NCBI GenBank assembly: GCA_036257195.1 | Contig: DATAFX010000093.1 | Coordinates: 2,308-66,307, forward strand | Direction of reading: 5' to 3' | Length of the DNA stretch: 64,000 nt | Origin: Candidatus Methylomirabilota bacterium | Lineage (GTDB): Bacteria > Methylomirabilota > Methylomirabilia > Rokubacteriales > DASRDR01 | In this document: in pieces, positions 1 to 64,000 of the stretch | How the letters are laid out: each line of letters starts with the position of its first letter | Numbering within the stretch: the first letter of the stretch is position 1 | Program-made: the position numbers and the translations under genes | The notes under the pieces: generated by a model | What the model was told of the DNA's origin: nothing | Database searches by the model: none | What the model saw: only the letters and a program-made list of their open reading frames with translations

Positions 1-1335
1 CTCGCGCTGGAAGTACCCTTCCTCGATCGCGCGGATCGTCCCGCCCATCTCGTCGACCTTGCCGAGAATGGCGAGGACCTCGGCCTCGATCCGGCCGGTC
101 AAAGCCTCCACGTAGTAGGAGCCACCGAGCGGGTCGATCACCTCGGGCACCCCGGTCTCCTCGGCGATGACCTGTTGGGTCCGGAGGGCGAGCTTCATCG
201 CCTCCTCCGACGGGATCGCGTAGGCCTCGTCGAGTCCGTTGGTGTGGAGCGACTGCGCCCCGCCCAGCACCGCCGAGAGCGCCTGGAACGCCGTCCGGAC
301 GACGTTGACCATCGGCTGCGCCTTGGTGAGCGTCGCCGCCGCCGTCTGGCAGTGGAAGCGGAGACGCATGGACTCCGGCCGCCGGGCACCGAACCGGTCG
401 CGCATGATCCGGGCCCAGATCCGCCGGGCGGCCCGGAACTTCGCCGTCTCCTCGAAGAAGTCGGCCTGGGCAATGAAGTAGAAGGCGAGGCGGGACGCGA
501 AGGCGTCGACCGGCACGCCCGCCCGCGTCACCTCCTCCACGTAGGCGATCCCGTTCGCCATCGTGAAGGCCACTTCCTGGACGGCGTTCGCCCCCGCCTC
601 GGAGATGTGGTAACCGCTGATGTTGACCGGGTTGTAGCGGGGCAGGTGCTCGGCGGCGAACACGATCATGTCGCGCATGAGCCGCATCGACGGCCGGATG
701 GGAAAGATCCACTCCTTTTGGGCGATGAACTCCTTCAGGATGTCGGCCTGGACCGTGCCGGACAGGCGACCGAGGTCGAGGCCCCGCGCCTCGGCGAGCG
801 CCACGTACATGGCGAGCAGGATCCACGCGGTCGGGTTGATGGTCATCGAGACGGAGATCCGCTCGAGGTCGATTCCATCGAAGAGGGCCGCGACGTCGTC
901 GAGCGTGTCGACGGCGACCCCCTCGCGACCGACCTCGCCGAGCGAGCGGGCGTCGTCCGAGTCGTATCCCATGAGGGTCGGCATGTCGAAGTCGACGGAG
1001 AGCCCCGTCTGCCCCTGGGCGATCAGGTAGCGGAAGCGCGCGTTGGTGTCCGCTCCGGTCCCGTAGCCGGCGATCTGGCGCATGGTCCAGAGGCGGCCGC
1101 GGTACATGGTGGGATAGGGGCCCCGCGTGAAGGGGTACTGCCCGGGGAGACCGATCTCCTCGTACGGGGTGGCGGCGACGTCCTCGGGCGTGTAGACTCG
1201 CTGCCGCGGCAGCCCCGAGGCGGTGCGGTACTCGGCCCGCGATTCGGGCTGGCGCTCGACGAACTGGCGCAGCTCGGTCGCCTCCCACTGCTCCCGGCTC
1301 TGGCGAATCCGCTCGATCGCCTCTCGGTCGTACAT
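1..1335 (-). CDS. B12-dependent acyl-CoA mutase, catalytic (large) subunit, methylmalonyl-/isobutyryl-CoA mutase family. Partial: the C-terminus lies beyond the window start.
   Basis: My own reverse-strand translation from ATG (CAT at 1333-1335) gives [25 protein letters not shown]...[26 protein letters not shown]...[13 protein letters not shown].... These are the classic mutase substrate-barrel motifs. The frame stays open to position 1. It is absent from the ORF track because it has no stop inside the window. Confidence 0.85.
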
Positions 1336-1354
1336 CGGTGGGCTCCTCTCGCGA

Positions 1355-1888
1355 TCAGGCGAAGAGCGCGCCCTGTCGCGGACGGACCGGGCGGTCCGGC
1401 GCGTCAGCCCCGCGCCGCTCCAGCTCGAGCAGTGCGGTCTTGGCGGGGAGCCCGCCTCCATACCCGACCAGGCGTCCGTCGCTTCCGATGACCCGGTGGC
1501 ACGGGATCACGATCGACAGCGGGTTCTGGCCGTTCGCGGCGCCGACGGCCCGGACGGCCGAGGGGCGGCCTATCCGCCGGGCGACCTCACCGTACGACAC
1601 GGTCTCACCGTAGGGGATCTCCCGGAGCGCTTGCCAGACCTGCCGCTGGAAGGGCGTGCCTTCGGGGGCGAGGGGCAGATCGAAGCGGCGGAGGGCGCCG
1701 GCGAAGTACGCGTCCAGCTGACGGACGGCTTCCGCGAACGGCGCGTCGGATTCGATCCAGTCCGGGTCGGGCTCGAGGCGATCGCGACCGGACGGGAGCC
1801 AGATGGCGGTGAGGGCGTCGGCCGTTCCGACGAGCAAGAGCAGCCCCAGCGGACTCGGCACCCGCGTGTAGTACGTGGCCTCGCTCAT
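1355..1888 (-). CDS. ogt: Methylated-DNA--protein-cysteine methyltransferase (Ogt/MGMT)
   Basis: The C-terminal 177 aa of the listed 499-aa ORF begin at [21 protein letters not shown] and contain the active-site PCHRVIG motif plus the DNA-binding helix. ATG at 1886-1888 (reverse strand). The upstream part of the ORF is Arg-rich junk. Confidence 0.9.
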
Positions 1889-2016
1889 GGTGGCTCCTCC
1901 GCGAAGATTTCGGCCGGCGCCGGTCCGGTCGACGGACCGCGGGCCTCTTCCACTATGAACCCTCGAGGCCGGCGATGTGAAACGCCCGGGCCCGCGCCCA
2001 CCACCGTGACGGCGTC

Positions 2017-3528
2017 TCACCGCGCTCGCCGCCTCTCGTCGGACAGCGTCTCGCGGTAGAGGTCCCGGTCGTCGACCACGCGGCGCGCCTTGAATTCCGT
2101 GCGGGGCAAGGTGCCCTCGGGGACCAGGTCGACCACGGGGTGGATGCCGATCCGCGCGCGCAGCCGCTCCCGCATCGTGGCGCGCAGGGCGTCCCGCCGA
2201 TCGCCCGGCTCGTACTCCGTCGTGTACTCGGCGCGCACCAGGAGCTCGTCCATCGTCTCCCGGCGGGAGACGATGATGCGGAACTCGCCGCCGAAACCGG
2301 GGACGGCGCGAAGCGCATCCTCGATGGCGCTCGGGTAGACGTTCTCCCCCCGCACGACGAGCATGTCGTCGAAGCGGCCGTAGATCCCCGCCGGCAGGCG
2401 AGGATAGGTCCGGCCGCACGGGCAGGGCTCGTCGGTCCAGCGCGCGCGGTCGCCCGACACCAGCCGGATCATGGGCTGAGACGTGCGCTCGAGGTGCGTG
2501 TAGACGGGCGTGCCCTCGCTGCCGTAGGGGAGCGATCGATGCGTCGCCGGGTCGCACACCTGGGCGTACACGAGGTCTTGCCAGAGGTGCATGCCCGTCC
2601 GATGGCGGCACTCCCCATTGGTCATCCAGGGACTCATTTCCGCCATGCTCCCCATGTCGATGCAGATGCCGCCGAAGGTCCCCTCGATGAGGCGCTTCGT
2701 GGCAGGGATGCCGGCGCCGGGCTCGCCCGAGAAGAAGAGCGTGCGAAGCCCCAGGCTCCGGGGATCGACCCCTTCTCGCCGCGCGGTCTCGGCGAAGTGG
2801 AGCGCGTAGGAAGGTGTCCCGTAGAAGGCCGACGGCCGGATCTCGCGCGCCCACTGGACGGCCGCCAGCGTCTGGCCCTGGACCCCCGCCCCGAATGGGA
2901 ACATGGTCGCGCCCAGGCGCTCACCCCCGGCGAGGGCCCCCCACGAGCCCATGTAGAGGCTGAAGAAGGAGCAGATCAGCACGCGGTCGTTCGGGCGGAG
3001 CCCCATGGCCCACAGGATCCGGGCGTGCGCCTCCCCGATCCGCCGCCAGTCGTCGACGCCGACCCCGAACACCGTCGGCCGGCCCGTCGTGCCGCTGGTG
3101 CCGTGAATGCGGGCGACCGCCTCCGGGGCGATGCAGAGGTAGTCGCCGAAGGGCGGCTGCGCCGCCTGCGCCTGGCGAAGCTCTTCCTTGGTCACGACGG
3201 GAAACCGATCCAGGTCGGCGAGGCCCCCGAGCGCGTCGGGGGACACGCCGGCAGCTTCCCACTTCCGCCGGTAGAAGGCGCTGCGCTCCCACGCGTACCG
3301 GAGCTGTTCGCGGAGCTTCGCGAGGATGAGGGCGTCCCGCACCTCGGGGGCGGCGCACTCCACTTCGGGGAGCCAGTGCTCGGCATCGGGCGGCGGACGG
3401 TAGCCCGGGTCGTACCGCGGTGGCCAGATCGCGAGATCCACGCCGCGGTCGCGCCGGATCGCGTGGAGGTCCAGGCGGCTCATGAGCGCGCGACGGGGAG
3501 GAGGAAAGTGCCCCGTGCCCGGGCTCAC
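2017..3528 (-). CDS. Phenylacetate-CoA ligase (PaaK)-like / coenzyme F390 synthetase-family adenylate-forming enzyme
   Basis: 503-aa ORF with HGTSGTTGRPTVFGV (AMP-binding P-loop-like motif), the typical PaaK core and a C-terminal domain. A GTG at 3528 overlaps the stop of the upstream B12-subunit gene (GTGA). An alternative ATG at 3483 (MSRLDLH...) is possible. Confidence 0.8.
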   Translation of the reverse strand: MSPGTGHFPPPRRALMSRLDLHAIRRDRGVDLAIWPPRYDPGYRPPPDAEHWLPEVECAAPEVRDALILAKLREQLRYAWERSAFYRRKWEAAGVSPDALGGLADLDRFPVVTKEELRQAQAAQPPFGDYLCIAPEAVARIHGTSGTTGRPTVFGVGVDDWRRIGEAHARILWAMGLRPNDRVLICSFFSLYMGSWGALAGGERLGATMFPFGAGVQGQTLAAVQWAREIRPSAFYGTPSYALHFAETARREGVDPRSLGLRTLFFSGEPGAGIPATKRLIEGTFGGICIDMGSMAEMSPWMTNGECRHRTGMHLWQDLVYAQVCDPATHRSLPYGSEGTPVYTHLERTSQPMIRLVSGDRARWTDEPCPCGRTYPRLPAGIYGRFDDMLVVRGENVYPSAIEDALRAVPGFGGEFRIIVSRRETMDELLVRAEYTTEYEPGDRRDALRATMRERLRARIGIHPVVDLVPEGTLPRTEFKARRVVDDRDLYRETLSDERRRAR

Positions 3529-3929
3529 CGCGCCCGGGAGGTTTCCACCAGCTCGCGGACCCTGGCGACCAGGGCCGCGGGCGGCGTTTCCTGGAGAAAG
3601 ACCTCGGCCACGCCGGAGTCGCGGAGCGCGGGGACGTCCTCGTCCGGGATGACACCGCCGGCGACGACCAGCACGTCCGACGCGTCGGCGGCCCGGAGCA
3701 GCTCGAGGATCCGGGGCAGGAGCGTCATGTGAGCGCCCGAGAGGATGCTGACACCGAGCACGTCCACGTCCTCCTGGACCGCGGCGGCGACGACTTCCTC
3801 CGGCGTCCGATGAAGGCCGGTGTAGATGACGTCCATGCCGCCATCACGGAGGGCCCGGGCGACGACTTTGGCGCCCCGGTCGTGGCCGTCGAGACCGACC
3901 TTGGCGATCAGGATCCGGATCGACGTCAC
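3525..3929 (-). CDS. Cobalamin (B12)-binding small subunit of the split acyl-CoA mutase (IcmB/MCM C-terminal-domain-like)
   Basis: 134 aa: MTSIRILIAKVGLDGHDRGAKVVARALRDGGMDVIYTGLHRTPEEVV...GVSILSGAH.... This is the canonical DxHxxG B12-binding Rossmann motif, and the size matches stand-alone B12 subunits. Confidence 0.9.
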   Translation of the reverse strand: MTSIRILIAKVGLDGHDRGAKVVARALRDGGMDVIYTGLHRTPEEVVAAAVQEDVDVLGVSILSGAHMTLLPRILELLRAADASDVLVVAGGVIPDEDVPALRDSGVAEVFLQETPPAALVARVRELVETSRAR

Positions 3930-4058
3930 GCTGGCCGATTCCTCCGGCTCGAGGGGGATTCAAGCGGCTTCCAGGATAGGCCGAAGGCAAAGACGCGTCC
4001 AGGCTGACGAGTCACGCCGGCGTCTCGCCGCGCATCGCCGTTTGGGCGGCGGTCGGGC

Positions 4059-4745
4059 TCAGCGCGCCGCCCGAGCCCGGGCGAGTCGCCCGAGCATCCA
4101 GACGTGGGTCACGATGATGATCGGGACGACGAACGTCAGGAGGAGGGAGAGCGGGAGCTGGAGCAGCGCCCGCATCGACTCGGGGTCACCGAAGGCGAGG
4201 CGGGCCGCGGTCAGCACCACCGCCAGGATGTCGAGCAGGCCGACGACGTTCCAGACGAGGTACGCCCGACGGCCGCCCGGTCGGTCGGGCCGGACGAGCA
4301 TGACCAGGAGCAGGCCCGTGGCGGCCACGACGTTGTCTCCCCAGCCCCCCGGCACGGCGAAGGCCCAGGGCAGCTCACCCCGGGCATGGAGGACGAGGAA
4401 GTAGAAGCCCACGAAACGCGTGAGGTGGAAGAGCACCAGCGCGCGCAGGTCCACGGTCCAAACGAAGCGCCGGAGCGTCGGCCAGGCCAGGGGAGCCACG
4501 AGCAAGGCGAGGGTCACCCCGACGAGGACCAGTTGCGGCGCCGGCGGTCGGAGGGTCGTCAGCCGGCCGGATGCCCCGATCAGCCAGGCCGCCCCGAGCC
4601 ACGCGCCGGCGGCGCTCAGAACGGCGCGCGTGCCGCGTGGCCCCCACGGTGCGATCGATCCGACTCGGTCGCCGTCGCGGGGTCCCACATCCGTCGTATA
4701 CCACGCGCGGTCGGCCACCGACCACGGACTCGTCCGATCGCCCAT
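4059..4745 (-). CDS. Hypothetical polytopic membrane protein
   Basis: The C-terminal 228 aa of the 303-aa ORF, starting at MGDRTSPW (CAT at 4743-4745), have 5-6 hydrophobic helices (LVLVGVTLALLVAPLAW..., FVGFYFLVL..., LLLTFVVPIIIVTHVWMLG). The N-terminal 75 aa of the ORF are Arg/Ser-rich and not credible. The start is uncertain; it overlaps the divergent CoA-transferase start. Confidence 0.5.
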   Translation of the reverse strand: MGDRTSPWSVADRAWYTTDVGPRDGDRVGSIAPWGPRGTRAVLSAAGAWLGAAWLIGASGRLTTLRPPAPQLVLVGVTLALLVAPLAWPTLRRFVWTVDLRALVLFHLTRFVGFYFLVLHARGELPWAFAVPGGWGDNVVAATGLLLVMLVRPDRPGGRRAYLVWNVVGLLDILAVVLTAARLAFGDPESMRALLQLPLSLLLTFVVPIIIVTHVWMLGRLARARAAR

Positions 4746-6045
4746 GCCCTTGCGGTGGAACCGCCGGTTCCCTATCGTAGCCCCTGTGTCGAGCCCGGGC
4801 TTCCTGCGGGGCGTGACGGTTCTCGACTTCACGCGCGTGCTCGCCGGTCCGTATTGCACGAGGCTCCTCGCCGACCTCGGCGCCCGCGTGATCAAGGTCG
4901 AGCGGCCGCGGGGTGACGACACGCGGGCGGGACCCCGCCAGCTGGATCCGGATCGGACGGACCAAAGCACCTATTTCGTCCGCGTCAATGCCGGCAAGCA
5001 GTCCGTCGCGCTCGACCTCGAGCATCCCGCCGGCCGCGCCGTTGCGTTGGACCTCGTCCGGGTGGCCGACGTTCTCGTCGAGAACTTCCGGCCCGGCGTC
5101 ATGACCCGGCTCGGGCTCGACTACGAGGCGGCCGCCGTCGTCCGGCCGGATCTCGTCTACTGCTCCATCTCGGGCTACGGGCAGACCGGCCCGTGGCGCG
5201 ACCGTCCGGCGTTCGCTCACGTTGTGCACGCGACCTCGGGCCTGATGCATCTCGAGCGGGGCGCGGACGAGCCCCCCCGGGTCCTGTATCTCCAGGCCGC
5301 CGACGTGCTCGCCGGCGTCCACGCGTTCGGAGCCATCGCGGCGGCACTGCTCCGCCGTGCCCACAGCGGTCGGGGCGCGCACCTCGACGTGTCGATGCTG
5401 GAGGCGCTGATCGGTGCGGAGGACATCAGCTTCGGCAGCGCCCTCAACGACGGACCGTCGTATCCGGGTCCCCGCAGCGGGATGATGGTCGAGCAGGTCG
5501 GCGACGGATGGGTGGCGTGTCAGGTCGTCGGCGTGCTCGACCTCTGGCCGCGGCTTCTCGAGCTCCTCGAGCGCCCCGAGCTCGAGGCCGATCCCCGCTT
5601 CGCGACGCCGGTCGGTCGTCGGGAGCACTGGGCCGAGCTCCGTGCCATCATCTCGACGTGGCTCGGGCGCTTCAGCTCGGTCACGGAGGCCCTGGCCGCC
5701 CTCGGCGCGGCCCGGATTCCGTGCGCGCCCGTGCTCTGGCCGGACGAGGTGGTTGCGGCGCCCCACCTCGAGGCGCGCCGGGCGTTCCCCTCGGTGCCCC
5801 ACCCGACGCACGGCGCCATACGGGTGACCGCGTCGCCGCTGCACGTGGACGGCGAGCCGGTCGCGCCCGCCGGGCCCGCGCCGTATCGGCCGGGGGAGAA
5901 CACGCGGGACGTGCTCGCCGACGTGCTGGGCTATCGTCCCGACTGGATCGCGGAGCTCGCGCGCCAGGGCGCGGTGGCGGGCCCTAGCCTGTCCACGCCC
6001 GGCTCGCCGGGTGACCCCCTGGCCGGCACCCCGCGCGGCGAGTAG
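4744..6045 (+). CDS. CoA-transferase family III (CaiB/BaiF-like)
   Basis: MPLRWNRRFPIVAPVSSPGFLRGVTVLDFTRVLAGPYCTRLLADLGARVIKVERP... is the signature N-terminus of family III CoA transferases, and the protein has full-length similarity. The long Arg-rich N-terminal extension in the ORF track is rejected. The start is ATG 4744 or a nearby GTG. Confidence 0.85.
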   Translation: MPLRWNRRFPIVAPVSSPGFLRGVTVLDFTRVLAGPYCTRLLADLGARVIKVERPRGDDTRAGPRQLDPDRTDQSTYFVRVNAGKQSVALDLEHPAGRAVALDLVRVADVLVENFRPGVMTRLGLDYEAAAVVRPDLVYCSISGYGQTGPWRDRPAFAHVVHATSGLMHLERGADEPPRVLYLQAADVLAGVHAFGAIAAALLRRAHSGRGAHLDVSMLEALIGAEDISFGSALNDGPSYPGPRSGMMVEQVGDGWVACQVVGVLDLWPRLLELLERPELEADPRFATPVGRREHWAELRAIISTWLGRFSSVTEALAALGAARIPCAPVLWPDEVVAAPHLEARRAFPSVPHPTHGAIRVTASPLHVDGEPVAPAGPAPYRPGENTRDVLADVLGYRPDWIAELARQGAVAGPSLSTPGSPGDPLAGTPRGE

Positions 6046-6113
6046 AATCGGCCCGGCGCGGGCACAGACCGCGCGACGTTTCACGCGACCATGAGCCCGA
6101 AGGGGGGCGACCG

Positions 6114-6653
6114 ATGGCAAGCCTGACGGGGCGGATGCTCGGCGCGGCCAAGCTGGACGCCGCGACGTACGAGGAGGTCGAGAACGACCCTGGGGCAACC
6201 CCTCAGGCCATGCTGGTCGTCGTGATCGCGAACCTGGCGGCGGGCGTCGCGGTGGTGCGGGAGCTGGGGATCGTCGGCCTGCTGGTGGCCTCCCTGATCT
6301 CGCTCATCGGGTGGTACGCGTGGGCGTTCGTCACCTACTTCGTCGGCACCCGGTTTCTCCCCGGCGCCAAGACCCAGGCGGACGTCGGGCAGCTCCTCCG
6401 GACCATCGGCTTCTCGGCCGCGCCGGGTCTGATCCGCGTGCTCGGCGTCATCCCGGTCTTGGACAAACCGATCACGTGGATCGCTTCCGTGTGGATGCTG
6501 GTGGCCATGGTCGTGGCCGTCCGCCAGGCGCTCGACTACGAGTCGACCGGCCGCGCGGTCGCCGTCTGCGTGATCGGGATCGTCGTCAATTTCGTGGTGC
6601 TCTACGTGCTGGCGAAGCTCCTGGGCGCCGACGTCGGGATGTTCGGACCCTGA
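6114..6653 (+). CDS. Yip1-domain membrane protein
   Basis: 179 aa with a short cytosolic N-terminus (MASLTGRMLGAAKLDAATYEEVENDPG) followed by 4-5 TM helices. This matches Yip1/DUF1282 topology. Confidence 0.75.
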   Translation: MASLTGRMLGAAKLDAATYEEVENDPGATPQAMLVVVIANLAAGVAVVRELGIVGLLVASLISLIGWYAWAFVTYFVGTRFLPGAKTQADVGQLLRTIGFSAAPGLIRVLGVIPVLDKPITWIASVWMLVAMVVAVRQALDYESTGRAVAVCVIGIVVNFVVLYVLAKLLGADVGMFGP

Positions 6654-6702
6654 CGACCGCCCGCGCCCGGGGGTCGACGCTCTCACGAGAAGGAGAAGGA
6701 CC

Positions 6703-8139
6703 GTGTCGGTTCATGGGAACCTGATAGCCGGAGAGTGGGTCACGGGCCCCGACGTCAACCGCGACGTCAACCCGTCCAACGTGCAGGAGGTCGTCGGCGA
6801 GTACGCGCGGGCGGACGCGGCCCAGGCGCAGGCGGCCATCGCCGCCGCCCGGGCGGCGTTCCCCGCCTGGGCGCGGGGCAACCGGCAGGAGCGCGCCGAC
6901 CTTCTCGACCGCGCGGGAGACGAGATACTCCGCCGGGCCGAGGAACTCGGCACGCTGCTCTCGCGGGAAGAGGGCAAGACGCTCCCGGAGGGCATCGGGG
7001 AGGCCAAGCGCGCGGGCTACATCTTCAAGTTCTTTGCAGGCGAGGTCGTGCGGCAGGACGGTGAACTCATGGACTCCGTGCGCCCCGGGGTGTCGGTGGA
7101 GATCACCCGCGAGCCGATCGGCGTCGTCGGCATCATCACGCCCTGGAACTTCCCGCTCGCGATCCCGGCGTGGAAAATTGCACCGGCCTTGGCGCACGGC
7201 AACTGCGTCGTCTTCAAGCCCGCGGACCTGGTACCAGGCTGCGCGTGGGCGCTGGCCGACATCCTCGGGCGGGCGGGCGTGCCGTCCGGGGTCTTCAATC
7301 TCGTGATGGGGCGCGGGTCGGCGGTGGGGGAGGCCCTGATCGGCTCGACCGACGTCGACGGGATCAGCTTCACGGGCTCGATCGAGACGGGACGGGCCAT
7401 CGCGAAGAAAGTGGTCGCCCGCATGGGGAAGATCCAGCTCGAGATGGGAGGGAAGAACCCGTTGGTCGTCCTCGACGACGCCGACCTGGCCGTGGCCGTG
7501 AACTGTGCCGTCCAGGGCGCCTACTACTCGACCGGCCAGCGCTGCACGGCATCGAGCCGGCTGATCGTCACCGAGGGCATCCACGACCGCTTCGTACGGA
7601 TGATGGTGGAGCGGCTGGAGAAGCTGGTCGTCGACGACGCGCTCCGCAAGGGAACCGACATCGGCCCCGTGGTGGACCAGGGTCAGTTGGAACAGGACCT
7701 CGCCTACCTCGAGCTCGGGCGCCGAGAGGGGGCGCGGCTCGCGTGGGGGGGCGACCGGCTCCGGCGCGATCGCGAGGGCTACTACCTGGCGCCTGCACTC
7801 TTCACCGACACCACGAACGCCATGCGAATCAACCGAGAAGAGATCTTCGGGCCCGTCGCGACTGTCATCCGCGCGCGGGACTACGACGAGGCCCTCGTCC
7901 TGGCCAACGACACGCCGTTCGGGCTCTCGTCGGGTATCGTAACCACCTCGCTTCGGCACGCGAGCCACTTCAAACGGAACTCCCAGGCGGGGATGGTCAT
8001 GGTGAACCTGCCGACCGCCGGCGTCGACTACCACGTGCCGTTCGGGGGGCGAAAGGCCTCGAGCTACGGCCCCCGCGAGCAGGGGGCGTACGCACGGGAG
8101 TTCTACACGACGGTTAAGACGAGCTACACGGCTCCCTAG
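6703..8139 (+). CDS. NAD(P)+-dependent aldehyde dehydrogenase
   Basis: 478 aa with the ALDH motifs [20 protein letters not shown] and QRCTA (catalytic Cys), and EIFGPV. GTG start preceded by GAAGGAGAAGGA. Confidence 0.9.
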
Positions 8140-8903
8140 CGGGGGGCCATCCGGATGGCGCCGTCCAGGCGGATGGTCTCGCCGTTCAGCATGGGGTTCT
8201 CCACGATGTGGCACACCAGCGCGGCGTACTCCGCCGGGCGGCCGAGCCGGCTCGGGAAGGGGACCTGCCGGGCGAGGGACTGACGGGCGGGCTCGGGGAG
8301 CATCCCCATGAGCGGGGTGTCGAACAGGCCGGGAGCAATCGTGCAGACGCGGATGCCCACCTCGGCCAGATCCCGCGCGATCGGGAGCGTCATCCCGACG
8401 ATCCCGCCCTTCGAGGCCGAGTAGGCCGCCTGGCCGATCTGACCGTCGAAGGCCGCCACCGACGCCGTGTTGACGATCACGCCCCGCTCGCCGTCCTCGC
8501 CCGGTGCGTTCTGCGCCATCCGCGCCGCCACGAGCCGGATGCAGTTGAAGGTGCCGATAAGGTTCACCTGGATGACGAAAGTGAAGGACCCGAGGTCGTG
8601 CGGGCCGCGCTTGCCGTGCGTCTTCTCGGCGATGGCAACCCCCGCGCAGTTGACGAGTCCGTGGATCGGCCCGAAGCGCCCGGCCGCCACATCGACCGCG
8701 GCGCCCACGTTGTCGGCGTTCGTCACGTCACAGGGCGTGAACAGGGCGTGCGGGCCCAGTTCGGCGGCCACCTGGACGCCAGCCGACCGCTCGAGATCCA
8801 GGATGGCCACGCGTCCGCCGTGGCTCAGGAGCCGCTCGACGGTGGCCCGACCGAGTCCGGATGCGCCACCCGTCACCAGGAACGTTGAGCCGTCGATCTT
8901 CAT
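8136..8903 (-). CDS. Short-chain dehydrogenase/reductase, 3-hydroxyacyl-CoA dehydrogenase type-2 (HSD17B10)-like
   Basis: 255 aa from [26 protein letters not shown].... It has the TGxxxGxG Rossmann motif, a YSASK catalytic motif and NTAS. The upstream 75 aa of the ORF are junk. Confidence 0.9.
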
Positions 8904-9094
8904 GCGATGGGTCCTCGGCAGGGCTCGACCAGCCCGATCGTGTTGGATGTCGAAACGCCGCGAGGACGCTAGCATGCCCCTCGCGCGGGGGTCAAGGCGC
9001 GGCGGCCCGCGAGAGGGCCGGGTGCCCGCGTTATCCAACCCGCTCCCGACCATGCCCCCGCTCCCGGCGCTTCCGGACTGACCGGACCCTCGCC

Positions 9095-10297
9095 ATGTCC
9101 TGGCAGGCCTACCACACCGTGTGGGCACTCCTGATCTTCGGCTGGATCTGCAACTACGTCGTCCGCATGGCTTTCTCTCCCTTACTTGAGCCCGTCATGG
9201 CGGAGTTCGGCCTGAATCACGCCGAGGGGGGCTTTCTCTTCTCCGTGTTCTTCTACGGATACGTGGCGATGCAAGTGCCGGCGGGATTCCTCGGCGACCG
9301 CTTCGGGCGGAAGCGCGTGCTGGTCTTTGGCATCGTCCTGGTCGCGGGAGCCGCCCTGGTCACGGGTCTGTCCCGCACGCTGGCCGTCCTGGGCCTCGCG
9401 CGTCTCGTGACCGGTCTCGCCCAGGGCCTGTACTTTGCCAACGACCGGCCCATCATCGCGGCCGCGACCCCGCCCGACCGGCTCGCGGTCGGGCAGGGCG
9501 TGTCGTTCTCGGGACTGGGCATCGGTACGGCGCTCGGGGTCCTGGTGGGCGGGGCGCTCGGGGAGCTCATGTCCTGGCGACACGCCTTCCTCGTCCTGGC
9601 GGTCCTGCCGCTCCTGTCCGCGACTCTGATCGGTCGCTTGGTGCCCGACCCCGGCGGCGCGTCCCCGGCTCGCGCGTCCAGCGAGGAGATCGCCAACGTG
9701 TTCCGGCTGCGGGACCTCTGGCTCCTCGCGACCGCCGGCATCGCCCCGATCTGGACGCAGTGGCTCGTCGGGGCCTGGGGACCGGCCTTGTTCGCCGAGG
9801 TCGGGGTGCAGGAGCTGGGACGCTCCGCCGTCTACGCGAGCGTGCTCGGCATCGCCGCGCCGCCCGGTCTCCTGGCCGTGGGCACTCTCTCCGACCGCCT
9901 GCTGCGGCGCGGGATCCCCCGCCGCACAGTCGTCGCCGGCATGATTGCCGCGACCGCGATGCTGATCGCAGCCGTCGGCGTGGTCGTGCAGGCGCGCGGC
10001 CCCGTCTGGGTCCTCGCTCTCGTCGTCTTCGCGTGCAGCTTCTGTTTCTGGGGGACGTGGGCGCCCGCCTACGCGCTCACCGCGGAGCTCGCCCCGCGCC
10101 GGGCGATGGGGATCGCCTTCGGTGTGCTGAATGGCGTCGCGTTCATCGGCGCCCTGGTCGCGCCGTATGTGACGGGCTGGATCAAGGACTGGTCCGGTTC
10201 CTTCGCCGGGGGCTGCTACCTATCGGCCGTCGTGTGCGTCGTGGCCGTCCCGGTGGCGCTCGCCGTGGGTTCGCCGCGCCCGACGGGGTGGCACTGA
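9095..10297 (+). CDS. MFS transporter
   Basis: 400 aa from [17 protein letters not shown]... with 12 predicted TM helices and a [12 protein letters not shown] signature loop. Upstream ORF sequence is rejected. Confidence 0.85.
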
Positions 10298-10374
10298 CGC
10301 GGCGTTCGCGACGCTCCCCGAGCCGGATCCGACGGACCGGGGACGACCGCACCCCCACTGTATATACTGACGTC

Positions 10375-11709
10375 GTGAGCCGACCGAGCCGCCTCGTGAG
10401 CATCCTCGTCGCGCCCCTCGTCGGCCTCGCGTGCGTGTCGGCCGGTGCACAGGAGGTTGTCGAGGCGACCCTCGACAATGGCCTGCGGGTGCTGCTCCAG
10501 GAGGACCACCGGAGCCCGGTCGCTAGCCTCCAGGTCTGGTACCGGGTCGGTTCACGCGACGAGCGGGTCGGGCTCACCGGTCTCTCGCACTACCTCGAGC
10601 ACATGATGTTCAAGGGGACCCCGACGTACGGGGTTCGGGTCTACTCCAAGCTGATCGAGACGGTCGGCGGTCAGGACAACGCCTTCACGAGCCGCGACGC
10701 CACCGTGTACCACGTGACGGTGGCCGCGAACCAGCTCGACCTCGTGCTCGCGCTCGAGGCCGACCGGATGCGGCACCTGCTCCTCGACTCCCGGGAGGTC
10801 GACTCCGAGCGGAAGGTCGTGATGGAGGAGCGCCGGACCCGCACCGAGGACGACCCGGTCGGGGCCCTCGCCGAGCTCTTCAACGCCGTCGCGTTCACGG
10901 CCCATCCGTACCGCCTGCCGACGGTCGGGTTCGCGCAGGATATCGAGCGCCTGGCGGCGGGCGACCTCCGGAGCTGGTACGACACCTACTACCGGCCGAA
11001 CAATGCCATCCTCGTCGCGGTCGGCGATTTCCGGACGGCGGAGCTTCTCGAGAAGATCCGCGCGCGCTTCGGTGCAATCCCGCGCGGCCCCGATCCGCCG
11101 CGGGTTGCGGTGACCGAGCCTGAGCAGCGCGGCGAGCGGCGGGTCTGGCTGCGGAAGGAGGCTCAGCTGCCAGTCGTGTTCGCGGGCTATTCGGCGCCCA
11201 ACCACCGCTCGGAGGACGCCTACGCGCTGGAGGTCCTGTCGGCGGTGCTTTCGGGCGGGCGGACGTCCCGCCTCTACCGACGCCTGGTGTACGAGGACCG
11301 GCTCGCGCTGGAGGCGGGTGGGGACTACGCGCGCCTCAGCCTCGACCCGGACACGTTCACCTTCTACGTGACGGTCCTGCCCGGGCGCACCGTGGAGGAG
11401 GCCGAGCGCGCCCTGCTGGCGGAGGTGGAGCGGCTGCGGACGGACCTCGTCTCGGTGGAGGAGCTTCAGCGCGCCCAGAACCAGCTGGAGGCGGCCTATC
11501 TCTTCGCTCAGGACTCCGTCGTCAGCCGGTCGGGGTCGCTCGGCCGACACGAGCTTCTAGGGGGCTGGCGCCTCCGCGACGCGTACCTGGCGGGCATCCG
11601 AGCAATCACGCGGGACGACGTGCGACGGGTGGCCGAGCGCTACCTCGTCGCGGATCGGCGCACGACGGCGATCCTGGTGCCGGTTCCGGCGGCCGCCGCC
11701 CGACCGTAG
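10375..11709 (+). CDS. M16-family zinc peptidase, catalytically competent subunit (HxxEH present), secreted
   Basis: Signal peptide MSRPSRLVSILVAPLVGLACVSAGAQ, then LDNGLRVLL...GLSHYLEHMMFKGT (inverted zincin HxxEH) and the M16 C-terminal domain. GTG start at 10375 follows a TATATACT box. Confidence 0.85.
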   Translation: MSRPSRLVSILVAPLVGLACVSAGAQEVVEATLDNGLRVLLQEDHRSPVASLQVWYRVGSRDERVGLTGLSHYLEHMMFKGTPTYGVRVYSKLIETVGGQDNAFTSRDATVYHVTVAANQLDLVLALEADRMRHLLLDSREVDSERKVVMEERRTRTEDDPVGALAELFNAVAFTAHPYRLPTVGFAQDIERLAAGDLRSWYDTYYRPNNAILVAVGDFRTAELLEKIRARFGAIPRGPDPPRVAVTEPEQRGERRVWLRKEAQLPVVFAGYSAPNHRSEDAYALEVLSAVLSGGRTSRLYRRLVYEDRLALEAGGDYARLSLDPDTFTFYVTVLPGRTVEEAERALLAEVERLRTDLVSVEELQRAQNQLEAAYLFAQDSVVSRSGSLGRHELLGGWRLRDAYLAGIRAITRDDVRRVAERYLVADRRTTAILVPVPAAAARP

Positions 11710-11719
11710 CGAGGCGACG

Positions 11720-13033
11720 ATGACCTCCTTCGGGCGGGCCCTCAGGGGCGTGATCCTCGTCGTGGTGGCCCTGGTCGGGCTGGCGGTCGCCGGGCTCTGG
11801 GCGCTCTCGAGGCGCGAACCGCACGCTACCGGTCTCACGGTGGCGGGGACGATCGAGGCTCGGGACGTGGATCTCGCGCCCAAGACGACCGCTCGCATCG
11901 TCGCGATCCGCGTCGAGGAGGGCAGCCGCGTCCGCCGAGGTGACCTTGTGATCCAGCTGGACGACGCCGAGCTAGTTGCGGAGGTAGCGCGACTCGAGGC
12001 AGGCGTGCACGTGGCGCAGGCGCAGTTGCGCGACCTGGTGGCCGGCGCGCGGAAGGAAGAGATCGCCGAGGCTCGGGCGCAAGTCGGTCGCGCCGAGGCA
12101 ACCCTGGCCGACCTCCTGGCCGGCGCGCGGAAGGAGGAGGTCCAGGCGGCGCGCCAGGTGGTGGCCCAGGCCGAGGCGCGCCAGCGGGACCTCGAGGCCG
12201 GGGCGCGAGCCCAGGAGGTCGAGCAGGCCCGGAGCGCGGTCGCCTCGGCGGAAGCGACGCGGGTGTGGACGGAGCGGGAGTACGAGCGGCTCAAGGCCCT
12301 CTACGACAAGGACCTAGTGGCGGCCGCCGACAAGGACCGTGCCTGGCAGGCGTTCGAGGTCGCGCGCCTGCAGGAGCGCACGGCGCGAGAGCAGCTCGCG
12401 CTCGTGCTCGCGGGGCCGCGGAGCCAGCAGGTCGAGGCCGCCCGCGCCGAGGTTCGCCAGGCGCGCGAGCGACTGAACCTCCTCGAGGCGGGGCCGCGCC
12501 CCGATCAGGTCGAGGCCGCTCGCGCCGAGGTCCGCGCGGCGCGCGAGCGGCTCGCGCTGATGGAGGCCGGGCCCCGGCCCGGTCAGGTCGACACGGCCCG
12601 GGCCCAGCTCGCCCAGGCCGAGGCGACGCTGGCCCAGGCGCGCGCCCGGCTGGCGGACACACGGATCGAGGCGCCGATGGACGGCGTGGTCCTGCGGAAG
12701 AACCTGGAACCCGGAGCCATCGCGTCGCCGGGCGGGGCCATCGTCACCCTGGTGGATCCGACCGACCTCTGGCTCCGGGCGTACATTGCGGAAACCGACC
12801 TCGGCCGTGTCCACGTCGGCCAGACGGCGCGCGTCACCGTGGACGCCTTCCCGGGGCAGCCGTTCCAGGGTCGCGTCAGCGAGATCGCCTCCTCGGCGGA
12901 GTTCACGCCGCGGAACGTGCAGACCCAGAAGGAGCGGGTCAACCTGGTGTTCCGGCTGAAGATCGCGATCGCCAATTCCGACGGGCGGCTCAAGCCGGGT
13001 ATGCCCGCGGACGCGGTGATCCTGACGGACTAA
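11720..13033 (+). CDS. HlyD-family membrane-fusion / periplasmic adaptor protein
   Basis: N-terminal TM anchor, then a long Ala/Arg/Glu coiled-coil with internal repeats, then a C-terminal beta-barrel (IEAPMDGVV...LKPGMPADAVI). Confidence 0.85.
   Translation: MTSFGRALRGVILVVVALVGLAVAGLWALSRREPHATGLTVAGTIEARDVDLAPKTTARIVAIRVEEGSRVRRGDLVIQLDDAELVAEVARLEAGVHVAQAQLRDLVAGARKEEIAEARAQVGRAEATLADLLAGARKEEVQAARQVVAQAEARQRDLEAGARAQEVEQARSAVASAEATRVWTEREYERLKALYDKDLVAAADKDRAWQAFEVARLQERTAREQLALVLAGPRSQQVEAARAEVRQARERLNLLEAGPRPDQVEAARAEVRAARERLALMEAGPRPGQVDTARAQLAQAEATLAQARARLADTRIEAPMDGVVLRKNLEPGAIASPGGAIVTLVDPTDLWLRAYIAETDLGRVHVGQTARVTVDAFPGQPFQGRVSEIASSAEFTPRNVQTQKERVNLVFRLKIAIANSDGRLKPGMPADAVILTD
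12410..12620 (+). repeat. About 75-nt tandem repeats (roughly 2.7 copies) inside the HlyD coiled-coil coding region
   Basis: The DNA unit gcggggccgcg..caggtcgaggccgc.cgcgccgaggt.cgc..gcgcgcgagcg.ct...ct..t.gag recurs and encodes AGPRxxQVEAARAEVRxARERLxLxE repeats. Confidence 0.5.
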
Positions 13034-13048
13034 GGGGAGGACCGACGG

Positions 13049-14542
13049 GTGGTGAGGGACGGGACGACGACGGGCCCACTGGGTGACCTCGATCCGGAGG
13101 AGTTCCGGCGGCACGCCCACGAGGCGGTGGACTGGATCGCGGGCTTCCTCGCGGCGCCGGGGCGGTACCCGGTGCTGGCCCGGGTGAAGCCCGGGGAGGT
13201 GCGCGACGCCCTGCCGGCGACGGCTCCCGACGATCCGGAGCCGCTCGACCGGATCCTAGCGGACTTCGAGCGGGTGATCCTTCCCGGCGTGACCCACTGG
13301 AACCACCCGGGCTTCTTCGCGTACTTCGCGATCAGCGGCTCCGCCCCGGGCATCCTCGGCGAGCTCCTGTGCGCCGCGCTGAACGTCAACGCGATGCTGT
13401 GGCGGACCTCCCCCGCGGCCACCGAGCTGGAAGAAGTCGTCCTCGACTGGCTGCGGCAGCTCCTCGGGCTCCCCGCCGGGTTCCGCGGCGTCATCTATGA
13501 CACCGCGTCGATCTCGACGCTCTGCGCGCTCGCCGCCGCGCGCGAGGCCGCCGGGCTCGACGTGCGCGAGCAGGGGATGGCCGGGCGCGCCGACCTCCCG
13601 CGGCTGCGCGTCTACACGTCGGAGCAGGCGCATTCCTCGGTCGAGAAGGGCGCCATCGTCCTCGGCCTGGGCCGGGGGGGAGTGCGCAAGATTCCGACGG
13701 ACGCCGAGTTCCGCATGGACCCTTCGGCGCTCTCGCGCGCGGTCGCCGAGGACCGGGCTGCGGGCTGGCGACCCATCGCGGTGTGCGCGACCATCGGGAC
13801 GACCGGGACGACCAGCGTCGACCCGGTCCCGGCGGTGGCCGACGTCGCCGCGCGTGAGGGGCTCTGGCTCCACGTCGACGCCGCCTACGGCGGGGTCGCG
13901 GCCATCCTGCCCGAGCGGCGCGAGGTGCTGGCGGGGTGCGAGCGCGCCGACTCGATCGTCGTGAACCCGCACAAGTGGCTCTTCACGCCCATCGACTGCT
14001 CCGCCCTCTTCTGCCGCCGGCCGGACGTGCTGAAGCGCGCCTTCACCCTCGTGCCCTCGTTCCTCCAGACGCCGGAGGGGAGCGCGGTCGAGAACTACAT
14101 GGACTGGGGGCCGCAGCTCGGGCGCCGCTTCCGCGCCTTGAAGCTCTGGATGGTGCTCCGGGCGTTCGGCCGGTCCGGCATCGAGGCGCGCCTGCGCGAG
14201 CACATGCGTCTCGGGCGGCTGTTCGCCGAGTGGGTCGACGGCGATCCGGACTGGGAGCGCATCGCCCCCGTTCCGTTCAGCACGGTCGTTTTCCGGCTCC
14301 GGCCCCGGGGCTGGGCGGCCGACGATTCCCGGCTCAACGGGCTGAACGAGCGGCTGCTCGAGGGTGTGAACGCCTCGGGCGACGTCTTCCTTTCCCACGT
14401 GGTCCTGGGCGGACGCTACGCGCTTCGGCTGGCCATCGGCAACATCCGGACCGAGGAGCGCCACGTGGTGCGGGCGTGGGAGATCCTCCGGGCCCAGGCG
14501 CTCCGCCTCGGCGCCCTTCCGACCCACGTCGCCGGCGCGTAG
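13049..14542 (+). CDS. PLP-dependent group II amino-acid decarboxylase (aromatic-L-amino-acid / DABA decarboxylase-like)
   Basis: 497 aa with HWNHPGFFAYF, the PLP-lysine motif NPHKW and a full-length fold. GTG start with an AAGGGGAGG ribosome-binding site. Confidence 0.9.
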   Translation: MVRDGTTTGPLGDLDPEEFRRHAHEAVDWIAGFLAAPGRYPVLARVKPGEVRDALPATAPDDPEPLDRILADFERVILPGVTHWNHPGFFAYFAISGSAPGILGELLCAALNVNAMLWRTSPAATELEEVVLDWLRQLLGLPAGFRGVIYDTASISTLCALAAAREAAGLDVREQGMAGRADLPRLRVYTSEQAHSSVEKGAIVLGLGRGGVRKIPTDAEFRMDPSALSRAVAEDRAAGWRPIAVCATIGTTGTTSVDPVPAVADVAAREGLWLHVDAAYGGVAAILPERREVLAGCERADSIVVNPHKWLFTPIDCSALFCRRPDVLKRAFTLVPSFLQTPEGSAVENYMDWGPQLGRRFRALKLWMVLRAFGRSGIEARLREHMRLGRLFAEWVDGDPDWERIAPVPFSTVVFRLRPRGWAADDSRLNGLNERLLEGVNASGDVFLSHVVLGGRYALRLAIGNIRTEERHVVRAWEILRAQALRLGALPTHVAGA

Positions 14543-14577
14543 CCGCCGGGTTCCATCGAGAATCGGCGTCGCTCGAT

Positions 14578-15546
14578 ATGGTGATGCCGGCGGAGCCCGC
14601 GGTCTTGACCGAGGGGCTCACCAAGCGCTTCGGCGCCTTCACGGCGGTCGACCACGTCGACCTCCGCGTCGAGGCGGGCGAGCTCTACGGGTTCCTCGGC
14701 CCGAACGGCGCCGGGAAGTCCACGACCCTCCGGATGCTCTGCGGCATCCTCGAGCCCAGCGAGGGGAGCGGGCGAGTCCTCGGCATCGACCTCCGCGAGG
14801 AACCCGAGCGGATCAAGGCGGCCATCGGCTACATGTCGCAGCGCTTCTCGCTCTACGACGATCTGTCGGCCGCCGAGAACCTCGTCTTCTACGCGATGGT
14901 TTACGGCGTGCCCGGACGGGCCCGCCGGGAGCGCATCGACCGGATGGTCCAGCTCGCCGACCTGGTCGGTCGCGAGGACACCCTGGCGGGTCAGCTGTCG
15001 GGCGGCTACCGCCAGCGCCTCGCGCTGGCCTGCGCGCTCGTGCACGCGCCGCGGCTGATGTTCCTCGACGAGCCGACCGCCGGCGTCGACCCGGTCTCCC
15101 GCCGCACGTTCTGGGAGCTCATCCGCCGCCTCGCCGACGGCGGCGTCACGGTGGTGGTGACGACCCACTACATGGACGAGGCCGAGCACTGCGACCGCCT
15201 GGGGTTCATCTACCAGGGACGGCTGATCGCCCAGGACACGCCCGCCGCGATCAAGACCGAGGCGTTCGGCCGACCCGTGTTCCAGGTGGAAGCGTCGGGG
15301 CCCCAGAGGGCGATCGACGTGCTGGGCGACTGGGCAGCGGTCGAGGAGGCGGTCCGCTACGGGCTCCTGGTGCGCGTTGTGGCCGCGGAGCGCGGGCTGA
15401 CCGAGGCGGCCGTGGTCGACCACCTGCGGGCGGCCGGGTTGGAGGCGACCGTCCGCGCGGTCACCCCGACGGTCGAGGATGTCTTCATCTCGTTCGTGGA
15501 CAAGGAGCGCAAGGCGCGGCTGCGACGGCAGCTCGGCGCCTTCTGA
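14578..15546 (+). CDS. ABC transporter ATP-binding protein (ABC-2 / DrrA/YbhF-like)
   Basis: Walker A GPNGAGKST, Q-loop, ABC signature LSGGYRQR, Walker B MFLDEPTAGVD, H-loop and a C-terminal extension. Confidence 0.9.
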   Translation: MVMPAEPAVLTEGLTKRFGAFTAVDHVDLRVEAGELYGFLGPNGAGKSTTLRMLCGILEPSEGSGRVLGIDLREEPERIKAAIGYMSQRFSLYDDLSAAENLVFYAMVYGVPGRARRERIDRMVQLADLVGREDTLAGQLSGGYRQRLALACALVHAPRLMFLDEPTAGVDPVSRRTFWELIRRLADGGVTVVVTTHYMDEAEHCDRLGFIYQGRLIAQDTPAAIKTEAFGRPVFQVEASGPQRAIDVLGDWAAVEEAVRYGLLVRVVAAERGLTEAAVVDHLRAAGLEATVRAVTPTVEDVFISFVDKERKARLRRQLGAF

Positions 15547-15552
15547 CCGTCT

Positions 15553-16659
15553 ATGCGCCTCCTCGGCATGATGTGGAAGGAGCTGGTGCAGCTCCGGCGC
15601 GATCCCATGTCGCTCACCCTCGCGCTCATCATCCCCGTCGCGCTCCTGTTCATCTTCGGCTACGCGATCAACACCGACGTGCGGAACCTGCCGACCGTCG
15701 TCCTCGACGAGGCCCGCGACGTCGAGTCGCAGAAGCTCCTCGAAGCGTTTGCGAACACGCGCTATTTCGCACTCCGGTTCCAGGCGCGGTCGCTCGACGA
15801 GGTGGCCCGGCTCATCGACCGGGGCGACGCCAAGGTGGGGATCGTGATCCCGCCCGACTTCTCCGAGCGGCTCCGCGGCCGCGCCGCGACGTCGATCCAA
15901 GTGATCGTGGACGCCTCGGACCCCCAGGTCGCGGTCTCCGCCGTCAACGCCGCGACCGCGCTGGGCCTCGATCGCTCGCTCGAGATCCTGCGGCGGGGCG
16001 GGGTCGGGGTCGACGCCGGCCTCGACGTCCGCATCCGCGCCTGGTACAACCCCGACCAGGAGTCGGCGCTCTTCATCGTGCCCGGCCTCATCGGCGCCCT
16101 CCTCATGCAGACGACCATCACGATCATGGCGGTCGCCGTCGTCCGGGAGCGGGAGCGCGGGACGCTCGAGGCCCTCGTCGTGAGCCCGCTGAAGCGATGG
16201 GAGATCATGCTCGGGAAGATTCTCCCGAACCTCCTCGTCGCCTACGGCCAGATGACGCTGGCCCTGGTGGTGGCGCACTACGTGTTCGCGGTGCCGATCC
16301 GGGGGAGTGTGGCTCTCCTCTACGCGGTCTCGGCCGTCTTCATGCTGGGGACGCTCGGGATCGGCATCTACGTATCCACGATGTCGCGCACCGTGCCCCA
16401 GGCGATGCAGCTGGGGTTCCTCGCCATCCTGCCGTCCATCTACCTGTCGGGGCTCCTGTTCCCTCTGGAAGGGATGCCGGAGCCGGCGCAGTACATCGCG
16501 CGGATCTTGCCCATCACGTACTTCCTGCGGGTCATCCGAGGGATCGTGCTGAAGGGCATCGGCCTGGCCGACCTGTGGCCCGATGTCTGGCCCCTGATCG
16601 CGTTCGGGGCCGTGATCTTCACCCTGGCCGTGCTGCGCTTCCGCAAGTCGCTCGACTGA
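15553..16659 (+). CDS. ABC-2 type transporter permease (YbhR/YbhS/YhhJ-like)
   Basis: 368 aa with an N-terminal TM helix, a large periplasmic domain and a C-terminal 5-TM ABC-2 domain. Confidence 0.85.
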   Translation: MRLLGMMWKELVQLRRDPMSLTLALIIPVALLFIFGYAINTDVRNLPTVVLDEARDVESQKLLEAFANTRYFALRFQARSLDEVARLIDRGDAKVGIVIPPDFSERLRGRAATSIQVIVDASDPQVAVSAVNAATALGLDRSLEILRRGGVGVDAGLDVRIRAWYNPDQESALFIVPGLIGALLMQTTITIMAVAVVRERERGTLEALVVSPLKRWEIMLGKILPNLLVAYGQMTLALVVAHYVFAVPIRGSVALLYAVSAVFMLGTLGIGIYVSTMSRTVPQAMQLGFLAILPSIYLSGLLFPLEGMPEPAQYIARILPITYFLRVIRGIVLKGIGLADLWPDVWPLIAFGAVIFTLAVLRFRKSLD

Positions 16660-16690
16660 GCGGGGCGGAGGAGACGATGGAGGACCACCC

Positions 16691-17632
16691 GTGACCCGAG
16701 GGAGCCGGCGGCCGCTGAAGGTCGGCGTGGAGCTACCGATCGCCGTGGACAAGGGGCGCCACGGCACGCCGCGCTGGTCCGAGATCAGCCTGATGGCGCG
16801 GCGCGCCGAGGAGGTCGGATTCGACTCGGTGTGGATCGAGGATCACCTGCTGTTCCGGCACCAGGGACAGAGGGACCAGGGTGTCTGGGAGGGATGGGCC
16901 GTCATCGCCGCCATCGCGGCGGTGACCTCGCGCGTCGAGATCGGCCCGCTCGTCTCGTGCATGTCGTTCCGCAATCCCGCCTACCTCGCGAAGCTGGCCG
17001 ACACCATCGAGGAGATCTCGGGAGGGCGGTTGATCTTGGGGCTCGGGGCCGGGTGGCACGAGGCTGAATACCGAGCGTTCGGCTACCCCTTCGACCATCG
17101 GGTGAGCCGTTTCGAGGAAGGGCTCCGCATCGTGCACGGGCTGCTGCGGCAGGGCCGTGTGGACTTCGTCGGACGCTATCACGAGGCGCGTGAGTGCGAG
17201 CTCCGGCCCCGCGGGCCCCGGCCCGGCGGTCCCCCGATCTTGATCGGGTCGACGGGGGAACGCATGCTGGCGCTGCTGGCCCAGTACGGGGACGTGTGGA
17301 ACGCGTACTTCACTCCGACCAAGAACCGTCCCGCAGGCGTCGCCCCGCTCCGGGAGCGGGTCGACGCGGCCTGCCGCAAGGCTGGGCGCGATCCGGGAAC
17401 GGTCGGCCGTACGGTCGCGGTGTTCGTTGACATGGCGCCAGGAAAGGGCGCGTCCCCACCGCTGCCGCCGCACTGGACCTTCGAGCCCCTGGTCGGACCG
17501 CCCGAGCGCTTGGCGGAGGAGCTCCGGGCCTACGCGCGGGAGGGTATCGATCACATGCAGCTCTGGCTCGAGCCCAACACGCTGGAGAGCCTCGAGGCGT
17601 TCGCGCCGGCCCTCGAGCTGCTGGACCGGTAG
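16691..17632 (+). CDS. Luciferase-like monooxygenase (LLM) class oxidoreductase, probably F420-dependent
   Basis: 313 aa with FDSVWIEDHL, GGRLILGLGAGW and the TIM-barrel LLM signature. Confidence 0.8.
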   Translation: MTRGSRRPLKVGVELPIAVDKGRHGTPRWSEISLMARRAEEVGFDSVWIEDHLLFRHQGQRDQGVWEGWAVIAAIAAVTSRVEIGPLVSCMSFRNPAYLAKLADTIEEISGGRLILGLGAGWHEAEYRAFGYPFDHRVSRFEEGLRIVHGLLRQGRVDFVGRYHEARECELRPRGPRPGGPPILIGSTGERMLALLAQYGDVWNAYFTPTKNRPAGVAPLRERVDAACRKAGRDPGTVGRTVAVFVDMAPGKGASPPLPPHWTFEPLVGPPERLAEELRAYAREGIDHMQLWLEPNTLESLEAFAPALELLDR

Positions 17633-17685
17633 GCGGCGCCCGGTCGGGCCGGATCGTCGACGGCGGAGACCGGTATAATGCCGCC

Positions 17686-19041
17686 ATGCGCTTCAGCGCC
17701 CTGACGTGCGTCGCCCTGGCCGCCGCCGTCGCGGCGCCGGCCGGCGCGCAAACTCTTCCCGCGTCCCCGACCGCGCCGGCGTCTCCGGCGTGGACGCGCT
17801 TCGTCCTGCCGAACGGGCTCACGGTCCTCGTCGCCGAGCGGCCGGGTATCCCGATCATCATCGCGCGGGCCTCGATCGAGGCGGGAGCGGTCCTCGACCC
17901 CCAGGACAAGGGGGGTGTCGCCAACCTGGCCGCGCTGCTCCTCACTCGCGGGAGCGCGACCCGGTCCGCGGACGAGATCGACCGCGCCATCGAGTTCGTC
18001 GGCGGGAGCCTCGAGGGGGAGGGCGGGCGAGACTCCAGCGAGGTGGTGCTCTCCGTCCTGCGGAAGGATCTGGGCCTCGGGCTCGATCTGCTCGCCGACG
18101 CGCTCCTCCGGCCCGTCTTTCCGGAGTCCGAGTTCGAGCGGCAGCGCGACGAGGTGCTGGCGTCCGTGAAGCGCTCGGAGGAGGATCCGGGAGCCGTGGC
18201 CGCCCGCGCGCTCAGGCGGCTGGTCTTCGGCGAGCACCCCTACGGGCGGCCGGCGACGGGAACCGAGGCCTCGCTCCGCTCCATCACGCGGGACGACGTC
18301 ATCGCCTTCCACCGGGCGGCCTACCGGCCCGAGCGGACGATCATCGCGGTGGCGGGCGACGTCACCGCGGCGGCGATCCGGCCCGAGCTCGAGGCGCGCC
18401 TGGGCGCCTGGTCCGTGGCGTCCCCGGCCCCGCCGGCTCCCGCGCCGGTGACCCTCGGGTTGCCCTCGCGCACCGAGCCGATTCAGCGGAGCCTCACGCA
18501 GGCCACGATCCTCTTGGGCCAGGCGACCGTGACCCGGGAGCACCCCGACTACTACCCGCTCTTGGTCGCGAGCCAGATCCTCGGTGGCGGCTCGTCCTCG
18601 CGCCTGTACGCCCGTGTCCGTGAGGAGCGGGGCCTCGCCTACAACGTGTACGCCCAGTACGCCACGGCCCGCCTCGCCGGCTACTTCCTGGTGGAGCTTC
18701 AGAGCGAGAACGCGCGGATCCGGGAAGCCCTGACCGTGCTTCGGGAAGAGCTGGTCCGCCTTCGGCGGGAGCGGGTGTCGGAGGAGGAGCTCGGGCGCGC
18801 GCGTTCGTACCTGATCGGGAGCTTCCCCCTGCGGATGGACACGGCCGGGGGCGTGTCGGATCTCCTGGTCGCGATCGAGCGGTACGGCCTCGGGCTCGAC
18901 TACCCGGCGCGCTTCCGGGCGAGCGTGGCCGCCGTCACGCGGGAGGACGTGCTCCGGGCCGTGCGGACCCACTGGGACCCCGACGGCATGAGCCTCGCGC
19001 TCGTCGGCAACCTCCGAGAGGTCGGGATCGGGAGCCCCTGA
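17686..19041 (+). CDS. M16-family peptidase, non-catalytic (no HxxEH) partner subunit, secreted
   Basis: Signal peptide MRFSALTCVALAAAVAAPAGAQ and an M16 inactive-domain fold. It has R/Y motifs and no zinc-binding HxxEH. Confidence 0.85.
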   Translation: MRFSALTCVALAAAVAAPAGAQTLPASPTAPASPAWTRFVLPNGLTVLVAERPGIPIIIARASIEAGAVLDPQDKGGVANLAALLLTRGSATRSADEIDRAIEFVGGSLEGEGGRDSSEVVLSVLRKDLGLGLDLLADALLRPVFPESEFERQRDEVLASVKRSEEDPGAVAARALRRLVFGEHPYGRPATGTEASLRSITRDDVIAFHRAAYRPERTIIAVAGDVTAAAIRPELEARLGAWSVASPAPPAPAPVTLGLPSRTEPIQRSLTQATILLGQATVTREHPDYYPLLVASQILGGGSSSRLYARVREERGLAYNVYAQYATARLAGYFLVELQSENARIREALTVLREELVRLRRERVSEEELGRARSYLIGSFPLRMDTAGGVSDLLVAIERYGLGLDYPARFRASVAAVTREDVLRAVRTHWDPDGMSLALVGNLREVGIGSP

Positions 19042-19042
19042 C

Positions 19043-19681
19043 GTGGCGCACTTCGGCGGCGGGCGTAGTCGGCCGGGAGGGACGGGGGTCCGGCGGGGGG
19101 CTCTCGTCGCGGCGCTCACCCTCGCCCTGATCGCCGCGTCGGGCGCCTCCTATCCTGTTCCGGCGCTGATCGGCGATCTGACGGAGGAGGGGATTCGCCA
19201 GGCGATCGAGGCGGGTATCGCCTCGATCACGCAAGACGAGTTCGCCGAGGAGTGGCAACTCCGGCTGCCGGGCGGCGAGGACGTGGTGGTCAGCACGCCG
19301 TTCTCCCGGCTCGCGCTCGCGGCCCGTCAGGCGGCGATCAAGGGCGAGTCGCTCACCGAGCGGCAGCGACAGGAGCAGATCGACCGGGGCAAGGGACGCA
19401 TCCAGCTTCTGGTCACGATGCACGGAGGCCCTTCCCGGAGTTTCGCCCGGTTCTATCAGCCGGTGCTCCTGGTGAACGGCCGCGAGATGAAGCCGACCTT
19501 CGTCCAGAATGAGCGGACCCCGCTGCAGCAGGAAGATGGTCGCCTCGCCGCGCGCAACGTGTACGTGTTCGCGCTCGAGGGGCTTCCGGAGAACGGCACC
19601 GTGACGCTGGTGGTGAGGGCAGCGCCTCCGGAACAGAAGGAGGTCCTGCGGGCCAAGATGGATCTGGGCAAGTTTCGCTGA
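19043..19681 (+). CDS. Hypothetical secreted/lipoprotein-like protein
   Basis: 212 aa with non-biased composition and an N-terminal hydrophobic segment (ALVAALTLALIAASGAS). It is tightly coupled to the upstream gene. The exact start is uncertain. Confidence 0.5.
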   Translation: MAHFGGGRSRPGGTGVRRGALVAALTLALIAASGASYPVPALIGDLTEEGIRQAIEAGIASITQDEFAEEWQLRLPGGEDVVVSTPFSRLALAARQAAIKGESLTERQRQEQIDRGKGRIQLLVTMHGGPSRSFARFYQPVLLVNGREMKPTFVQNERTPLQQEDGRLAARNVYVFALEGLPENGTVTLVVRAAPPEQKEVLRAKMDLGKFR

Positions 19682-19712
19682 TACGGCCTCTCGCGGAAGG
19701 AGAAGCGTCCCG

Positions 19713-20213
19713 ATGGTCACGAAGCAGCGCTTCGCGCAAGGCATGACGTTCCAGCAATACCTCGACCAGATGAATACCAACAAGGATAAGTTCCTGGAGA
19801 CGCTGGCGGCGGTACACGTCACGCCGCAGGACCGGGCGGTCTTCGCGAGCCGCGGCGAGAAGCTCAACGTCCTCGTCCTGACCGAGGACTGGTGCGGTGA
19901 CGCCCTGACCAACTTTCCGGTGCTCGCCCGGATGATCGAGGGCGCCCCGAACGTGGAGATGCGGGTCTTCCTCCGGGACCAGAATCAGGACCTCATGGAC
20001 CAGTACCTCAACCGGGGACTCTACCGGTCGATCCCGGTCTTCGTGTTCTTCGACGAGAACATGAGAGAGATCGCCCGCTTCGTCGAGCGGCCCCCGAAGA
20101 TCACGGAGTACATGGAGCAGAAGCAGCTCGAGCTGCGCCGCCAGCTCCGCGCCCAGCATGGGGACGAGTGGCGGCAGTCGGCGGCCGAGGAGATCCGCGC
20201 GCTGCTCGGATGA
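19713..20213 (+). CDS. Thioredoxin-fold family protein
   Basis: 166 aa with LVLTEDWCGDALTNFPVLARM, a degenerate thioredoxin-like CxxC region with a single Cys. GC content is lower than the neighbours. Confidence 0.65.
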   Translation: MVTKQRFAQGMTFQQYLDQMNTNKDKFLETLAAVHVTPQDRAVFASRGEKLNVLVLTEDWCGDALTNFPVLARMIEGAPNVEMRVFLRDQNQDLMDQYLNRGLYRSIPVFVFFDENMREIARFVERPPKITEYMEQKQLELRRQLRAQHGDEWRQSAAEEIRALLG

Positions 20214-21685
20214 ACGTCGCCCACTTCCTGGAGGCGAGCGCTCGCCACCATCCCGGGCGCCCCGCCCTCGTCTTCGGGGAGCGCCGCTGGACGTACGCCG
20301 AGCTCGACCAGGAGGCTGGGCGAGTGGCGGCCGGCCTCGCCCGCCTCGGCATTCGGGCCGGCGAGCGCGTGTGTCTCCATCTCGCGAACCGGCCGGAGTT
20401 CGTGTTCGCCTACTACGGGTGCCAGAAGCTCGGCGCCGCGCCGGTCGCGCTCAACGTCACGTACGTGCGCGACGAGCTCGCGTACATCATCCGGGACAGC
20501 GAGGCGGCCGCGATCCTGACCGGGCCGCCGTTCGCCGCCCAACTCCCGGACCCTCGCGAGACTCCGTCCGTCCGGGCACGCATCGGCGCCGGCGAGCCCG
20601 GGTCCGTCTCCTTCGACGCGCTCCTGGCCGACCCCCCGCTGCCGGCGGTCGACGCGGACCGCGAGGAGGTGGCGGCGATCCTCTACACCTCGGCCACGAC
20701 GGGCCGCCCCAAGGGCGTGATGCTCACTCACGCGAACGTCGTGTCGAACACGCACGCGACGGTGCACCACCTCCGCATGACCCCGCAGGATCGAGGGCTG
20801 TGCGCCCTTCCGCTGTTTCATTGCTTCGGCCAGAACTTCATCATGAACGCGCTGGTGGCCGCTGGCGGGACGCTGGTCCTGCAGGAACGGTTTGTCCCGG
20901 TCGCGTTCCTGTCCGCGATCGCCGACCACCGCATTACTATCCTCTACGCAGTGCCGACGATGTACATCGTGCTCCTGGCCGGCGACCTGGCCGGGCATGA
21001 TGTCTCCTCGCTCCGGCTCGCCTTCTCGGCGGCGGCCATGCTTCCCGGCGACGTCGAGCAGCGGTGGACTGCGGCGACCGGGCTCCCGGTCTCGCAGGGC
21101 TATGGGCTCACCGAGTGCTCCCCCTTCGCGACCTACAACCACGAGCAGGCCCACCGGCCGGGCTCGGTCGGCACACCGATCGAAAACGTCGAGATGCGGG
21201 TCGTCGACGAGAACGACCGTCCGGTCCCGGACGGCGCGCTCGGCGAGATCGTGATTCGGGGACCTAACGTCATGCGAGGCTACCTGGGTAAGCCCGAGGA
21301 AACGGCCGCGGTGCTGCGCGGAGGGTGGCTCCACTCGGGCGACATCGGCTATCGAGATGACGACGGCTACTTCCACGTCGTCGACCGCGTGAAGGACATG
21401 ATCAACGTCGCCGGCTTCAAGGTCTTCCCGCGAGAGGTCGAGGAGGTGCTCTTCGAGCATCCCGCCGTGGCCGAGGCGGCGGTGCTGGGGCAGCCGGATC
21501 CCGTCAAGGGCGAAGTGGTGCGCGCGTGCGTGGTGCTGCGGCCAGGGCAGGCGACGACGGCCGAGGAGCTGATCGAGCGCTGTCGAGTCCGCGTCGCCCC
21601 GTACAAGGTTCCGGTGGTCGTGGAGTTCCTTCCGGCGCTGCCCAAGAGCCCGACCGGCAAGATCCTCAAGAAGAACCTCCGGTGA
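20210..21685 (+). CDS. AMP-dependent synthetase/ligase (long-chain fatty-acid--CoA ligase-like)
   Basis: YTSATTGRPKGV (AMP-binding), GYGLTE, the GDIGYRDDDGYFHVVDR hinge, and PKSPTGKILK (A10 Lys). An ATGA overlap with the upstream gene. Confidence 0.9.
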   Translation: MNVAHFLEASARHHPGRPALVFGERRWTYAELDQEAGRVAAGLARLGIRAGERVCLHLANRPEFVFAYYGCQKLGAAPVALNVTYVRDELAYIIRDSEAAAILTGPPFAAQLPDPRETPSVRARIGAGEPGSVSFDALLADPPLPAVDADREEVAAILYTSATTGRPKGVMLTHANVVSNTHATVHHLRMTPQDRGLCALPLFHCFGQNFIMNALVAAGGTLVLQERFVPVAFLSAIADHRITILYAVPTMYIVLLAGDLAGHDVSSLRLAFSAAAMLPGDVEQRWTAATGLPVSQGYGLTECSPFATYNHEQAHRPGSVGTPIENVEMRVVDENDRPVPDGALGEIVIRGPNVMRGYLGKPEETAAVLRGGWLHSGDIGYRDDDGYFHVVDRVKDMINVAGFKVFPREVEEVLFEHPAVAEAAVLGQPDPVKGEVVRACVVLRPGQATTAEELIERCRVRVAPYKVPVVVEFLPALPKSPTGKILKKNLR

Positions 21686-21766
21686 CCCAGCGGCGCCGCT
21701 TTGGGCGTACTATGCAGTGTGACGGCTAGCGTGACGGGCGCCAGGCGGCGGCGCTGGGAGGGAACG

Positions 21767-22723
21767 ATGGGACGGTCGATCGTGGCAGCAGGTCTGGTCG
21801 GGATCCTGGCGGGGGGACTGGCCCTGGCGTCCCTGGCCGAGGCGCGGGTGGGCGGAGGCGGCTCGAGCGGGAGTCGGGGCTCGCGCTCCTACTCGGCCCC
21901 GCGCGTGCCGTCGACGCCGTCGTCTCCTCGGCCGGCTGCGCCGGCTGCTCCCGGGACGCTCGGCCAGGCGCCCCGAACGAGCCCGTTCGGGGGGTTCGGC
22001 GGCATGCTGGGCGGCTTCCTGGTCGGCGGGATCCTGGGGTCTCTCCTCTTCGGCGGTCTGGGCGCCGCGCCGGGCGGAATCGGCCTGATGGACATCCTGG
22101 TCATGGCCGGCCTCGCGGCGCTCGCGATCTCCTTCCTGCGGCGGCGCGCTTCCGAGCCGACCCCGGCGCCCGCCTACGGGCGCGCGGAGCGGGCTCGTCC
22201 GGAGCCGGGCCCCGTGTCCATCGCGCCGGCGTCTGAGGCCGGGCGAAGCGACGCCTCGGCGGCGGACGAGGACCTTGCGCGGGGCCTCGAGCACATCCGC
22301 GGGATGGACCCGGGCTTCGACCCGGCCGGCTTCTTGGCGATCGCCAAGGACCTCTTTGTGCGCCTGCAGATCGGGTGGTCGAGCGGCGACCTCGCCGCCG
22401 TGCGTGCGCACCTCACGGACGAGATGGCCGTCGCGCTGGGCGGGGACCTGGCCCGCCTGCGTGAGCGAGGCCGACGGAACCGCGTCGAGCGGGTGACCGT
22501 CGACTCGGTCGCGCTCACCGAGGCGTGGCAGGAGTACGGCCGCGATCTCGTGACGGCGGAGATCCGGGCGGCAGGCATCGACTGCGTGGTCGACGAGACC
22601 ACGGATCAAGTGGTAGAGGGGAACGCGACGGAGCCCGTCCGGTTCGTCGAGTACTGGACGTTCGTCCGCCCGGTGGGTGCGAACCCGTGGAGGCTGGCCG
22701 CGATCCAGCAGCCTTCCGCCTGA
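21767..22723 (+). CDS. Tim44-like domain protein with N-terminal membrane anchor and Gly/Ser-rich linker
   Basis: MGRSIVAAGLVGILAGGLALASLA TM helix, GGGSSGS linker, a second TM, then the C-terminal Tim44-like domain (GMDPGFDPAGFLAIAKDLFVRLQIGWSSGD...WTFVRP). Confidence 0.7.
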   Translation: MGRSIVAAGLVGILAGGLALASLAEARVGGGGSSGSRGSRSYSAPRVPSTPSSPRPAAPAAPGTLGQAPRTSPFGGFGGMLGGFLVGGILGSLLFGGLGAAPGGIGLMDILVMAGLAALAISFLRRRASEPTPAPAYGRAERARPEPGPVSIAPASEAGRSDASAADEDLARGLEHIRGMDPGFDPAGFLAIAKDLFVRLQIGWSSGDLAAVRAHLTDEMAVALGGDLARLRERGRRNRVERVTVDSVALTEAWQEYGRDLVTAEIRAAGIDCVVDETTDQVVEGNATEPVRFVEYWTFVRPVGANPWRLAAIQQPSA

Positions 22724-22787
22724 CGCCGGGGGCCGGTCTCCCGCTCTCCCTCCCGAGACGGGGCCGTGTTACGCTTCGATACAGGCC

Positions 22788-23354
22788 ATGGCGCAGGTCG
22801 GTGTCCTGCTCGTGGACCCGGATCAGACCCTGGTGGGGGGTATTCGCCAGTCCCTCGCGGGGCATCCCTATGAGCTCAGACCGGTGGACTCGGCGACCCA
22901 GGCCCTGGAGGCCATCGGCGGGGGTGACGTCGAGGCAGTGCTGGTGAGCCTCGGTGCGGGGGACGGCGCTCTCATCGCCGACATCTCCGGTCGATGGCCT
23001 GACCTCCCCGTCATGGCCGTCACCGAGCCCGGGGGTCGGGTCCGGGGGTTCCAGGCGCGCGCGGCCGGGGCCTGGGACTACCTGGAGGCACCCGGCGACC
23101 TCGTCGCCGAGCGGCTCCTCACCGTGATCCAGAATGCGCTCGATCGTCGCCGCCTCCGGCGCGAGCTCCGCGCTGCGCAGGCGGCGGCGCCCGAGACCCT
23201 CAATCTCGAGACGCGCGAGCGGCAAGCGATCCTCGCCGCCCTCGAGACGACGCGCTGGAACAAGCAGGCCGCGGCGCGTCTCCTGGGTCTCCACCGGCCG
23301 ACGCTTTACGCCAAGATGCGGAAGCATGGCGTTCCGCAGGCGCGCCCGAACTGA
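22788..23354 (+). CDS. Receiver-like domain plus Fis-type HTH transcriptional regulator
   Basis: 188 aa: VLLVDPDQTLVGGIRQSL... (CheY-like) and a C-terminal ...RERQAILAALETTRWNKQAAARLLGLHRPTLYAKMRKHG (Fis/NtrC HTH_8). Confidence 0.65.
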   Translation: MAQVGVLLVDPDQTLVGGIRQSLAGHPYELRPVDSATQALEAIGGGDVEAVLVSLGAGDGALIADISGRWPDLPVMAVTEPGGRVRGFQARAAGAWDYLEAPGDLVAERLLTVIQNALDRRRLRRELRAAQAAAPETLNLETRERQAILAALETTRWNKQAAARLLGLHRPTLYAKMRKHGVPQARPN

Positions 23355-23525
23355 TGATGTGACGCCGGCGCCGGCGCTCCCGGATGCTGCCGCGGATGTC
23401 CGATCCCGCGGCGGTCGGGTTGCGGCCACTCAGACCGTGTGCCACAATGACGCGTGTGTGCGCGGCCCCCGATGCGGGGCCGCGCCTGTTTCCGGCCAAT
23501 CCGTACACGCCAACGGGGGCGGCCC

Positions 23526-24653
23526 ATGACGACTCCGACGACCGACCGCGGCCTGGAAGATGTGGTGGTCTCGACGTCCGAGATCTGCTTCATCGACGGC
23601 GATCGAGGGCGGCTCCTCTATCGCGGCTACGACATCCACGACCTCGTCCAGCACTCCTCCTTCGAGGAGACCGCGGCTCTGCTCTGGAACGGCGCGCTCC
23701 CGAAGCGCGCGGAGCTCGAGAGCCTCCGGAAGGCCCTGGCGACCCAGAGGCGGCTGCCCCCCAAGGTCCTGACGCTACTCCGGAGCCTGCCCCGGAAGTC
23801 GGACGCGATGGACGTCCTCCGAACCGCGGTCTCGGCGCTCGGGATCTACGATCCCGACGCCGGCGACGACTCCCGCGAGGCAAATCTGCGGAAGGCCGTG
23901 CGCATCCAGGCGCAGGTGCCCACCCTCGTCGCCGCCTGGAGCCGGATCCGGAAGGGCAAGGCCCCGATCCCGCCGAACCCCCGCCTCTCGCTCGCCGGCA
24001 ACCTCCTCTACATGTTGTTTGGACGGAAGCCGAGCCCGCTTGCCGAGAAGGCAATGGACACCGCGCTCATCCTGCACGCCGACCACGAGCTCAACGCCTC
24101 GACGTTCGCGGCGCGGGTCACGGTGGCGACCCTGTCCGACATGTACTCAGGCGTGGTGTCGGGGATCGGAGCGCTCAAGGGCCCGCTCCATGGCGGGGCG
24201 AACGTCGGCGTGATGCGGATGCTGCTCGAGATCGGCGACGTGGACCGTGCGGAGACGTGGATCAAGAACGCTCTGGTCCAGAAGAAGCGGATCATGGGGT
24301 TCGGTCATCGCGTCTACCATACGGAGGACCCGCGGGCGACCCACCTCCGGCGCCTGTCCGAGCAGCTCGGGCGCGAGGCCGGCGAGCTCAAATGGTTCGA
24401 GATGTCTCGGATCGTCGAGCGGGTGGTGAACGCCGAGAAGAACCTGCACGCCAACGTCGACTTCTACTCCGGGTCGATGTACTACTCCATGGGCATCGAG
24501 CCGGAACTCTACACCCCGATCTTCGTGGTCTCGCGGGTTTCCGGATGGACGGCCCACATCCTGGAGCAGCAGGCGCACAACCGCCTGATCCGGCCGCGTG
24601 CCGAGTACCAGGGTTCGCGCCAGGCGACCTACGTCCCCGTCGACCAGCGCTGA
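23526..24653 (+). CDS. Citrate synthase / 2-methylcitrate synthase family
   Basis: 375 aa with GYDIHDL, LILHADHELNAST, GPLHGGAN and MGFGHRVY catalytic His motifs. Confidence 0.9.
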   Translation: MTTPTTDRGLEDVVVSTSEICFIDGDRGRLLYRGYDIHDLVQHSSFEETAALLWNGALPKRAELESLRKALATQRRLPPKVLTLLRSLPRKSDAMDVLRTAVSALGIYDPDAGDDSREANLRKAVRIQAQVPTLVAAWSRIRKGKAPIPPNPRLSLAGNLLYMLFGRKPSPLAEKAMDTALILHADHELNASTFAARVTVATLSDMYSGVVSGIGALKGPLHGGANVGVMRMLLEIGDVDRAETWIKNALVQKKRIMGFGHRVYHTEDPRATHLRRLSEQLGREAGELKWFEMSRIVERVVNAEKNLHANVDFYSGSMYYSMGIEPELYTPIFVVSRVSGWTAHILEQQAHNRLIRPRAEYQGSRQATYVPVDQR

Positions 24654-24758
24654 CGGCGCCCGGACCCTCCGGATGCCTCGCGCCCGGTTCGCGCGCGTTC
24701 TCTGCGCTGCGCTCGTGAGGGGGGGCGCGTCCGTCTCGACCGGCGTCGGCGAGTAGCG

Positions 24759-25637
24759 ATGGCACGGTTCACGAAGGGACACGGGCTCGGCAACGACTAC
24801 CTCGTGATGGAGGAGCGGGACGTCGATTTCCCGCTCGGCCCGGCGGCCATCCGCTGGATCTGTCACCGTAACTGGGGGGTGGGCTCTGACGGCATCCTCC
24901 TCCGGACGGAGTCGGGCGTGGCGGACGTGGGGCTCCGCATCTTCAATCCCGACGGGAGCGAGGCCGAGAAGTCCGGCAACGGCCTCCGGATCTTCGCGAA
25001 GTACCTGTGGGAGCGCGGCGGCCTCCGGAAATCGCCGATGCGGATCGAGACGAAGGGCGGCCTGGTCGAGGCGGTGTGCCACGCCGACGGCGAGCGCGTG
25101 GGCGAGGTGACCGTCGAGATGGGCCACGCGACCTTCCGCGCCCCGGAGATTCCCATGCACGGCCCGGACCGCGAGGTCGTCGCGGTCCCCCTCCAGGTCG
25201 GCGATCGCTTTCTCACGGTGACGTGCGTCTCGGTGGGGAACCCCCACTGCGTTGTCTTCGTCGACCGGCTGGACGACGACGAGGTCCGGCAGCTGGGACC
25301 TCGGATCGAAACGCACGCGGCCTTTCCCAACCGCACGAACGTCCAGTTCGCGCGGGTCCTGGCGCGTGACCGGGTTGAGATCCGCATTTGGGAGCGCGGG
25401 GCCGGGTACACGCTGGCCTCGGGCTCGTCCTCGTGCGCGGTCGCCGCGGCGGCGGTCAGGAACGGCCTGGCCGGCGGGCGCATCACTATCCAGAGTCCTG
25501 GCGGCGAGCTGGTGGTCGAGGTCCGCGAGGACTGGTCCATCCGGCTGCGCGGGCCTGTCGCGGAAGCGTGCGAGGGGAGGCTCGCGCCCGAGTTCGTCCA
25601 CGCGCTCCGCGCCGGCGTCCCGCCGCCCTTCGAGTGA
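24759..25637 (+). CDS. dapF: Diaminopimelate epimerase
   Basis: HGLGNDYLV, SGNG and VGNPHCVVFV motifs with both catalytic Cys contexts. 292 aa. Confidence 0.9.
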   Translation: MARFTKGHGLGNDYLVMEERDVDFPLGPAAIRWICHRNWGVGSDGILLRTESGVADVGLRIFNPDGSEAEKSGNGLRIFAKYLWERGGLRKSPMRIETKGGLVEAVCHADGERVGEVTVEMGHATFRAPEIPMHGPDREVVAVPLQVGDRFLTVTCVSVGNPHCVVFVDRLDDDEVRQLGPRIETHAAFPNRTNVQFARVLARDRVEIRIWERGAGYTLASGSSSCAVAAAAVRNGLAGGRITIQSPGGELVVEVREDWSIRLRGPVAEACEGRLAPEFVHALRAGVPPPFE

Positions 25638-25644
25638 GGTGCCA

Positions 25645-26775
25645 ATGGCCGGCCTGATCCCCAAGACCGCGTTCATCGGAATCGAGCACGTCGCCCATCT
25701 CGCGACGGGTGGCGAGGCGCCCGTCCTCCGCGCCCACCTCGAGGCGGCCACCCGGTTCCTCCTCGACAAGGGCGACGGCATGCCGGGGCGCGAGCGCTTC
25801 TTCGCGACGGCGGACGGGACCCGGGCAGCCCTCGCGGCCCGCCTGGGCGGCCGCCCCGAGGACGTCTCGTTCCTGGGCAGCGCGTCCGAAGGCCTCCACG
25901 TGGCGTCCGAGGGCATCGACTGGCGTCCGGGTGACAACGTCGTCGTGGGCCAGAGCGAGTTTCCCTCCGTCCTCGTCGCATGGCAGCGGCTCCGTCCGCG
26001 CGGGGTCGAGGTGCGCGCGGTCGGCCGCGAGGCGGTGGTGACCCACGAGGAGATCGCCGCCGCGGTCGATGGCCGCACGCGGGCCATCGCGGTGAGCCAC
26101 GTCGGCTATCTCACGGGCGCCCGCCACGACCTCGGCCGCCTGCGTGGCCTGGCCGACCGGGCTGGGGCGCGCCTGATCGTCGACGCTTCCCACGCGCTCG
26201 GCGTCGTCCCTGTCGACGGGAGGCTGTGCGACGTCGTCGTCGCCTGCTGCTACAAGTGGCTCCTGGCGGTGCACGGCGTCGGCGTCTTCTACGTCAACAG
26301 CCGGCGCTGGCCCGGCCTGGCGGCCCCCTGGGTCGGCTGGCACTCCACGGACCGCGAGGATGACTGGCGGCGTCGCACGGAGTACCGCCTGCGGGAGGAC
26401 GGCTCGCGGTTCGAGGCGGGGAATCCCCCGTTCCTGCCGGTCTACATCCTGGAGAGCGCGCTGCGGACGCTCGACGGCCTCGATCCCCGGGCGGTGGAGG
26501 CGCACGTGCTCGGGCTCGGCGGAACACTCCGGGCCGGGCTGGCGAAGCTCGGGCTTCCGGTCCTGACGCCCGAGGCGCCCCAGGAGCGGGCAGGCAACAT
26601 CGTGTTCGCGACCGACCGCTGGGCGGACGTCGAGCGCGCCCTCCGGGCAGCCGGCGTGCTCGTCTGGGCCGGCGATGGGCGAGTGCGCCTGTCGGTGCAC
26701 GCGTACAACGACGAGGCCGACGTCGAACGCGCGCTCGCCGTGCTCGGGGACCTGACGGCGCGCGACGCTGTCTGA
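25645..26775 (+). CDS. Aminotransferase class V / cysteine-desulfurase-like PLP enzyme
   Basis: 376 aa starting MAGLIPKTAF.... Class V fold features are DASHALG and CYKWL (PLP-Lys region). Confidence 0.8.
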   Translation: MAGLIPKTAFIGIEHVAHLATGGEAPVLRAHLEAATRFLLDKGDGMPGRERFFATADGTRAALAARLGGRPEDVSFLGSASEGLHVASEGIDWRPGDNVVVGQSEFPSVLVAWQRLRPRGVEVRAVGREAVVTHEEIAAAVDGRTRAIAVSHVGYLTGARHDLGRLRGLADRAGARLIVDASHALGVVPVDGRLCDVVVACCYKWLLAVHGVGVFYVNSRRWPGLAAPWVGWHSTDREDDWRRRTEYRLREDGSRFEAGNPPFLPVYILESALRTLDGLDPRAVEAHVLGLGGTLRAGLAKLGLPVLTPEAPQERAGNIVFATDRWADVERALRAAGVLVWAGDGRVRLSVHAYNDEADVERALAVLGDLTARDAV

Positions 26776-26779
26776 CCGG

Positions 26780-27838
26780 ATGCCGCTCGGCGGGGCAGCC
26801 GCGCCCGGCACCGCCGCGGTCCGCGAGCCGCACCGCTTCGATGTCACTGCGCTCGAGCACTACCTCGCCGGTCGGCTGGCCGGCTTCGTCGGTCCGCTGG
26901 ACGTCCGACAGTTTCTCGGCGGCCAGTCGAACCCCACGTACCATCTTCGCGCGGCGAGCGGCGAGTACGTCCTCCGGCGGAAGCCTCCCGGGAAGCTGCT
27001 GCCGTCCGCCCACGCCGTCGAGCGGGAGTTCCGGGTGATGGCCGCGCTCCGGGGGAGCGGGGTGCCGGTTCCCGAAGCGCTCCTGCTTTGCGAGGATCCC
27101 GGCGTCGTGGGCACCGCCTTCTATGTGATGCGATACGTGGCCGGCCGGGTCCTGCCCGAGCTTGGCCTCCCGGGGCTCACGCCGCCGGATCGGCAGGCGC
27201 TGTGGGACGACGCCGTCTCCGTCCTCGCGCGCCTCCACCAGGTGAACTGGCGGGCCGCCGGCCTGGCCGACTTCGGCAAGCCGGGCAACTACTACATGCG
27301 GCAGATCCACCGCTGGGTGGGGCAGTACCGCGCCTCCGAGACCGAGGCCATTCCGGCCATGGAGCGCCTCATAGAGTGGCTGCCCGCCCACGTGCCGACC
27401 GACGACACCACGACGCTCGTCCACGGAGACTTCCGGATCGGGAACACGATCGTCCACGAGATGGAGCCTCGCATCCTGGCCGTGCTGGACTGGGAACTTT
27501 CCACCCTCGGCCATCCGCTCGGGGACCTCGGCTATCTCTGCACCGCGTTCCGACTGTCGGAGGGGATCGACGGCCTCGGCGGCCTCGACCTGAGAGCGCT
27601 CGGGATCCCCTCGGAGGCTGCCGTCGTGGCCCGCTACTGTCGCCTGACGGGTCGCGACGGGATTCCGGGCTGGGAGTTCTACGTGGCGTTCGCGCTTTTC
27701 CGGCTGGCCGCGATCTGCCAGGGGATCATGGGGCGGGTGCGCGACGGGACCGCGAGCGACCCTGGCGCGCGCCGGCGGGGAGAACGGGCGCGGCCCCTGG
27801 CCGACGCGGGCTGGTCGGTGGTGGAGCCGGCGGCCTAG
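26780..27838 (+). CDS. Phosphotransferase enzyme family (APH-like kinase, ACAD10/11 N-domain-like)
   Basis: GGQSNPTYHL, Brenner motif LVHGDFRIGN and DWELS. It is convergent with an ACAD gene. Confidence 0.85.
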   Translation: MPLGGAAAPGTAAVREPHRFDVTALEHYLAGRLAGFVGPLDVRQFLGGQSNPTYHLRAASGEYVLRRKPPGKLLPSAHAVEREFRVMAALRGSGVPVPEALLLCEDPGVVGTAFYVMRYVAGRVLPELGLPGLTPPDRQALWDDAVSVLARLHQVNWRAAGLADFGKPGNYYMRQIHRWVGQYRASETEAIPAMERLIEWLPAHVPTDDTTTLVHGDFRIGNTIVHEMEPRILAVLDWELSTLGHPLGDLGYLCTAFRLSEGIDGLGGLDLRALGIPSEAAVVARYCRLTGRDGIPGWEFYVAFALFRLAAICQGIMGRVRDGTASDPGARRRGERARPLADAGWSVVEPAA

Positions 27839-27877
27839 CTCGGTGCCGCCCGCACCGCCGCCCGGGAGGCCCGTCGC

Positions 27878-29086
27878 TCAGCCGTGCTTCCGGAGCTCGA
27901 GCCGCCCGATCTGGCGGCGGTGGACCTCGTCGGGCCCGTCGGCGAAGCGGAGCGTCCGGGAGTGGGCCCACCAGTAGGCGAGGGGGAATGCCTGGCTGAC
28001 GCCGCCCCCCCCGTGGAGCTGGATCGCCCGGTCGAGCACGCGCAGCGTCGTGTTGGGCACGGCGACCTTGATGGTGGCGATGGCCTGCTTGGCGGCCTTG
28101 TTGCCTACCGTGTCCATCATCCACGCCGCATGGAGCACGAGCAGGCGCGCCTGGTCGATCTCGATCCGGGATTGGGCGATGCGCTCGAGGCTCACGTCGT
28201 TGTCGGCGAGCCGCTTGCCGAACGCCACGCGCTCCTGGGCGCGGCGGCACATCAGCTCCAGCGCCCGCTCGGCTACGCCGATCTGCCGCATGCAATGGTG
28301 GATCCGTCCCGGCCCGAGACGACCCTGCGCGATCTCGAAGCCTCGTCCCTCGCCCAGGAGCATGTTGGCGGCCGGCACGCGCACGTTCTCGAAGACGACC
28401 TCGCCATGCCCGTGGGGAGCGTCGTCGTAGCCGTAGACGGTGAGCATGCGGACGACCCGGACGCCCGGGGCGTCCCGCGGCACGAGGATCATCGACTGCT
28501 GCTTGTAGCGATCGGGATTCCGGGCGTCCGTCTTGCCCATGAATATGATCAGCTTGCAGCGCGGATCGCCGATGCCCGAGGTCCACCACTTGCGACCGTT
28601 GATGACGTACTCGTCGGCGTCGCGGACGATGCTCGCCTCGATGTTGGTCGCGTCCGACGACGCGACGGCCGGCTCAGTCATCGCGAACGCCGAGCGCATC
28701 TTCCCGTCGATCAGCGGAGTGAGCCACTCGCGCTTCTGCGCGGCGGTTCCGTAGCGGACGAGCACCTCCATGTTCCCGGTGTCGGGGGCCGAGCAGTTGA
28801 ACACCTCCGGCGCGATCGGGGAGCGCCCCATGACCTCGCAGAGCGGCGCGTATTCGAGATTCGTGAGGCCGCCGCCGTGCTCGCTCTCGGGCAGGAAGAG
28901 GTTCCAGAGGCCCCGCTCGCGGGCCCTGCTCTTCAGCTCCTCCATGATCGACGGCACCTGCCAGCGCGTCGGGCCCGCGTCGAGCTGGTCGAGGTACGTC
29001 TGCTCGCTGGGGTACACGTGACGGGCCATGAACTCCGTCAGCTGGTCCAGGTACTCTCGCGTGCGCTTCGAGTACTCGAAATCCAC
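27878..29086 (-). CDS. Acyl-CoA dehydrogenase (ACAD10/11-like)
   Basis: 402 aa with AFAMTEP, WWTSG and a C-terminal helical domain. The start is [14 protein letters not shown]. Confidence 0.9.
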
Positions 29087-29305
29087 CGCGCCGCCTCCTC
29101 CGGTCCCCGGTCCGGGCCCGTCCTACTGAACCACCCCCCGCCAGTTTCCGCAAGCCGACGGCCGAGACTCCCCAGTGCTGCGACAAATTGACGGAAACCC
29201 CCGGGAGTGGCGGCAATTTGGCGTGCTCCGCGTTTTGTCGTACCATCGGGCGATGCAGGGTGGCGGTACGGGCTTCGCTCGGGCGTCCCGAGAGGCGGCT
29301 CCAGC

Positions 29306-30826
29306 ATGCACGCTCCGGTGATCGATCTCCTCCGGGGAGGACTCCCGGCGCTCCTGGCCCTCGTGGCCGCGATCGTCGCGATACGGATCGTCTGCCGGCG
29401 GTCGACGCTCCGCCGTCTGTCGTTCGCGCTCTCCCTCATTGCCCTCACCGGGAGCGTCGCCCTCTTCCGGGCGCTGACGCCGGCCGAGGCGCCGCTCCTG
29501 GACCCCTACCTGCGCTTCCTCGTGCTGTTCTCCCTCGCCTACGGGGCGTTCAAGGTCGTCGAGGTGCTGGTCGTCGACCTCCTTCCCGGGCGGCGCGGCT
29601 CCCGCCAGGCGCCGGCGATCCTCCGCGACGTGGTCGCGGTCGTAATCGGGAGTTTCATCCTCGTGGTCCTGCTGCGGGCCAGCTTCGGCGTGGACGTTGC
29701 GGCGCTGGTCGCCACCTCGGCCGCCCTGTCGATCGTCCTCGGTCTGGCGCTCCAGGAGACGCTGTCGAACCTCTTCGCCGGGCTGGCCCTCATGCTCGAG
29801 CGTCCCTTCGAGCCCGGGGACTGGATCCAGATGGGGGACCTGATCGGCCAGGTCCAGGAGGTGAGCTGGCGCGCGGTGCGCCTCAAGCTCATCCGGCAGG
29901 AGGACTTCCTCGTCGTGCCGAACAGCGTGGTGGCCAAGTCGCACATCGTGAACATGAGCCAGCCCCTGCCGGTCCACGGCCACGCGATCGAGATCGGCGC
30001 TCCCTACTCGGAGCCGCCCGGCCGCGTGCGAGAAGCCCTGATCGAGGCGGCGCTCGACGTGGGCGGCGTCCTCCGCCAGCCGCCGCCTCGGGCCCGGATC
30101 GCCCGGTTCGACACCTCCGCGATCGTCTACCAGCTGGTGTACTACCTGGACGACTACCCGAGGATCCACGACATCCAGGGCGAGGTGCTGTCGCGCTGCT
30201 GGTACGCCTTCCGCCGCCATGGCATCGAGATCCCGTTCCCGGCCGCGGACGTGTTCTGGCGCGACGCGGTCAAGGTGACCGACGACGCGCGCGCGGCCGA
30301 GGTGCGCCGGATCGCCGACCTCCTGAGGGGGGTCGAGTTCCTCGAGGCGCTCACGTCCGAGCAGCTCGAACACCTCGCGTCGGAGGCGCGGATCGTGCCG
30401 TACCCGGTGGGCGGAGCGGTGGTACGCCAGGGAGACGAGGGAGATAGCCTGTTCCTCGTGGCTGGGGGGCGCGTCGAGGTCTCGGTGCACGCCCCGACCG
30501 GCGGAGCCGAGCGCCGCCTGGCCACCCTGGGCCCGGGAGACTACTTCGGCGAGATGTCGCTGCTGACCGGAGCGCCGCGTTCGGCGACGATCCGCGCCGT
30601 GGAGGAGACCGGCCTCGTGGTCCTCCGCAAGGAGGCCCTGCGGCCCCTGCTGGTTGCCGACCCGACCGTTCTCGAGCGCCTCTCCAAGACCCTGGCGCGC
30701 CGGCAGGCCGAGCGGGACGACGCGATCCATCGCGCGGCGACATCCGAGTACGAGGGGCCCGGAGCCGATCGGGCCGGCCACTTGCTCGGGCTGATGCGGC
30801 GGTTCTTCGGACTCATGGGTGGTTGA
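29306..30826 (+). CDS. MscS-family mechanosensitive channel with C-terminal cyclic-nucleotide-binding domain (bCNG-type)
   Basis: 3 TM helices plus an MscS beta-domain (GDWIQMGDLIGQVQEVSWRAVRLK...NMS), then a CAP-family cNMP domain (GDYFGEMSLL...RSATIRA). Confidence 0.85.
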   Translation: MHAPVIDLLRGGLPALLALVAAIVAIRIVCRRSTLRRLSFALSLIALTGSVALFRALTPAEAPLLDPYLRFLVLFSLAYGAFKVVEVLVVDLLPGRRGSRQAPAILRDVVAVVIGSFILVVLLRASFGVDVAALVATSAALSIVLGLALQETLSNLFAGLALMLERPFEPGDWIQMGDLIGQVQEVSWRAVRLKLIRQEDFLVVPNSVVAKSHIVNMSQPLPVHGHAIEIGAPYSEPPGRVREALIEAALDVGGVLRQPPPRARIARFDTSAIVYQLVYYLDDYPRIHDIQGEVLSRCWYAFRRHGIEIPFPAADVFWRDAVKVTDDARAAEVRRIADLLRGVEFLEALTSEQLEHLASEARIVPYPVGGAVVRQGDEGDSLFLVAGGRVEVSVHAPTGGAERRLATLGPGDYFGEMSLLTGAPRSATIRAVEETGLVVLRKEALRPLLVADPTVLERLSKTLARRQAERDDAIHRAATSEYEGPGADRAGHLLGLMRRFFGLMGG

Positions 30827-30859
30827 CGGCACGCGCTGACCGCGGCCGGAGGAGATTGG

Positions 30860-32275
30860 ATGGCGGAGGAGCAGAAGACGGACGAGAAGGAGCCGGTGGG
30901 CCTGCGACTGCCGCTCAAGCTCAAGCTCACCCTCCTGATCACGACCCTCCTCGTGCTGACGGTACTGCTCGTGAGCGTATTCCTGGTGCGGCAGGAGCAG
31001 GAGAGCCTCACGAACGAGATGACGAAGCGAGGCCGCACGATCGCCAGGGACCTCGCGAACGCGTCGAAGAATCCGATCCTGTCCAACGACGACCTGACCC
31101 TATCGCTGCTGGTGCAGGATGCCATGAAGGACCCTGATGTCGTCTACGTGGTCTTCGTGGACGCCGACGGCAAGGTGGTGGCGCATCCGGACCTCTCGCA
31201 GATCGGCCTGCGTGTCCAGCGGGCGAATGGCTTGCCGATGGCCGTTGGCGAGACCCAGGTCACGCAGTACGTCGACCCGAAGCACGGCAAGCTCATCGAC
31301 TTCGCGGTCCCGCTGGTGTTCAGCAAGGTATCGGTCGGGTCGCTGTATCTCGGGTTCAGCCGGAAGCCGATCGACCAGGCCACCGCCACCGCGCGGAACT
31401 CGACGATCGTCATCAGCGCCGCCATGATCGTCGTCGGGGTCCTCGGGGCGCTGGGCCTGGCCACCGTGCTGTCGGGGCCCGTGATGCGCCTGGTCGAGGG
31501 CACCCGCGCCGTCGCGGCCGGGAACTTCCAGATCCACCTGCCGGTTACCTCTCGGGACGAGATCGGCGCGCTGACCGAGTCGTTCAACCAAATGGCGAAG
31601 AACCTTCGCGAGAAGGAGATGATCAAGCGGGCGTTCACGCGCTACGTCGCCCGCCAGGTCGTCGACGAGATCCTGAAGGATCCCGAGAAGCTCGCCCTGA
31701 AAGAGGAGCGCCGGGACGTCACCGTGCTCTTCTGTGACATGCGAGGCTTCACGTCCCTGGCCGAGCGCCTGTCGCCGGAAGAAGTCGTCGGCGTGCTCAA
31801 CGACTTCTACACGCTGATGGTGGACACCACGGCGAAGAACGACGGCATCGTGGACAAGTTCCTCGGCGATGGGGTCATGGCCATCTTTGGGGCGCCGATC
31901 GTCCACGAGGATCACCCCACTCGCGCTGTGAAGACCGCGATCGCGATGCAGGCAGGGGTGGCGGAGCTGTCGCGGAAGCGGGCGCGGGACGGCAAGGACC
32001 CGATTGCGGTCGGCATCGGTGTGAGCGCCGGCGAGGCCGTGGCAGGGACGGTCGGTACCGAGGATCGGATGGAGTACACCGTTATCGGCGACAGCGTCAA
32101 CTTGGCGGCGCGGCTCGAATCCAACGCCAAGCCGGGCCAGATCCTGATCAGCCAGCGCACCTTCCAGCGGGTGGACGGCGTCGTGAATGTCCGCACGCTG
32201 GGCGTCATCCGGGTGAAGGGCAAGGAGGAGCAGGTCGAGGTCTACGAGGTCCTCGGCTTGGCGCAGGGAGCGTGA
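30860..32275 (+). CDS. Class III adenylate/guanylate cyclase with periplasmic sensor and HAMP domain
   Basis: TM, extracytoplasmic domain, second TM, HAMP (LTESFNQMAKNL) and a cyclase domain (VTVLFCDMRGFT...FLGDGVMAIFGAP...TVIGDSVNLAARLES). Confidence 0.9.
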   Translation: MAEEQKTDEKEPVGLRLPLKLKLTLLITTLLVLTVLLVSVFLVRQEQESLTNEMTKRGRTIARDLANASKNPILSNDDLTLSLLVQDAMKDPDVVYVVFVDADGKVVAHPDLSQIGLRVQRANGLPMAVGETQVTQYVDPKHGKLIDFAVPLVFSKVSVGSLYLGFSRKPIDQATATARNSTIVISAAMIVVGVLGALGLATVLSGPVMRLVEGTRAVAAGNFQIHLPVTSRDEIGALTESFNQMAKNLREKEMIKRAFTRYVARQVVDEILKDPEKLALKEERRDVTVLFCDMRGFTSLAERLSPEEVVGVLNDFYTLMVDTTAKNDGIVDKFLGDGVMAIFGAPIVHEDHPTRAVKTAIAMQAGVAELSRKRARDGKDPIAVGIGVSAGEAVAGTVGTEDRMEYTVIGDSVNLAARLESNAKPGQILISQRTFQRVDGVVNVRTLGVIRVKGKEEQVEVYEVLGLAQGA

Positions 32276-32321
32276 GACTATCGAAGGGGGCGCCACCCCG
32301 GGCCGGCGCGGCGAGGTATAG

Positions 32322-33443
32322 ATGAAGGAGACATCGATGGTTTGGACCCGCTCGAGACGCCTGCTCGCGCTCGGCGCTGCCGCGAGCATACTGGTAGCTT
32401 GCGCGGCGGCTCCTCCTGCGCCCACGGGGACGTCGACGGCGCCTCCCCCGGGCGCGCCGACCAGTCCGCCCGTCGCGACCCGCCCCGCGCCGGCCCCGAC
32501 CCCCGCCCGGCCGTCTCCATCGACTCCGGCCGAGCCGCTCCCGGAAGCGTTCGAGTCGGATGACTTCGTGGTCGTCCTCGCGAAGGCCGGTGACACGGCT
32601 GCGAGCCTCTCCCGCCGGTACTTGGGAGACGAGGCGAAGGCCTGGCTGATCGAGGACTACAACGGGACGGCGACCTTCACGCCGGGCCGCGAGGTGGTGA
32701 TCCCGAAGCGGCCGTGGAATCCCTCGGGTGTGGAGTCGCGGGGGTACCAGCTGGTGCCGATCCTCTGCTACCACAACCTGGGGCCGCAGACCCGGGGCCG
32801 GCTCCTCCTCGCGGCGAGCGTGTTCGAGGAGCAGATGCGGTATCTCAAGCGCGAGGGCTTCCACGTCATCACGCTCAGGCAGTTCCTCGACTTCGTGGCG
32901 CTCCGGCAGCAGCTCCCACGCAAGACTGTCGTGCTCACGTTCGACGACGGCTGGAAGTCCTTCAAGGAGTACGCGTATCCGATCCTCAAGGAGCTGGGAT
33001 ACCCGGCCACCCTGTTCATCTACACGGACTTCATCGGCGCCCGGATCGCCCTGTCGTGGCCGGAGCTCAAGGATCTGGCCCAGGAAGGCTTCGACATCCA
33101 GGCCCACTCGAAGTCGCACGACGACATGCGTCGAAAGACGAACGAGTCCGACGAGGAGTATGGCCGGCGGATGCAGGCGGAGCTCGTGCAGCCCCTCGCG
33201 GTCTTCCAGCAGCGCGTCGGCCAGCCGGCGAAGATCCTCGCGTACCCGTACGGCTCCCACAACGAGGAAGTGGTCAAGCGCGTCCGCGAGGCCGGGTACA
33301 TCGCCGCGCTCGACGTGCGGCGGCAGGGGAACCCGTCGTTTACGCCGCCGCTCACCATCCATCGGGCGCAGATCTACTCCGAGATGAGCATGGAGGAGTT
33401 TGTCCGCAACCTGACCGTGTTCAACGAGGAGGCGATCCGGTGA
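32322..33443 (+). CDS. Polysaccharide deacetylase (NodB-homology) lipoprotein
   Basis: Lipobox ILVAC, a Pro/Ala-rich linker, and the NodB motifs TFDDGW and HSKSHDD. Confidence 0.85.
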   Translation: MKETSMVWTRSRRLLALGAAASILVACAAAPPAPTGTSTAPPPGAPTSPPVATRPAPAPTPARPSPSTPAEPLPEAFESDDFVVVLAKAGDTAASLSRRYLGDEAKAWLIEDYNGTATFTPGREVVIPKRPWNPSGVESRGYQLVPILCYHNLGPQTRGRLLLAASVFEEQMRYLKREGFHVITLRQFLDFVALRQQLPRKTVVLTFDDGWKSFKEYAYPILKELGYPATLFIYTDFIGARIALSWPELKDLAQEGFDIQAHSKSHDDMRRKTNESDEEYGRRMQAELVQPLAVFQQRVGQPAKILAYPYGSHNEEVVKRVREAGYIAALDVRRQGNPSFTPPLTIHRAQIYSEMSMEEFVRNLTVFNEEAIR

Positions 33444-34657
33444 TCGCGGGTCGCCGCGGCCGATCGTTCCTCGCTGCCGCGCTCGCCCTCCTGCTGGGCG
33501 CCTGCGCGGCGGGGACGCCTCCTCCGAGCCCGGCGCCCACGCCCCCGCCGGCGGCGGCCGCGCCCGCGGCGCCGGCGGCGCCTCCGCCCGCGGCGTCACC
33601 GACGCCGGCCGCCCCCGCCCCGCCGTCCCCACGCCAGCAGCTGGCCGCCGGGCACGTGAATCGGGCTCGACAGCTCGAGGGCAGCGGAGATCTCCGACAA
33701 GCCCTCGACGAGTGGAAGATCGCGCTGACGATCGATCCCGCCGACCGGGCCGCGCAGGCGGGACGCCGTCAGCTCGAGGCGCGCATGGACCGCTCGATCA
33801 GCGAGCGGCTCGGCCAGGGACGCGACGCCATCGGGAAGGGTGACCACCTGGAAGCACGGCGGCACTTCCTCGCGGTGCTCGCCATGGATCCCGCGAACCA
33901 GGCGGCCTTCTCGGCGCTGCAGAACGACGTGAAAGAGATTCGATTCGTCCCGCACACGGTCAAGGCGGGGGAGACGCTGGCCACGATCGCCGAGCGCTAT
34001 TACGGCGACCGGGTCCGGTCGGAGGTGATCTGGGAGACGAACCAGCTGCCGCCCAACCCGCGGTTGAGCGCCGGTATGGTCCTCAAGATCCCGGAGATCC
34101 CCGGCGTGCCGTTCGTCCTGCCGGAGCTTCGGCCGAAGCCCCCGGAGCCGGTGGCCCGGCCGGACGCGCCGGCGCCGGACACGACTCGCCCGAGCGAGGT
34201 GGTCGAGATCAACCCGCTTCTTGTGGGGGCCCGGGAGTCCCTGGAGAAGGGGGAGTACCAGGTGGCACTGGCCGACGTGGACCGCGTGCTCGCGGGCAAC
34301 ACCCAGAATCCCGATGCGGCCGAGCTGAAGAAGGTCATTCTATACGGGCTCGGAAAGAGCCAGCTCGGGCAGCGAAAGTACGAAGAGTCCGTCCGCACGC
34401 TCCTCCAGCTGACGCGTCTCGCGCCGGGCTACCAGGACTCTCCCACGCTGCTCAAGCAGGCGCGGGAGCGAGCGGCCCAGCAGCACTACGCGCAGGGGCT
34501 CCAGCTCTACCGCGAGGAGAAGCTCGAGGACGCCATCACCCAGTGGAAAGCGGTGCTCGAGTACGAGCCCGAGCACGCCAATGCGAAGAAGAACATCGAG
34601 CAAGCCGAGCGCCTGCTGAAGAGCCTACAGCAGCGGCAGCAGCCGAAAAAGCCCTAG
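33440..34657 (+). CDS. Lipoprotein with LysM domain and TPR repeats
   Basis: GTGA-coupled start, lipobox LLGAC, a Pro/Ala linker, TPR-like helices and LysM (HTVKAGETLATIAERYYGD...NPRLSAGMVLKIP). Confidence 0.75.
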   Translation: MIAGRRGRSFLAAALALLLGACAAGTPPPSPAPTPPPAAAAPAAPAAPPPAASPTPAAPAPPSPRQQLAAGHVNRARQLEGSGDLRQALDEWKIALTIDPADRAAQAGRRQLEARMDRSISERLGQGRDAIGKGDHLEARRHFLAVLAMDPANQAAFSALQNDVKEIRFVPHTVKAGETLATIAERYYGDRVRSEVIWETNQLPPNPRLSAGMVLKIPEIPGVPFVLPELRPKPPEPVARPDAPAPDTTRPSEVVEINPLLVGARESLEKGEYQVALADVDRVLAGNTQNPDAAELKKVILYGLGKSQLGQRKYEESVRTLLQLTRLAPGYQDSPTLLKQARERAAQQHYAQGLQLYREEKLEDAITQWKAVLEYEPEHANAKKNIEQAERLLKSLQQRQQPKKP

Positions 34658-34658
34658 C

Positions 34659-35261
34659 CTAGGCGCTCGTCTCGGTGCCGAGGATCGCCAGGAAGTGCTT
34701 GACGATCTCGGGGTCGAGTTGTGAGCCCGCGCCCTCCTGGAGCCTTCGCGTGGCCTCCTCAGCGGAGAGCGCCCGCCGGTAGGCGCGGTGGTGCGTCATC
34801 GCCTCGTACGTCTCGGCGACCAGGATGATCCGCGAAAACAGCGGAATCTCGTCGCCCCGGAGGCCTTCCGGGTACCCACTGCCGTCGAACCGCTCGTGGT
34901 GGTGGCGTACGGCCCGGGCGATCTCGCCGAGCGGCGGCTGGGACGCGAAGATCTCGGCCCCGCGGACGGGGTGAACCCGCACTTCCTCCATCTCGTCCTC
35001 GGCGAGCACCGAAGGCTTCCGGAGGATGTACTCGGGTGTCGACAAGTACCCGACGTCGTGGAAGGCCGCCGCGACGAAGAGCATGAGCCGATCTCGGGAT
35101 GGGAGCCCCATCGAGTTGGCGATCTTCTCGCAGTACGCCGCCACCCGGGAAGAGTGCCCTGCCATGTAGGGATCGCTGGCGTGAGTGGCATCGGCCACGG
35201 CGCGCACGACGTGAAACAGAAGCTGCTCGCTCTCGCGATCGAGATCTCCGAGCTGCGCCAC
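34659..35261 (-). CDS. HD-GYP domain phosphohydrolase (probable c-di-GMP phosphodiesterase)
   Basis: About 200 aa from a GTG: VAQLGDLDRESEQLLFHVV.... HD motif AAAFHDVGY and HHHERFDGSGYPEGL (GYP). The upstream 110 aa of the ORF are Pro/Arg junk. Confidence 0.8.
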   Translation of the reverse strand: MAQLGDLDRESEQLLFHVVRAVADATHASDPYMAGHSSRVAAYCEKIANSMGLPSRDRLMLFVAAAFHDVGYLSTPEYILRKPSVLAEDEMEEVRVHPVRGAEIFASQPPLGEIARAVRHHHERFDGSGYPEGLRGDEIPLFSRIILVAETYEAMTHHRAYRRALSAEEATRRLQEGAGSQLDPEIVKHFLAILGTETSA

Positions 35262-35428
35262 TTTCCCTCCCGCCTCCGGGCGTCGTGCGCCCGACGTGCA
35301 GCCAGGCTTGGCGGACACTCTAGCCCTCTCCCGCGACCGGACGCAAGGGAATCGGCGGGCTTCGTTCCCGCTCGCGGCCGGGCGCCCGCCGCCCCCCCCG
35401 ACGGCGCGCGGCCCTATACTAGTGAGCT

Positions 35429-35806
35429 GTGAGCGATCCGATCCCGGCCTGGGCGTGGGTCCTGATCGAGGACTACGTGGACCGGTCCCTCGAGGGTCGC
35501 GGTACGGCGAGCCCGACGGCGATGGAAACGCTGGCCGAGGTGGCGCGACTGTGGCCCGATCTGTCGTGCACGATTCTGGTCCAGGAGCCATGGCAGGGTA
35601 CGGTCCGCTTCAAGCGGCTTCTCCGCCTGCGCGGTGACGCGATGCGGCCGTTCCTGGAAGCCCCGGAGGCGTTCATCCGGGACCGCTTCGGCGGCGGGAA
35701 GTTCAAGCTGAACATCCACCACGGCATGCACTTCGTGAACACCAAGAACTTCAAGCCCGAGGGTCCGGCGCGCTGGCAGGCGGTCCCCGAGCTCGTGGAG
35801 GACTGA
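35429..35806 (+). CDS. Hypothetical protein
   Basis: 125 aa with balanced composition (MSDPIPAWAWVLIEDYVDRSLEGRG...). GTG start. First of three tightly packed unknown ORFs. Confidence 0.5.
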   Translation: MSDPIPAWAWVLIEDYVDRSLEGRGTASPTAMETLAEVARLWPDLSCTILVQEPWQGTVRFKRLLRLRGDAMRPFLEAPEAFIRDRFGGGKFKLNIHHGMHFVNTKNFKPEGPARWQAVPELVED

Positions 35807-35807
35807 C

Positions 35808-36068
35808 ATGGCCGAGGACGCGACGCGACGGCTCCTAAGGGTCTTCGGCATCGCGGTAACGGAATGCGAGGACGCACTCGACCTCGTGGAGGTCACCCTC
35901 CGCGACCAGGGCCCGGGCGCGGCGTCCGGTCCGTCGCTGGAGGCCTACGAGCGGGCTGCCCGCGAGCTCGAGACCCGCTGGACGGAGGTCGAACGCCTGA
36001 TCCAGGGCTATCAGTCCCGGGCGCGCGCGGCGCTCCTGGCGGGCCTCCGAACGCGCGGCGTCGCCTGA
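35808..36068 (+). CDS. Hypothetical small protein
   Basis: 86 aa. The ATG lies 2 nt after the upstream stop. Helical composition. Confidence 0.4.
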   Translation: MAEDATRRLLRVFGIAVTECEDALDLVEVTLRDQGPGAASGPSLEAYERAARELETRWTEVERLIQGYQSRARAALLAGLRTRGVA

Positions 36069-36081
36069 GGCGGGGGTATCC

Positions 36082-36501
36082 GTGACCCGCGATCGTTTGC
36101 TCCGCCCGCGCTGGCTGGTTTGGTTCCTGATCGCCTGGAGTTTCGCCATCGCCTCGGTTCCGCGCCTGTCCGAGGCCGCGCCGCTCCCCCCGATCCGAAG
36201 CGCCGATGCCTCCGGTGACCGCGGGGCGATCCACGCGCTGCTCGAGCGTCGCCTCGTTCGCGCGCAGCTCGCCGCCCTCGGGGTGTCGGAGGCGGAGGCC
36301 GCGAAGCTCTGGGAGCGCCTCACCCCGGCCGAGCGCGCGGAGCTGACGGCGCGAGCGGACGAGCTCGGCGCGGGCGGCGATCCAGTCGCCGCGGGGATCG
36401 CGATCGCCATCGTCGTGGCGATGTTCGTGATCCTCGCCCTCGAGCTCATCGGCCGCCGCGTCATCTCCCAGCCGGAGGGAGCCTCCGGGGTCAAGCCTTG
36501 A
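36082..36501 (+). CDS. Hypothetical exported/membrane-anchored protein
   Basis: 139 aa with an N-terminal signal-like helix (WLVWFLIAWSFAIASVP) and a C-terminal TM (AAGIAIAIVVAMFVILALELIG). Confidence 0.45.
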   Translation: MTRDRLLRPRWLVWFLIAWSFAIASVPRLSEAAPLPPIRSADASGDRGAIHALLERRLVRAQLAALGVSEAEAAKLWERLTPAERAELTARADELGAGGDPVAAGIAIAIVVAMFVILALELIGRRVISQPEGASGVKP

Positions 36502-36593
36502 AGGGGGTCAGGCCTTGACTTTGACTCCCCGACACTCTGGCGGAGATGGCCGATGGGCGAGATGCATGGAAGACAAAGTCAAGGCCTGACCCC
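36490..36593. promoter_or_regulatory. Reiterated near-palindrome GTCA(A)GGCCTTGAC forming a 20-bp perfect inverted repeat around the start of the downstream gene
   Basis: GGGGTCAGGCCTTGACTTTG (36504-36523) is the exact reverse complement of CAAAGTCAAGGCCTGACCCC (36574-36593). A third degenerate copy GTCAAGCCTTGAA sits at 36490-36502. TTGACTTTGACT is a tandem repeat. The putative ATG at 36553 lies in the 50-nt spacer. Confidence 0.6.
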
Positions 36594-37413
36594 GAGGCGC
36601 GATGCGAGCGGGGTGCTGGTCGCGGTGCCGGCGCGTCCCACGCGCATCGTGTCGCTCGTCCCGAGCGTCACGGAGCTCCTGTTCACGCTCGGGCTGGACG
36701 ACCGGATTGCCGGCGTCACCGTTTTCTGAACCGAGCCACGGGCCAGGGTGGCCCGGGTCTCCAAGGTCGGCCGCGAGAAGGATCCCGACCTCGCCCGCAT
36801 CCGGGCGCTGACGCCAGATCTGGTCGTCGCCAACATGGAGGAGAACCGCCGCGACGTGGTGGACGCCCTGCGCGGGGCGGGCGTCGCGGTGTGGGTCACG
36901 TTTCCTCGGACCGTGGCGGAGGGAATCGAGCTCGTCCGGGAACTCGGGGCGCTGACCGCGGCGGAGGCGGCGGCCGAGCCGCTGGCCCGGTCACTCGAAA
37001 CGACCCGCGCGACGGTCCTGGCCCGCATGGCCGGGCGATCCCGGGCCCGCGTGTTCTGTCCGATTTGGCGCGGCCCCTACATGACGGTCAACCGGGACAC
37101 CTACGTCCACGACATGCTGGTGACCTGCGGTGGCGAGAACGTGTTCGCCGATCAGACGGCGCGCTACCCGACGGTGACCCTCGACGCCGTGCGCTCCGCC
37201 GCGCCGGACGTCATCCTGCTGCCGGACGAGCCCTTCCGGTTCCGCGCCGCGCACCGGGCGGACTTCGCGCCGCTGGCCGACGTGCCGGCCGTCCGGGCCG
37301 GTCGGATCCACTTGGTGGATGGCAAGCTACTCAGCTGGTACGGGCCGCGGATCGCCGAGGCGCTGGAGCGGCTACCCGCCCTCCTTTCCGGAGGCGCCCG
37401 GCTCGATCGGTGA
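36553..37413 (+). CDS. BtuF-like (PBP type III fold; cd01144-like) binding protein with in-frame TGA at 36727-36729. Candidate selenocysteine codon or disrupted pseudogene. No signal peptide.
   Basis: Frame from ATG 36553: MGEMHGRQSQGLTPRRDASGVLVAVPARPTRIVSLVPSVTELLFTLGLDDRIAGVTVF-TGA-TEPRARVARVSKVGREKDPDLARIRALTPDLVVANMEEN...GGENVFAD.... This is collinear with BtuF (RVITLSPANTELAFAAG..VGVS.YSDYP...). The TGA falls where homologues have FC(D/N/T)YP. The downstream part is the listed ORF 36748..37413. Confidence 0.55.
36739..36755 (+). other. GC hairpin CGGGCC-AGGGU-GGCCCG starting 10 nt after the in-frame UGA. Candidate bacterial SECIS-like element.
   Basis: A perfect 6-bp stem with apical loop AGGGU. 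It is extensible with a bulged A (gcc-a-cgggcc / ggcccg-ggu). The spacing matches fdhF-type SECIS geometry. Confidence 0.3.
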
Positions 37414-37906
37414 GGGCGAGTGGCTCGCGGGCGGCCCGACGGCGCGCCTCGAGCACGAGCTCGACCTCCACCGGCATCCCGCCCGCCAGGCCCTGAACCG
37501 ACCGGAGGCACGCGACAGGAGGGGCTCCCGCCGGCAGGACCGCCGCCAGGAGCGCGAGACTGTCCGCGAGGAGCGCCGGCGTGAGGCCGTCGGACGTCAC
37601 GCTCGAGACGAAGCCCACGAGAACCACGCAGCGCAGATGATCCAGCGAGCCGACCGACGCGCGGGCGGCTGCCAAGGCGTTCTGCGTGGCCAGGTGCAAG
37701 GCGCGGGCGGTGTCCTCGATCGACACCGAGCGGCCCATGCGGCCCCGGTGGGCGAGCCGGCCGTCCCGCTCAGGATCGTGCCCGGCGACGAACAGCCGGG
37801 CGCCGGAGCGCACGACGGGCACGTACTGATCCGTCGGAGGCGTCGGGGCGATTCCCGCTAGGGGATCGGGCCGCGCGGGACGCCGACGCGGCCTGGCCGA
37901 GGCCAT
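37331..37906 (-). CDS. RidA/YjgF/TdcF-family protein (paralog 1)
   Basis: The core ...YVPVVRSGARLFVAGHDPERDGRLAHRGRMGRSVSIEDTARALHLATQNALAAA...GGMPVEVELVLEA matches the RidA fold. The Arg-rich N- and C-terminal tails are of doubtful reality. The 3' end overlaps the convergent gene. Confidence 0.65.
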   Translation of the reverse strand: MASARPRRRPARPDPLAGIAPTPPTDQYVPVVRSGARLFVAGHDPERDGRLAHRGRMGRSVSIEDTARALHLATQNALAAARASVGSLDHLRCVVLVGFVSSVTSDGLTPALLADSLALLAAVLPAGAPPVACLRSVQGLAGGMPVEVELVLEARRRAAREPLALTDRAGRLRKGGRVAAPAPRRSAARTS

Positions 37907-37915
37907 CGATTGGGC

Positions 37916-38458
37916 CTAGCCGCGCCGCCCGCGGAACGGACGCCGCGGTCCCCGGGCGGGGGAGGCCAGGCGCCGGCCGCTCCGCGCGCGCGGCGCCGTG
38001 CCGGCGACCTCTAGGATCATCTCGATCTCCACCGCCATCCCCAAGGGAAGGGAGCCCATGCCGACCGCGGAGCGGGCGTGCCGGCCCGCGTCGCCGAAGA
38101 CCTCCACCATGAGGTCGGAGAACCCGTTGATGACCTGCGGATGGTCGGTGAAGTCGTCGGCGCACTGCACCATGCCCAGGACCTTGACGACGCGCCGGAC
38201 CCGGTCGAGGCTACCGAGGGTGTGTCGGATGGTGGCGAGGAGGTTCAGGCCGGTCAGACGGGCCGCGGCCTGGCCCTGTTCGATCGTGAGCTCGCGGCCG
38301 ACTCTGCCCCGGTGCACGATGCGCCCGTCGCTCACCGGGCCGTGGCCGGAGAGGAACAGAAGGCGCCCGGACCGGGCGGCCGTCACGTAGGTCGCCATCG
38401 GCCGGAGCGGGTTGGGGAGCTCGATGCCCAGGGCCTCGAGACGCGCCTCAGCTCCCAT
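37916..38458 (-). CDS. RidA/YjgF-family protein (paralog 2)
   Basis: From MGAEARLEALGIELPNPLRPMATYVTAARSGRLLFLSGHGPVSDGRIVHRGRVGRE...MAVEIEMILEV. CAT at 38456-38458. The upstream part of the 426-aa ORF is rejected. Confidence 0.75.
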   Translation of the reverse strand: MGAEARLEALGIELPNPLRPMATYVTAARSGRLLFLSGHGPVSDGRIVHRGRVGRELTIEQGQAAARLTGLNLLATIRHTLGSLDRVRRVVKVLGMVQCADDFTDHPQVINGFSDLMVEVFGDAGRHARSAVGMGSLPLGMAVEIEMILEVAGTAPRARSGRRLASPARGPRRPFRGRRG

Positions 38459-38505
38459 CGTGGCTCCTTGCTGACCGGAACGGTGCGTGGCTCGTGGCTC
38501 GTGAG

Positions 38506-39648
38506 TCAGGAGGCTCGCGTGGCCAGGACGCCGCGCCGTCCGCGCAGGGCTCCCAGCACCCCGAGGACGAGGACCGCAAAGGCGAGATACGTGACGGTGT
38601 CGCCCGCGCGGTCGGCCAGCCACCCGCAGAGTGGCGCTCCAACGGCGTGCCCCAGCGCCCATGCCAGGTTGGCGAGTGCGATCGCCAGAACGCCGTCGAG
38701 ACCGGCGGCATCCGCGGCCCGGGTGAGGAGCGCCATCCCGGGCACGAGCGTGGCACCGAACGTGATCGCCGCCAACACGACGAGCCCGGCCACCAGCCAC
38801 GGGGCCTCCGCCCAGGCCAGGCCGGCGAGCACGGCGATCGACACGGCCAGCCCGGCGACGATCGGCGCGAGCGCGCCCCGTCGGTCCGCCCAGCGGCCGA
38901 GCAGGGGATGCACGATGGCCTCCAACGCGGCGGCCGCGGCGTAGAGGGCGCCCAGCTGTCCGGCACTCCAGCCGCGCGCGTCGAGCGAGAGGGGCGCCAG
39001 GACGCCGAGGAGAGCGAAGAGAAGCGGCGCCAGCACGATCAGGCCAAGCGGCACCCAGAGCGAATGGATACGGAGGGCGGCGATCATCGTGACGCTTCCG
39101 GACTCCGCCGTCGGCTCCGGCAGGGTCACCACCCTCACGCCCAGCGCGATGCACGCCAGGGCCACAGTGACGAAGGCCGGACCGGTGCCGAACCACGCGG
39201 CGGCCGCGCCCAGCACCGGACCGAGGAACGCCCCGACCACCGCGGCGGAGACCGCGAAACCGATCAGCTCACCGCGTCGCTCGGGCGGTGCGGTGCGCGC
39301 GAGCCAGCCGACCGCCGCGGTCCAAGAGCACGCGCTGCCAACACCGGCGCCGAACCGCGTGAGGACGAGGAGTGTCCACTTCCCGGCCAGCCCGAAGAGG
39401 ACGCTCGTGCCCGCCGTCAGGCCGAGACCCAGGAGCAGCGTCGGCCGGAGGCCCAGACGGGCCGCCAGGAGTCCGCTCGGGAGCGCCGCCACTAGGACGC
39501 CGGCCGCGAATGCGCCGGCCAGGATGCCGACGGCGCTCTTCGACAGGCCCAGCGCGGCAGCGTAGCTGGGAAGCAGCGGCGAGAGGACAGCGAAGAACAC
39601 CGTGTCGACGAGGACCACCGCGGCGACGAGCACCAGGAGCCGGCGCAC
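38506..39648 (-). CDS. MFS transporter
   Basis: 380 aa, 12 TM helices, GTG start (MRRLLVLVAAVVLV...). Confidence 0.85.
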   Translation of the reverse strand: MRRLLVLVAAVVLVDTVFFAVLSPLLPSYAAALGLSKSAVGILAGAFAAGVLVAALPSGLLAARLGLRPTLLLGLGLTAGTSVLFGLAGKWTLLVLTRFGAGVGSACSWTAAVGWLARTAPPERRGELIGFAVSAAVVGAFLGPVLGAAAAWFGTGPAFVTVALACIALGVRVVTLPEPTAESGSVTMIAALRIHSLWVPLGLIVLAPLLFALLGVLAPLSLDARGWSAGQLGALYAAAAALEAIVHPLLGRWADRRGALAPIVAGLAVSIAVLAGLAWAEAPWLVAGLVVLAAITFGATLVPGMALLTRAADAAGLDGVLAIALANLAWALGHAVGAPLCGWLADRAGDTVTYLAFAVLVLGVLGALRGRRGVLATRAS

Positions 39649-39725
39649 CCGGTCATTCTACTCACCGCACCGCGCGCGCGGGCGCACGATTGACGGCGCC
39701 GGACCGGCGTGATACGACCGGCGCC

Positions 39726-40526
39726 GTGCAGCAGCCTCTGGCTGGTCCGCCGACGCCCCGCGAGGCGGCGTCGGTGGTCCTCACCCGCGACGTACCCGGC
39801 GGCCTCGAGGTGCTCCTACTCCAGCGGCACCCGGACAGCCGGTTTTCCCCCGGCGCGTTTGCTTTCCCCGGAGGGCGCGTCGAAGTCACCGACGCCGGGA
39901 CGGGCATCGAGGCGCGCTGCAGGGGCCTGGAGCGCGCGGAGGCGTCGCGGCGTCTGCCAGACGTCGAGCCTCCCGAGCGGGCCATCGGCTTCTGGGTGGC
40001 GGCGCTCCGCGAGGCGTTCGAGGAAGCGGGTCTCCTCCTCGCCTACGGCCCGGACGCCGGCCCCGTGGCCGCGGCGACGCTCGGCATGGCCCACGTTCAC
40101 CGGGCGCGATGTCGCGAGGACAGCGCCCTGTTCGGGCGGCTCCTGGCTGAGCTGGACCTCGTGCTGGCGATCGACCGCGTTGCCTACTGGGCCCACTGGA
40201 TCACACCCGAGGAGCGGCCCATCCGCTACGACACGCGCTTCTTCGTCGCCGCGGCCTGGCCCGACCAGAGCCCCGAGCCGGACGGGCACGAGATGGTGGC
40301 CGCGCGGTGGATCCGGCCGGGCGACGCGCTCGCCCGGCACCGGGACCGTGAGTTCGTACTGCCACTCCCAACGCAGCGGATTCTGGCGTCTGTCTCCGAG
40401 CATCCCGACATCGGGGCGCTTCTGGCGGCGGCCCGAGAACGGGACGTCCGGCCAGTGCGCCCGCGCATCGTCCGCGACGGGAGCGTCGAGCGGATACTGC
40501 TCCCGGAGGATCCCGGCTGGTTCTGA
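39726..40526 (+). CDS. NUDIX hydrolase
   Basis: Nudix box ...GGRVEVTD...EARCRGLERA...REAFEEAGLLLA (GX5EX7REUXEEXGU-like). The start is GTG 39726 or TTG 39690. The upstream ORF part is rejected. Confidence 0.7.
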   Translation: MQQPLAGPPTPREAASVVLTRDVPGGLEVLLLQRHPDSRFSPGAFAFPGGRVEVTDAGTGIEARCRGLERAEASRRLPDVEPPERAIGFWVAALREAFEEAGLLLAYGPDAGPVAAATLGMAHVHRARCREDSALFGRLLAELDLVLAIDRVAYWAHWITPEERPIRYDTRFFVAAAWPDQSPEPDGHEMVAARWIRPGDALARHRDREFVLPLPTQRILASVSEHPDIGALLAAARERDVRPVRPRIVRDGSVERILLPEDPGWF

Positions 40527-40565
40527 GCCGGGGCTCGATGCGACGCATCGGGTAAAATCGATCGC

Positions 40566-41105
40566 ATGGCGGTCGCTTGGTGGCTGACGCTCGCGATCCC
40601 GCTGACCGGCTCCATGCTTCTCCTGGCCGCGGGGCGCGAGACCGGCGGCGCGCACGCGCAGGCGGCAGGAGGGTCGGGCCGGACCATGTCGCCCGCCCCG
40701 CCTCACGTCCACGCCACACCCAAGGGTTGGCGATTCACCTGGCCGAAGGGCGACCCGGTGAAGGGTCGCGAGGTGTTCCGGAAGCTCGAGTGCTACAGCT
40801 GCCACGAGGTGCGGGGCGAGTCCTTCCCGACCCCGAGCGACGGCGGGCGGTCGGGCCCCGAGCTATCGGCGATGGGACAACTCCACCCCCCCGAGTACTT
40901 CGCCGAGTCGGTCATCAATCCCAGCGCTGTCATCGAGCCCAAGCGAGGATACGCCGCGGCGGACGGCTCGTCGAATATGCCATCGTACAGTGAGTCGCTG
41001 ACGGTCCAGGAGACGATCGACCTCGTCGCCTACCTTCGCCAGCTCAGACCACCGGTGAGCCGCGCTCCGGGCCAAGGCGGCTCCGGCGGCCACACGACCC
41101 ACTGA
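40566..41105 (+). CDS. Mono-haem c-type cytochrome, exported
   Basis: A signal peptide, a single CYSCH haem-binding motif and a distal Met region (NMPSY). Confidence 0.8.
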   Translation: MAVAWWLTLAIPLTGSMLLLAAGRETGGAHAQAAGGSGRTMSPAPPHVHATPKGWRFTWPKGDPVKGREVFRKLECYSCHEVRGESFPTPSDGGRSGPELSAMGQLHPPEYFAESVINPSAVIEPKRGYAAADGSSNMPSYSESLTVQETIDLVAYLRQLRPPVSRAPGQGGSGGHTTH

Positions 41106-41118
41106 CGCGCCGGCACCC

Positions 41119-41143
41119 CCTCTCCGCTCGATCTACGAGCGGG
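41119..41143. terminator. Possible bidirectional hairpin between convergent genes
   Basis: CCGCTCG-ATCTA-CGAGCGG. There is no U-tract. High-GC context. Confidence 0.2.
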
Positions 41144-41615
41144 GGCGACGGCTCGCTTCACCCACGCGCACGAGGGCCGTGTAGAGGTGGTGGGCCTCGT
41201 GGAGCAGGAAGAAGTCGAGCCACCCGGCGACGTCCATCTCGCCGAACGTCGGATGGAGGCCCGTGCGCCCGCTCTCGGCCGGCGACATCCCTCGCACGAT
41301 GGCCACCAGCTCCGCGCGAAGGGCTCTCATCCGGCCGAGCACCTCGTCCGCGGGGAGCGTTGACCAGGCGGGCCACTCCGGATCCTCCTCGGCGCGATAG
41401 CGGCCCAGCGCCGGGCGCTCTTCTACCTGGAGCCGCCGCAGGCGCTCCAGGAACACGGCGTGGTGGCGAGCCAGATGGGCGAGGTTCTCCCGCGCCGACC
41501 ACTCTTCGGGGCGGGGGCGCGCGTCCAGGGCAGCCGGCGTGGCCCGGTCGAGGATGAGGTCGAGCGCACCCAACTGGGTCTCGAGGCGCGCCAGCAGCGG
41601 AGCGGGAACGGCCAC
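41133..41615 (-). CDS. DinB/YfiT-like (DinB_2) four-helix-bundle metal-dependent protein
   Basis: 160 aa with the conserved His positions (ENLAHLARHHAVFL...LHEAHHLY). Confidence 0.75.
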   Translation of the reverse strand: MAVPAPLLARLETQLGALDLILDRATPAALDARPRPEEWSARENLAHLARHHAVFLERLRRLQVEERPALGRYRAEEDPEWPAWSTLPADEVLGRMRALRAELVAIVRGMSPAESGRTGLHPTFGEMDVAGWLDFFLLHEAHHLYTALVRVGEASRRPRS

Positions 41616-41642
41616 GCAGGGAGTTCCTTTCCTCCGGACCGG

Positions 41643-42413
41643 TCAGATCGCGCGCCGCACCACCGTGAGCGTGAGGCCGTGGATGCCGATGGCGCTCGCC
41701 GACGCCAGCGCGTACGTGGGCATGACGGCCATGCGATCGACCAGCGCCCCCACCACGAGCATGAACGTAGCGAAGCCGAACGAGCCCAGCACCATCCCGC
41801 GCAGCAACTGGACAGCCGCCCCCGCGCCCTGGTCCCGCTGCGCGAACACCGCGAGCAGGGCGCCGAATACCGGGATAGGAGACAGCATGCCAGCCAGGGC
41901 GGGTCCGAGCGCCGCGGCCACCGAGGTCAGGCCGAGCACGAGCAGCGCGGCGAGCGCCATCCGGATCGCCAGGTCGCCCGGCAGGAGGCGTGGTGAGGCG
42001 GCCGGCGGACCGCCGTCAGCCATGAGCACGCCGCTCCCGGCGAGGACGACGCAGACGAAGGTGAACGCGAGCCCGATCGGGAGGCTCGCCTCCCGGAACA
42101 CGAGCGTCGACGCGCCGAAGGCGCCGAGCGCCGCGGCGAGAGAGCCAGCCCAGCCGGCCCCTCGCCGGGCCGTCCGACCGTAGGCGAGGCAGAACGCCGC
42201 GAGCGAGACGAGGCCGAAGAGGGTGCCGAGCGCCGCCCGCCCGGCGAACTGGGGTCCCTGCTCGATGGCGAGGACGAAAGAGACGGGGCCGGACGTGAGC
42301 GGGAGGCCGGCCAGCCATCCGCCGACCCCGGGCCCCCAGCGCCGGCCCGCGAGCGTCGCGACGAGGATCAGGATGGGCGCCAGCAGGAGCTTGAGCAGTG
42401 TGGTCGTCGCCAC
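41643..42413 (-). CDS. Hypothetical polytopic membrane protein
   Basis: The C-terminal roughly 257 aa of the 812-aa ORF (from GTG: VATTTLLKLLLAPILILVATLAG...) have 7-8 TM helices. The remaining 550 aa of the ORF are Arg/Gly/Pro antisense junk. Confidence 0.5.
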   Translation of the reverse strand: MATTTLLKLLLAPILILVATLAGRRWGPGVGGWLAGLPLTSGPVSFVLAIEQGPQFAGRAALGTLFGLVSLAAFCLAYGRTARRGAGWAGSLAAALGAFGASTLVFREASLPIGLAFTFVCVVLAGSGVLMADGGPPAASPRLLPGDLAIRMALAALLVLGLTSVAAALGPALAGMLSPIPVFGALLAVFAQRDQGAGAAVQLLRGMVLGSFGFATFMLVVGALVDRMAVMPTYALASASAIGIHGLTLTVVRRAI

Positions 42414-42623
42414 GGGCTCTACCGTCTCACGGCCCGGGAATCCTGCCCACTGGCTCGCTTGACACGCCAGCGGGGGCAGGGCCACACTCCCTCCGCGGCC
42501 TGCCTCTCCGGTCGCGTCCCGAAATCGTGCCCACGAAGCGCCCCGTCCTCGGGTAGCCATGTCGCGGGAGCGTCTGTCCTGAGCATCCGCACCTCGTGGC
42601 CCCGCGCCGTCACCGGCACGGCC

Positions 42624-44078
42624 GTGGTCGTGGTCTTGCTGGCCACGCTCCGACTCTTGTGGCTCTCGCGGAGCTGGCCGCTCGTCCACGACGCGCCCCT
42701 CATGCACTACGTCGCCTGGCGGATCCTGGAGGGCGCCGCGCCCTATCGCGACCTCTTCGACATGAACTTCCCCGGCGTGTACGCGGTGCACCTCCTGCTC
42801 CTCATGACCCTCGGGCCCGGAGACGGGGCGTTCCGCGCGTTCGACGTCGGTCTGCTGGTCGCCGCCGGTGCCGGGCTCTGGACCGCGCTGCGCCGCCCCT
42901 CGGCGTGGGGCGGCCTGGCCGCGGTGGGCCTGTTCGGGCTCTACCACGTCGCCGGCGGTCCCTGGCTTGCCGGACAGCGCGACCTCCTGCTCTGCGTCAT
43001 CTTGGCGTGGGTTGCCGGGAGTGTCATGGCCTCGATCGAGGCGCCGGGGGACGAGGACCGGATCCGCTGGCTCGGCGGTGCGGCACTCGCCCTCGGGCTG
43101 GCCGTGTGGGTCAAACCACACGCCATCGTTCTCGTCCCGGTCCTCGTGGTGTGGGTGTGGTCGGCGCTCCACGGGCGGGCGCGGGGCCGCGCCCTCGTCG
43201 TCGTCGCCGCCGGAGTGGCGCTGCCCGGCGCGGCGGTGGTCGCGTGGCTCGGCTGGACCGGCGGCCTCGCCGCGTTCGTGGACATCGTGGTACGGTACCT
43301 GATCCCGCTCTACAGCCGGCTGGGACGGAACGACCTCTTCCGTGAGATGGCCGCACGCGACTACGGGATCGGCGTGCTGCTCGGCCTCGCCGCCTGGGCG
43401 AGCCTCGGCGCTGCCGCCCTGGCGCGAGCGCGGCAATGGCGAGAGCTCGGGGTGCTGGCGACGGGGGTCGCCTACGGCATCGCGCACTTCGGGGCGCAGG
43501 GAAGAGGATGGGAGTACCACTTCTACCCGCTTGCGCTCTTCGCGACGGCGCTCGGCGGGGCGGGCCTCGGCGCGGCGGTGGCTCACGGGCGCCGGGCGCT
43601 CGCCGTGATGCTGGTGCTCATCTTGGTGGGGATGACGGGCGCGCTGTGGGCGAAGGGCCAGCGCAACCTGGCGCCGGACTGGATCGCCGAGAAGCTCGGG
43701 CGCGTGGACGGCGTGTCGGAGGCCCTCCGGCCGGTCGTCGCGGCGGGAGGGACGGTGCAGGTGTTGGACACGACCGGCGGGGGGATCCACGCGCTGTTCC
43801 GCCTCCACGCGCGGCAGCCCAGCCGCTTTCTCTACGACTTTCATTTCTACCACGACGTCGACCATCCGTACGTGCGGCGTCTTCGCGCCGAGCTGATGGC
43901 CGCGCTCAGAGCGCGGCCTCCGGCCGGGGTCGTGATCTTCGAAGAAGGGTGGACGGCGGGGGGTTACGAGCGCGTGGCGGCTTTTCCGGAGCTCGAGCGC
44001 TGGCTCCGGGAAGGACTCCGGCTCGCGGAGGAGGGCGATGGCTACCGGCTCTACGTCGGACCGGCGGCCCCCCGGTAG
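42624..44078 (+). CDS. Membrane glycosyltransferase of the ArnT/PMT (GT39/GT83-like) superfamily
   Basis: Roughly 480 aa, multi-TM, with the DxD-like periplasmic loop APYRDLFDMNFPG after TM1 and a large C-terminal soluble domain. The start is uncertain (GTG about 42624). Confidence 0.65.
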   Translation: MVVVLLATLRLLWLSRSWPLVHDAPLMHYVAWRILEGAAPYRDLFDMNFPGVYAVHLLLLMTLGPGDGAFRAFDVGLLVAAGAGLWTALRRPSAWGGLAAVGLFGLYHVAGGPWLAGQRDLLLCVILAWVAGSVMASIEAPGDEDRIRWLGGAALALGLAVWVKPHAIVLVPVLVVWVWSALHGRARGRALVVVAAGVALPGAAVVAWLGWTGGLAAFVDIVVRYLIPLYSRLGRNDLFREMAARDYGIGVLLGLAAWASLGAAALARARQWRELGVLATGVAYGIAHFGAQGRGWEYHFYPLALFATALGGAGLGAAVAHGRRALAVMLVLILVGMTGALWAKGQRNLAPDWIAEKLGRVDGVSEALRPVVAAGGTVQVLDTTGGGIHALFRLHARQPSRFLYDFHFYHDVDHPYVRRLRAELMAALRARPPAGVVIFEEGWTAGGYERVAAFPELERWLREGLRLAEEGDGYRLYVGPAAPR

Positions 44079-44730
44079 CACGGCGCGTGAGGCGATCGCG
44101 CGCGTCGTGGAGGCCTACGACGACTGGGCGATACGGCTCTACTCCCGCGCGCGCTTTCTCATCCTCCGGCAGCGCTTCCTGGACGAGATCGTCCAGTACC
44201 TGCCCCACTCGGGCGATGTCCTGGACCTCGGCTGCGGCTTCGGGCTCTTCTCGCTCTACTACGCGCAGATCCTGCCGGGCGTCCGCTTCCGGGGCGTCGA
44301 CCTGAGCGCGCGGCGTATCGGTATCGCCCGGGAGGCCGGGCGGCGGCTCGGCCTGGCGAACGTCGAGTACGTCGTGGGGGATGCACGCGACTTCCGCGGT
44401 GAGCGGGAGTATGCGGGTGCCTACATGCTGGACATCATCCACCACATCGCGCCGGCGTCGGTGCGACCCTTGCTCGCCGAGCTTCATGCCACGCTCGCGC
44501 CCGGCGGCTGCCTCGTGGTCAAGGACGTGGACCGACGGCCCGCCTACAAGCGCTGGTTCACGCTCGCGCTCGATCTGCTGATGAGCCCCACCGACCCTCC
44601 GCACTACTGGGCGGCCGAGGCGCTCCAGGCCGCGCTCGAGGAGACGGGATTCCGTGTCTACCGTCACTCCATGGTGGATTTCCTTCCGTATCCGCACGTG
44701 CTCTACGTCTGTCGCAAGTTCGGCGGCTGA
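44038..44730 (+). CDS. Class I SAM-dependent methyltransferase
   Basis: VLDLGCGFGLFS (motif I), VVGDARDF and LAPGGCLVV. It may start at GTG 44107 rather than 44038. Confidence 0.8.
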   Translation: MATGSTSDRRPPGSTAREAIARVVEAYDDWAIRLYSRARFLILRQRFLDEIVQYLPHSGDVLDLGCGFGLFSLYYAQILPGVRFRGVDLSARRIGIAREAGRRLGLANVEYVVGDARDFRGEREYAGAYMLDIIHHIAPASVRPLLAELHATLAPGGCLVVKDVDRRPAYKRWFTLALDLLMSPTDPPHYWAAEALQAALEETGFRVYRHSMVDFLPYPHVLYVCRKFGG

Positions 44731-44739
44731 GGTCGCCGG

Positions 44740-45774
44740 TCACCCCGGCGCGCCCGGCTCGAAGAGCGCGGGCGCGGAGAGCGCCGCCTCCAGGACGGCC
44801 ATCGTCACGTTGGAGCCGGTGAGGACCAGTACCAGGCGGCGGCCGCGGAGATCCAGGCGGCCCGCCCAGGCCGCTGCCAGAGACGCGGCCCCAGCGGGTT
44901 CGACGAGGACGTGGGCGTGCTCGACGAGCGCGCGGAGCGCCCGGAGCAGCATCGAGTCGGGAACGGAGACGGCATCGTCAATCCAGGTCCACAGGCCCTC
45001 TAGCGCGAGGCGGGCGGGGACCCGGCACACGAGGCCGTCCGCGATCGTGTCGATTGCCCGCTCGACGGCTCGGCGCTCGCGGAAGCTCTCGACCATGGCC
45101 GGCGAGCCCGAGGACTGGACCGCCACCACGCGCGCCCGGGGCTGAAGGCCCTTGAGCGCGACAGCGCATCCCACGGCCAGCGTGCCGCTGCCCATCGGCA
45201 CGAACAGGACGTCGATCTCGGGTAGCCGGTCGGCGACCTCCAGGCCCACGGCGCCGGCCCCTTCCATGACGTCGAGGCTCTCGCCATCGTCCACGAACAG
45301 GAGGCCGCGTGACGCGGCGAAGCGCTGGGCGTCGACCTTGGCCTCGTCGAGGTCGACGCCTCCCTCGTGGATGGTGGCGCCGAGGGCCTCGATCATCCGC
45401 CGCTTCACCGGGTTCGCCCCGTGCGGGAGGAAAACGTGGGCGGCGACGCCCACGGCCCTCGACGCGTACGCGACTCCCTGCCCGTGATTGCCGGTCGACG
45501 AGGTGACCGCCCCGACGGCGACGCCGGCCTCGTGCGCCCGGAGGAGCGCGGTGAACGCGCCCCGAAGCTTGAACGACGCGATCGGGCTCACCGTCTCGTT
45601 CTTCAGCCAGACGTCGGCGTCGAGCGCCCGCGAGAGGAGCTCGGATCGGACGAGGGGGGTTTCGGGGAGGTGGGGGCGGAGCGCGACGCGGGCCCGCTCG
45701 ATGCCGGCTAGGTGAGGCAGGCGGAGGGCGGCTCGCGGCCTGGACCGCTTCGGCTCACCGGTCGTCTCGCCCAT
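44740..45774 (-). CDS. Threonine/serine dehydratase-family PLP enzyme (PALP fold)
   Basis: 344 aa from MGETTGEPK, with PIASFKLRGA (PLP-Lys) and GSTGNHGQGVA. AAGGAGGAG ribosome-binding site. Confidence 0.85.
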   Translation of the reverse strand: MGETTGEPKRSRPRAALRLPHLAGIERARVALRPHLPETPLVRSELLSRALDADVWLKNETVSPIASFKLRGAFTALLRAHEAGVAVGAVTSSTGNHGQGVAYASRAVGVAAHVFLPHGANPVKRRMIEALGATIHEGGVDLDEAKVDAQRFAASRGLLFVDDGESLDVMEGAGAVGLEVADRLPEIDVLFVPMGSGTLAVGCAVALKGLQPRARVVAVQSSGSPAMVESFRERRAVERAIDTIADGLVCRVPARLALEGLWTWIDDAVSVPDSMLLRALRALVEHAHVLVEPAGAASLAAAWAGRLDLRGRRLVLVLTGSNVTMAVLEAALSAPALFEPGAPG

Positions 45775-45784
45775 CCGCTCCTCC

Positions 45785-47473
45785 TTAGTCCCGACAACCG
45801 AGAAGCCGCAGCGTGTCCTCGCGCAGTCGCGCCCGCTGCACCTTGTCTCCGTGGGGCCCCGGTGTGCGCGGCACGTCCGGAACGACGAAGACGTGGCGTG
45901 GCACCTTGTAGCCAGCCAGGCGCCCCCGGCAGTGCGCGATGACTTCCGATTCGGTCGGCGCGGCGGCAGGACGCGGGATGACGTAGGCGACCGCGACCTC
46001 CCCGAGGCGTGCGTCGGGAACGCCGACCACGAACGCCTGGGCAAGCTTCGGGTGCGTCACCAGGAATGCCTCGATCTCGGCGGGCGCTACCATCTGGTGA
46101 CCGATCCGGAGCGTCTCCTTCAGCCGGCCGACGAAGAACACGCGCCCGGCTGCGTCCAGGACCGCGAGGTCCCCCGTATGGAGCCATCCGTCCGGATCGA
46201 TCGCCTTTCGCGTCTCCTCCGGCTTCTCGTGGTAGCCGCGCGTGACCTGAGGGCCGCGGAGGAGCAGCTCGCCGGCCTCCCCGGAGGGACGGTCCGCGCC
46301 CGTGTCGGGGTCGACGACGCGCGCTTCGAGCCCTTCAGCCGGCCAGCCGCCCGCCCGACGTCGGAGCTCGACCGGATCGTCGGGACAGGGACACAGCGCG
46401 AGCGCGTTCACCTCCGTCATGCCGTAGGGCTGGACGGCGCCGGTCATCCCGAGACGTCCCACGACCTCGTCGAAGAGACCGTGGCGGCCTCCACCTGTCA
46501 TGGCCACGCCGCCCGTGCGCAGCGAGGAGCGGTCGTGGCGCTCGAGCTCCGGGTGGTCGAGCACCGCGGCGAGCATCGCATCGACGGCGTTCCAGACGGT
46601 GATCCGCTCCTGCTCGATCAGGTGGATCACGACTGCGGGATCGAACCCGTCGGTGACTACGAGCGCCGCGCCGTGGCTCCAGGCCATGAGGGGGATCAGG
46701 AGGCCACCCCACGTTCCGGAGAACGGCAGCGTATGCAGCACGCGGTCCTGCTCGGACAGCCCGAGGCGCGCGCCCGAGGCGAATGCATGGGGTACCGCGT
46801 TCTCGTGGCTGATCATGGCCCCCTTCGGGAACGCAGTCGTGCCGGAGGTGTAGAGGATGGCGAAAACCCGGTCGGGCGTGACGAGGGTTCGTCGCGACGC
46901 GAGGAGCGCCTCGAGCCCCGGGTCCTCCCCGGCGGCCAGGATGTCGGCGTGCCGATGGGTGCCCCCGTAGGCGTCGTCCGCGAGACAGACTACATGGCGG
47001 AGCCTTGGGAACCGCTCGAAGCTGAGCCGATCGGCGTCGCGGGTGTGGAGGCGGGGCAGAACCTCGTCGAGGCGCTCCAGGTAGTCCACGGGGCCGGCGT
47101 GGTCCTGCAGCACGAGGGCGGTTGCGCCGGACTGGCGCAGGACGTAGTCGAGCTCATGGGCCCGATGCCGGGTGTTGACCGCCACGAGCACCGCGCCGAT
47201 CCGGGCGACGGCGTGCTGCATTACCAGCCACTCCGGCCGGTTCGGCATCCAGAGCGCCACCCGGTCATTGGGCTCGATCCCGAGCGCGAGAAGCCCGCGG
47301 GCGCAGCGCTCGATCTCGCGACCGAGGTCGGCGTAGCTGAGGCGGCGCTCGAGGAAGACCAGCGCCTCCCGCGCCGGATGACGGCGCAGGACGTCGTCGA
47401 GCATCGAGGCAAGGGTCGCGTCGCGGTACCGGTTTCCCGGAGCGTAGCCGGCCATGGAGTAGAATTTTCGCAT
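45785..47473 (-). CDS. AMP-dependent acyl-CoA synthetase/ligase
   Basis: YTSGTTAFPKGA, GMTE, the GDLAVLDAAGRVFFVGR hinge and GDKVQRA. The start is MRKFYS (or MAGYAPG). Confidence 0.85.
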   Translation of the reverse strand: MRKFYSMAGYAPGNRYRDATLASMLDDVLRRHPAREALVFLERRLSYADLGREIERCARGLLALGIEPNDRVALWMPNRPEWLVMQHAVARIGAVLVAVNTRHRAHELDYVLRQSGATALVLQDHAGPVDYLERLDEVLPRLHTRDADRLSFERFPRLRHVVCLADDAYGGTHRHADILAAGEDPGLEALLASRRTLVTPDRVFAILYTSGTTAFPKGAMISHENAVPHAFASGARLGLSEQDRVLHTLPFSGTWGGLLIPLMAWSHGAALVVTDGFDPAVVIHLIEQERITVWNAVDAMLAAVLDHPELERHDRSSLRTGGVAMTGGGRHGLFDEVVGRLGMTGAVQPYGMTEVNALALCPCPDDPVELRRRAGGWPAEGLEARVVDPDTGADRPSGEAGELLLRGPQVTRGYHEKPEETRKAIDPDGWLHTGDLAVLDAAGRVFFVGRLKETLRIGHQMVAPAEIEAFLVTHPKLAQAFVVGVPDARLGEVAVAYVIPRPAAAPTESEVIAHCRGRLAGYKVPRHVFVVPDVPRTPGPHGDKVQRARLREDTLRLLGCRD

Positions 47474-47867
47474 GGATCCAGTGCTGGACGCCGCGCTCCG
47501 CCGGGCCAAGTATCTCTATGTCACGACCTACGGCGCCTCGGGGAAGTCCGGCACGGTGCCCGTGTGGTGCTGGTACGACGGCCGGGACCTCTACTTCACG
47601 ACCGACCGCGAGAGCCTGAAGGCCCGGCGCATCCGGCAGACCGGGCGGGTGACCGTGCGGGTCGCCGCGCGCGACGGTTCCACCTTCGAGGGCCGCGCCG
47701 AGCTGGTCGAGGGGCGCCCTGACCTCGAGGCGGCGCTCCTCCGCGCCTACCGCCGGAAGTACTGGGTCCTGGTCCCGCTGTACATGGGCCGATGGATCCG
47801 CCGTCGGCTCGCCAGCGGCCGGAGCACCCTCGTCCGCGTCAGCGCCCGTCCCGCGGCGGCGGTCTGA
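47472..47867 (+). CDS. Small split-barrel PNPOx-like / F420-binding family protein
   Basis: 131 aa: YVTTYGASGKSGTVPVWCWYDGRDLYFTTDRESLKARRIRQTGRVTV... fits pyridoxamine-5'-phosphate-oxidase-like FMN/F420 barrels. Its ATG overlaps the divergent gene's start. Confidence 0.6.
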   Translation: MDPVLDAALRRAKYLYVTTYGASGKSGTVPVWCWYDGRDLYFTTDRESLKARRIRQTGRVTVRVAARDGSTFEGRAELVEGRPDLEAALLRAYRRKYWVLVPLYMGRWIRRRLASGRSTLVRVSARPAAAV

Positions 47868-47958
47868 GCCAAGCGCGCTCCCGCGCCGAAACACTGCGGA
47901 CGCCGGGGGCTCCGTGGGGGCCGTTGACAGGTCGGCGGTCCGCTTCCTACGGTATTGT

Positions 47959-49758
47959 ATGAGCGGCGCCCGATTCGAGGAGCTGTCACGGGCCCACGAG
48001 CGCACCAAGGCCGATCTTGCGCGGGCCACGCGGGAGCTCCGCGAGCTCATCGGGATCGGCGTGCGGCTAGCGGCGGAGCGGGACACGGACGCGCTCCTCG
48101 ACCTGATCCTCACGACGGCCCGCGAGATCACCTGGAGCGACGCGGGCGCGCTCTATCTGGTGGATACGGATGGGAGCGGCACGCGCTGCCTCCGGTCGGC
48201 GCTCGTCCAGAACGACAGCCTGCCCGTGACCATGAAGGAGCACGTTGTCCCGATCGGCCCCCAGAGCGTGCCCGGCTACGCGGCGCTGAGCGGCGAGGTC
48301 GTCAACTTGCCCGACGCCGCCGCCCCGCCCCCGGGGTCGCCGTTCACGAGCGACCGCGTCCTCGACCAGGAGACCGGATATCGCTCGAAGTCCATGCTGG
48401 TCGTGCCGATGAAGACCCCGAAGGGCGAGGTCCTGGGAGTGCTGCAGCTCATGAACCGGAGGCCTGACCGGTCGCGGCGCTCCGGGTCACTCGAGGAAAC
48501 CTCGCGCGACGCGGTCTCCTTTTCCGCGCGCTCCCAGGACCTGGCGATGGCCCTGGCCGCCCAGGGCGCGGTGGCCCTCGAGAACAACCGGCTCTACGCT
48601 GAGCTCCGCGCGGCGCTGGCCACGGTGGAGGAGTCGCAGCAGCGGATCATCCGGAGCGAGCGTCTCCGAGCGCTGGGCGAGATGGCCGGGGGCGTCGCTC
48701 ACGACTTCAACAACGTGCTCGCCGTGGTCATCGGGCGGGCTCAGCTCCTGCAGCGCCAGATCGACGCGCCCGAGCTGCGGCGGCAGCTTCAGATCATCGA
48801 GCACGTTGCCCAGGACGGCGCCCAGACGGTTCGCCGCATCCAGGAGTTCGCACGGATGCGCCGGACCCGACCCTGGCAGCAGGTCGACGTGACTGAGGTC
48901 GTCCGCGAGGTGGTCGAGGCCGCCCGGCCGCGCTGGAGCGACCAGGCTCAGGCGCGCGCCGTGACGTATGCGATGCGGCTCGACCTCGCCCCAGTGCCTC
49001 CAGTGATCGGTGACCCGGCGGAGCTGCGGGAGACCTTCCTCAATCTGCTCTTCAACGCGCTCGACGCGATGCCGCAGGGCGGCTCCGTGACCTTCTCGAC
49101 GCGGGTTGAGGATGGCCGCATCGCCAGCGTGATCGCGGACACGGGCGTCGGCATGAGCGAGGAAGTGCGGCAGCGCTGCTTCGAGCCCTTCTTCACGACC
49201 AAGGCGGAGCATGGAACCGGTCTCGGCCTGTCGATCGCCTACGGGATCGTGACGCGGCACGGGGGCGAGATCGAGGCCTGGAGCCGACCCGGTGCGGGGA
49301 GCCGATTCACCGTGCGCCTGCCGATCGGCGCGGAGATACCCTCGGCTCCGCCCGAGGCGCCGGCGCCGCGCGTGGGCCGGAGCGCGCGGATCCTCGTAGT
49401 GGAGGACGAGGCCGCGGTCCGGGAGGTGCTGGTCGACGTCCTCCAGGCCCAGGGACACGAGGTCGTGGCCTGCGCGGACGGCCCGTCGGCCCTGGCCCAC
49501 GTCGATGGACCGGCGTTCGACCTCGCCCTCGTCGACCTGTCGATGCCGGGGCTCTCCGGCTGGGAGGTCGCCAAGGGCCTCCGCTCGGCGCATCCGACGG
49601 TCCCGATCGCACTGGTCACGGGGTGGGGGGACCAGATCGACTCCGGGGAAGCGCGGACGCGCGGGATCGACTACCTGATGGCCAAGCCCTTCGACGTCGA
49701 TGACATGACGAGGCTCGTGGCCCGCATCCTCGCCCACGAGCCGAACGACGACCGATGA
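47959..49758 (+). CDS. Hybrid sensor histidine kinase (GAF-HisKA-HATPase-REC)
   Basis: GAF domain, H-box VAHDFNNVL, N/G boxes (LLFNALDAM, GTGLGLSI) and a C-terminal receiver (ILVVEDE...DLSMPGLSG). Confidence 0.85.
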   Translation: MSGARFEELSRAHERTKADLARATRELRELIGIGVRLAAERDTDALLDLILTTAREITWSDAGALYLVDTDGSGTRCLRSALVQNDSLPVTMKEHVVPIGPQSVPGYAALSGEVVNLPDAAAPPPGSPFTSDRVLDQETGYRSKSMLVVPMKTPKGEVLGVLQLMNRRPDRSRRSGSLEETSRDAVSFSARSQDLAMALAAQGAVALENNRLYAELRAALATVEESQQRIIRSERLRALGEMAGGVAHDFNNVLAVVIGRAQLLQRQIDAPELRRQLQIIEHVAQDGAQTVRRIQEFARMRRTRPWQQVDVTEVVREVVEAARPRWSDQAQARAVTYAMRLDLAPVPPVIGDPAELRETFLNLLFNALDAMPQGGSVTFSTRVEDGRIASVIADTGVGMSEEVRQRCFEPFFTTKAEHGTGLGLSIAYGIVTRHGGEIEAWSRPGAGSRFTVRLPIGAEIPSAPPEAPAPRVGRSARILVVEDEAAVREVLVDVLQAQGHEVVACADGPSALAHVDGPAFDLALVDLSMPGLSGWEVAKGLRSAHPTVPIALVTGWGDQIDSGEARTRGIDYLMAKPFDVDDMTRLVARILAHEPNDDR

Positions 49759-50156
49759 CCGGCGAGAGGAGCAAGGCTATGGGGTGGGCGAGTGTATCGA
49801 CGGCATTGGCGATCCTGGTACTGAGCTCGGGGTGGATGGAGACGGCCTGGGCTCAGGGAACGGCGTGGATCCACGTCTCCGTGGAGACCCGGGGCGCCGT
49901 GGGAGAACAAGTCAGCACGTTCCGCGCCTTCACCACGTCCGACCAGCCGGGCACGCAGCGGATCGTCGTCGACCGCCTGTGCGTCAAGGGCATCGCCCAC
50001 CGTGTCGAGGAGCGCTGTGTGGCGAACGTGGACTCGGTCGAACTGGTCGAGCGCACCACCGGGCTGCCCGGCATGGGAAGCCTCTGCGTCGAGGCAGTCG
50101 CGTCGGCGGAGTCGAAGGTGGGGCCCCTGTCCGCCACCGCCCGCGCGTGCCCCTGA
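49755..50156 (+). CDS. Hypothetical small secreted Cys-containing protein
   Basis: ATGA-coupled to the kinase, with signal-like ALAILVLSSGWMETAWAQG and four Cys. Weak. Confidence 0.4.
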   Translation: MTGERSKAMGWASVSTALAILVLSSGWMETAWAQGTAWIHVSVETRGAVGEQVSTFRAFTTSDQPGTQRIVVDRLCVKGIAHRVEERCVANVDSVELVERTTGLPGMGSLCVEAVASAESKVGPLSATARACP

Positions 50157-50189
50157 CCACCCTCGCCACGGGGGGCGCGCGCCCGGCCG

Positions 50190-51068
50190 CTACTGGAGGC
50201 GGTAGAGGCGGACCGCGTTCCCGTGGGCGATCCGCTCTGCGGTCGCCGGCGGGAGCTCCCCGAGGATCCTGCGGGTCCAGCCCATCAGCCGGTCCAGCAT
50301 CGCCGGCGCGAAGAGCGCCGGCGCCCAGAGGTCGATCCCCGCGAGGAGCCGGTCCGCGCGCTCGGTGAGGAGGTCCCGCCAGCCGGCTGCGAGCGGGCCC
50401 GCTTCCGAGGCGAGCGCCGGGGATCGCAGGAAGTGCATGCCGGAAAGGTCGACGTGGAGGTTCTCGTGCCGGGCGAGGAGTCCGGCGAGCACCGCCGGCT
50501 CCGCGCTGCCGCCGTGGGCCACGACGATCGTCGCCTTGCGGTTCTGATCCAGCGCCCGCTCCAGCTCGGGAACCAGCCCGTCCGTGAGCTCGTCGTGGAT
50601 GACGAAGGGCGCCCCGTGCCCGGCGCAGACGTCGAGGAGCGCCCGGAAGGGTGGCGTGTCGATCGCCCGCCGGATCTTGCGTGACGCCTGGTGGACGTGG
50701 ACCTCGCCCGCCCCCCGGTATTTCCCGCTGCCGAGGTCCCGCTCGAGTCGACGCGCCGCGTCCGGCGCGAGCGGGTCGGACACCGGCGCCACCGGGATCA
50801 CCCGGTTCGGGTGGCGCTCCGCAGCCCGCGCGATCCAGGCGGGATCATCCTTCTGGACCCCTCCCACGCCGAGGAGCGCGACCCTCAGGATCCGGTGACG
50901 GTCCATCGCCTGGACCAGCGGCTCGATCGCCTCCGGACCGTTGAGGTGGGAGTGGGCGTCGATCAGCGGCCCTGCGTAGGGTGTCGCGCTCCACGCCGCG
51001 CGCGCCGGGAAGACTCCGAGCGCGAGCGCCTTGAGAACGGCCCGGCGGCTCGGCCTGCAGCAGGACAC
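50190..51068 (-). CDS. Amidohydrolase-2 family metal-dependent hydrolase with Tat signal
   Basis: SRRAVLKALALG twin-arginine motif and HSH metal ligands (LIDAHSHLNG) in a TIM-barrel amidohydrolase. Confidence 0.8.
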   Translation of the reverse strand: MSCCRPSRRAVLKALALGVFPARAAWSATPYAGPLIDAHSHLNGPEAIEPLVQAMDRHRILRVALLGVGGVQKDDPAWIARAAERHPNRVIPVAPVSDPLAPDAARRLERDLGSGKYRGAGEVHVHQASRKIRRAIDTPPFRALLDVCAGHGAPFVIHDELTDGLVPELERALDQNRKATIVVAHGGSAEPAVLAGLLARHENLHVDLSGMHFLRSPALASEAGPLAAGWRDLLTERADRLLAGIDLWAPALFAPAMLDRLMGWTRRILGELPPATAERIAHGNAVRLYRLQ

Positions 51069-51165
51069 CTCGCGAGCCTACGGGACGCCCGGTGGACGTG
51101 TCAAACGGAGCGTCTCGAGCGCGCCGCCCGCGAGCCCGCGGCTATACTGGACCCAGGGATCCTTC

Positions 51166-52335
51166 ATGGACTTCACCCTCACCCCCGCCCAGGCCGAGAT
51201 CCGCCGGCAGGTCGCCCTGCTGTCCCGGGGCTTCGGTTGGGAGTACTGGCGGGAGAAGGACCGAAAGGCGGAGTACCCGATTGAGTTCGTGCGCGCTTTC
51301 GCGGACGCCGGCTGGCTCGGGCTCGTCATCCCCGAGGCGTACGGAGGCGCGGGCCTCGGCGTGACCGAGGCCGTGCTGATGCTCGAGGCGATCTCGGCCT
51401 CTGGTGCCGGCCTGTCGGGCGCGTCCCCGATCCATTTTGCCGTCTTTCCGCCCATGCCGATCATGCGTCACGGCAGCGAACGCCTGCGACGGCGCGTTCT
51501 GCCGGAGATCGCGGCCGGACGGCTCAGCCTGGCCTTCGGTGTCACCGAGCCGAACGCGGGGACGGACACGAGCCGCATCCAAACCATCGCCCGTCGTGAC
51601 GGGTCCGGATGGATCGTGAGCGGCCGGAAGGTCTGGACCTCGAACGCGCGGCACTCACAGAAGATGCTGCTCCTCGCGAGGACGACGCCCTACGAGGCGG
51701 CCGGCCCGCGGAAGCTCGACGGGCTCACGCTCTTCGTTGCGGACCTGGATCCCACGGCCGTGGAGCTCCGGGAGATCGAGAAGCTCGGCCGGGCGGCCGT
51801 GGACTCCAACGAGGTCATCATCGACGGGCTCCGGGTAGCGGACGAGGACGTGGTGGGCGAGGTGGGGCGGGGGTTCTATCACCTGCTCGACTCGCTCAAC
51901 CCCGAGCGTGTCCTCGTGGCCGGCGAGGCGGTCGGGATCGGGCGGGTGGCGCTCGAGCGGGCCGCTGCGTACGCGCGCGAGCGCGTCGTGTTCGGGCGGC
52001 CCATCGGACAGAACCAGGCCGTCGCGCACCCGCTGGCGCTCTCGTGGGCTCGGCTGGAGGCTGCCTGGCAGCTGACCCTCCGCGCCGCGTGGCTCTTTGA
52101 CCGGGGCGAGGCGTGCGGCGCCGAGGCTAACGCCGCCAAAGTTCTCGCCGCGGAGGCCGGCTTCGACGCGGCGGACGCCGCTCTCCAGACGCTCGGCGGC
52201 TTCGGCTATGCGAAGGAGTTCGACGTGGAGCGCCTCTGGCGGGAGGTGCGGCTCTACAAGATCGCGCCGGTTTCCCAGCAGATGGCGCTCAACTACCTGG
52301 CCGAACGCGTCCTCGGCCTCCCCAAGTCCTACTGA
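51166..52335 (+). CDS. Acyl-CoA dehydrogenase
   Basis: 389 aa from MDFTLTPAQAEIRRQV, with GVTEPNAGTD, GRKVWTSNA and QTLGGFGY. A TATACT box lies 20 nt upstream. Confidence 0.9.
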   Translation: MDFTLTPAQAEIRRQVALLSRGFGWEYWREKDRKAEYPIEFVRAFADAGWLGLVIPEAYGGAGLGVTEAVLMLEAISASGAGLSGASPIHFAVFPPMPIMRHGSERLRRRVLPEIAAGRLSLAFGVTEPNAGTDTSRIQTIARRDGSGWIVSGRKVWTSNARHSQKMLLLARTTPYEAAGPRKLDGLTLFVADLDPTAVELREIEKLGRAAVDSNEVIIDGLRVADEDVVGEVGRGFYHLLDSLNPERVLVAGEAVGIGRVALERAAAYARERVVFGRPIGQNQAVAHPLALSWARLEAAWQLTLRAAWLFDRGEACGAEANAAKVLAAEAGFDAADAALQTLGGFGYAKEFDVERLWREVRLYKIAPVSQQMALNYLAERVLGLPKSY

Positions 52336-52425
52336 CCAGTGAGCACGCCCGGCCGGGACTCTCGCGACGCTCCGGCTGGCGCCGGGCCGACTGATGACAG
52401 AGGCGGCCCCGGCCGTCTAACTGCC

Positions 52426-55014
52426 ATGGGCTCGTTCGGGCGCTGGATCCGCCAACGGCGCGTCCTGGCGGCCTTCGCGGCGGGCGCCCTCCTGACGCTC
52501 GGGGCGGTCGCCATCGTCGGCTACCTGATCCTGGCCGACCAGCGGCGCTCGGCCCGCGTCCTCGCCGCGGCCCTCACCCAGGCGCTCGAGCGCGAGGTCC
52601 GGATCGAGCGCGTCACGGATCTCGGCCCCTCCCGGGTCGTCCTTCGAGGCCTCCGGCTTCCCGCGGAGCGGGGCTGGCCGGCGGACGTCAAGGCTGAGTC
52701 GGTGGAGGTTACCGGCCCGCTCCTGGCGGCGGCGCGCGGCGAGGCCGCACCGGTCCGGATCCTAGTGACGCGACCGACGGTCGGCGTCGGAGGAGGGGGC
52801 ACGACGGGCGCCGCGGCGCTCGAAGGGCTCCGGCAGGGTCTGGCGAGTCTGGTCGGAAACGCCGCGCTCCTCGACGTCGCGATCGAGGGAGGGGTGCTGG
52901 AGGTTCCGGGAGCCGCCGCCGAGACGGCGACTTTCGACGCCACACTCCACAAGGGGAGCGGTGAGGCGCGTGGAGAAGTGGTGTTCCGGAACCGGGCGCC
53001 ATCCCGGTTCACGCTGGGACTCCACGCGCGGGCGGAGGGCGACACGATTCATCTGAACCTGGCCGGCGAGGGTCGACTCGAGCCCCTGTCGCCCTGGCTG
53101 CCGGCCGCACTGACGCGGGCGGCGGGGACGACGCCGGTAGGCGCGCGCGCTCAGCTCGCGCTCTCGCCGGGCGACCGCGCCGGAGGCCACGCGAGCGCGC
53201 GGCTCGGTGACCTCGCTGCGGTCGAGGGGACGCTCTCCGTTCAGGACAAGCGAGTCCGCTTCACGGGGCTTCGCGGCACCGCCGACCTCGGGTTCGCCGG
53301 AACGACCGCGGGGCTGGCGGGTCCCGTGAAGGGCCGCGTGGAGCTCGCCGAGGGCGAGGTCACCTGGGTGCCGGAGCGTGGTGGGCCGCCGGAGGCGCGG
53401 GTCACGCTGCACCTGCTGGACGCGGCGCTGCCGGCCTCCGCTACCGGCGTCAACGTACTCGCCCGCGCGGTGGAGGCCCGGCTCACGCTCGAGCCCCGTC
53501 CAGGGGGCGCCAGCGCGCGGGGCGAGCTTCGCGGCGAGCGCGTCGAGGTGGCCGGACTCGAGCTGGCGCCGCTGGCGACTCCGCTGCGGGTTGATCTCGA
53601 CGCCGGCGGCGGCGTCTCGCGGGTCGAGTTGACCGGCCTGACCGCAGAGGTCCACGGGTTGCCGCTCCGGGGCACGGTGGCCTACGACGTGGCGCGGGGA
53701 CGGGCAGACGCCCGGGTCGAGTCGAGCGCGGCGCGTCTCGACACGCTCGCCCGCCGTCTCGGGGTGGACATGCTCGGCCCGTCGGACCAGCTCCGCGCCT
53801 CGAGCGTCCGGGTGGTCGTGACGGCGCTCGACCCGAGAGGCTGGAGCGACGGGAAGGTCGAGACGGAGATCCGCGGCCTGGTCCTCCGGCAGCCCGAGGG
53901 CGAGGCTGCCGTCGAGCGCGCGAGCCTCACCGCGGACGTCCGGTCCGGGGGCGCGGCCATCGCCCTCGCGGCCGAGCGGGTGCGGGGCGCCTTGCCCCGG
54001 TTCGAGGGACTGGTGCCACGGGTCGTCGGCTCCGCCGACGTCGATCGTCCCGACGGGAGCGCGCGCCTCGCCCGCGCCACGGTGACGGCACGTGACGGGG
54101 AGGGCCGCGAGATGCTCCAGGCGGACATCGCACGTCAAGGGGCCGGCGGCGCGGCGCCCGTACGATTGACGGCGCGGATGCCCGCCCTCGAGCGTCTCGC
54201 GTCGCTCTGGCCGTCCGTCCCCCGGCAAGCGTACGGGTCCGCGACGGTCGAGCTCCAGGCGCCGGACTTGGGGTTCGGCGCGTACGACGGCCGGCTCGGC
54301 CTCAAGGTCGCCACCACGGAGCTCCTCGGCGGCCGCTTGAGCCTCCGGGACGTGACGGCCGACGTGCCGCTCTACCGTGGCAAGAGCGCCGCGACGGCCG
54401 CTCCCATGTCCGGTGGATCGCTCGCCGTGGGAGAGCTGATCGGATACGGGGTCGTCCTGTACGACCTTACGGGGAAGGGTCGGATGATAGACGAGCGGCT
54501 CGCGCTCGACGATCTCCGCTACGCGCTGTACTCGGGCCAGGGCCAGGGGACGCTCGAACTTGAGCTCGCCGCCGCCGGGCCGACGGCACGTGGGCGGCTC
54601 ACGGGAGAAAACGTGCGCATCGAGGAGTTCATCGCCGCCTACGGGATCCGTGGCGGCACGATGACGGGTCTTCTGCGGTACGATCTAACCATGCGCTACG
54701 GTGGCGGCCGTTTGGGAGCGGATGGTCGGTTCCTGGTGCCGGAGGGAGGAACGGTCACGATCGAGCTGCTGGACCGTTTCCTCTCGTACGCGTCCGCCGA
54801 TCCGAGCGGCGTGGTGAAGCGCGCCCTCGGGAACCTCCGAGCCTTCGATTTCAAGGCGGCCGAGGCGACGGTCCGCACGGCCAGCGACGACCTCCGGGTG
54901 AGTCTGAGCCTCCAGGGCCGGGAGCGCCTCGGCATCTTCCCGCCGCGAGTGAAGGAGATCAATGTGCGCGACATGCCCATCGGGTTCCTGGCGCGGCAGT
55001 TTCCGGGCCTGTGA
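52426..55014 (+). CDS. ydbH: YdbH-like AsmA-family large periplasm-spanning protein
   Basis: About 862 aa with an N-terminal TM anchor (LAAFAAGALLTLGAVAIVGYLIL) and a long Gly/Ala/Arg-rich beta-rich body with a YdbH-type C-terminus. The start is taken at MGSFGRW. Confidence 0.7.
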   Translation: MGSFGRWIRQRRVLAAFAAGALLTLGAVAIVGYLILADQRRSARVLAAALTQALEREVRIERVTDLGPSRVVLRGLRLPAERGWPADVKAESVEVTGPLLAAARGEAAPVRILVTRPTVGVGGGGTTGAAALEGLRQGLASLVGNAALLDVAIEGGVLEVPGAAAETATFDATLHKGSGEARGEVVFRNRAPSRFTLGLHARAEGDTIHLNLAGEGRLEPLSPWLPAALTRAAGTTPVGARAQLALSPGDRAGGHASARLGDLAAVEGTLSVQDKRVRFTGLRGTADLGFAGTTAGLAGPVKGRVELAEGEVTWVPERGGPPEARVTLHLLDAALPASATGVNVLARAVEARLTLEPRPGGASARGELRGERVEVAGLELAPLATPLRVDLDAGGGVSRVELTGLTAEVHGLPLRGTVAYDVARGRADARVESSAARLDTLARRLGVDMLGPSDQLRASSVRVVVTALDPRGWSDGKVETEIRGLVLRQPEGEAAVERASLTADVRSGGAAIALAAERVRGALPRFEGLVPRVVGSADVDRPDGSARLARATVTARDGEGREMLQADIARQGAGGAAPVRLTARMPALERLASLWPSVPRQAYGSATVELQAPDLGFGAYDGRLGLKVATTELLGGRLSLRDVTADVPLYRGKSAATAAPMSGGSLAVGELIGYGVVLYDLTGKGRMIDERLALDDLRYALYSGQGQGTLELELAAAGPTARGRLTGENVRIEEFIAAYGIRGGTMTGLLRYDLTMRYGGGRLGADGRFLVPEGGTVTIELLDRFLSYASADPSGVVKRALGNLRAFDFKAAEATVRTASDDLRVSLSLQGRERLGIFPPRVKEINVRDMPIGFLARQFPGL

Positions 55015-55574
55015 TGATGACGAAGCGAAGGCTCGCCGCCCACGCTCTGGCCCTCGCGACGCTCGCGCCTGCCGTCGCCGCCTGCGTGCCAGTGACCGTC
55101 AACATCACCTTTCCCCAGGAGCAGCTCGACGCCGCGGCGCGGAAGATCGAGGACATGCCAGCCCCGGCCGCGGCCACCCCCCCGCCGCCGGCTCCGCCCC
55201 CCGGCGGGGGCCGGACGGTTGACGTGACGCCCAGGGTCGACACCCGGTCGCCCGAGGTCGTCAAGGCGAACGCGTCCCGCCGCGAGCGCCGCCCCGCGCT
55301 CCGCGAGTGGAAGAATCGGGGCTGCGTCGGCGAGACGAACCAGGGGACGCTGGTGGCCCGGCCCGGCGACGGATGCGGTCCGGAAGTCGCGGCGCTGATC
55401 CGCGACGAGAACGCCGACCGCCGGATCATCTACGACGTGTTCATGAAGGAGAACAACATTCCGGCAGCCGACCGGCCGCGTGTGAACAGCGCCTTCGCGA
55501 AGGCCCGCCAGGAGCGCTCGCGCCCCAATGACTGGATTCAGCTGGAAGACGGCCAATGGGCCAGGAAGTCGTGA
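55014..55574 (+). CDS. Fusion lipoprotein: YnbE-like N-domain plus YdbL-like (DUF1318) C-domain, copy 1
   Basis: Lipobox PAVAAC, then VPVTVNITFPQEQLDAAARKIEDM (YnbE-like), a Pro-rich linker, and ...GCVGETNQGTLVARP...IIYDVFMKENNIPAADRPRVNSAFAKARQ...WIQLEDGQWARKS (YdbL-like). Confidence 0.7.
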   Translation: MMTKRRLAAHALALATLAPAVAACVPVTVNITFPQEQLDAAARKIEDMPAPAAATPPPPAPPPGGGRTVDVTPRVDTRSPEVVKANASRRERRPALREWKNRGCVGETNQGTLVARPGDGCGPEVAALIRDENADRRIIYDVFMKENNIPAADRPRVNSAFAKARQERSRPNDWIQLEDGQWARKS

Positions 55575-55603
55575 CCAGGCGGGTGCCAAAGGGGGAGCGC
55601 ACG

Positions 55604-56236
55604 ATGGGCACGATGGGGCGGATCCGCTTCGGCTGCCACGTTGGGATTCTCGTGCTGACGGCGGTCCTCGCCGCCTGCGTCCCGGTGACGGTGAACATCA
55701 CGTTCCCCCAGGAGAAGCTCGACGACGCGGCGAACCAGATCGTGGACATGAGCCGGCGGCCGGAGGGCGTGCCGCCGCCTGGGTCATCGTCGCCCGGTGG
55801 CGCCCCGCCCAAGCCGGGCTCGAGCCTCGACCGGTGGCCGGTGCGCCTGGGGCCCCGCGAAGCCTTCGCCGAGGAACGCCGGATCGAGGTGGCGCAGGCG
55901 CCGAAGACGGACAGCGTGGAGCTCCGCCGGCTGACCGAGTCGCAGAACCAGCGCCTGGGCGCGCTCCAGCAGTGGATGGCCCGCGGATGCATCGGGGAGA
56001 GCAACCAGGGGTTGGTGGAGCCGCGTCCCGGGCAGGGCTGCTCCGGCGAGGTCGCGAGGCTGATCGGGGACGAGAACCGGGATCGTCAGGCGATCATCGA
56101 GACCTTCATCCGCCAGAACAACATGGCGGCCTCGGAGGCGGGGCGCGTCAAGGCGTCGTTCGCCAAGGCCTACCGTGAACGAGCTCAGGGCGGGCAGTGG
56201 ATCCAGACCGATCAGGGGGAGTGGGTGAAGAAGTAG
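55604..56236 (+). CDS. YnbE-YdbL fusion lipoprotein, copy 2 (tandem paralog)
   Basis: LAAC lipobox, VPVTVNITFPQEKLDDAANQIVDM and ...GCIGESNQGLVEPRP...WIQTDQGEWVKK. AAGGGGGAG ribosome-binding site. Confidence 0.7.
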   Translation: MGTMGRIRFGCHVGILVLTAVLAACVPVTVNITFPQEKLDDAANQIVDMSRRPEGVPPPGSSSPGGAPPKPGSSLDRWPVRLGPREAFAEERRIEVAQAPKTDSVELRRLTESQNQRLGALQQWMARGCIGESNQGLVEPRPGQGCSGEVARLIGDENRDRQAIIETFIRQNNMAASEAGRVKASFAKAYRERAQGGQWIQTDQGEWVKK

Positions 56237-56946
56237 CCTTGCCGCTGCGTGCCGTCTTCCTGGACGCGGGCAACACGCTGGTCGGTCTGGACTACGACAC
56301 GATCGCGCGCCGGATCGGGGACGAGGGGCACCGGGTCGAGGCGCCCGCGGTGCGGTCCGCGGAGGCGCGCGCCCGCGTCCGGCTGGATCCCCACCTCGCC
56401 GCCCGCCAGTCGACGGAGACCGCGGACGTCTTCACCCGCTACGTGCGATACGTGCTCGAGGAGCTCGGGCTCGGATGGGGCGAAGGGAGCGAACGCCTCG
56501 TGCAGGACCTGCGCGCCGTCAACCCGCCCTTCGGGCTGTGGTCGGTGTGCCTGCCCGAGGCGCCGGGGGCGCTCGCGGCGCTCCGCCGGCTCGGGCTCCG
56601 GCTGGCCGTCGTCTCGAACTCGAACGGCACGGTGGCCCGCCTCCTCGAAGCGCTCGGTCTCGCGCGTTGGCTGGACGCCGTCGTCGACTCGGGCGTGGTC
56701 GGATTCGAAAAGCCCGATCCCCGGATATTCCGCCACGCGGCGTCGATTCTCGGCGTGGAGCCCCAGGAGGCGGTCCACGTGGGCGATCTCTACTCCGTCG
56801 ACGTCATCGGCGCGCGCGCGGCCGGGGCCCGCGCCATCCTCCTCGACCCCTGCGGCGCCTGGGTGGTGGACGACTGCCCGAAGGCTCGCGACATCGACGA
56901 TGCCGCGCGCCTGATCGCGCGATGGCGTGAGGGCGCCGGAGGCTAG
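56221..56946 (+). CDS. HAD-superfamily hydrolase
   Basis: Motif I AVFLDAGNTLV, motif II VVSNSNG and motif III/IV (GFEKPDPRIF...HVGDLYSVDVIGARAAG). GTG or TTG start. Confidence 0.75.
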   Translation: MGEEVALPLRAVFLDAGNTLVGLDYDTIARRIGDEGHRVEAPAVRSAEARARVRLDPHLAARQSTETADVFTRYVRYVLEELGLGWGEGSERLVQDLRAVNPPFGLWSVCLPEAPGALAALRRLGLRLAVVSNSNGTVARLLEALGLARWLDAVVDSGVVGFEKPDPRIFRHAASILGVEPQEAVHVGDLYSVDVIGARAAGARAILLDPCGAWVVDDCPKARDIDDAARLIARWREGAGG

Positions 56947-58280
56947 GGGGAAGCCACGCGGTCGACGAAGCGAGCGGCCAGCCCGGTGTAGCGGGCGGGG
57001 TCGAGGAGGGCGTCCAGCTCGGCCGGGCCCAGGTAGGGGCGGACCCGAGGGTCCTCGAGGAGCAGCTGCCTGAGCGATCGCTGGCCCTCCACCGCGTCCA
57101 TGCACAGCTCGTAGACGACCTCGTGGGCCTGCTGGCGGCCGATGTGTCGTCCGAGCGCCAGCATCACGGCCTCGCTCAGGAGGAGTCCGTCGAGCACCTG
57201 CAGGTTGTCCCGCATCCGCGCCGGGTACACCTGGAGGCCGGCGAGGATGGCCTGGGTCCCACGCAGCATCCCGGCGACGAGGCACGAGGCTTCGGGCACG
57301 ACCGCCTGCTCGGTTACGCCCGCCCGCTTGTCCCGCTCGTGGGCCGAGACCATGCCCTGGAGGGCCGGCGCGACCTGCGCGTGAAGGAGCCGGCCCAGCG
57401 CCACCACGTGTTCGCATGCCGACGGGTTGCGCTTGTGGGGCATCGTGCTGGACCCGACCTTCCCCCGGTGAAACGGCTCCTCCACTTCCGCCACTTCCGT
57501 CTTCTGGAGGTCGATGACCTCGTTCGCGATCTTCGCGAGGGTGCCGCCAACCAGCGCGTAGGTACAGACGACCTCGGCCACGCCGTCCCGGGCGGTGTGC
57601 CAGGCGATCTCCGGGAGGGCCAGACCCAGGTCCTCGCAGAAGAGCGCCTGGAGCTCGAAGCCCTTCTCGCCGATGGACGCGAGCGTGCCCACCCCGCCCC
57701 CCAGCTGACCTCGAAAGACCCGGGGCTCGAGCTGGGCGAGCCGCTCGAGGTGGCGGTCCACTTCGGCCACCCATACGGCGAGCTTGTAGCCGAACGTGAT
57801 CGGCAGGGCCTGCTGCCCGTGGGTCCGGCCCGCCTGGACGGTGTCGCGATGGCGGCGGGCGAGGGCCGCGAGCAGTCCTCGGATCTCGCCGAGGTCGCGC
57901 GTCACGATGGCGTGGCTCGCCCGGAGCTGGAGCACGAGGCCTGTGTCGAGGACGTCCTGGGTCGTCGCACCCCAGTGGATGTACTCGGCCGCGTCCGGCG
58001 CGCACGCGCGCGCAAGGCACCGGATCAGGGGCATGATCGGATGGCGGGCTCGGTCGAGCTCCCGCTTCATCTCGGCGAGGTCGAGGAGCTCGACGCGCGC
58101 CTTCCGGCTGATCTCCTCGGCCGCCGTGGCGGGGACGATGCCCAGCCGGGCCTCGGCGCGGGCGAGCGCGGCCTCGACGTCGAGCCAGCGCTGAATCATC
58201 GCCCGGTCGCTCCAGACCTCGCGCATCTCGGCGGTCGAGTAGAGATCCCCGAAGAACCCGCTGTCGATCATCCCGGCCAT
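56943..58280 (-). CDS. Class I lyase (fumarase/aspartase superfamily), adenylosuccinate lyase / 3-carboxymuconate cycloisomerase-like
   Basis: 445 aa from MAGMIDSGFF, with HWGATTQDV and the GSSTMPHKRNP signature. Confidence 0.85.
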   Translation of the reverse strand: MAGMIDSGFFGDLYSTAEMREVWSDRAMIQRWLDVEAALARAEARLGIVPATAAEEISRKARVELLDLAEMKRELDRARHPIMPLIRCLARACAPDAAEYIHWGATTQDVLDTGLVLQLRASHAIVTRDLGEIRGLLAALARRHRDTVQAGRTHGQQALPITFGYKLAVWVAEVDRHLERLAQLEPRVFRGQLGGGVGTLASIGEKGFELQALFCEDLGLALPEIAWHTARDGVAEVVCTYALVGGTLAKIANEVIDLQKTEVAEVEEPFHRGKVGSSTMPHKRNPSACEHVVALGRLLHAQVAPALQGMVSAHERDKRAGVTEQAVVPEASCLVAGMLRGTQAILAGLQVYPARMRDNLQVLDGLLLSEAVMLALGRHIGRQQAHEVVYELCMDAVEGQRSLRQLLLEDPRVRPYLGPAELDALLDPARYTGLAARFVDRVASP

Positions 58281-58296
58281 GGGCCCTCCCGTCGCG

Positions 58297-59001
58297 TCAG
58301 ACGTGCGAGACGGGCTGGCCACGGTCCTCGCGCGCCCGGTTGAGGTAGCTCTCGAGGGCCTGGCGTGCCAGCTCCCGGGCCCCCAGCCCGAAGGCGAGCG
58401 AGAGCGCCAGCACCGCGCCCCCGAAGGCGATGCCGAAGACGAGCAGGACCATCTCGCGCGCGACGCCGAGCTCCGTCAGGGCGACCGCGGCCGCCACCGT
58501 GAGGACCAGCCAGCGGACCGCCGCCGCCAGCAGCGAAGCTCCGGCCACCTGGGCGTTGACCGCCGCGATCAGGACTCCCTGGGCCAGGAACTGGGCCAGC
58601 ATCCAGCCCCCGACCACGACCAGGACCGCCACGATGACGTGAGGCAGGAACGCGAGCAGGGTGCCGACCGCCCCCCTGGTTCCCGGCATCTCCAGGGCCT
58701 CGACGGCCATGAGGAGCCCGACCAGGAAGATGGCCCAGTAGACAAGCCGCCCGACGAGCTCGGTCGGCGAGAGCCGGTGACCGCTCCGGCCGAGCGCTCC
58801 GCTGAGGCCCCATCGCACGCAGCGCGCGTCGAGGTCCGCCGCGCTCATGATCCGCAGGGCGACCCGGCGGACCAGGGCGGCGACCGCCCACCCGAGCAGG
58901 ATCAGCGTGAGCGCGGCCAGCAGGCGAGGCGTCACGACCAGGAGTCGATGCCCCACGTCCCGGATCGCGTCGAGGACGATGTCGCTCCATTCCTGTTGCA
59001 T
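58297..59001 (-). CDS. Hypothetical membrane protein (TM-helix-repeat, MscS-N-terminal-like)
   Basis: 234 aa from MQQEWSDIVLDAIRDVGHRLL with 4-5 TM helices and a GGAGG ribosome-binding site. The ORF's upstream 100 aa are rejected. Confidence 0.55.
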   Translation of the reverse strand: MQQEWSDIVLDAIRDVGHRLLVVTPRLLAALTLILLGWAVAALVRRVALRIMSAADLDARCVRWGLSGALGRSGHRLSPTELVGRLVYWAIFLVGLLMAVEALEMPGTRGAVGTLLAFLPHVIVAVLVVVGGWMLAQFLAQGVLIAAVNAQVAGASLLAAAVRWLVLTVAAAVALTELGVAREMVLLVFGIAFGGAVLALSLAFGLGARELARQALESYLNRAREDRGQPVSHV

Positions 59002-59003
59002 CG

Positions 59004-60248
59004 CTACCTCCATCGAGCCGAGAGGACGGACTTCTCGGCTTCGAAGGCCGAACCGACTCGCTCCAGGGCGTCGGCGCCCCCGGGCGAGGATCCGGCCTGG
59101 GTTTCGAGCACGAATGCGGCGATCCGACCGAGATAGAGCGGCGTCAGCGCCCGAAGGAGGTGATCCCGGGGCAGCCGCCGTTCGTGGTGAGCCACCGCGA
59201 AGTCGACGACCACGCGAGCCCACAGGGGTGGCGGGAAGCGGAAATCGTCGGGTCCGAGGAGTCCCAACGGATAGAGTTGACCGAGCGTCTCGTCCGACAG
59301 GGCCTGCTCCCAAAGCGGGAGGAGATCCTTCAGGCCGAGGTGAAAGGCCCGGACCATCCGATCCGGCCGGACGTCACCGGCCGGCGGCGCCATGGACCCC
59401 GCGTGACCCCGCCGGGGGACCGGCACGCTCCCCCGCACGTCCTGCCACGTGCCGGGATCGCGCTCCATGAGGCGGAAGAGCGGCCCGACGGCGTCCACGA
59501 GGGTGTGGGCCAGATCGGTGGGAGCCACGCCGGGATCGAGCTGTTTCCGCCCCAGGTGCACCTCGACTACCGCATGCTGGCGGGTCAGGGCCTGGCCGAG
59601 AAGCCGCATCTCCGCTCCCTGGCCCGTCGGCTCGTCGTCCCACTCCTCCGCCGGGGGCAGGGTGTCGAGGAGCGCGGCCGAGACCCCCGCGCAGCCCCCG
59701 AGCACTTCCTGGAGGCGCTTGCCGAAGAGCGCGCGCACGAGGGGTCCCAGGAGATTCGTGGTGAGCGTGCCGTCCGTGAGCGCTCGGTCGTAGACGGGCG
59801 AGACGTAGTCGGCGTCCCCGCCGAGCGCGGGAGCCAGGAGGATCTCGACCGACTCGGGGGCGAGACTGACGAGGCCCGCGTCGACGACGCTCGCGGCGCG
59901 GGCCCCGACGTGCCGCGCCGCGGCCAGTGCCGCGAGGACCGCCCGCCCTCGGCCTGGGCGCCCCGCCACGCGGGCGCTCGCGACGGGCACGGCCCCGCCG
60001 TCTACGGGGCGCTGGCTGACGCCTTCGAAGGTGCCGTCCTGCGATCCGCCGTCGACGAAGAGGACGGCGGCTTTCCGCCCGGCGAACCCACGGGCCAGTC
60101 CGGCGGCCACGGTGTCCACGACGCCCCCCGCAGTGTGGGCCTGGTTCAGTGCCGTGACGGCGACCAGCGCCTCCACGGGCCCGAGGGCCTCGACGGATGC
60201 GGCGCCGTCGGGCGGGAGCACGGCCGCGAGGGTGAGCCCGTCGCCCAC
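59004..60248 (-). CDS. GT-A fold glycosyltransferase-like protein
   Basis: VLFVDGGSQDGT (GT2-type DGGSxDGT) and GGDADYV (DxD). The remainder is unusual. The function is not assignable. Confidence 0.5.
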   Translation of the reverse strand: MGDGLTLAAVLPPDGAASVEALGPVEALVAVTALNQAHTAGGVVDTVAAGLARGFAGRKAAVLFVDGGSQDGTFEGVSQRPVDGGAVPVASARVAGRPGRGRAVLAALAAARHVGARAASVVDAGLVSLAPESVEILLAPALGGDADYVSPVYDRALTDGTLTTNLLGPLVRALFGKRLQEVLGGCAGVSAALLDTLPPAEEWDDEPTGQGAEMRLLGQALTRQHAVVEVHLGRKQLDPGVAPTDLAHTLVDAVGPLFRLMERDPGTWQDVRGSVPVPRRGHAGSMAPPAGDVRPDRMVRAFHLGLKDLLPLWEQALSDETLGQLYPLGLLGPDDFRFPPPLWARVVVDFAVAHHERRLPRDHLLRALTPLYLGRIAAFVLETQAGSSPGGADALERVGSAFEAEKSVLSARWR

Positions 60249-60258
60249 GCCGCCCTCG

Positions 60259-61461
60259 CTAGGCGGTCATCTGGGCGAGGAGGGCCAGGTAGTCCCCCAG
60301 GTGACGCGGCAGCAGGAAGTTGCGGCGCACGTACTCACGGGCAGCCCCGCCCAGGCGCGCGGCAAGGTCGGGACTCTGGAGAAGCTGCCGGATGCGGAAC
60401 GCCGCCCCCTCGACCGAGCCCACGGTGTAGCCGGTGACCTCGGAGAGGACCTGGGCCGGGATCCCGCCCGCGACGCTTCCCACGACCGGCTTGCCCTTCC
60501 ACATCGCCTCGGCCACGGCCAGGCCGAACCCCTCCTGCCGCGGCAGGTGCAGGACCACGGTCGCCGCCCGCTGGAGCGCGTTCAGCTCCCGGGCGGCGTC
60601 GGGCGGTATCACCAGCACGTGGGCGTCCGAGTCCTGTCCCGCGGCCTCGCGGAGCTCGGCCAGGACGGCGCTCCCCTCCGGGTTGTCCGTCGCCCCCCAG
60701 CCCGCGAGCACGAGCCGGCACGACACGTACTTCCGCGCGAGATAGAAGGCGGTCAGCGCCCCCTTGGGATCGGCGGCGCGGGAGTAGGCGCCGATCTGGA
60801 GGAGGATCGGCTTGTCCCGGGGAATGCCGAAGCGATCCAGGACCTCGCGCACCTCGCTCCGTCCGAGCTCCCGGTTCTTCTCGCCGAGCGGATCGATCGA
60901 GGGATGGACGACCAGCATCGGGACGCGGACCCGCTGGGCGAACTTGGGCATCGAGTACACGACGACGTCGTAACGCTCGAGGTCGCGGCGCACGAGGTGC
61001 CAAGCGCGCCGCCAGGCATGGGAAAGGTCGGCGTGGCAGCGCCAGGCCCAGCGACCGCGCTCCGAGCGGTGGCGGACCAGCGGCAGGGCCGGAAGGTCAT
61101 GGACCATGACGAGGTCGGACTCGAGCCGGAGCGCGGCGGCGTTCGTCGCGGCGGTCTCCACGTAGGAGACGAGCATGGCTTCCGTGATGGTTGCTGGCTG
61201 GCCGCCGAGGGCGGTCTCGAGCGCGCGAGCCGCTCCGTAAAACGTCGGGTCTCCGACGATCACCTCCCACGTGGCATCGACACCCAGGTCCTGGAACAAG
61301 GGCACGAGCCGAGCCAGGATCTCCGAGGACCCGCTGCCGTAGCGGCTGGCGTTGACGTGGACGAAGCGCCGTCCCTGCAGCCGCTCCGCGAGCTTCAGCA
61401 GGAGATCGATCGCGCCCCGCGGCGCGACGTCACGGTAGTCCTCGAGGCGCGCACCGGTCAT
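60259..61461 (-). CDS. treT: Trehalose synthase TreT-type (GT4, NDP-glucose:glucose glucosyltransferase)
   Basis: 400 aa from MTGARLEDYRD. FVHVNASRYGSGSSEIL...DATWEVI, WAWRCHADLS, SIDPLGEKN and EGFGLAVAEAMWKGKPVVGS are collinear with archaeal/bacterial TreT. ATGA-coupled to the upstream gene. Confidence 0.8.
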   Translation of the reverse strand: MTGARLEDYRDVAPRGAIDLLLKLAERLQGRRFVHVNASRYGSGSSEILARLVPLFQDLGVDATWEVIVGDPTFYGAARALETALGGQPATITEAMLVSYVETAATNAAALRLESDLVMVHDLPALPLVRHRSERGRWAWRCHADLSHAWRRAWHLVRRDLERYDVVVYSMPKFAQRVRVPMLVVHPSIDPLGEKNRELGRSEVREVLDRFGIPRDKPILLQIGAYSRAADPKGALTAFYLARKYVSCRLVLAGWGATDNPEGSAVLAELREAAGQDSDAHVLVIPPDAARELNALQRAATVVLHLPRQEGFGLAVAEAMWKGKPVVGSVAGGIPAQVLSEVTGYTVGSVEGAAFRIRQLLQSPDLAARLGGAAREYVRRNFLLPRHLGDYLALLAQMTA

Positions 61462-63710
61462 CGGCCGGCTCCCGCGGCCAACGCCTCGTCGAGGAGCGCG
61501 ATGAGCCGCACCCGGGCCTGCTCGAGGCCGGCGGCGTAGGGGTTCACGGCCTGGACGCGGGCGGCCAGCTCGGGCAGCCCGAGGCCTCGCTCGAGCCAGG
61601 CCGCGAAGTCGTTGCGCCCCCGGCCGAGCCGAAGCCGGGCCTCGACGAGGTGGAAGTAGAGGGCGCTCTGGTCGATCTCGAGGAGGGCGTTCCGGAGCTC
61701 GGGGAGCGTTCGCGCCTCGACTCCCGTCGGGACCTCGACGATCTTCGACTGTATGAAATCGAAGGGCTCCCCGGATACCAGCTGCGGCACGATGCCGAGA
61801 CGTCGGAGATGCTCGTCCACCACCGACACCAGCTCTTCCCGAAGGGCCTGCAGACTCGTGAAGTCGGCGGGGTCCACCATCGCTAGCCGCTCGCCCAGGA
61901 TCCGGTCCCGCACCTGGACGTCGACCCACGTTGCGAAATCGTTCGGGTATGGTCCGATCGCGAGCCGATGCCGCAGCAGGAAGCCGTGGGTGTGGTAGTA
62001 GATCGAGTCGAGCGGAACCTCGTCCAGGAGCTGGGCCAGCTGCCGCTCGTTTTCCGAGCGAAGGCCGACGAACTCCTTGAGCTCCATGCACGCCGTGAAG
62101 ACGAAGGGGCCCTCGCCCGGCTGGAGCCGCCCGGCCGCCGGACCGGGGAGCCTCGCGATCGCGCGCTCGAGCGCGGCAACGGGGACCCCGACCCAGGCGG
62201 GGCGATTGGCGAGCTCGTATCCGAGCTCGTAGAGCGCCTTGTCAAGCTCGTAGGCGTGGAGCGCTCGATCGAACGGCTCGCGCTCCCTCGGCACCAACGT
62301 CGGGCCACCGGCCCCGCCCACCTCGCCGAGATACGCCTCCAGGAACGCGGCCCGCATTCCCTCCTCCCACGTGTCGGCCCAGGGCCGGAGGCGCTCCTCC
62401 AGCCGAGCCTCGTGGGGGCTCGCCTCCAGGCGGCGTCCGAGGGCAACGCGCGCCGCGTAGGCGAACGAGCGGAGCATCCCGGCCACGTCCTTGAGCACGC
62501 ACTGCTTCGCCTGCCGCTCGGCCAGGGTCCGCGCGGGCTCGCCCTCGAAGTCCAGGATGGTGAAACCGTCTGCGGTTCGCAGGAGCTGCCCGAGATGGTA
62601 GTCGCCGTGAACGCGGATCTTCACGACGCCCGCGGCCGCGAGCGAGTCCACAACGCGCAGCGCATCCCCGAGCCGTGCGCCGTCGGCCGCGACTCGTGCC
62701 GCCGATCCCTGGAGGACCGGCGGGAGGCGCGGCAACCCGTCGGCGAGCGCTTGGGTCGCCCGGCCCAACTGGTCGAGCATCGCTTCCATCCAGGCGGCCG
62801 CGTCGCCCGCGGTGATCGGCTCGGGGGCCAGGGCGTGGCCCGGCGGTGCCGAGGCCAGCGCTCGGTGAAGGCGACCGGTGAGCACGCCGAGCCGAGCCGC
62901 CTCGTGCGCGTCGGCCGACGCCAGAGCGCGGGCGAACACGGGGTCCGGCGACTCCTCCCCCCGTCCCTCGATCGCGGCGGCATAGTACTCGACGAGCCGC
63001 TCCAGGGTGGCTGTCCACGCGTCCCCCTGGTTCGGGACGAACTCGTCCAGCACGGCCAGCGTGACCGGCTCCGCCCCCTCGGCCTGATAGGCAACGGAAC
63101 CGGCGAGCCGGGGGGCACCGGCGAATGCCGCCTGGCGGGTAAGGAAATCCGTCAGCTCGAGCTCGGGGCTCGGACCGGATTGAAGCCGCCTGAACAGCTT
63201 CAGGATGCCCCGGCGGTCGTAGACGATCGAGGTGTTACTCTGCTCACCGGCGATGGGTCGGGACTCGTGGGGCGCGGTCGGCAGGATCTCGGCCAGGACC
63301 GGCGTCGCCGTGAACCGAAACGTGCCGCGGGTGCCCGCGAGCGTCCCGCCGTTCCGGATCGCCTCCAGCAGAGCCAGGCCGAACGCTGGATCGCCCATCG
63401 CGTCGGTGAACGGCTCCTGGCCGGCGCCCGGCGGTGCGACGGGGATGCAGTAGCGCTCCCGACCCTGGTCGCCGAAGATCACGTCGAACAGGGCGAGCAG
63501 CCCGGTGGTCCCAGGTATCGCGGTGTGATCGGCCGGGGTGACCAGGGAGACGTCCCGGTTCTTGCTGCCGAACCAACGCTGGCCGCTCAGGGTATCTCGC
63601 AGGGCGGCGGCGGCGCGGACGGTGAGAGCCTCCGACGCCGAGGGCTCGCGATCCCGGGTCGGGGTCTCGCCGCGCCGCCTGGCGGTCACCGGGTTACCCT
63701 CGCTCGGCAT
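61458..63710 (-). CDS. Maltokinase (Mak/Pep2)-like kinase fused to a roughly 270-aa C-terminal domain of unknown function
   Basis: QRWFGSKNRD (Mak N-cap), HGDYHLGQLL and ILDFEGEP (kinase catalytic/Brenner), ...YELANRPAWVGVP (Mak C-terminus), then an extra domain (FVFTACMELKEF...SIYYHTHGFLLRHRL...NPYAAGLEQ). Start taken at MPSEGNP. Confidence 0.75.
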   Translation of the reverse strand: MPSEGNPVTARRRGETPTRDREPSASEALTVRAAAALRDTLSGQRWFGSKNRDVSLVTPADHTAIPGTTGLLALFDVIFGDQGRERYCIPVAPPGAGQEPFTDAMGDPAFGLALLEAIRNGGTLAGTRGTFRFTATPVLAEILPTAPHESRPIAGEQSNTSIVYDRRGILKLFRRLQSGPSPELELTDFLTRQAAFAGAPRLAGSVAYQAEGAEPVTLAVLDEFVPNQGDAWTATLERLVEYYAAAIEGRGEESPDPVFARALASADAHEAARLGVLTGRLHRALASAPPGHALAPEPITAGDAAAWMEAMLDQLGRATQALADGLPRLPPVLQGSAARVAADGARLGDALRVVDSLAAAGVVKIRVHGDYHLGQLLRTADGFTILDFEGEPARTLAERQAKQCVLKDVAGMLRSFAYAARVALGRRLEASPHEARLEERLRPWADTWEEGMRAAFLEAYLGEVGGAGGPTLVPREREPFDRALHAYELDKALYELGYELANRPAWVGVPVAALERAIARLPGPAAGRLQPGEGPFVFTACMELKEFVGLRSENERQLAQLLDEVPLDSIYYHTHGFLLRHRLAIGPYPNDFATWVDVQVRDRILGERLAMVDPADFTSLQALREELVSVVDEHLRRLGIVPQLVSGEPFDFIQSKIVEVPTGVEARTLPELRNALLEIDQSALYFHLVEARLRLGRGRNDFAAWLERGLGLPELAARVQAVNPYAAGLEQARVRLIALLDEALAAGAGR

Positions 63711-64000
63711 CGGGCCTTCTGCTTGCGGCGCCCGGCGGCGGCCCGTGGCGGCGGCCGGGCGCATGGGCCTCGATAAGGGTCTGGTAGAGCGCGAGAGTCC
63801 GGCGGGCCACCGTGGCCCACCCGAAATGCGCCTCGGCCCGCTGCCGCCCCTTCACGCCCATGGTCCGTCGGAGCGCGGGGTCCGCCAGCAGGGTGTTCAG
63901 CGCGCGCGCCAGGGCCCGCGCGAATCCATCGGCATCGCGTGGCTCGACCACTCCGTCGTGCTCGATCAGTTCGACGGGGACGAGGAGGCCGGTCTCCCCG
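63694..64000 (-). CDS. GT4 glycosyltransferase, C-terminal fragment (the gene continues beyond the window end)
   Basis: The open frame to position 64000 encodes ...GETGLLVPVELIEHDGVVEPRDADGFARALARALN...RRTMGVKGRQRAEAHFGWATVARRTLALYQ, a typical GT-B/GT4 C-terminus. Confidence 0.6.
   Translation of the reverse strand, partial: GETGLLVPVELIEHDGVVEPRDADGFARALARALNTLLADPALRRTMGVKGRQRAEAHFGWATVARRTLALYQTLIEAHAPGRRHGPPPGAASRRPDAERG

Follow-up and report, generated by a model that had tools for sequence, protein, structure and literature searches.

The seven-gene block described here is probably a composite that was assembled stepwise around an ordinary M16B peptidase pair. Its parts are known, and their arrangement here is new: our literature search found no paper describing such a gene arrangement, in line with the original prediction that the combination is not a described system. 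The host is a soil bacterium of the phylum Rokubacteria/Methylomirabilota, and the following features were located in the 64-kb stretch of DNA that was analysed (the window).

9092..10297, + strand: MFS transporter (Pfam MFS_1, 1.4e-45), directly 5' of M16A
10363..10368, + strand: TATACT, a -10-like hexamer and putative leaderless-type promoter, 6 nt 5' of the GTG start of M16A
10375..11709, + strand: M16A, catalytic subunit (Pfam Peptidase_M16, 6.8e-30, and M16_C, 1.5e-33)
11720..13033, + strand: HlyD/YbhG-type periplasmic adaptor (membrane fusion protein; Pfam HlyD_D23/HlyD_3)
[quoted passage not shown]
14578..15546, + strand: ABC ATPase with a single nucleotide-binding domain, DrrA/RbbA-like (Pfam ABC_tran, 5e-31)
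15553..16659, + strand: ABC-2 permease, YbhS/YhhJ/RbbA-type (Pfam ABC2_membrane_3, 2.5e-51)
16691..17632, + strand: LLM (luciferase-like) oxidoreductase (Pfam Bac_luciferase, 5e-53)
17674..17679, + strand: TATAAT, a putative internal promoter, 6 nt 5' of the ATG of M16B
17686..19041, + strand: M16B, non-catalytic subunit (Pfam M16, 6e-17, and M16_C, 2e-40)
19043..19681, + strand: unk212, a 212-aa protein with a hydrophobic N-terminus, starting 1 nt past M16B
19713-20213, + strand: Thioredoxin_9 protein (Pfam Thioredoxin_9, 4e-39)
about 20207-21685, + strand: acyl-CoA ligase (NCBIfam long-chain-fatty-acid-CoA ligase, 465 bits)

All seven genes of the block fell into the families, and lie at the positions, that had been predicted for them, and the gaps from M16A through M16B (10, 15, 35, 6, 31 and 53 nt) bear out the predicted range of 6 to 53 nt on one strand. 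For the ABC gene, ATG 14578 (MVMPAEP...) was taken as the start, and the Pfam scan used a start 12 nt downstream (14590). The MFS-M16A order is also present in the related loci L001, L082, L172 and L173, and the MFS gene is not present upstream of M16A in L081. On the other side, the same-strand string runs past 19041 through unk212, Thioredoxin_9, acyl-CoA ligase and a Tim44-like gene in an order kept in relatives (Thioredoxin_9/acyl-CoA ligase in L081, L088 and L152/165), and the downstream edge of the block at 19041 is arbitrary. Although unk212 has no matches in Pfam or NCBIfam, it is a conserved downstream partner specific to the lineage, with a homologue 3' of M16B, sometimes past a CorA gene, in L081-84, L088, L170, L172 and L152/165.

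Sequence comparison shows the two M16 proteins to be the Rokubacterial versions of a widespread orthologous pair, the subunits of a heterodimeric M16B zinc peptidase of the periplasm. M16A carries the motif HYLEH (H72-Y-L-E75-H76, residues 72-76, nt 10588-10602) and a distal Glu in VVMEER (E151/E152), whereas M16B lacks HxxEH and has ANLAA at the site aligned pairwise with M16A. Their best PDB matches are 3amj_C, "zinc peptidase active subunit" (1.7e-90), and 3amj_B, "zinc peptidase inactive subunit" (5.6e-56), respectively, so the predicted pairing of an active HxxEH subunit with an inactive partner is confirmed. The signal peptides predicted for both subunits were also recognized, since both N-termini, as read from the sequence, are of Sec type with a positive n-region, a hydrophobic core of 12-15 residues and AGA|Q. 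The closest solved structures are thus Sph2681/Sph2682 of Sphingomonas sp. A1 (PDB 3amj), the active subunit corresponding to M16A and the inactive one to M16B; both pairs consist of two-domain subunits of about 45-48 kDa, with HxxEH and the distal Glu confined to the alpha subunit. Unlike the Sphingomonas genes, the two M16 genes in the window are 6 kb apart rather than adjacent, and a -10-like box lies ahead of each.

As had been supposed, genes for M16B heterodimers are normally adjacent. Of the 134 loci carrying both genes, 127 have M16A and M16B side by side, with a gap of -18 to 454 nt (median 152 nt), and the genes that intervene in the window are therefore insertions. These 127 loci come from Nitrospirota, from delta-, beta- and gamma-proteobacteria, and from NC10. 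The remaining 7 loci, in which the pair is split, are all of Rokubacteria type; the split is thus a Rokubacterial peculiarity, and it arose stepwise. In L172 and L175 (HlyD identity 52-54%), the order is M16A-HlyD-ABC-ABC2(-M16B), neighbouring genes overlap at their stop and start codons, and the decarboxylase is absent; L173/L174 likewise show this order without the decarboxylase. The decarboxylase is present and the LLM gene absent in L082-84 and L170 (LLM is also missing from L172 and L173), and both genes are found in the window and L081. In L085 and in L152/165, the latter two being assemblies rich in errors, the pump is missing and the decarboxylase is retained. In a neighbour-joining tree of M16B, calculated without support values, the decarboxylase-free L172 is basal in the Rokubacteria clade. 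The original prediction of one inserted five-gene cassette does not hold against these relatives and the tree, which indicate at least three successive events, with the pump followed by the decarboxylase and then by LLM. From these comparisons, the decarboxylase and LLM genes are taken to be later, optional additions.

The proposed reading of the block as one operon oversimplifies it. The shared strand, the short gaps and the absence of terminator-like sites between 10375 and 19041 are consistent with one operon, but the conserved TATAAT box that precedes the start codon of M16B by 6 nt points to a promoter of its own for this gene. This box is the sole TATAAT in the window, and GGTATAATGC..ATG is kept in L081, L082/83, L085, L086, L087, L170, L173/174 and L152/165, with a varying upstream gene and an otherwise divergent spacer. 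Because the box is kept whatever gene lies upstream, M16B is probably transcribed from its own leaderless-type promoter. Ahead of M16A, the basal L172 and L175 have GTATAAT followed by 7 nt and GTG.

The three pump components resemble those of E. coli YbhG-YbhFSR and YhiI-RbbA-YhhJ in kind, having a YbhG-type hairpin adaptor, a DrrA/RbbA-like ATPase and an ABC2_membrane_3 permease, and the basal relatives also share with them the order adaptor, ATPase, permease. The adaptor has a hydrophobic N-terminus acting as an N-terminal membrane anchor, and its close homologues contain HH_YBHG and bear the JGI name "membrane fusion protein YbhG". However, every NCBIfam score of the pump genes is under the equivalog cut-off: the adaptor scored 249.6 bits against PRK03598 (cut-off 393), the ATPase 273 bits against RbbA and 268 bits against drrA, and the permease 244 bits against the C-terminal half of RbbA. 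In addition, the ATPase of the window has one nucleotide-binding domain against two in E. coli YbhF, a single permease gene stands in place of the E. coli pair YbhS and YbhR, and in the window the PLP enzyme gene parts the adaptor gene from the ATPase gene while peptidase genes bracket the whole pump set. For the predicted F420-type LLM oxidoreductase, the LLM family is secure, but F420 dependence is only suggested: the best NCBIfam match, TIGR03560, scored 201 bits against a cut-off of 231, and the PDB matches, all distant (1e-20), include F420-dependent alcohol and hydroxymycolate dehydrogenases. The enzyme is possibly F420-dependent.

The PLP enzyme matches AAADs of solved structure (among the family, P. 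putida and animal DOPA decarboxylases and plant TDC/TyDC) at 1e-100 to 1e-124, including PDB 7xin DOPA decarboxylase (6e-124) and 6eew CrTDC (1.8e-121). Relative to the CrTDC reference residues Lys319/Tyr348/His203 (bioRxiv 10.1101/404970), the PLP lysine (Lys309) and the small-loop histidine (His195) are conserved, as is the Gly at CrTDC position 370, but the Tyr of the large catalytic loop is replaced by Phe338 (TTC, nt 14060-14062). Phe occupies the same position in the plant aldehyde synthases PAAS/4HPAAS and in pig DDC Y332F, and exchange of Tyr for Phe turns pig DDC, human HDC and plant AAADs into aldehyde synthases (PMC11308512; PMC7497351; bioRxiv 10.1101/404970). The window enzyme is thus a predicted aldehyde synthase, and the amine formation originally proposed is doubtful. 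Known aldehyde synthases differ from it in that a review names only those of plants, mushrooms and insects (PMC7497351), whereas the window enzyme is bacterial. Unlike in the characterized families, Tyr and Phe (with one Ala) alternate at the loop position among close relatives of 85-90% identity, which could reflect relaxed constraint instead of a functional switch.

Several other explanations were weighed against stepwise assembly. The space between the M16 genes may simply be a place where insertions are tolerated within a well-expressed series of envelope genes; the pump, decarboxylase and LLM would then have no functional tie to the peptidase or among themselves, and their order would persist by descent. 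The content of this space is indeed variable, with at least seven arrangements: L170, for example, has a DUF4114 gene on the reverse strand there, and L085 an unrelated membrane protein of 322 aa. In all other phyla the M16 pair does without a pump, and an M16B promoter of its own would render insertions harmless. We consider this explanation rather unlikely, because the order M16A-HlyD-ABC-ABC2-M16B is still kept where M16B and HlyD identity has fallen to 52%, with stop and start codons that overlap in the basal forms, which is unusual for unrelated genes, and because every pump-bearing relative with the decarboxylase gene has it at precisely the same place, after the adaptor gene and before the ATPase gene.

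A single integrated pathway, in which the M16 pair frees peptides or amino acids, the decarboxylase forms an amine, LLM modifies it and HlyD/ABC/ABC-2 exports it from one operon, would fit the compact, terminator-free layout, the MFS transporter upstream and the recurrence of the whole block in L081 (79-95% protein identity). It is nevertheless improbable: close relatives dispense individually with the decarboxylase and LLM, the internal -10 box before M16B is conserved, Phe338 predicts an aldehyde, and the topology of a periplasmic peptidase, a cytoplasmic decarboxylase and an exporting pump is awkward. Moreover, the predicted coupling of the decarboxylase to the M16 and pump genes breaks down outside the Rokubacteria lineage, where its orthologues (67-71% identity; Blastocatellia, Latescibacteria and others) adjoin unrelated genes. 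The third alternative is a cluster for a ribosomal, bacteriocin-like peptide, on the model of the subtilosin cluster sbo-alb, in which the ABC ATPase and permease AlbC/AlbD accompany the peptide-maturing AlbE/AlbF, a documented M16B pair (PMC12731061). Like the window, sbo-alb combines genes for an M16B heterodimer with those for an ABC ATPase and a membrane permease. Such a cluster is very hard to reconcile with gaps of at most 53 nt, which leave no space for a precursor gene, or with the absence of a radical-SAM or other maturase and of an immunity gene; in addition, the window has an adaptor protein, its NHLP-HlyD match is weak (43.5 bits against a cut-off of 156), and both M16 subunits carry signal peptides and are orthologous to a housekeeping periplasmic pair across phyla.

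In the stepwise assembly, genes for a YbhG-type adaptor, an ABC ATPase and an ABC-2 permease were placed between the M16 genes in Rokubacteria, giving in basal members one tight five-gene unit whose stop and start codons overlap. The sub-lineage of the window then gained an AAAD-family gene, which parts the adaptor gene from the ATPase gene, and an LLM gene ahead of M16B. The functional readings rest on sequence and gene order. The M16 subunits would be exported via Sec and assemble in the periplasm as a clamshell in which short peptides are broken down or trimmed, and the adaptor, ATPase and permease would form a YbhGFSR-like efflux pump. The Phe338 enzyme, lacking the Tyr that donates a proton, would probably convert an aromatic amino acid and O2 to an arylacetaldehyde, CO2, NH3 and H2O2, and LLM may oxidise or reduce that arylacetaldehyde. 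The pump, whose gene set encloses the gene of the PLP enzyme, would be the likeliest exit route for the product of that enzyme. Some observations speak against coupling: some relatives keep both the M16 pair and the decarboxylase in the absence of the pump, which shows that neither strictly needs it, the M16 pair occurs without the pump in every other phylum, and conserved order within one phylum could be inherited synteny. A chain from peptide processing through decarboxylation to export is speculative, and the PLP enzyme and LLM are optional add-ons, not core members. The association of pump and peptidase is old enough to make a joint function in the cell envelope likely, and functional coupling of the two is plausible.

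The seven genes lying between 10375 and 19041 are a layered, lineage-specific composite of known parts and not one novel system. Using Pfam, all seven were found as the original prediction had listed them, on the plus strand of a window whose G+C content is ~71%.

Genes of the block:
10375-11709, plus strand, M16A, catalytic M16 subunit (Pfam)
11720-13033, plus strand, HlyD-type adaptor (Pfam HlyD_D23/HlyD_3)
13049-14542, plus strand, group II PLP decarboxylase (Pfam PF00282, 1e-100)
14578-15546, plus strand, ABC ATPase (Pfam ABC_tran, 5e-31; this start lies 12 nt upstream of 14590, which was used for the Pfam scan)
15553-16659, plus strand, ABC-2 permease (Pfam ABC2_membrane_3, 2.5e-51)
16691-17632, plus strand, LLM, luciferase-like oxidoreductase (Pfam)
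17686-19041, plus strand, M16B, non-catalytic M16 partner (Pfam M16 and M16_C)

The gaps within the block are, in order, 10, 15, 35, 6, 31 and 53 nt, with 77 nt before it, and no terminator-like sites were found inside it. The same-strand string runs past 19041 through a 212-aa protein, a Thioredoxin_9 protein, an acyl-CoA ligase and a Tim44-like protein. The 212-aa protein (19043-19681), which begins 1 nt after M16B and has a hydrophobic, Arg-rich N-terminus, is matched by no Pfam or NCBIfam model. Every Rokubacteria-type relative has it downstream of M16B, in some cases with a CorA gene between, and it was not found adjoining M16B in other phyla. A second acyl-CoA ligase at 45821-47416 (minus strand) is 36% identical to the ligase at ~20207-21685. 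A RiPP or bacteriocin cluster of the sbo-alb type was considered and ruled out, as the block has neither a maturase nor, with gaps of at most 53 nt inside and 77 nt before it, a precursor gene; no radical-SAM or cyclase domains occur among the genes scanned. Literature searches for such an arrangement in Rokubacteria found no paper describing it.

Bacterial M16B heterodimers are widespread. The M16 pair of the window closely resembles one of them, the Sph2681/Sph2682 heterodimer of Sphingomonas A1 (3amj), and the idea of an active HxxEH subunit with an inactive partner, both carrying signal peptides, was borne out. A catalytic subunit was recognised by HxxEH with a distal Glu ~76-80 residues downstream, and M16A carries H72YLEH76 with E151/E152; its best PDB match is 3amj_C, the "active subunit" (1.7e-90). 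M16B has the same two-domain fold (Pfam M16 and M16_C) with ANLAA at the position aligned to HxxEH, and its best PDB match is 3amj_B, the "inactive subunit" (5.6e-56). The N-terminus of each protein is of the Sec type and ends in AGA|Q. At another aligned site, M16B reads REERGLAY and M16A YEDRLAL, and the former is compatible with the R/Y pair by which a beta subunit would complete the active site. The exception to this likeness is gene adjacency, which concerns gene order and not the proteins: M16A and M16B are 5976 nt apart in the window. For bacterial M16B heterodimers, the physiological substrates are unknown (PMC12731061).

For gene-order comparison with relatives, as the original prediction had suggested, loci were gathered by scanning one genome per species with M16A and metagenomes with M16B, and all window proteins were mapped onto them by tblastn. 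M16A and M16B adjoin each other (median gap 152 nt) in 127 loci from Nitrospirota, delta-, beta- and gamma-proteobacteria and two NC10-type genomes (M16A 54-56% identical in the latter), whereas the pair is split in only seven loci, all of them Rokubacteria-type. The adjacent order is thus the ancestral one and the split arose from it, in agreement with the view that M16 genes are normally adjacent and with the idea of an insertion. The metagenome scan with M16B yielded no more than three close relatives, none of them on a contig longer than 2.8 kb. Several side features of the adjacent loci were also seen. More than 35 proteobacterial loci (within L028-L080) have a divergently oriented ABC ATPase gene ~1.2-2 kb upstream of M16A; it is 28-34% identical to the ATPase of the window and presumably ftsE of an ftsYEX cluster. 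A proteobacteria-like order of reverse ABC ATPase, M16A and M16B (41% identity) occurs on L044 (NZ_AEXL02000126.1), labelled Candidatus Nitrosopumilus salarius BD31, and this contig may be a bacterial contaminant in an archaeal assembly. Four loci of Nitrospirota-type and other genomes (L025, L103, L117 and L121) carry, some kb ahead of the adjacent pair, a distant second M16A-like gene (26-27% identity).

The split itself was not made in one step. Around the homologues of the decarboxylase and the adaptor, at least seven gene arrangements were seen, as listed below.

Arrangements around decarboxylase (DC) and adaptor (HlyD) homologues; A and B, M16A and M16B; L numbers, loci of relatives:
A-HlyD-ABC-ABC2-B, no DC: L172 and L175, two Rokubacteria MAGs with HlyD 52-54% identical; L175 ends before B
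A-HlyD-ABC-ABC2-B-CorA, no DC: L173, L174
A-HlyD-DC-ABC-ABC2-B: L082-84
HlyD-(reverse DUF4114)-DC-ABC-ABC2-B: L170
A-HlyD-DC-ABC-ABC2-LLM-B: window, L081
A-DC-LLM-B: L152, L165 (error-rich assemblies)
A-DC-(322-aa membrane protein)-B: L085

In a neighbour-joining tree of M16B (without support values), the decarboxylase-free L172 stands at the base of the Rokubacteria clade and the rest form two sub-clades. On the simplest reading, the pump genes (adaptor, ATPase and permease) came in first and have been retained since, the decarboxylase gene followed, entering between those for the adaptor and the ATPase, and the LLM gene was added after it in one sub-clade; there would also have been two or more losses of the pump and at least one of the decarboxylase. 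The single five-gene cassette of the original prediction thus gives way to a layered history, since relatives lacking the LLM, the decarboxylase or the pump all exist. At the A-HlyD, HlyD-ABC and ABC2-B junctions of L172 and L175, the genes overlap or are no more than 4 nt apart. In L170, the DUF4114 gene (1043-1642, minus strand) and a spacer of ~950 nt separate the adaptor and decarboxylase genes, another sign that the region accepts insertions. Decarboxylase orthologues of 67-71% identity have no M16 or pump neighbours in Blastocatellia, Latescibacteria and another MAG; the Blastocatellia gene adjoins a phosphoglycerate-mutase-like gene and glycine cleavage genes, and the Latescibacteria gene lies among URO-D-like genes. 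The locus is a clear example of operon growth by nested insertion.

How the genes of a heterodimer could tolerate being split may be explained by a putative internal promoter. The only TATAAT of the 64-kb window lies at 17674-17679, 6 nt before the ATG of M16B, and all relatives in the two derived sub-clades keep GGTATAATGC..ATG ahead of M16B while the remaining spacer diverges. It makes no difference to this conservation whether the LLM, the permease or the unrelated 322-aa gene lies upstream. At the start of M16A, TATACT (10363-10368) is followed by 6 nt and GTG, and in L172 and L175, GTATAAT is followed by 7 nt and GTG. Five or six other window genes, starting at 35429(+), 40566(+), 47472(+), 39648(-), 51068(-) and possibly 4786(+), begin 6-8 nt after a TAnnnT hexamer, against ~0.2 expected by chance for ~55 genes. 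A scan for two-hexamer sigma-70 promoters found none, and the -10-only boxes were recognised by reading gene junctions. Judged from the sequence, TAnnnT at 6-8 nt before a start is a signature of leaderless transcription, and its recurrence suggests that leaderless transcripts are common in this organism. The block, predicted to be one operon, is thus probably not a single one: with a conserved putative -10 box directly before M16B, there are probably two transcription units, one from M16A to the LLM and one from M16B onwards, and read-through between them is possible because no terminator separates them. If M16B does have its own promoter, this may be what renders further insertions harmless.

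The PLP enzyme, whose gene starts with GTG, is 100% identical to P0001, a protein of a Methylomirabilota (Rokubacteria-type) MAG found by homology search. [quoted passage not shown] The name L-2,4-diaminobutyrate decarboxylase, used in some database entries, was rejected (NCBIfam 207 bits against a cut-off of 900). The group II fold is present with the PLP Lys K309 (in NPHKW) and the small-loop His H195 (in EQAHSS), and a Gly at CrTDC position 370 with the preceding Leu resembles animal and P. putida DOPA decarboxylases, a feature that does not discriminate between substrates in bacteria. The large-loop catalytic Tyr of AAADs protonates the quinonoid intermediate, and aromatic acetaldehyde synthases (AASs), which have Phe or another non-proton-donor at that position, carry out an O2-dependent reaction giving arylacetaldehyde, NH3 and H2O2. 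Aligned with 7xin and 6eew, the window enzyme has Phe338 there (TTC, nt 14060-14062), so that it departs from amine-forming AAADs in one defining feature and has the residue of an AAS. The position corresponds to Y332 of pig DDC and Y348 of CrTDC (numbering: bioRxiv 10.1101/404970), and the Tyr-to-Phe change alone is enough to make aldehyde synthases, which catalyse a decarboxylation-dependent oxidative deamination, out of pig DDC, human HDC and plant decarboxylases (PMC11308512, PMC7497351). Given Phe338 and this effect in characterised enzymes, arylacetaldehyde is predicted, with slightly better than even confidence, as the product of the window enzyme, and the amine formation originally proposed becomes doubtful.

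The residue varies among close relatives. In the 120 closest database proteins, it is Phe in 30, Tyr in 86 and Ala in 1, the remainder being one further Tyr, which the pattern wrongly scored as Leu, and two unscored proteins; among 150 diverse representatives of 50%-identity clusters, it is Tyr in 118 and Phe in 5. Rokubacterial enzymes with 74-90% identity (P0001-P0055) alternate between Tyr and Phe, once Ala, and the two forms are interleaved within the Rokubacteria clade, where a neighbour-joining tree requires 14 changes or more; outside this clade, the Tyr of the orthologues is almost invariant. L152 and L165 are frameshifted exactly in the catalytic loop, and their state is unreadable. 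Relaxed constraint is an alternative explanation of the alternation. We read the alternation, occurring at the very residue that decides between amine and aldehyde, as suggesting that bacterial aromatic aldehyde synthases exist and switch easily, which would make them a candidate new class in bacteria. An aldehyde dehydrogenase (6703-8139, plus strand) and a short-chain dehydrogenase (8136-8909, minus strand) lie just upstream of an MFS gene; L081 has this pair upstream of its M16A as well, whereas L082 and L173 lack it. The pair could be relevant if the PLP enzyme yields an aldehyde.

The adaptor fits the class of periplasmic adaptors with a membrane anchor, helical hairpin and beta-barrel domains: its N-terminus is hydrophobic, it matches HlyD_D23/HlyD_3, and HH_YBHG was found on an 88%-identical homologue; its NCBIfam match, PRK03598, is below the cut-off. 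The protein is 437 aa long in the window and 382-386 aa in the basal decarboxylase-free L172 and L175. The RbbA model matches the ATPase and permease halves below its equivalog cut-off. In its parts the pump corresponds to YbhG-YbhFSR, but its scores stay below every equivalog cut-off and its subunit make-up differs; none of the genes scanned, which cover 4.4-27.8 kb of the window, looked TolC-like. The LLM scores just below the cut-offs of the F420 LLM families (TIGR03560, 201.4 against a cut-off of 231.4; TIGR03619, 158.5 against 166.9) and has only distant PDB matches, F420-dependent alcohol dehydrogenases among them. It could conceivably reduce or oxidise the aldehyde, though this is unsupported.

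Taken together, the secreted M16A and M16B subunits would form a periplasmic clamshell peptidase, and the adaptor, ATPase and permease would form a YbhGFSR/RbbA-like efflux pump. The PLP enzyme would make a reactive aromatic aldehyde in the cytoplasm (an amine in the Tyr-form relatives), and the pump whose gene set houses its gene may remove that product. Pure chance could also have placed pump and peptidase side by side, and their coupling is not obligatory, since the M16 pair and the PLP enzyme each occur without the pump. A shared envelope role is nevertheless favoured, because the association persists to ~52% identity and translational coupling is seen in the basal forms. We would go further only tentatively, as the following is rather unlikely to hold in full: the Rokubacteria five-gene set of M16-alpha, adaptor, ATPase, permease and M16-beta may be one envelope machine, in which the ABC-2 pump hands peptides or other cargo to a periplasmic "peptidasome", and the aromatic-amino-acid enzyme added in the sub-lineage of the window would toggle between amine (Tyr) and aldehyde (Phe) by single-nucleotide changes.

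Each part is ordinary on its own, and the functional significance of their union is not established. The two most interesting features, the conserved putative internal promoter and the Tyr/Phe switch, were absent from the original prediction. Should the whole of the tentative reading hold, the toggling enzymes would be the first aromatic aldehyde synthases to occur naturally in bacteria; they would apparently be under diversifying selection and would feed the same pump. The bracketing of an efflux pump by the M16 pair over long evolutionary time is a testable hint of a functional partner of M16B peptidases.

Follow-up and report, generated by a model that had tools for sequence, protein, structure and literature searches.

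The inverted repeat that brackets the start codon of a TGA-containing gene is very probably a non-autonomous mobile element, i.e. a REPIN-like dimer of terminal inverted repeats (TIRs) that belongs to a TIRYT/RAYT-type Y1 (HUH) transposase system of Rokubacteria/Methylomirabilota. This removes a false lead: the perfect palindrome is almost certainly no regulatory operator for the TGA-containing gene. At the same time the repeat offers a clean example, from an uncultivated soil phylum, of a REPIN-like family together with the tyrosine transposase cognate to it.

The inverted repeat and its dispersed family

In the window, i.e. the whole 64-kb stretch of DNA analysed here, GGGGTCAGGCCTTGACTTTG at positions 36504–36523 is followed after 50 nt by its exact reverse complement at 36574–36593, with 70 bp between the arm starts. 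Both the sequence itself and a repeat finder thus confirm the perfect 20-bp inverted repeat of the sequence-only reading. The same reading had judged a perfect 20-mer unlikely by chance, and this holds: two occurrences are observed in the window, while the expectation from window shuffles is 0.00, none of them matching with up to three mismatches allowed. Complementarity of the arms reaches 26 nt at 92%, which extends the left terminal repeat to GGGGTCAGGCCTTGACTTTGACTCCC (36504–36529, + strand), the first 20 nt of which are perfectly complementary to the right arm, and the right terminal repeat to GGAAGACAAAGTCAAGGCCTGACCCC (36568–36593, + strand). The 38-nt loop between them (36530–36567, + strand) holds an SD-like GGAG (36541–36544) and two ATG codons (36553 and 36562). 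Upstream of the left arm there is an older degenerate arm copy on the + strand. It had been noticed as GTCAAGCCTTGAA (36490–36502) and is better delimited as GGGGTCAAGCCTTGA (36487–36501), 93% identical to the left arm; it codes for GVKP and provides the stop codon TGA at 36499–36501. The statement that the first two copies overlap the stop codon of the preceding gene is true of this degenerate copy and not of the perfect left arm, which starts 2 nt after the stop. The TTGACTTTGACT tandem (36515–36526) does not lie immediately upstream of the repeat, as had been thought, but is the inner part of the left arm and falls within the family consensus.

The exact 20-mer is present at 21 loci of a 596-Gb genome collection, as compared to a chance expectation of about one for a 20-mer in the whole collection, and 19 of these loci are in Rokubacteria/Methylomirabilota MAGs. 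Outside this group, an Omnitrophota MAG (L016, 39.5% GC) matches with one arm only, which agrees with the approximately one chance hit expected. A Nitrospiraceae match (L008), a compact hairpin on a contig of 4 kb, might be due to mis-binning or transfer. Counted as exact 20-mer matches, there are seven copies in MFD05567.bin.2.187 and five in MAG108, spread over several unrelated loci in each, and one MAG has at least 16 arms around the exact-match seeds. Repeat clusters and tandem arrays are found at three loci (L004, L012 and L022). No further copies turned up in about 280 kb of related DNA that had been selected without regard to the repeat, and the abundance of the family appears modest.

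The consensus of 74 arms is a c followed by GGGGTCAGGCCTTGACTTTGa..TCC, also given as GGGGTCAGGCCTTGACTTTGA..TCC. Conservation stops abruptly at the outer GGGG, and positions 0–7 of the arm start GGGGTCAG are conserved in 89–100% of the 74 arms. Nearly all copies are inverted pairs with conserved arms and with spacers unrelated in sequence and length. Whole elements range from 58 to 147 nt, so that the arms keep neither a constant spacing nor a helical phase. The spacers differ completely among copies, more than in classical MITEs, and the arms could therefore be alike via selection or gene conversion instead of recent movement.

These data leave next to no probability for a local accident, i.e. 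a tandem and inverted duplication or a template switch that perfected a quasi-palindrome unrelated to any other locus. Such an origin is suggested by the 17-nt direct repeat GGGGTCAAGCCTTGA / GGGGTCAGGCCTTGA and the TTGACT tandem, which look like slippage products, and by GGCCGTGACCCC, which is already there at sites free of the element. However, TTGACTTTGA and the rest of the arm consensus, like the exact 20-mer, turn up again at unrelated loci of several genomes, and the collection search refutes this explanation.

The position of the copies bears on the function that had been proposed for the repeat, namely repression of the downstream gene by looping between two operators that lie 70 bp apart and bind a dimeric transcription factor. 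Fourteen elements start between −27 and +12 nt from the stop codon of a high-GC3 ORF, and several of them lie between co-directional genes. The genes whose stops are followed by copies are unrelated, and the sites are often inside operons, e.g. between ABC permease and ATPase genes, and not in promoter regions; stop-proximal placement has likewise been reported for REPs (PMC3733652). It is true that each arm contains the near-palindrome GTCA-N5-TGAC, that the arms of the window copy are seven helical turns apart and that the DnaA-like HTH of the transposase described below could bind double-stranded DNA. The near-palindrome is nevertheless a feature of the family's terminal repeat and not a sign of a dimeric binder at this promoter. 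The arms are TIRs of a Y1 transposase gene, and the dispersed inverted pairs have variable spacing. No promoter-like site is found in 35300–37600, no regulator gene adjoins the repeat site according to Pfam annotation, and the ancestral stop/start overlap at this locus points to one transcription unit. Searching for the motif beyond the locus, the decisive check, did find the exact 20-mer elsewhere but revealed no regulon of upstream sites, and the 64-kb window itself has no other arm site, relaxed matching included. Looping operators are thus a highly improbable explanation of the repeat.

A tyrosine transposase between the same arms

In four genomes (L022, L110, L111 and L112) a Y1 transposase gene is bracketed by inverted arms of about 27 nt. 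The upstream arm lies about 50–70 nt before the ATG of the transposase gene and the downstream arm overlaps its stop codon. The site is syntenic in all four genomes, in the order aconitase, Y1_Tnp, POR-DUF6537, with 66–97% identity, as would be expected of RAYT-type genes under vertical inheritance (PMC5581495). Transposase locus and dispersed copies occur in the same genome: MAG108 has the transposase locus L110 and the dispersed loci L009, L014, L018, L019 and L021, and MFD05567.bin.2.187 has the transposase locus L022 and the dispersed loci L010, L015, L017, L020 and L024.

The transposase of L022 (ORF 4441–5316, − strand, 291 aa) matches Pfam Y1_Tnp with E 6.8e-13. Its top NCBIfam match is the REP-associated tyrosine transposase NF047646 (REP_Tyr_transpos), with E 1.5e-19 and 70.3 bits. 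As 80 bits is the curated cut-off, we regard the protein as related to the NF047646 equivalog but not as a member of it. The HUH histidines H60 and H62 and the motif Y119-x-H-x-N-P are invariant in 20 homologues. With a profile of these 20 homologues, E. coli TnpA_REP (4er8) comes out as the best Y1 relative of solved structure, a weak match with E 0.022, and the C-terminus matches structures of DnaA domain IV with E 3.3e-6. A single-sequence phmmer search of the PDB reaches only the DnaA-like C-terminus. PF08299 is likewise weak on the single L022 protein (E 0.0043, below cut-off), and many homologues carry precomputed PF08299 annotations.

By analogy to IS200/IS605 and RAYT systems, a single chromosomal transposase would spread, or at least maintain, the copies, and it would recognise the arms on single-stranded DNA. 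As single-stranded DNA, 36500–36597 folds with z = −7.3. From this analogy we infer that the copies have been mobilised by the arm-flanked transposase. For the source organism of the window, the 64 kb covered comprise one site and no Y1 transposase gene, which counts against the mobile-element reading.

The locus in orthologues and the flanking genes

The upstream gene (36082–36501, + strand) belongs to the DUF6627 family (Pfam PF20332, E 2.5e-10). The downstream gene (36553–37413, + strand; the start could be 36562) encodes a Peripla_BP_2 protein (Pfam PF01497), a 'helical backbone metal receptor', and its in-frame TGA at 36727–36729 is aligned with Cys in orthologues. P0011 of a Methylomirabilota MAG is a 100% identical, truncated call of this binding protein with 221 aa. 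The Rfam scan finds no cobalamin riboswitch upstream of the gene. The start codon had been placed between the arms at ATG 36553, which is indeed in the spacer, but a second in-frame ATG at 36562 is there as well. In the translation of 36502–37413 these two are the sole in-frame ATG, GTG or TTG codons 5' of the conserved DASG strand, and DASG...RIVSL is conserved down to 58% identity. L035, the sole compared orthologue with an intact element, keeps gcgagATG(c/t)atGGAAG, which corresponds to ATG 36562 and not to ATG 36553.

Conservation of the repeat at orthologous genes, which the sequence-only reading had proposed to check, is partial, and the site is polymorphic for presence and absence of the element. 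Four orthologous loci (L003, L025, L028 and L037) are free of it: the DUF6627 ORF ends with ...ISRP* in a GTGA stop/start overlap with the next gene. The last eight codons of the DUF6627 gene in the window (EGASGVKP) and its stop are missing there; they are read from repeat-derived DNA. L035 has the intact element with perfect 20-nt arms and a spacer largely different from that of the window copy. An extra arm copy followed by a full element is found in the window and in L030, two elements in L031, a solo arm in L033 and L041, and decayed copies in L001, L029 and L032; L001 carries the same degenerate variant (A at position 8) without the perfect pair. Judging by these orthologues, the original state is one transcription unit in which stop and start overlap.

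It is likely that an ancestral element landed in the GTGA overlap between the DUF6627 and binding-protein genes. As a consequence, the DUF6627 ORF would now enter the old arm copy and stop at the TGA of that copy, while the binding-protein gene would start at the spacer ATG with the right arm translated approximately as GRQSQGLTP at the N-terminus of the protein. The N-termini of many orthologues of the binding protein (RGLSPP, RQALTP, SQGLTP) look like decayed translations of the right arm. The perfect 20-nt match would then reflect the conserved arm of the family and not a regulatory design specific to this locus. It is important to note that GGCCGTGACCCC, present at sites without the element, is similar to the arm end GGCCTGACCCC. 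It may represent a preferred target, or a scar left by excision, and the change at this site may therefore have been an insertion or an excision. Asymmetric excision leaving about 6 bp has been described for REPINs (PMC3116915). The locus is a small and well-resolved example of how two coding sequences have absorbed a mobile palindrome, with element-free, intact, solo and decayed states visible in relatives. For annotation it matters that, in these MAGs, the elements give rise to spurious ORF extensions, displaced start codons and broken gene calls.

Whatever the origin of the element, the hairpin could now act in the mRNA as an exapted intercistronic stabiliser, processing site or translational coupler. 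In the coupling version, a ribosome terminating at TGA 36499 would melt the 5' arm and free the start of the binding-protein gene. The long RNA stem proposed earlier is also predicted by folding, with −67.6 kcal/mol (z = −4.85) for 36480–36610 and −52.3 kcal/mol for the 90-nt element. The proximity of the stop to the 5' arm, the SD-like GGAG and both ATGs in the loop, and the loop ATG and perfect arms kept by L035 despite its diverged remaining spacer all agree with a role in RNA. So do the arm mismatches that are compatible with G·U pairing, 15 in the sense and 4 in the antisense direction among 14 elements with supported gene direction, and REPs have been reported as RNA elements downstream of genes (PMC3733652). 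On the other hand, folding is more favourable for the sense than for the antisense strand in just 9 of these 14 elements, which is not significant, and the window copy is not among the nine, its antisense strand reaching −56.7 kcal/mol. The G·U bias may come from a subfamily master copy and not from independent selection, and orthologues do with the GTGA overlap or with a decayed element. Taken together, we find an exapted RNA element rather unlikely as the explanation of the repeat. On the mobile-element reading, it would be a by-product that the intercistronic transcript can fold into a hairpin (about −52 kcal/mol) whose loop contains the start codon. This hairpin may modulate mRNA stability or translational coupling, and a local RNA-level effect is plausible.

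An intrinsic terminator, which requires a GC-rich stem-loop with a U-tract right behind it, was considered for the window copy. This copy is not a canonical terminator since no U-tract follows directly (GAGGCGCGAT is next on the + strand), and a terminator scan of the copy gives only a short antisense match inside the right arm. Some family members do have T-rich tails, e.g. GGACTTTGAT and GTTGTTTGAGCTTTT. Rfam has no match above the gathering threshold for the window element; eukaryotic miRNA hairpin models score below threshold (29 bits vs at least 70), and these are generic hits to a long hairpin.

Comparison with known systems

Di Nocera et al. (2013) described RAYT-like genes, termed TIRYTs, that are flanked by long TIRs with the motif GGGGWSAS (PMC3733652; motif also in PMC6006769). 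The TIRs occur as singles, dimers and clusters in families of moderate abundance, and examples of TIRtrons and TIRYTs come from Stenotrophomonas maltophilia K279a and Koribacter versatilis (PMC3733652). The system described here shares with them a RAYT-like Y1/HUH gene between long terminal inverted repeats, one of which extends over the 3' end of the gene. At the outer end, the arm start GGGGTCAG agrees with GGGGWSAS, and TIR copies are dispersed in moderate numbers in the transposase-bearing genome, as seen in related MAGs. Unlike in published TIRtrons, the spacers of the dimers are very variable and the window copy is absorbed into two coding regions. The host lineage is also new: our literature search found no description of TIRtron/TIRYT families in Rokubacteria/Methylomirabilota.

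As in the REPINs of Pseudomonas fluorescens SBW25 with their RAYTs (Bertels & Rainey 2011, PMC3116915), a conserved inverted doublet encloses a less conserved spacer and is predicted to form a hairpin in ssDNA or mRNA. Further common features are the extragenic and dispersed location, tandem clusters, singlets that look like decayed doublets, and the same sequence flanking an apparently single Y1 gene at a conserved chromosomal site (PMC3116915). The arms differ from those of REPINs in having no GTAG/GT[AG]G tag, and a single arm is not a convincing palindrome. Spacer length is variable, whereas the GI REPINs of SBW25 have a fixed 71-bp register (PMC3116915). Copy number, with 5–7 exact 20-mers per MAG, appears far below the hundreds in Pseudomonas, and the transposase is of Group 1 / subclass 2.1 type, not of Group 2 or 3 as the RAYTs of REPINs. 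We do not file the element as a classical GTAG-tagged REP because its arms start with GGGG and are mostly not self-complementary, GTCA-N5-TGAC being the only such part within an arm.

With E. coli REPs and BIMEs the family has in common that palindromic repeats lie between co-transcribed genes just after stops, and the cognate TnpA_REP of E. coli is the closest solved Y1 relative of the transposase. REPs and BIMEs of E. coli stabilise upstream mRNA and bind host proteins. Their sequence is unrelated to that of our arms; they are single palindromes of 35–40 nt combined into BIMEs and are far more abundant. Rickettsia palindromic elements (RPEs) and MITEs such as NEMIS/Correia are likewise small palindromes at or inside ORFs that provide coding or expression signals. 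RPEs are distinguished by a CGTC tag and by having no dedicated transposase. In MITEs the internal sequence is conserved and target-site duplications occur, and we see neither in the present family. Integron attC sites and CRISPR do not fit either, as neither a GTTRRRY/RYYYAAC core nor an array with equal spacers is present and the genes on both sides are syntenic housekeeping genes.

Judged by its domain content, with a Bac_DnaA_C-like HTH at the C-terminus, the transposase belongs to TnpA_Y1 subclass 2.1 / RAYT Group 1. In this TIRYT / subclass 2.1 branch the dispersal of flanking repeats has been reported only patchily. A more far-reaching possibility, which we consider unlikely, is that a TIRYT-type element has been domesticated at the window locus. 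It would have replaced the GTGA coupling of DUF6627 and a candidate selenoprotein gene, would supply the RBS, the start and the first approximately ten codons of the latter, and its hairpin would tie initiation to upstream termination. On this reading, the Rokubacteria family would also show clearly that transposases of subclass 2.1 with a DnaA-like HTH do disseminate REPIN-like doublets. Quentin et al. (2018) assigned proteins with DnaA_C/HTH, and most TIRYTs, to TnpA_Y1 subclass 2.1 and reported no REP-like sequences next to the genes of this subclass (PMC6006769). In contrast, the repeat that flanks the transposase gene here is clearly a dispersed family.

The inverted repeat and the genes it separates

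The inverted repeat at 36504–36593 is one copy of a REPIN-like dimer of terminal repeats that belongs to a known type of tyrosine-transposase system. Its left 20-mer, GGGGTCAGGCCTTGACTTTG (36504–36523, plus strand), has an exact reverse complement at 36574–36593, with a gap of 50 nt between the two 20-nt arms. The repeat finder extends complementarity to 26 nt at 92% (36504–36529 and 36568–36593, loop of 38 nt) and detects a direct copy, GGGGTCAAGCCTTGA, upstream of the left arm at 36487–36501. In 100 of 100 window shuffles the 20-mer had 0 matches with ≤3 mismatches allowed, and the shorter GTCARGCCTTGA has three sites in the 64 kb, all at the first copy and the two arms. The RNA fold of 36480–36610 reaches −67.6 kcal/mol (z = −4.85) and the ssDNA fold of 36500–36597 has z = −7.3. 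Sequence, repeat finder, shuffles and folds thus bear out the perfect inverted repeat claimed in the sequence-only reading; its striking perfection has an ordinary explanation, and the feature is real and was correctly spotted. The TTGACTTTGACT tandem, placed upstream of the repeat in that reading, actually forms the inner portion of the left arm. Of the two copies said to overlap the preceding stop codon, the degenerate first copy does so (TGA 36499–36501) and the perfect left arm does not. Just 5′ of the first copy there is also a perfect palindrome, CCGGAGG-gag-CCTCCGG (36466–36486), within the C-terminal extension of the DUF6627 protein and kept in the orthologous locus L001.

Upstream of the element lies the DUF6627 ORF (36082–36501, plus strand) and downstream the gene of a Peripla_BP_2 binding protein, whose C-terminal 221 aa match a 'helical backbone metal receptor' from a Methylomirabilota MAG (P0011) at 100% identity. 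The strand ...DASG..V.(V/L)P..P.RIVSL of this protein is kept in orthologues down to 58% identity, therefore its translation starts upstream of 36598. Between the upstream stop and 36598 the only in-frame ATG, GTG or TTG codons are ATG 36553, with GGAG 8 nt 5′ of it, and ATG 36562. Both are inside the spacer between the arms, so the start codon is indeed bracketed by the repeat. The second ATG is conserved in L035, the sole compared orthologue with an intact element. Note that the DUF6627 and binding-protein ORFs are in one reading frame with a single TGA (36499–36501) between them; read-through of this codon, if any, would give a fusion of the two proteins via a repeat-encoded linker. Both genes are part of a four-gene block common to Rokubacteria contigs (125-aa protein, 86-aa protein, DUF6627, binding protein), compared in the window (35429–37413) and in L001, L025, L028 and L029. 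The block adjoins an opposite-strand HD-domain (HD_5) gene and two RidA/YjgF-like genes; the 125-aa and 86-aa proteins have no Pfam match.

The binding-protein gene contains an in-frame TGA at 36727–36729, and gene callers shorten its product to 221 aa. At the TGA position of the motif GVT.F[U/C].EP, compared in L035–L066 and other loci, 32 distinct orthologues have a Cys codon (TGC/TGT) and 23 have TGA. In the TGA forms a conserved hairpin, ...GAGCCGCGGGCCCGGGTGGCCCG..., begins ~7 nt downstream (36733–36761 in the window); taken alone, its fold scores no better than shuffled sequence (z = −0.77). The Sec/Cys pattern suggests a selenoprotein form of a cytoplasmic 'helical backbone metal receptor'. 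A brief literature search, with selenoproteome papers outside its scope, gave no listing of such a form.

A dispersed family of arms

When one genome per species was scanned (596 Gb; chance expectation ~1 match), the exact 20-mer was found at 21 loci, 19 of them in Rokubacteria/Methylomirabilota MAGs. Several unrelated loci are present per genome, with seven exact copies in MFD05567.bin.2.187 and five in MAG108. The design is nearly everywhere the same: an arm GGGGTCAGGCCTTGACTTTGA(C/T)TTCC, an unrelated spacer and the complementary arm, the whole element being 58–147 nt long across the family. The arm consensus is c|GGGGTCAGGCCTTGACTTTGa..TCC (n = 74 arms), with conservation that ends sharply at the outer GGGG and fades past ~25 nt. 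Clusters and tandem arrays of arms occur at three loci (L004, L012, L022). At the orthologous-position pairs L007/L010, L020/L021 and L009/L015 the arms are kept and the spacers now differ in both sequence and length. Fourteen elements start −27 to +12 nt from the stop codon of an ORF whose third codon positions are strongly GC-biased, and several of these sit between co-directional genes, e.g. ABC permease/ATPase genes (L014, L017). Dispersal, architecture and positions together identify a family of dispersed palindromic repeats, to which the window element belongs.

The sequence-only reading had taken the arms as a pair of operators acting by DNA looping and the motif sites as a regulon. The genome scan gave dispersed inverted-pair repeats instead. 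Family sites located after stop codons, the variable arm spacing, the lack of promoter-like sequence found near the element and a presumed ancestral state of a single transcription unit all count against looping, which we regard as very improbable. A putative RNA-level role of the hairpin at the window locus is possible. Arm mismatches are G·U-compatible 15 times in the sense versus 4 times in the antisense strand of the 14 elements with supported gene direction. In only 9 of these 14, and not in the window copy, does the sense strand fold more stably than the antisense strand, and the window copy is without a U-tract.

Two exact 20-mer matches are outside Rokubacteria. In a Nitrospiraceae MAG (57% GC; L008, 2295–2340) a 4-kb contig carries the copy as a compact hairpin, GGGTCAGGCCTTGA-ctttgaca-TCAAGGCCCGAC; the match in an Omnitrophota MAG (39.5% GC; L016, 3337–3357) is a single arm surrounded by AT-rich DNA. 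Chance (~1 expected), mis-binning or transfer could account for them.

History of the junction

The DUF6627/binding-protein junction, compared in 80 orthologous metagenome loci and those from protein look-ups, is polymorphic. An element-free junction, ...ATCTCCCGGCCGTGACCCCGCG..., with stop and GTG start overlapping as GTGA, is found in L003, L025, L028 and L037. L035 has an intact element with perfect 20-nt arms (GGGGTCAGGCCTTGACTTCC / GGAAGTCAAGGCCTGACCCC), from both of which the TTTGAC hexamer is symmetrically missing; only the 3′ part of its spacer is in common with the window (gcgagATG(c/t)atGGAAG). The extra left-arm copy together with the full element is present in the window and L030, and in L001 the first copy is kept and the remainder has decayed. 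L033 and L041 have a solo arm, GTCAAGCCCTGACCCC, apparently left by a deletion between direct GTCAAG(G)CC repeats. The element is strongly decayed in L029 and L032, and L031 has two elements at the junction. Many orthologues have N-terminal residues (RGLSPP, RQALTP, SQGLTP) that resemble the translated right arm in more or less decayed form. Given this range of states and the arm-like N-termini, the element is an old, repeatedly remodelled resident of the junction. It extended the C-terminus of the DUF6627 protein by 8 residues, up to the arm TGA, and supplied the binding protein with a new start and about ten new N-terminal residues; this absorption into two coding sequences is mildly notable. 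The element-free allele, whose GGCCGTGACCCC resembles an arm end, is either ancestral or an excision scar; asymmetric REPIN excision leaving about 6 bp has been described (PMC3116915).

The cognate transposase and known systems

At locus L022 seven arms in 8 kb flank a 900-bp segment left empty by the GC3 filter, within which lies a 291-aa transposase ORF (4441–5316, minus strand). The protein matches Pfam Y1_Tnp (IS200-like; E 6.8e-13), and its C-terminal region resembles the DnaA DNA-binding domain. All 20 aligned homologues share the HUH histidines and the Y-x-H-x-N-P tyrosine motif without variation, and the profile built from them has E. coli TnpA_REP (4er8) as best solved Y1 relative, a weak match (E 0.022). 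Homologues of 66–97% identity come from three further genomes. In all four genomes the gene is located between the aconitase and POR/DUF6537 genes and is enclosed by two mutually inverted copies of the repeat arm, the first ~50–70 nt before the ATG and the second overlapping the stop codon. The MAG108 assembly contains the flanked transposase and five dispersed loci together. By analogy with the IS200/IS605 and RAYT literature, the transposase would recognise the arms on single-stranded DNA and may be responsible for spreading or maintaining their copies. In L022 the terminal repeat encodes the transposase C-terminus (ETKVEA*) including the stop codon, and an ~82-nt tandem duplication (4340–4500) takes in the downstream terminal repeat together with the final 18 codons of the transposase gene.

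Literature searches found no earlier description of such a system in Rokubacteria/Methylomirabilota. REPINs are defined as two inverted, highly conserved REP sequences with a less conserved spacer; they fold into hairpins as ssDNA or within mRNA, and have an associated, flanked RAYT gene (Bertels & Rainey, PMC3116915). RAYTs typically occur as one copy per genome and are inherited vertically (PMC5581495). The Rokubacteria repeat fails tests for a classical GTAG REP, and the top NCBIfam match of the L022 protein, 'REP-associated tyrosine transposase', is below the equivalog cut-off (70.3 versus 80 bits); we therefore file the family as TIRYT-type and REPIN-like. TIRtrons, which encode TIRYTs, are RAYT-like genes flanked by long TIRs rather than GTAG-tagged REPs; many of these TIRs share a GGGGWSAS motif, and they make up families of moderate abundance that comprise singles, dimers and clusters (Di Nocera et al., PMC3733652). 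Most TIRYTs fall in TnpA_Y1 subclass 2.1, equal to RAYT Group 1, the hallmark of which is a C-terminal Bac_DnaA_C/HTH extension (Quentin et al., PMC6006769). The Rokubacteria system agrees with these descriptions where compared: its arm starts with GGGGTCAG, one of the two TIRs extends over the 3′ end of the transposase gene, and the TIR has dispersed copies in the form of dimers and clusters; as in subclass 2.1, the transposase has a DnaA-like C-terminus. The clear evidence for dispersal of subclass 2.1/TIRYT repeats is mildly notable.

Follow-up and report, generated by a model that had tools for sequence, protein, structure and literature searches.

Two catalogues of selenoproteins, published in 2022 (PMC9312934; representative RUA21600.1) and 2026 (PMC13188914; representative MDE0719563.1), list a selenoprotein named 'Cobalamin-binding protein BtuF (cd01144)' with the motif CxxU. 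Both credit Peng et al. 2016 for it; the text and Table S3 of that paper (PMC5029168) contain no mention of a BtuF selenoprotein family. SaoB and SaoX (NF040727 and NF040735; Haft & Gwadz 2023, as listed in PMC13188914) are further selenoproteins among the substrate-binding proteins of ABC transporters. For the phylum Methylomirabilota, use of selenocysteine (Sec) has been reported in the form of Sec-type [NiFeSe] hydrogenases (PMC13582414) and of a MAG with 63 predicted selenoprotein genes (PMC13188914). The first-pass annotation of the locus described here had assumed that no selenoprotein of the BtuF family had been described, which is wrong in view of the two catalogues.

We analyzed a BtuF-like gene of a soil Methylomirabilota bacterium within a window of 64 kb (the whole stretch of DNA that was studied; 71.6% G+C). 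Judging from sequence comparison, we estimate a probability of roughly 90% that positions 36553-37413 form a single intact gene for a 286-residue selenoprotein with the TroA-like/BtuF-like class III substrate-binding-protein fold, and that its internal UGA encodes Sec. As had been proposed, the TGA at 36727-36729 was found in the frame of ATG 36553, the first start codon 3′ of an in-frame stop, and the window sequence and its translation confirmed that the frame resumes beyond it and stays open up to TGA 37411-37413 (287 codons in all). The joined protein matched PF01497 over residues 32-255, i.e. across the TGA (E = 1.2e-18; 67.8 bits, cut-off 27.5), as well as the NCBIfam family NF038402 'helical backbone metal receptor' (182.9 bits, cut-off 30). 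The ORF annotated in GenBank (HEX2501184.1) takes as its start a GTG, in fact the Val codon within the loop of the hairpin following the TGA, and this database entry was very probably wrongly shortened at the UGA. Coordinates of the main features are given in Table 1.

Table 1. Features of the BtuF-like locus (positions refer to the window).
Feature	Position	Strand	Basis and remarks
Three small ORFs (125 aa, 86 aa, and 139-aa DUF6627 membrane protein) directly upstream	35429..36501	+	Conserved neighbourhood
Probable Shine-Dalgarno sequence GGAG	36542..36545	+	7 nt 5′ of the start codon; read from the sequence, function putative
N-terminal coding part of the BtuF-like selenoprotein gene, 58 codons	36553..36726	+	Encodes the motifs RDASG and RIVSLVPSVTE
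In-frame UGA, predicted Sec codon, residue 59	36727..36729	+	Cys/TGA column in relatives
SECIS-type hairpin inside the coding sequence	36733..36761	+	Fold, inverted repeat, comparison with Sec forms
C-terminal coding part, 227 codons plus stop TGA 37411-37413	36730..37413	+	Translation, PF01497, BtuF alignment
221-aa ORF as in GenBank, HEX2501184.1, 'helical backbone metal receptor'	36748..37413	+	ORF list; 100% identity to P0011

Thousands of relatives were retrieved by a protein search, the majority of them belonging to Methylomirabilota (Rokubacteria). A set of 160 related loci was compared (80 GTDB species representatives and 80 metagenome contigs, from GTDB genomes and JGI metagenomes), and the aligned codon was placed by tblastn; 158 of the 160 loci span the site. 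The codon was TGA in 40 and TGC or TGT in 118 of these 158 loci, whereas TAA, TAG, or a non-Cys sense codon occurred in none of them. Orthologues carrying either a Cys codon or a TGA with a hairpin at this place, which had been suggested as a check, do exist. Every full-length homologue (~250-290 aa) had Cys at the TGA column, within the motif V-T-x-F/Y-C-[TSV]-[EQH]-P. The conserved Cys named in the first-pass annotation is thus invariant among full-length homologues, but the motif given there, FC(D/N/T)YP, was inaccurate, the actual one being F/Y-C-[TSV]-[EQH]-P. About 35 other entries of 218-223 aa, among them the product of the window gene, begin with [MV]AR[TV]PKVG directly after the Cys/TGA column, as expected of gene callers that meet the same TGA. 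In public databases, the window gene and at least 40 relatives are filed as fragments of this length under the names Fe3+-hydroxamate or metal-receptor binding protein.

The survey bears directly on the possibility that a sequencing or assembly error turned TGC or TGT into TGA. Although the window stems from a metagenome-assembled genome, the TGA recurs in assemblies made independently by many projects, namely in 10 species representatives of GTDB and in 30 contigs from JGI or other metagenomes, and each TGA locus also possesses the hairpin specific to Sec forms together with the NGG/GGU choice of codons described below; the chance of such an error is next to nil. A recent nonsense mutation would imply that the gene is a pseudogene, or that the 221-aa C-terminal fragment alone is made as annotated in GenBank. 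Gene callers and PGAP do end or start ORFs at the TGA, and Sec machinery was not seen in the window, both of which speak for such a mutation. It is nonetheless hardly credible, given that 40 other loci have the same TGA, although their proteins may be as little as 57% identical (range for Sec forms relative to the window protein, 57-84%), that a covarying hairpin accompanies it, and that the fragment would be without beta1-alpha1-beta2 of the fold. Furthermore, no second lesion was found anywhere: residue 59 was the sole position with an internal in-frame stop in any related locus, and the 29 codons 5′ of the TGA contained neither a stop nor a frameshift in 35 of 35 unique Sec forms. These upstream codons were constrained like the downstream ones (pN/pS of Sec forms 0.53 for the 29 codons before and 0.42 for the 50 codons after the TGA), so that both flanks are intact and under constraint and the decay that a pseudogene would display was not observed among the orthologues.

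An NJ tree of 147 unique proteins showed interleaved Sec and Cys forms, with a Cys root and at least nine Sec/Cys switches; on this evidence, Sec and Cys would have been exchanged several times in the lineage. TGA was also the usual stop in the window, ending most other genes, and hence the genetic code is not reassigned. Taken together, the codon survey, the tree, and the open and constrained flanks exclude a reassigned code as well as a pseudogene and a sequencing error. The latter two had been named as alternatives in the first-pass annotation and are effectively excluded by the 40 versus 118 loci, the covarying hairpin, and the lack of decay.

A second Cys at position -4 relative to Sec/Cys (residue 55 in the window protein), forming G-C-T-x-[FY]-C, was noted in 47 of the 118 Cys-form loci but never among the 40 Sec-form loci. 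Judging from this distribution, a CxxxC pair and a single Sec may be alternative solutions.

The SECIS of E. coli fdhF, studied in the Bock laboratory, reportedly has a minimal upper stem-loop ~11 nt after the UGA, with a GGUC loop, which binds SelB. Downstream of the TGA in the window, the predicted perfect hairpin CGGGCC-AGGGU-GGCCCG was recovered at 36739-36755 (5′ arm 36739-36744, loop 36745-36749, 3′ arm 36750-36755). Its core stem begins at the 10th nt past the TGA, and both folding and the inverted repeat allowed its extension with a bulged A. By itself, this hairpin did not exceed chance expectation for DNA of 72% G+C (z = -0.84; 42 of 200 shuffles folded as well). Since the fold of the single sequence is unremarkable, the significance of the hairpin has to come from comparative data alone. 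A search of Rfam yielded nothing relevant, either for the window at the gathering score or for the hairpin at E ≤ 10.

In the comparison, each of the 41 Sec forms had a hairpin at the corresponding place, with its start 11-15 nt past the U of the UGA, and 17 sequence variants of it were distinguished. The encoded residues shift along with the arms (RARVAR, RARVAA, RGRVAS, REAVAS, and RDQVVS). As the MAFFT alignment placed the stems in two registers, a single consensus structure was abandoned; pairs were instead tabulated per sequence for 31 unique Sec sequences, with stem positions numbered outward from the loop and with slid partners and Cys forms as controls. Pairing was found in 31/31 sequences at positions 1-4, in 28/31 at position 5, and in 24/31 at position 6, values that are inflated at the inner positions because the best register was taken for each sequence, as the Cys control shows. 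The same stem search in Cys forms gave 37-48% pairing at positions 5-6, and sliding the 3′ partner by one base reduced pairing from 0.76 to 0.46-0.49. Compensatory double changes (C-G/G-C and G-C/A-U) were present at stem positions 2-7.

Sec and Cys forms also differed in local folding energy. The local MFE for nt +9 to +34 was -12.3 kcal/mol in Sec forms versus -6.2 in Cys forms (Mann-Whitney p = 2.7e-13, in a test that, like the other Sec-versus-Cys statistics, treats related sequences as independent). The folding energy of the whole region (42 nt) did not separate the two forms (p = 0.41); the position-specific hairpin alone does. Synonymous recoding of the same peptides produced weaker hairpins (mean z = -1.6). 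The loop contained GGU in 31/31 Sec forms as opposed to 24/100 Cys forms, and the Arg codon supplying the loop GG was NGG in 20/20 Sec forms as opposed to 9/20 Cys forms. The hairpins resemble the fdhF SECIS in being short, G+C-rich stem-loops within the coding sequence that start 8-12 nt past the UGA, and in having an invariant GGU in a loop of 3-5 nt, which is exactly GGUC in the REAVAS-type forms. They differ from it in that the stem has 4-7 bp and the bulge is not consistently placed, and binding of SelB is putative here. The recurrent TGA/Cys pair and the covariation in the hairpin thus lend strong support to the proposal that the UGA encodes Sec in place of a conserved Cys and that the hairpin behind it is a SECIS of the bacterial type.

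One Cys form (L104; TGC codon at 1489) was observed to carry a perfect 7-bp SECIS-like hairpin, GGGGGCC-CGGGT-GGCCTCC, within the next ~35 nt. In the tree it is grouped with Sec forms, as if Sec had recently been replaced by Cys and the SECIS left behind as a fossil.

A motif search of six-frame translations detected no selA, selB, or selD in the 64-kb window and ~1.85 Mb of related loci, and ARAGORN found no tRNA-Sec in the window and all 160 loci. As the machinery was absent from these stretches, we infer the use of Sec in this genome from the codon and hairpin evidence together with the literature on the phylum. That the machinery is itself deduced leaves some room for a recoding of the UGA other than by Sec, i.e. 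by a suppressor tRNA, by hairpin-stimulated near-cognate insertion of Trp or Cys, or by termination and re-initiation giving two chains that assemble. For re-initiation, many Sec forms do contain a GTG in the loop of the hairpin; the REAVAS-type Sec forms, however, lack it (GCG GTC), and consequently there is no conserved restart codon. Further points against such recoding are that the aligned residue is always Cys, a signature of Sec, that TGA terminates most other genes of the window, and that the position of the hairpin and its GGU loop match the minimal fdhF SECIS said to bind SelB. We therefore consider recoding without Sec very unlikely. According to the favoured Sec reading, the UGA would be decoded by the standard bacterial route, in which SelB, recruited by the small stem-loop that starts 9 nt past the UGA and has GGU in its loop, would deliver Sec-tRNA(Sec). 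The Cys orthologues would do the same job with sulfur.

ARAGORN called two tRNAs in the window, a tRNA-Ser(cga) at 8362-8445 (-) and an odd 94-nt tRNA-Thr(cgt) at 26023-26116 (-). Even with the threshold relaxed to E ≤ 10, neither matched a tRNA covariance model, and each is contained in an ORF with high GC3. They are probably false positives in G+C-rich DNA, which would leave no credible tRNA in the window. Scanning the window for in-frame TGA codons with coding signal on both sides revealed no second selenoprotein gene, position 36727 being the only one detected. The same scan over all loci, with a cross-check for Cys/TGA pairs, returned one weak candidate of doubtful frame (L015, near 13642 on the + strand). 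Its TGA aligns with Cys in 27 other loci. As its peptide resembles the translation of an antisense frame, it is probably not a second selenoprotein.

An AF2 model was built on a Cys form (P0001) that is 84% identical to the window protein (pLDDT 93.6, pTM 0.89). Among the five best Foldseek hits (TM 0.75-0.89), the best PDB matches were the heme-binding proteins RhuT and BhuT and the B12-binding protein BtuF. The part before Sec forms a beta-hairpin, beta1, alpha1, and beta2 of the N-lobe (pLDDT about 95 in this Cys homologue). Because the 58 residues preceding the UGA supply beta1-alpha1-beta2, a 221-aa product would have an incomplete N-lobe core. The Sec/Cys position falls in the loop following strand beta2 of the N-lobe. 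By sequence, the closest solved structure was E. coli BtuF (E about 1e-19), to which the C-terminal part was aligned over residues 26-228. Residue 59 aligns with the Ser of BtuF Y-S-D-Y-P, and the directly preceding Tyr50 of BtuF is, as we assume, a B12-contacting residue. This alignment would place residue 59 at the mouth of the ligand cleft, where it may contact the bound ligand or act as a nucleophile, a role read from the BtuF sequence alignment and the presumed BtuF ligand contacts, not from coordinates. Another Cys of the protein, Cys164, is nearly invariant. No signal peptide was found; the N-terminus is without a hydrophobic region, and the model shows residues 7-21 with confidence as a beta-hairpin. 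Apparently, the protein resides in the cytoplasm and acts outside any ABC importer, and we infer that it binds a ligand there, or works as an enzyme, with the help of the Sec/Cys in its cleft.

Compared with E. coli BtuF (PDB 1N2Z, 1N4A), the window protein shares the two-lobe class III fold with its long backbone helix (TM 0.75-0.88). Differences include (i) Ser in BtuF at the Cys/Sec column of the family; (ii) the lack of a signal peptide; and (iii) the lack of btuCD-like neighbours. Trp66 of BtuF aligns with the conserved motif G-R/G-E-K-D/N-P of the family. The score against the NCBIfam BtuF equivalog NF002894 was 85.9 bits, below the cut-off of 234, and the protein is not a BtuF equivalog. 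Like SaoB and SaoX, which are described as transporter binding subunits with Sec as a possible metal ligand (PMC13188914), it is a predicted selenoprotein with a binding-protein fold. The motifs of these two are, however, CUxxT and UxP, transporter genes are absent near the window gene, and no NCBIfam match of the window protein to NF040727 or NF040735 was obtained at E ≤ 0.01.

With the catalogued BtuF (cd01144) selenoprotein, the window protein has in common the domain family by name, a single Sec, and the status of a computational prediction only. The catalogued motif CxxU is not matched by any of the 41 Sec forms: all share [VIL]-T-x-[FY]-U, in which position -3 is Thr, and Cys occurs at neither -3 nor -4. 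The catalogue representatives RUA21600.1 and MDE0719563.1 did not appear among the cluster members that were looked up. Possibly, though this is a rather doubtful reading, [VIL]-T-x-[FY]-U-x-E-P in the loop after beta2 marks a different site or subfamily from the CxxU BtuF, and the protein may be a cytoplasmic, transporter-independent member of the fold with Sec/Cys as a direct ligand or nucleophile for a tetrapyrrole or metal in its cleft.

Conserved neighbours of the gene comprise a convergent RidA/YjgF gene, a NUDIX gene, and the three small upstream ORFs. No ABC permease or ATPase or other transporter was present among the 12 most conserved neighbour families. The RidA-like gene was the most conserved neighbour (88 loci), and the ORFs of 125, 86, and 139 aa adjoin the gene in 46, 24, and 39 related loci, respectively. 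Pfam assigned only DUF6627, to the 139-aa protein, which has a C-terminal hydrophobic segment; the 125-aa and 86-aa proteins remained without a match. The upstream ORFs and the BtuF-like gene possibly constitute an operon and may be co-transcribed. In the window, two tandem genes of the RidA/YjgF family (37331-37906 on the - strand and the C-terminal part of the ORF at 37916-39196 on the - strand) are convergent with the BtuF-like gene and meet it at its 3′ end.

We also noted a 26-nt inverted repeat, GGGGTCAGGCCTTGACTTTGACTCCC, at 36504-36529 and 36568-36593 (92% complementary, 38 nt between the arms), which brackets the start codon and the ribosome-binding site of the BtuF-like gene. Its 18-nt core occurs at these two window sites only (0.01 expected), and a third similar copy, CGGGGTCAAGCCTTGA, at 36486-36501 ends the upstream DUF6627 gene. 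The motif GGGGTCAGGCC... likewise forms part of an inverted repeat 5′ of the gene in three Cys-form loci (L001, L002, and L003) and one Sec-form locus (L086). The repeat could be a translational or operator element. Elsewhere in the window, a MscS-type channel with a cyclic-nucleotide-binding domain adjoins a Cache/HAMP adenylate or guanylate cyclase (29207-32272 on the + strand), possibly a cNMP-gated channel pair unrelated to the selenoprotein gene.

These results do not overturn current understanding, and a BtuF-type selenoprotein had already been catalogued. They are of value for annotation: the window gene and its relatives are filed as fragments of 218-223 aa, while the real product would be a protein of ~280 aa with Sec. 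The family also offers a natural series, comprising at least nine Sec/Cys switches, a Cys form that still bears the hairpin (L104), and amino acids that co-vary to keep the RNA stem, with which predictors of selenoproteins can usefully be calibrated for soil genomes of high G+C. Should residue 59 be a cofactor ligand in a cytoplasmic binding-protein fold, a use of selenium outside redox motifs would be added. Were the reading of a cytoplasmic Sec/Cys ligand true, selenium would have a role not of the thioredoxin type in a fold that otherwise serves transport only.

Follow-up and report, generated by a model that had tools for sequence, protein, structure and literature searches.

Does a three-gene module of a soil bacterium of the Rokubacteria group encode a counterpart of the YdbH-YnbE-YdbL intermembrane bridge known from E. 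coli and P. aeruginosa (Kumar et al. 2024, PMC11126948; De'Ath et al. 2026, PMC13464000; PMC12447247), and which of its proteins would play which part? The module is located at positions 52426-56236 of the 64,000-nucleotide stretch of DNA that was analysed, hereafter the window. It consists of three translationally linked genes on the + strand that encode a large protein followed by two lipoproteins, A and B. We propose, with a probability of about 60%, that this envelope module works like E. coli YdbH-YnbE-YdbL with the labour divided differently among the polypeptides. A preliminary description of the locus had presented it as a fused and duplicated variant of the E. coli system; the YdbL domain and the duplication hold, whereas the YnbE fusion is a reasonable reading at the level of function only. 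PF13617 and PF11739 were unmatched.

Gene layout and the YdbL/DUF1318 domains

The large gene (52426..55014, + strand) is part of an open reading frame that spans 52339-55014, and its start at ATG 52426 gives 862 aa, which is the length observed in 58 full-length homologues. Its stop codon overlaps with the start of lipoprotein A (55014..55574, +) in the sequence TGATG, so that A starts either at ATG 55014 (186 aa) or at GTG 55011 (187 aa). The 186-aa form is identical to a public protein (P0001) labelled 'DUF1318 domain-containing protein [Methylomirabilota bacterium]'. Lipoprotein B (55604..56236, +; 210 aa) starts at ATG 55604, six bases past the ribosome-binding site AGGGGGAG read from the sequence (55590..55597, +). 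The two lipoproteins are paralogous, as previously claimed (40% identity, E 3e-48), and the sequence-level statements of the preliminary description were all borne out. The order of a large anchored groove protein, a lipoprotein and a YdbL domain is that of E. coli ydbH-ynbE-ydbL, in which a stop/start overlap also follows the large gene (4 nt between ydbH and ynbE). Unlike in E. coli, the fused gene is duplicated. No ORF for a YnbE of the proteobacterial type was found anywhere in the window.

The C-terminal domain of both lipoproteins is a genuine YdbL/DUF1318 domain, as had been suspected. PF07027, the curated cut-off of which is 27 bits, matched A at 55287..55568 (+; 56.1 bits, E 5.5e-15) and B at 55949..56233 (+; 53.3 bits, E 4.1e-14), and the motif GC[VI]GE[TS]NQG ... 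G[QE]W.[RK]K was present in the C-terminal domain of both. Fused proteins from TA06 and Omnitrophota and a distant Rokubacteria protein (L019) scored 47-60 bits, and the frameshifted L027 copy gave no match to this model. In lipoprotein A the domain was modelled by AF2 with a pLDDT of 92-97, and similarity to E. coli YdbL (PDB 28oj_A) was found both with phmmer (E 2.6e-7) and with Foldseek (E 1.5e-5, TM 0.88 on target, rmsd 1.5 Å, 31% identity). Unlike in E. coli YdbL, where a short helical loop is found, a much longer N-terminal helix precedes the domain (residues 80-101 of the model, which run into the beginning of the Pfam match), and two Cys, C104 and C121, may form a disulfide.

As in E. 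coli YdbL, the fold comes with conserved functional residues. Of about 11-12 residues that were functionally tested in E. coli, 10 are kept identical or conservatively replaced, Y40 being not kept. Among the 159 sequences of the fused family, the equivalents of L24, R28 (as K), E35, N58, E60 (as D) and R61, and likewise those of Y65, L68 (as F), N72, W104 and K107, vary little or not at all, with Y65 and R28 altered in the B paralogues. Most such residues are required for the function of E. coli YdbL and line its interfaces with the YnbE helix and with YdbH (PMC13464000). At the level of sequence, the helix-binding pocket and the YdbH-contact residues are conserved in the fused proteins.

The large protein and its C-terminal module

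The large protein is close in size to E. coli YdbH (862 vs 879 aa), and both proteins carry a membrane anchor at the N-terminus. The anchor read from the sequence here (residues 13-36, VLAAFAAGALLTLGAVAIVGYLIL; 52462..52533, +) comes after four Arg and falls within a helix predicted at residues 3-54 of the AF2 model (pLDDT 85.6), in which about 45 strands broken by short helices follow as a beta meander. In this model the protein has a fold of the beta-groove class. Its best match in a Foldseek search of the PDB was LPD-3 (9cap_A, E 3.9e-7, probability 1.0), which was also the sole convincing one, the next matches being chance-level barrels; the TM-scores to LPD-3 were low (0.14-0.20), as is expected for long, flexible rods. 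The predicted fold class and the single N-terminal anchor are shared with the RBG bridge-like lipid-transfer proteins, namely the AsmA-like TamB and YhdP and the eukaryotic BLTP1/LPD-3 and VPS13.

Unlike for these proteins, sequence-family membership was undetected. Neither the whole protein nor its thirds gave a Pfam or NCBIfam match at E<=10, PF11739 (YdbH-like) included, and a Pfam domain was found in 0 of 87 homologues; E. coli YdbH, used as a control with the same HMM library, matched PF11739 at 3e-291. The large protein had been described as 'YdbH-like AsmA-family': the size, the N-terminal membrane anchor and the all-beta groove-type fold agree with this, whereas the PF11739 match did not materialize. 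YdbH-like, and YnbE-like in the same way, are here terms of resemblance in architecture, gene context and fold, not of family membership.

The best-conserved part of the large protein is a C-terminal module formed by its last 66 residues (..ALGNLRAFDFKAAEATVRTASDDLRVSLSLQGRERLGIFPPRVKEINVRDMPIGFLARQFPGL; 54814..55011, +), in which the invariant and near-invariant columns cluster. With six proteobacterial YdbH C-termini, hhalign gave P 0.003 over 39 columns (..VKRALGNLRAF..LSLQGRER), a score reached in 1 of 200 column permutations; this similarity is weak, and the aligned columns cover the first ~40 residues of the module and stop before the last strand. For the last strand and helix, motifs were compared with YdbH by eye only, and as in E. 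coli an Asn-centred motif was seen in this way in the last strand of the groove protein and in the strand of the lipoprotein. Comparison of the full-length protein with YdbH by hhalign was not significant (P 0.025-0.03) and was collinear in the C-terminal third, and HMMER with a 6-sequence YdbH model gave noise.

These weak family signals, with no Pfam match to any AsmA-family model, a non-significant full-length profile comparison and TM-scores to LPD-3 that do not exceed 0.20, would also suit a beta-rich envelope protein of another kind, adhesin-like or an assembly factor, which the DUF1318 lipoproteins would serve otherwise than in a lipid bridge. Such a protein would hardly be expected to match a repeating beta-groove protein with a Foldseek probability of 1.0, to combine a membrane anchor with the size of YdbH, to resemble YdbH in its C-terminal module above the permutation background and to be tightly coupled to YdbL-domain genes, the sole known role of which is with YdbH-YnbE (PMC11126948, PMC13464000); we consider it improbable. 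The large protein is rather a candidate inner-membrane-anchored, all-beta, repeating-beta-groove (AsmA/YdbH-like) bridge protein. It shares with YdbH a length far below that of TamB, YhdP or LPD-3, so that a partner in the outer membrane is probably required for it to cross the periplasm. The idea of a groove protein in the inner membrane that is completed by a partner anchored in the outer membrane is known from TamB-TamA and TamL, in which the partner of the AsmA-like protein is a lipoprotein in Bacteroidota (PMC12045153). Unlike in these systems, the partner would here consist of a short lipidated strand and helix with a YdbL domain attached, and would not be an Omp85 barrel.

The lipidated N-segment and the linker

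In lipoprotein A the segment proposed as the YnbE equivalent (55083..55157, +) is made of the lipobox Cys, the alternating and strand-prone VPVTVNITF and the helix PQEQLDAAARKIEDM; the corresponding segment of lipoprotein B is CVPVTVNITFPQEKLDDAANQIVDM (55676..55750, +). The lipoboxes are VAA-C in A and LAA-C in B, with a consensus of [LVA][AGPSTV][AG]C judged by eye in 120 homologues. Each lipobox Cys is followed by CVPVTVNITFPQE[QK]LD.AA..I.DM, then by the Pro-rich linker and the C-terminal domain. In the same 120 homologues, with overall identities of 63-100%, the lipidated segment C-VPVTVNITFPQE.LD.AA..I.DM shows hardly any variation, and it is the best-conserved stretch of the fused lipoproteins across three phyla. 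Between A and B, 20 of its 25 residues are identical and 6 of those 20 codons differ synonymously, which speaks for selection acting at the protein level and against a recent gene conversion.

E. coli YnbE likewise has a strand and, after it, an acidic helix. In the AF2 model of lipoprotein A the helix spans residues 35-47 (block-mean pLDDT 81-86) beside the disordered linker, and the strand part is coil in this monomer, as is the YnbE strand when modelled without YdbH (PMC13464000). Unlike E. coli YnbE, the element has 25 residues and forms one covalent chain with the YdbL domain; the module encodes no free YdbL with a cleavable signal peptide of its own, the domain forming the C-terminal part of the lipoproteins.

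The preliminary description had named this a YnbE-like lipidated N-segment. The lipobox and the motif are there, but PF13617 (YnbE) gave no match at E<=10 to full proteins or isolated N-segments from Rokubacteria, TA06 and Omnitrophota, in contrast to E. coli YnbE used as a control (3e-16), so that the large protein and the N-segment differ alike from YdbH and YnbE in being unrecognised by the respective models. An HMM built from seven diverse YnbE sequences scored the N-segment at 1-2 bits, and hhalign against YnbE was not significant (P 0.03-0.12), its best path running collinearly from residues 14-37 of mature YnbE (strand and helix) to residues 2-25 of the N-segment. The N-segment profile, searched against 1.84 billion representative proteins, retrieved only fused proteins or fragments and no standalone small lipoprotein bridging to YnbE. 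Homology of the N-segment to YnbE is not shown by these comparisons.

Further evidence comes from the linker. In lipoprotein A it is Pro-rich, disordered (55158..55226, +; pLDDT <50 at residues 52-59 and 61-70) and variable in the alignment. In B it includes a putative signal-peptide-like relic, LDRWPVRLGPREAFA-EE (55826..55870, +), at the place expected for the signal peptide of a ydbL that was once a gene of its own. In relatives the hydrophobic patch is clearer and precedes A-x-A-[QE], for example GGVAVLAAWLAPAPAEA-QE in P0228 and GPWLALLAPAPAEA-QI in L019, and a K/R-rich stretch, the hydrophobic patch and A-x-A are retained in B-type and single-copy linkers. We infer that this element is the decayed, signal-peptide-like trace of a fusion, and it points to the joining of a separate upstream lipoprotein gene to ydbL.

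Conservation of the K/R-rich stretch, patch and A-x-A-[QE] in B-type linkers of three phyla could also mean that the fused chain, possibly in B and single-copy forms only, is a precursor cut at A-x-A into a lipopeptide of YnbE size and an equal amount of free YdbL-like protein. An internal hydrophobic segment behind an already translocated part would, however, have the wrong orientation for signal peptidase I in Sec topology. In addition, the patch is charged and barely hydrophobic in the B linker of the window (maximal 10-residue Kyte-Doolittle mean of 0.03 over the whole linker), and paralogue A is entirely devoid of the element; cleavage is the most improbable of the readings weighed here.

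A more serious alternative is that A and B are plain lipid-anchored YdbL proteins, in which the conserved N-segment is a peptide for tethering or docking and does not act like YnbE, the groove protein reaching the outer membrane otherwise or through a YnbE-type partner encoded elsewhere. It would account for the results of the HMM, profile and database searches and for a segment of 25 residues against 45 in mature YnbE, devoid of the 12-residue N-terminal tether of the latter. Yet a mere tether would not need to be the best-conserved part across three phyla, a YnbE-like role fits the strand-plus-helix layout and a pocket for the YnbE helix that has been retained and for which the operon encodes no other ligand, and the linker relic argues for a separate lipoprotein gene in the past. 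We regard the tether as unlikely. Placed between the ydbH-type gene and the YdbL domain, as the N-terminal module of the YdbL-domain gene, the short lipid-anchored segment probably does the job of YnbE; this functional equivalence is favoured by gene order, the strand-plus-helix layout, the linker relic and the intact YnbE-binding pocket.

Proposed working model and distribution

In the proposed model, the 862-aa protein would be held in the inner membrane by its single N-terminal helix and reach into the periplasm with a long beta-groove, and the lipidated Cys would anchor each lipoprotein, presumably in the outer membrane. The 9-residue amphipathic strand VPVTVNITF would pair with the last groove strand (..KEINVRDM) by beta-augmentation, as YnbE does with YdbH. 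By means of the flexible Pro-rich linker, the helix PQE.LD.AA..I.DM could dock in the conserved pocket of its own chain's YdbL-fold domain, a cis version of the interaction between E. coli YdbL and the YnbE helix. The fusion would fix the ratio of anchor to chaperone at 1:1 and hold the YdbL domain at that end of the bridge which faces the outer membrane, and two strands contributed by the two paralogues may stack, as a hetero-version of YnbE multimerisation. What we infer here is the location in the outer membrane, the pairing of the strands, the docking of the helix in cis and the transport of lipid.

The fused form was also found in Omnitrophota and TA06, where a membrane-anchored protein of ~500 aa is followed by one fused lipoprotein. 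The C-terminus of this partner resembles the YdbH C-terminal region (P 0.012; score reached in 0 of 100 permutations), and the pair of groove protein and fused lipoprotein is kept across the three phyla. It is tentatively suggested that at least three phyla (Methylomirabilota/Rokubacteria, Omnitrophota and TA06) possess a natural single-chain 'YnbE-YdbL', each with a groove protein invisible to current family models; taken together with its consequences, this is possible rather than probable. If true, YdbH-type bridges would be far commoner than annotation suggests, and in these lineages the YdbL-type domain would stay in the bridge permanently, as a 1:1 subunit at its outer-membrane end, and not act as a transient, degradable regulator. 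The two diverged copies in the clade of the window, with their co-changed helix and pocket residues, would then stack as a defined hetero-cap.

Duplication of the fused gene was observed in one Rokubacteria clade only. Lipoprotein B is closer than A to the single-copy form of other lineages, with which it shares the post-helix segment and the linker relic. In 17 sequences E46 of the helix is changed to V, and in 17 of these 17 the pocket residue Y140 is I or V; the two changes amount to essentially a single event in evolution. Among the distinct patterns listed for these 17 sequences, nearly all have L, M or Q in place of K100, and the exception, P0237, retains a basic residue (Arg).

Gene block and YdbL-type domains

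The block at 52426-56236 consists of three genes, all on the + strand, in a window with a G+C content of 70-75% throughout. The large gene starts at ATG 52426 (+) and encodes 862 aa, a length kept in 58 full-length homologues. It is followed by the gene of lipoprotein A (+, from ATG 55014 or GTG 55011), whose start overlaps the large-gene stop codon, as E. coli ynbE likewise overlaps ydbH by 4 nt, and by that of lipoprotein B (+, from ATG 55604), which is preceded by the ribosome-binding site AGGGGGAG. A scan for promoters and terminators inside the block gave no signal above chance. The two lipoproteins share 40% identity (E 3e-48), and each carries a lipobox (VAA/C in A, LAA/C in B), then the motif CVPVTVNITFPQE[QK]LD.AA..I.DM, a Pro-rich linker and a C-terminal domain. 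Genes, lipoboxes, motifs, linkers and C-terminal domains were all found where the preliminary description had placed them.

The YdbL-like domain that it had proposed for both lipoproteins was confirmed by PF07027, with 56.1 bits for A and 53.3 bits for B at a curated cut-off of 27. Lipoprotein A also matched the sequence of 28oj, the solved E. coli YdbL structure (E 2.6e-7), and its domain, modelled by AF2 from 112 sequences with a pLDDT of 92-97, was superposed on 28oj with a TM-score of 0.88 and an rmsd of 1.5 Å. To locate functional residues, the alignment with 28oj was combined with the table of mutations in De'Ath et al. 2026 (PMC13464000). In E. coli, YdbL residues form a pocket for the C-terminal helix of YnbE and two of them are assigned to the contact with YdbH (PMC13464000). 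Equivalents of L24, R28 (as K), E35, N58, E60 (as D), R61, Y65, L68 (as F), N72, W104 and K107 are kept, invariant or nearly so among the fused proteins, Y40 being the sole listed residue without a kept equivalent. The pocket and the two YdbH-contact residues are therefore under selection here. Unlike E. coli YdbL, the domain holds an invariant Cys pair (GC[VI]GE ... G.GC; C104 at 55323-55325 and C121 at 55374-55376 in A, with equivalents in B) that may form a periplasmic disulfide.

The upstream groove-type protein

The large protein had been described as YdbH-like. As a matter of family membership this was not borne out, since PF11739, now a full-length model of 893 positions, did not match it while the E. 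coli YdbH control reached 3e-291 in the same library. Whole or in thirds, the large protein gave no Pfam/NCBIfam match at E<=10, and DUF1318 was the sole outcome of these searches when isolated N-segments were included. All of its 87 homologues (87/87) are annotated as 'hypothetical' and are devoid of domains. Its profile found no match among PDB sequences, and in comparisons with E. coli YdbH neither BLASTP nor hhalign gave significant similarity. Full-length hhalign against one or six proteobacterial YdbH proteins gave a non-significant P of 0.025-0.03, with paths collinear in the C-terminal third. For the C-terminal module alone, P was 0.003 over 39 columns ending before the last strand, a score reached by 1/200 column permutations. 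By eye, both modules have in common the pattern F.Y..L...V......L.[VL].L.G... followed by P.V..[IL]N[VL]...[IMV]P..[LF]L. A YdbH C-terminus HMM returned only noise from all window ORFs.

The fold supports the label. An AF2 model from 58 sequences (pLDDT 85.6) starts with a long N-terminal helix that holds a hydrophobic transmembrane stretch and continues with about 45 strands, 9-15 residues each, among which lie short helices. The single convincing Foldseek match in the PDB was 9cap_A, the LPD-3 (BLTP1) bridge-like lipid-transfer complex (E 3.9e-7, probability 1.0), and the other matches were barrels at chance level. TM-scores against 9cap_A were low, as expected for long rods. That the large protein is something other than a lipid bridge, a view to which the lack of any family match lends itself, is improbable beside the 9cap_A match. 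The protein is therefore called groove-type and YdbH-like by fold, size, anchoring and context, and it is not a PF11739 member.

The N-segment as a proposed YnbE equivalent

No other part of the lipoproteins is as conserved as the 25-residue N-segment, which begins at the lipobox Cys: among 112 aligned sequences with 46-92% identity to lipoprotein A, its C, VPVTVN, Q, L and AA do not vary. Between A and B, 20/25 residues are identical and 6/20 of those codons differ synonymously, which indicates purifying selection; recent gene conversion was rejected on the same differences. In the AF2 monomer of lipoprotein A, coil follows the Cys and a helix spans residues 35-47; its block-mean pLDDT is 81-86, against block means of 55-62 in the signal peptide before it and values below 50 in the linker after it. 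The same behaviour has been reported for E. coli YnbE modelled with YdbL but without YdbH (PMC13464000).

Membership of the YnbE family, as proposed earlier, was not recovered. PF13617 did not match the N-segment in any form or lineage tried, isolated segments included, whereas the E. coli YnbE control gave 3e-16 over residues 26-59. A homologue search with E. coli YnbE returned only near-identical enterobacterial sequences, with which hhalign was uninformative; replicons of Pseudomonas, Azospirillum, Photobacterium and Proteus supplied a broader set of YnbE and YdbH sequences. An HMM of the resulting YnbE set (E. coli, Citrobacter, Pseudomonas, Azospirillum, two Photobacterium, Proteus) gave a non-significant 1-2 bits on the N-segment and found no YnbE-type ORF in the window. 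With hhalign, mature YnbE residues 14-37 (ITINMNVKIEHEIIIKADKDVEEL) aligned without gaps on N-segment residues 2-25, strand on strand and helix on helix, at a non-significant P of 0.03-0.12. Finally, the N-segment profile matched 36 among 1.84 billion representative proteins: two were repeat-protein false positives and the rest fused lipoproteins, fragments or frameshifted copies, with no free-standing small lipoprotein intermediate between N-segment and YnbE. Homology to YnbE is therefore unproven. Of the fused YnbE-YdbL variant put forward in the preliminary description, the YdbL domain and the two paralogous copies stand, and the YnbE part stands as a resemblance in architecture and gene context.

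A YnbE-like role is nevertheless favoured on several grounds. The N-segment occupies the position of ynbE: the groove gene precedes it, the YdbL domain follows it, and translation is coupled in the same way. It also shares the layout of YnbE, namely a lipid anchor, an alternating hydrophobic/Asn-Thr strand and an acidic helix. Moreover, the YdbL pocket is conserved though the operon holds no other ligand. In every lineage, the upstream protein in its last strand and the lipoprotein in its own strand share an Asn-centred hydrophobic motif, and this likewise supports the role: VNLNVNL and ININLNV in YdbH and YnbE, KEINVRDM and VTVNITF in Rokubacteria, YTVNISMD and VVNVYVTF in Omnitrophota. A hint of helix-pocket contact comes from the 17 sequences with V in place of helix residue E46: the Y65-equivalent is I or V in 17/17, and among the distinct patterns listed for them the R28-equivalent is L, M or Q in nearly all, Arg being kept in the related protein P0237. 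Contact between helix and pocket would lead one to expect such correlated change, which here represents essentially one evolutionary event.

A further ground lies in the linker. In lipoprotein B (55826-55870, +) and all single-copy relatives it contains a K/R-rich stretch, a short hydrophobic patch and A-x-A-[QE], for example GGVAVLAAWLAPAPAEA/QE and GPWLALLAPAPAEA/QI. The element occurs likewise in related loci L019 and L023-L026 and in proteins P0221, P0228 and P0232; B-type and single-copy fused lipoproteins of three phyla keep it, and paralogue A lacks it. It looks like the decayed type-I signal peptide of a once-separate ydbL, a relic to be expected had ynbE and ydbL been fused by read-through. 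Proteolytic splitting of the fused chain at this A-x-A relic, which the conserved element might suggest and paralogue A could not undergo there, is very improbable. A plain lipid-anchored YdbL, in which the N-segment has no YnbE role, agrees with the PF13617 outcome and leaves the conserved pocket with no ligand in the operon; it is unlikely, though less so than the other alternatives.

The analysis establishes the domain identities, the fold class, the conservation and the synteny; the favoured reading turns further on this YnbE equivalence, which we infer. In a system that would transport lipids, the groove protein, anchored in the inner membrane, would receive a cap at its far end: there, at the outer membrane where the lipoproteins would reside, the lipid-anchored strand of A, of B or of both would pair with it. 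The helix beside the strand would be held in cis by the YdbL-type domain of the chain, which might also touch the groove protein through a W182/K185 patch. Fusion would set a 1:1 stoichiometry in place of the free YdbL of E. coli, which is dosage-sensitive and DegP-controlled (PMC13464000).

The block is a variant of the known YdbH-YnbE-YdbL system, new as a variant and not as a kind; the literature searched on this system makes no mention of a natural fusion of this sort. It is a current question whether YdbL belongs stably to the YdbH-YnbE bridge or acts transiently, as a regulator that keeps YnbE multimerisation in check and that DegP removes. A YnbE-like anchor covalently joined to a YdbL domain and kept in three phyla would provide specialists with independent comparative evidence for a direct 1:1 YnbE-YdbL relationship at the outer-membrane end, and with an anchor motif of minimal size (25 residues) for structural and genetic studies.

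Distribution and neighbouring genes

Identical or near-identical entries for the block proteins are public from Methylomirabilota/Rokubacteria metagenome-assembled genomes, as 'DUF1318 domain-containing' and 'hypothetical'. YdbH-sized groove proteins labelled just 'hypothetical' slip past all Pfam AsmA-family models and are therefore likely undercounted when outer-membrane lipid transport is surveyed in uncultured diderm phyla.

With one genome scanned per species, 26 fused loci were recovered: 22 in Rokubacteria/Methylomirabilota or relatives, 1 in TA06 and 3 in Omnitrophota. The tandem A and B genes are confined to the window's clade (13 distinct loci besides the window), and a single B-like copy is present in more distant Rokubacteria, TA06 and Omnitrophota, which argues for an old fusion and a recent duplication. 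Distant Rokubacteria have a large protein of 734 aa that is clearly homologous to the window's (E 3e-43). Several public lipoprotein-gene copies are interrupted by frameshifts (L007 4313-5710, L027 4974-5720, L028 2242-2931) that are probably assembly errors and can mimic fusions. P0173 (1088 aa), a candidate fusion of the large protein with DUF1318, was rejected as frameshift read-through.

In the TA06 and Omnitrophota loci, the upstream partner is a membrane-anchored protein of 494-541 aa (L023 2947-4572, L024 3385-4926, L025 3358-4842, L026 3382-4866) with no Pfam match and no overall similarity to the Rokubacteria large protein over its full length. In the C-terminal module, too, the Omnitrophota partner showed no detectable similarity to the Rokubacteria protein (score reached by 6/100 permutations). 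Against the YdbH module, the TA06/Omnitrophota module aligned over 52 columns including the final strand (hhalign P 0.012; 0/100 permutations reached the score), and on this sequence comparison the partner may represent a YdbH-like family of short proteins that has gone unrecognised. Immediately after the fused lipoprotein gene comes one for a PMT_2/ArnT-type glycosyltransferase (L023 5200-6441 and L024 5586-6791 by Pfam scan; same place in L025 and L026), followed in L024-L026 by an ORF that resembles a GT2-type glycosyltransferase by eye. This context is envelope-related.

In the window, a HAD-family hydrolase gene (56239-56946, +) begins 3 nt past the lipoprotein B stop; it keeps this position across the window's clade and in L027, and may be co-transcribed with the block. 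More distant Rokubacteria have another downstream gene, enoyl-CoA hydratase-like by eye. Elsewhere, ORFs without Pfam match encode 693 aa (41997-44078, +), 420 aa (59004-60266, -) and 133 aa (49755-50156, +). Codon bias is coding-like in the first two, the 420-aa ORF adjoins a trehalose-synthase-like glycosyltransferase and a DUF5752 protein (61458-63851, -), and the N-terminal stretch of the 133-aa ORF reads as hydrophobic. Finally, an MscS-type mechanosensitive channel with a C-terminal cyclic-nucleotide-binding domain (29192-30826, +) is directly followed by an sCache-HAMP-adenylate/guanylate cyclase (30827-32275, +), and the two may constitute a cyclase-channel signalling pair.
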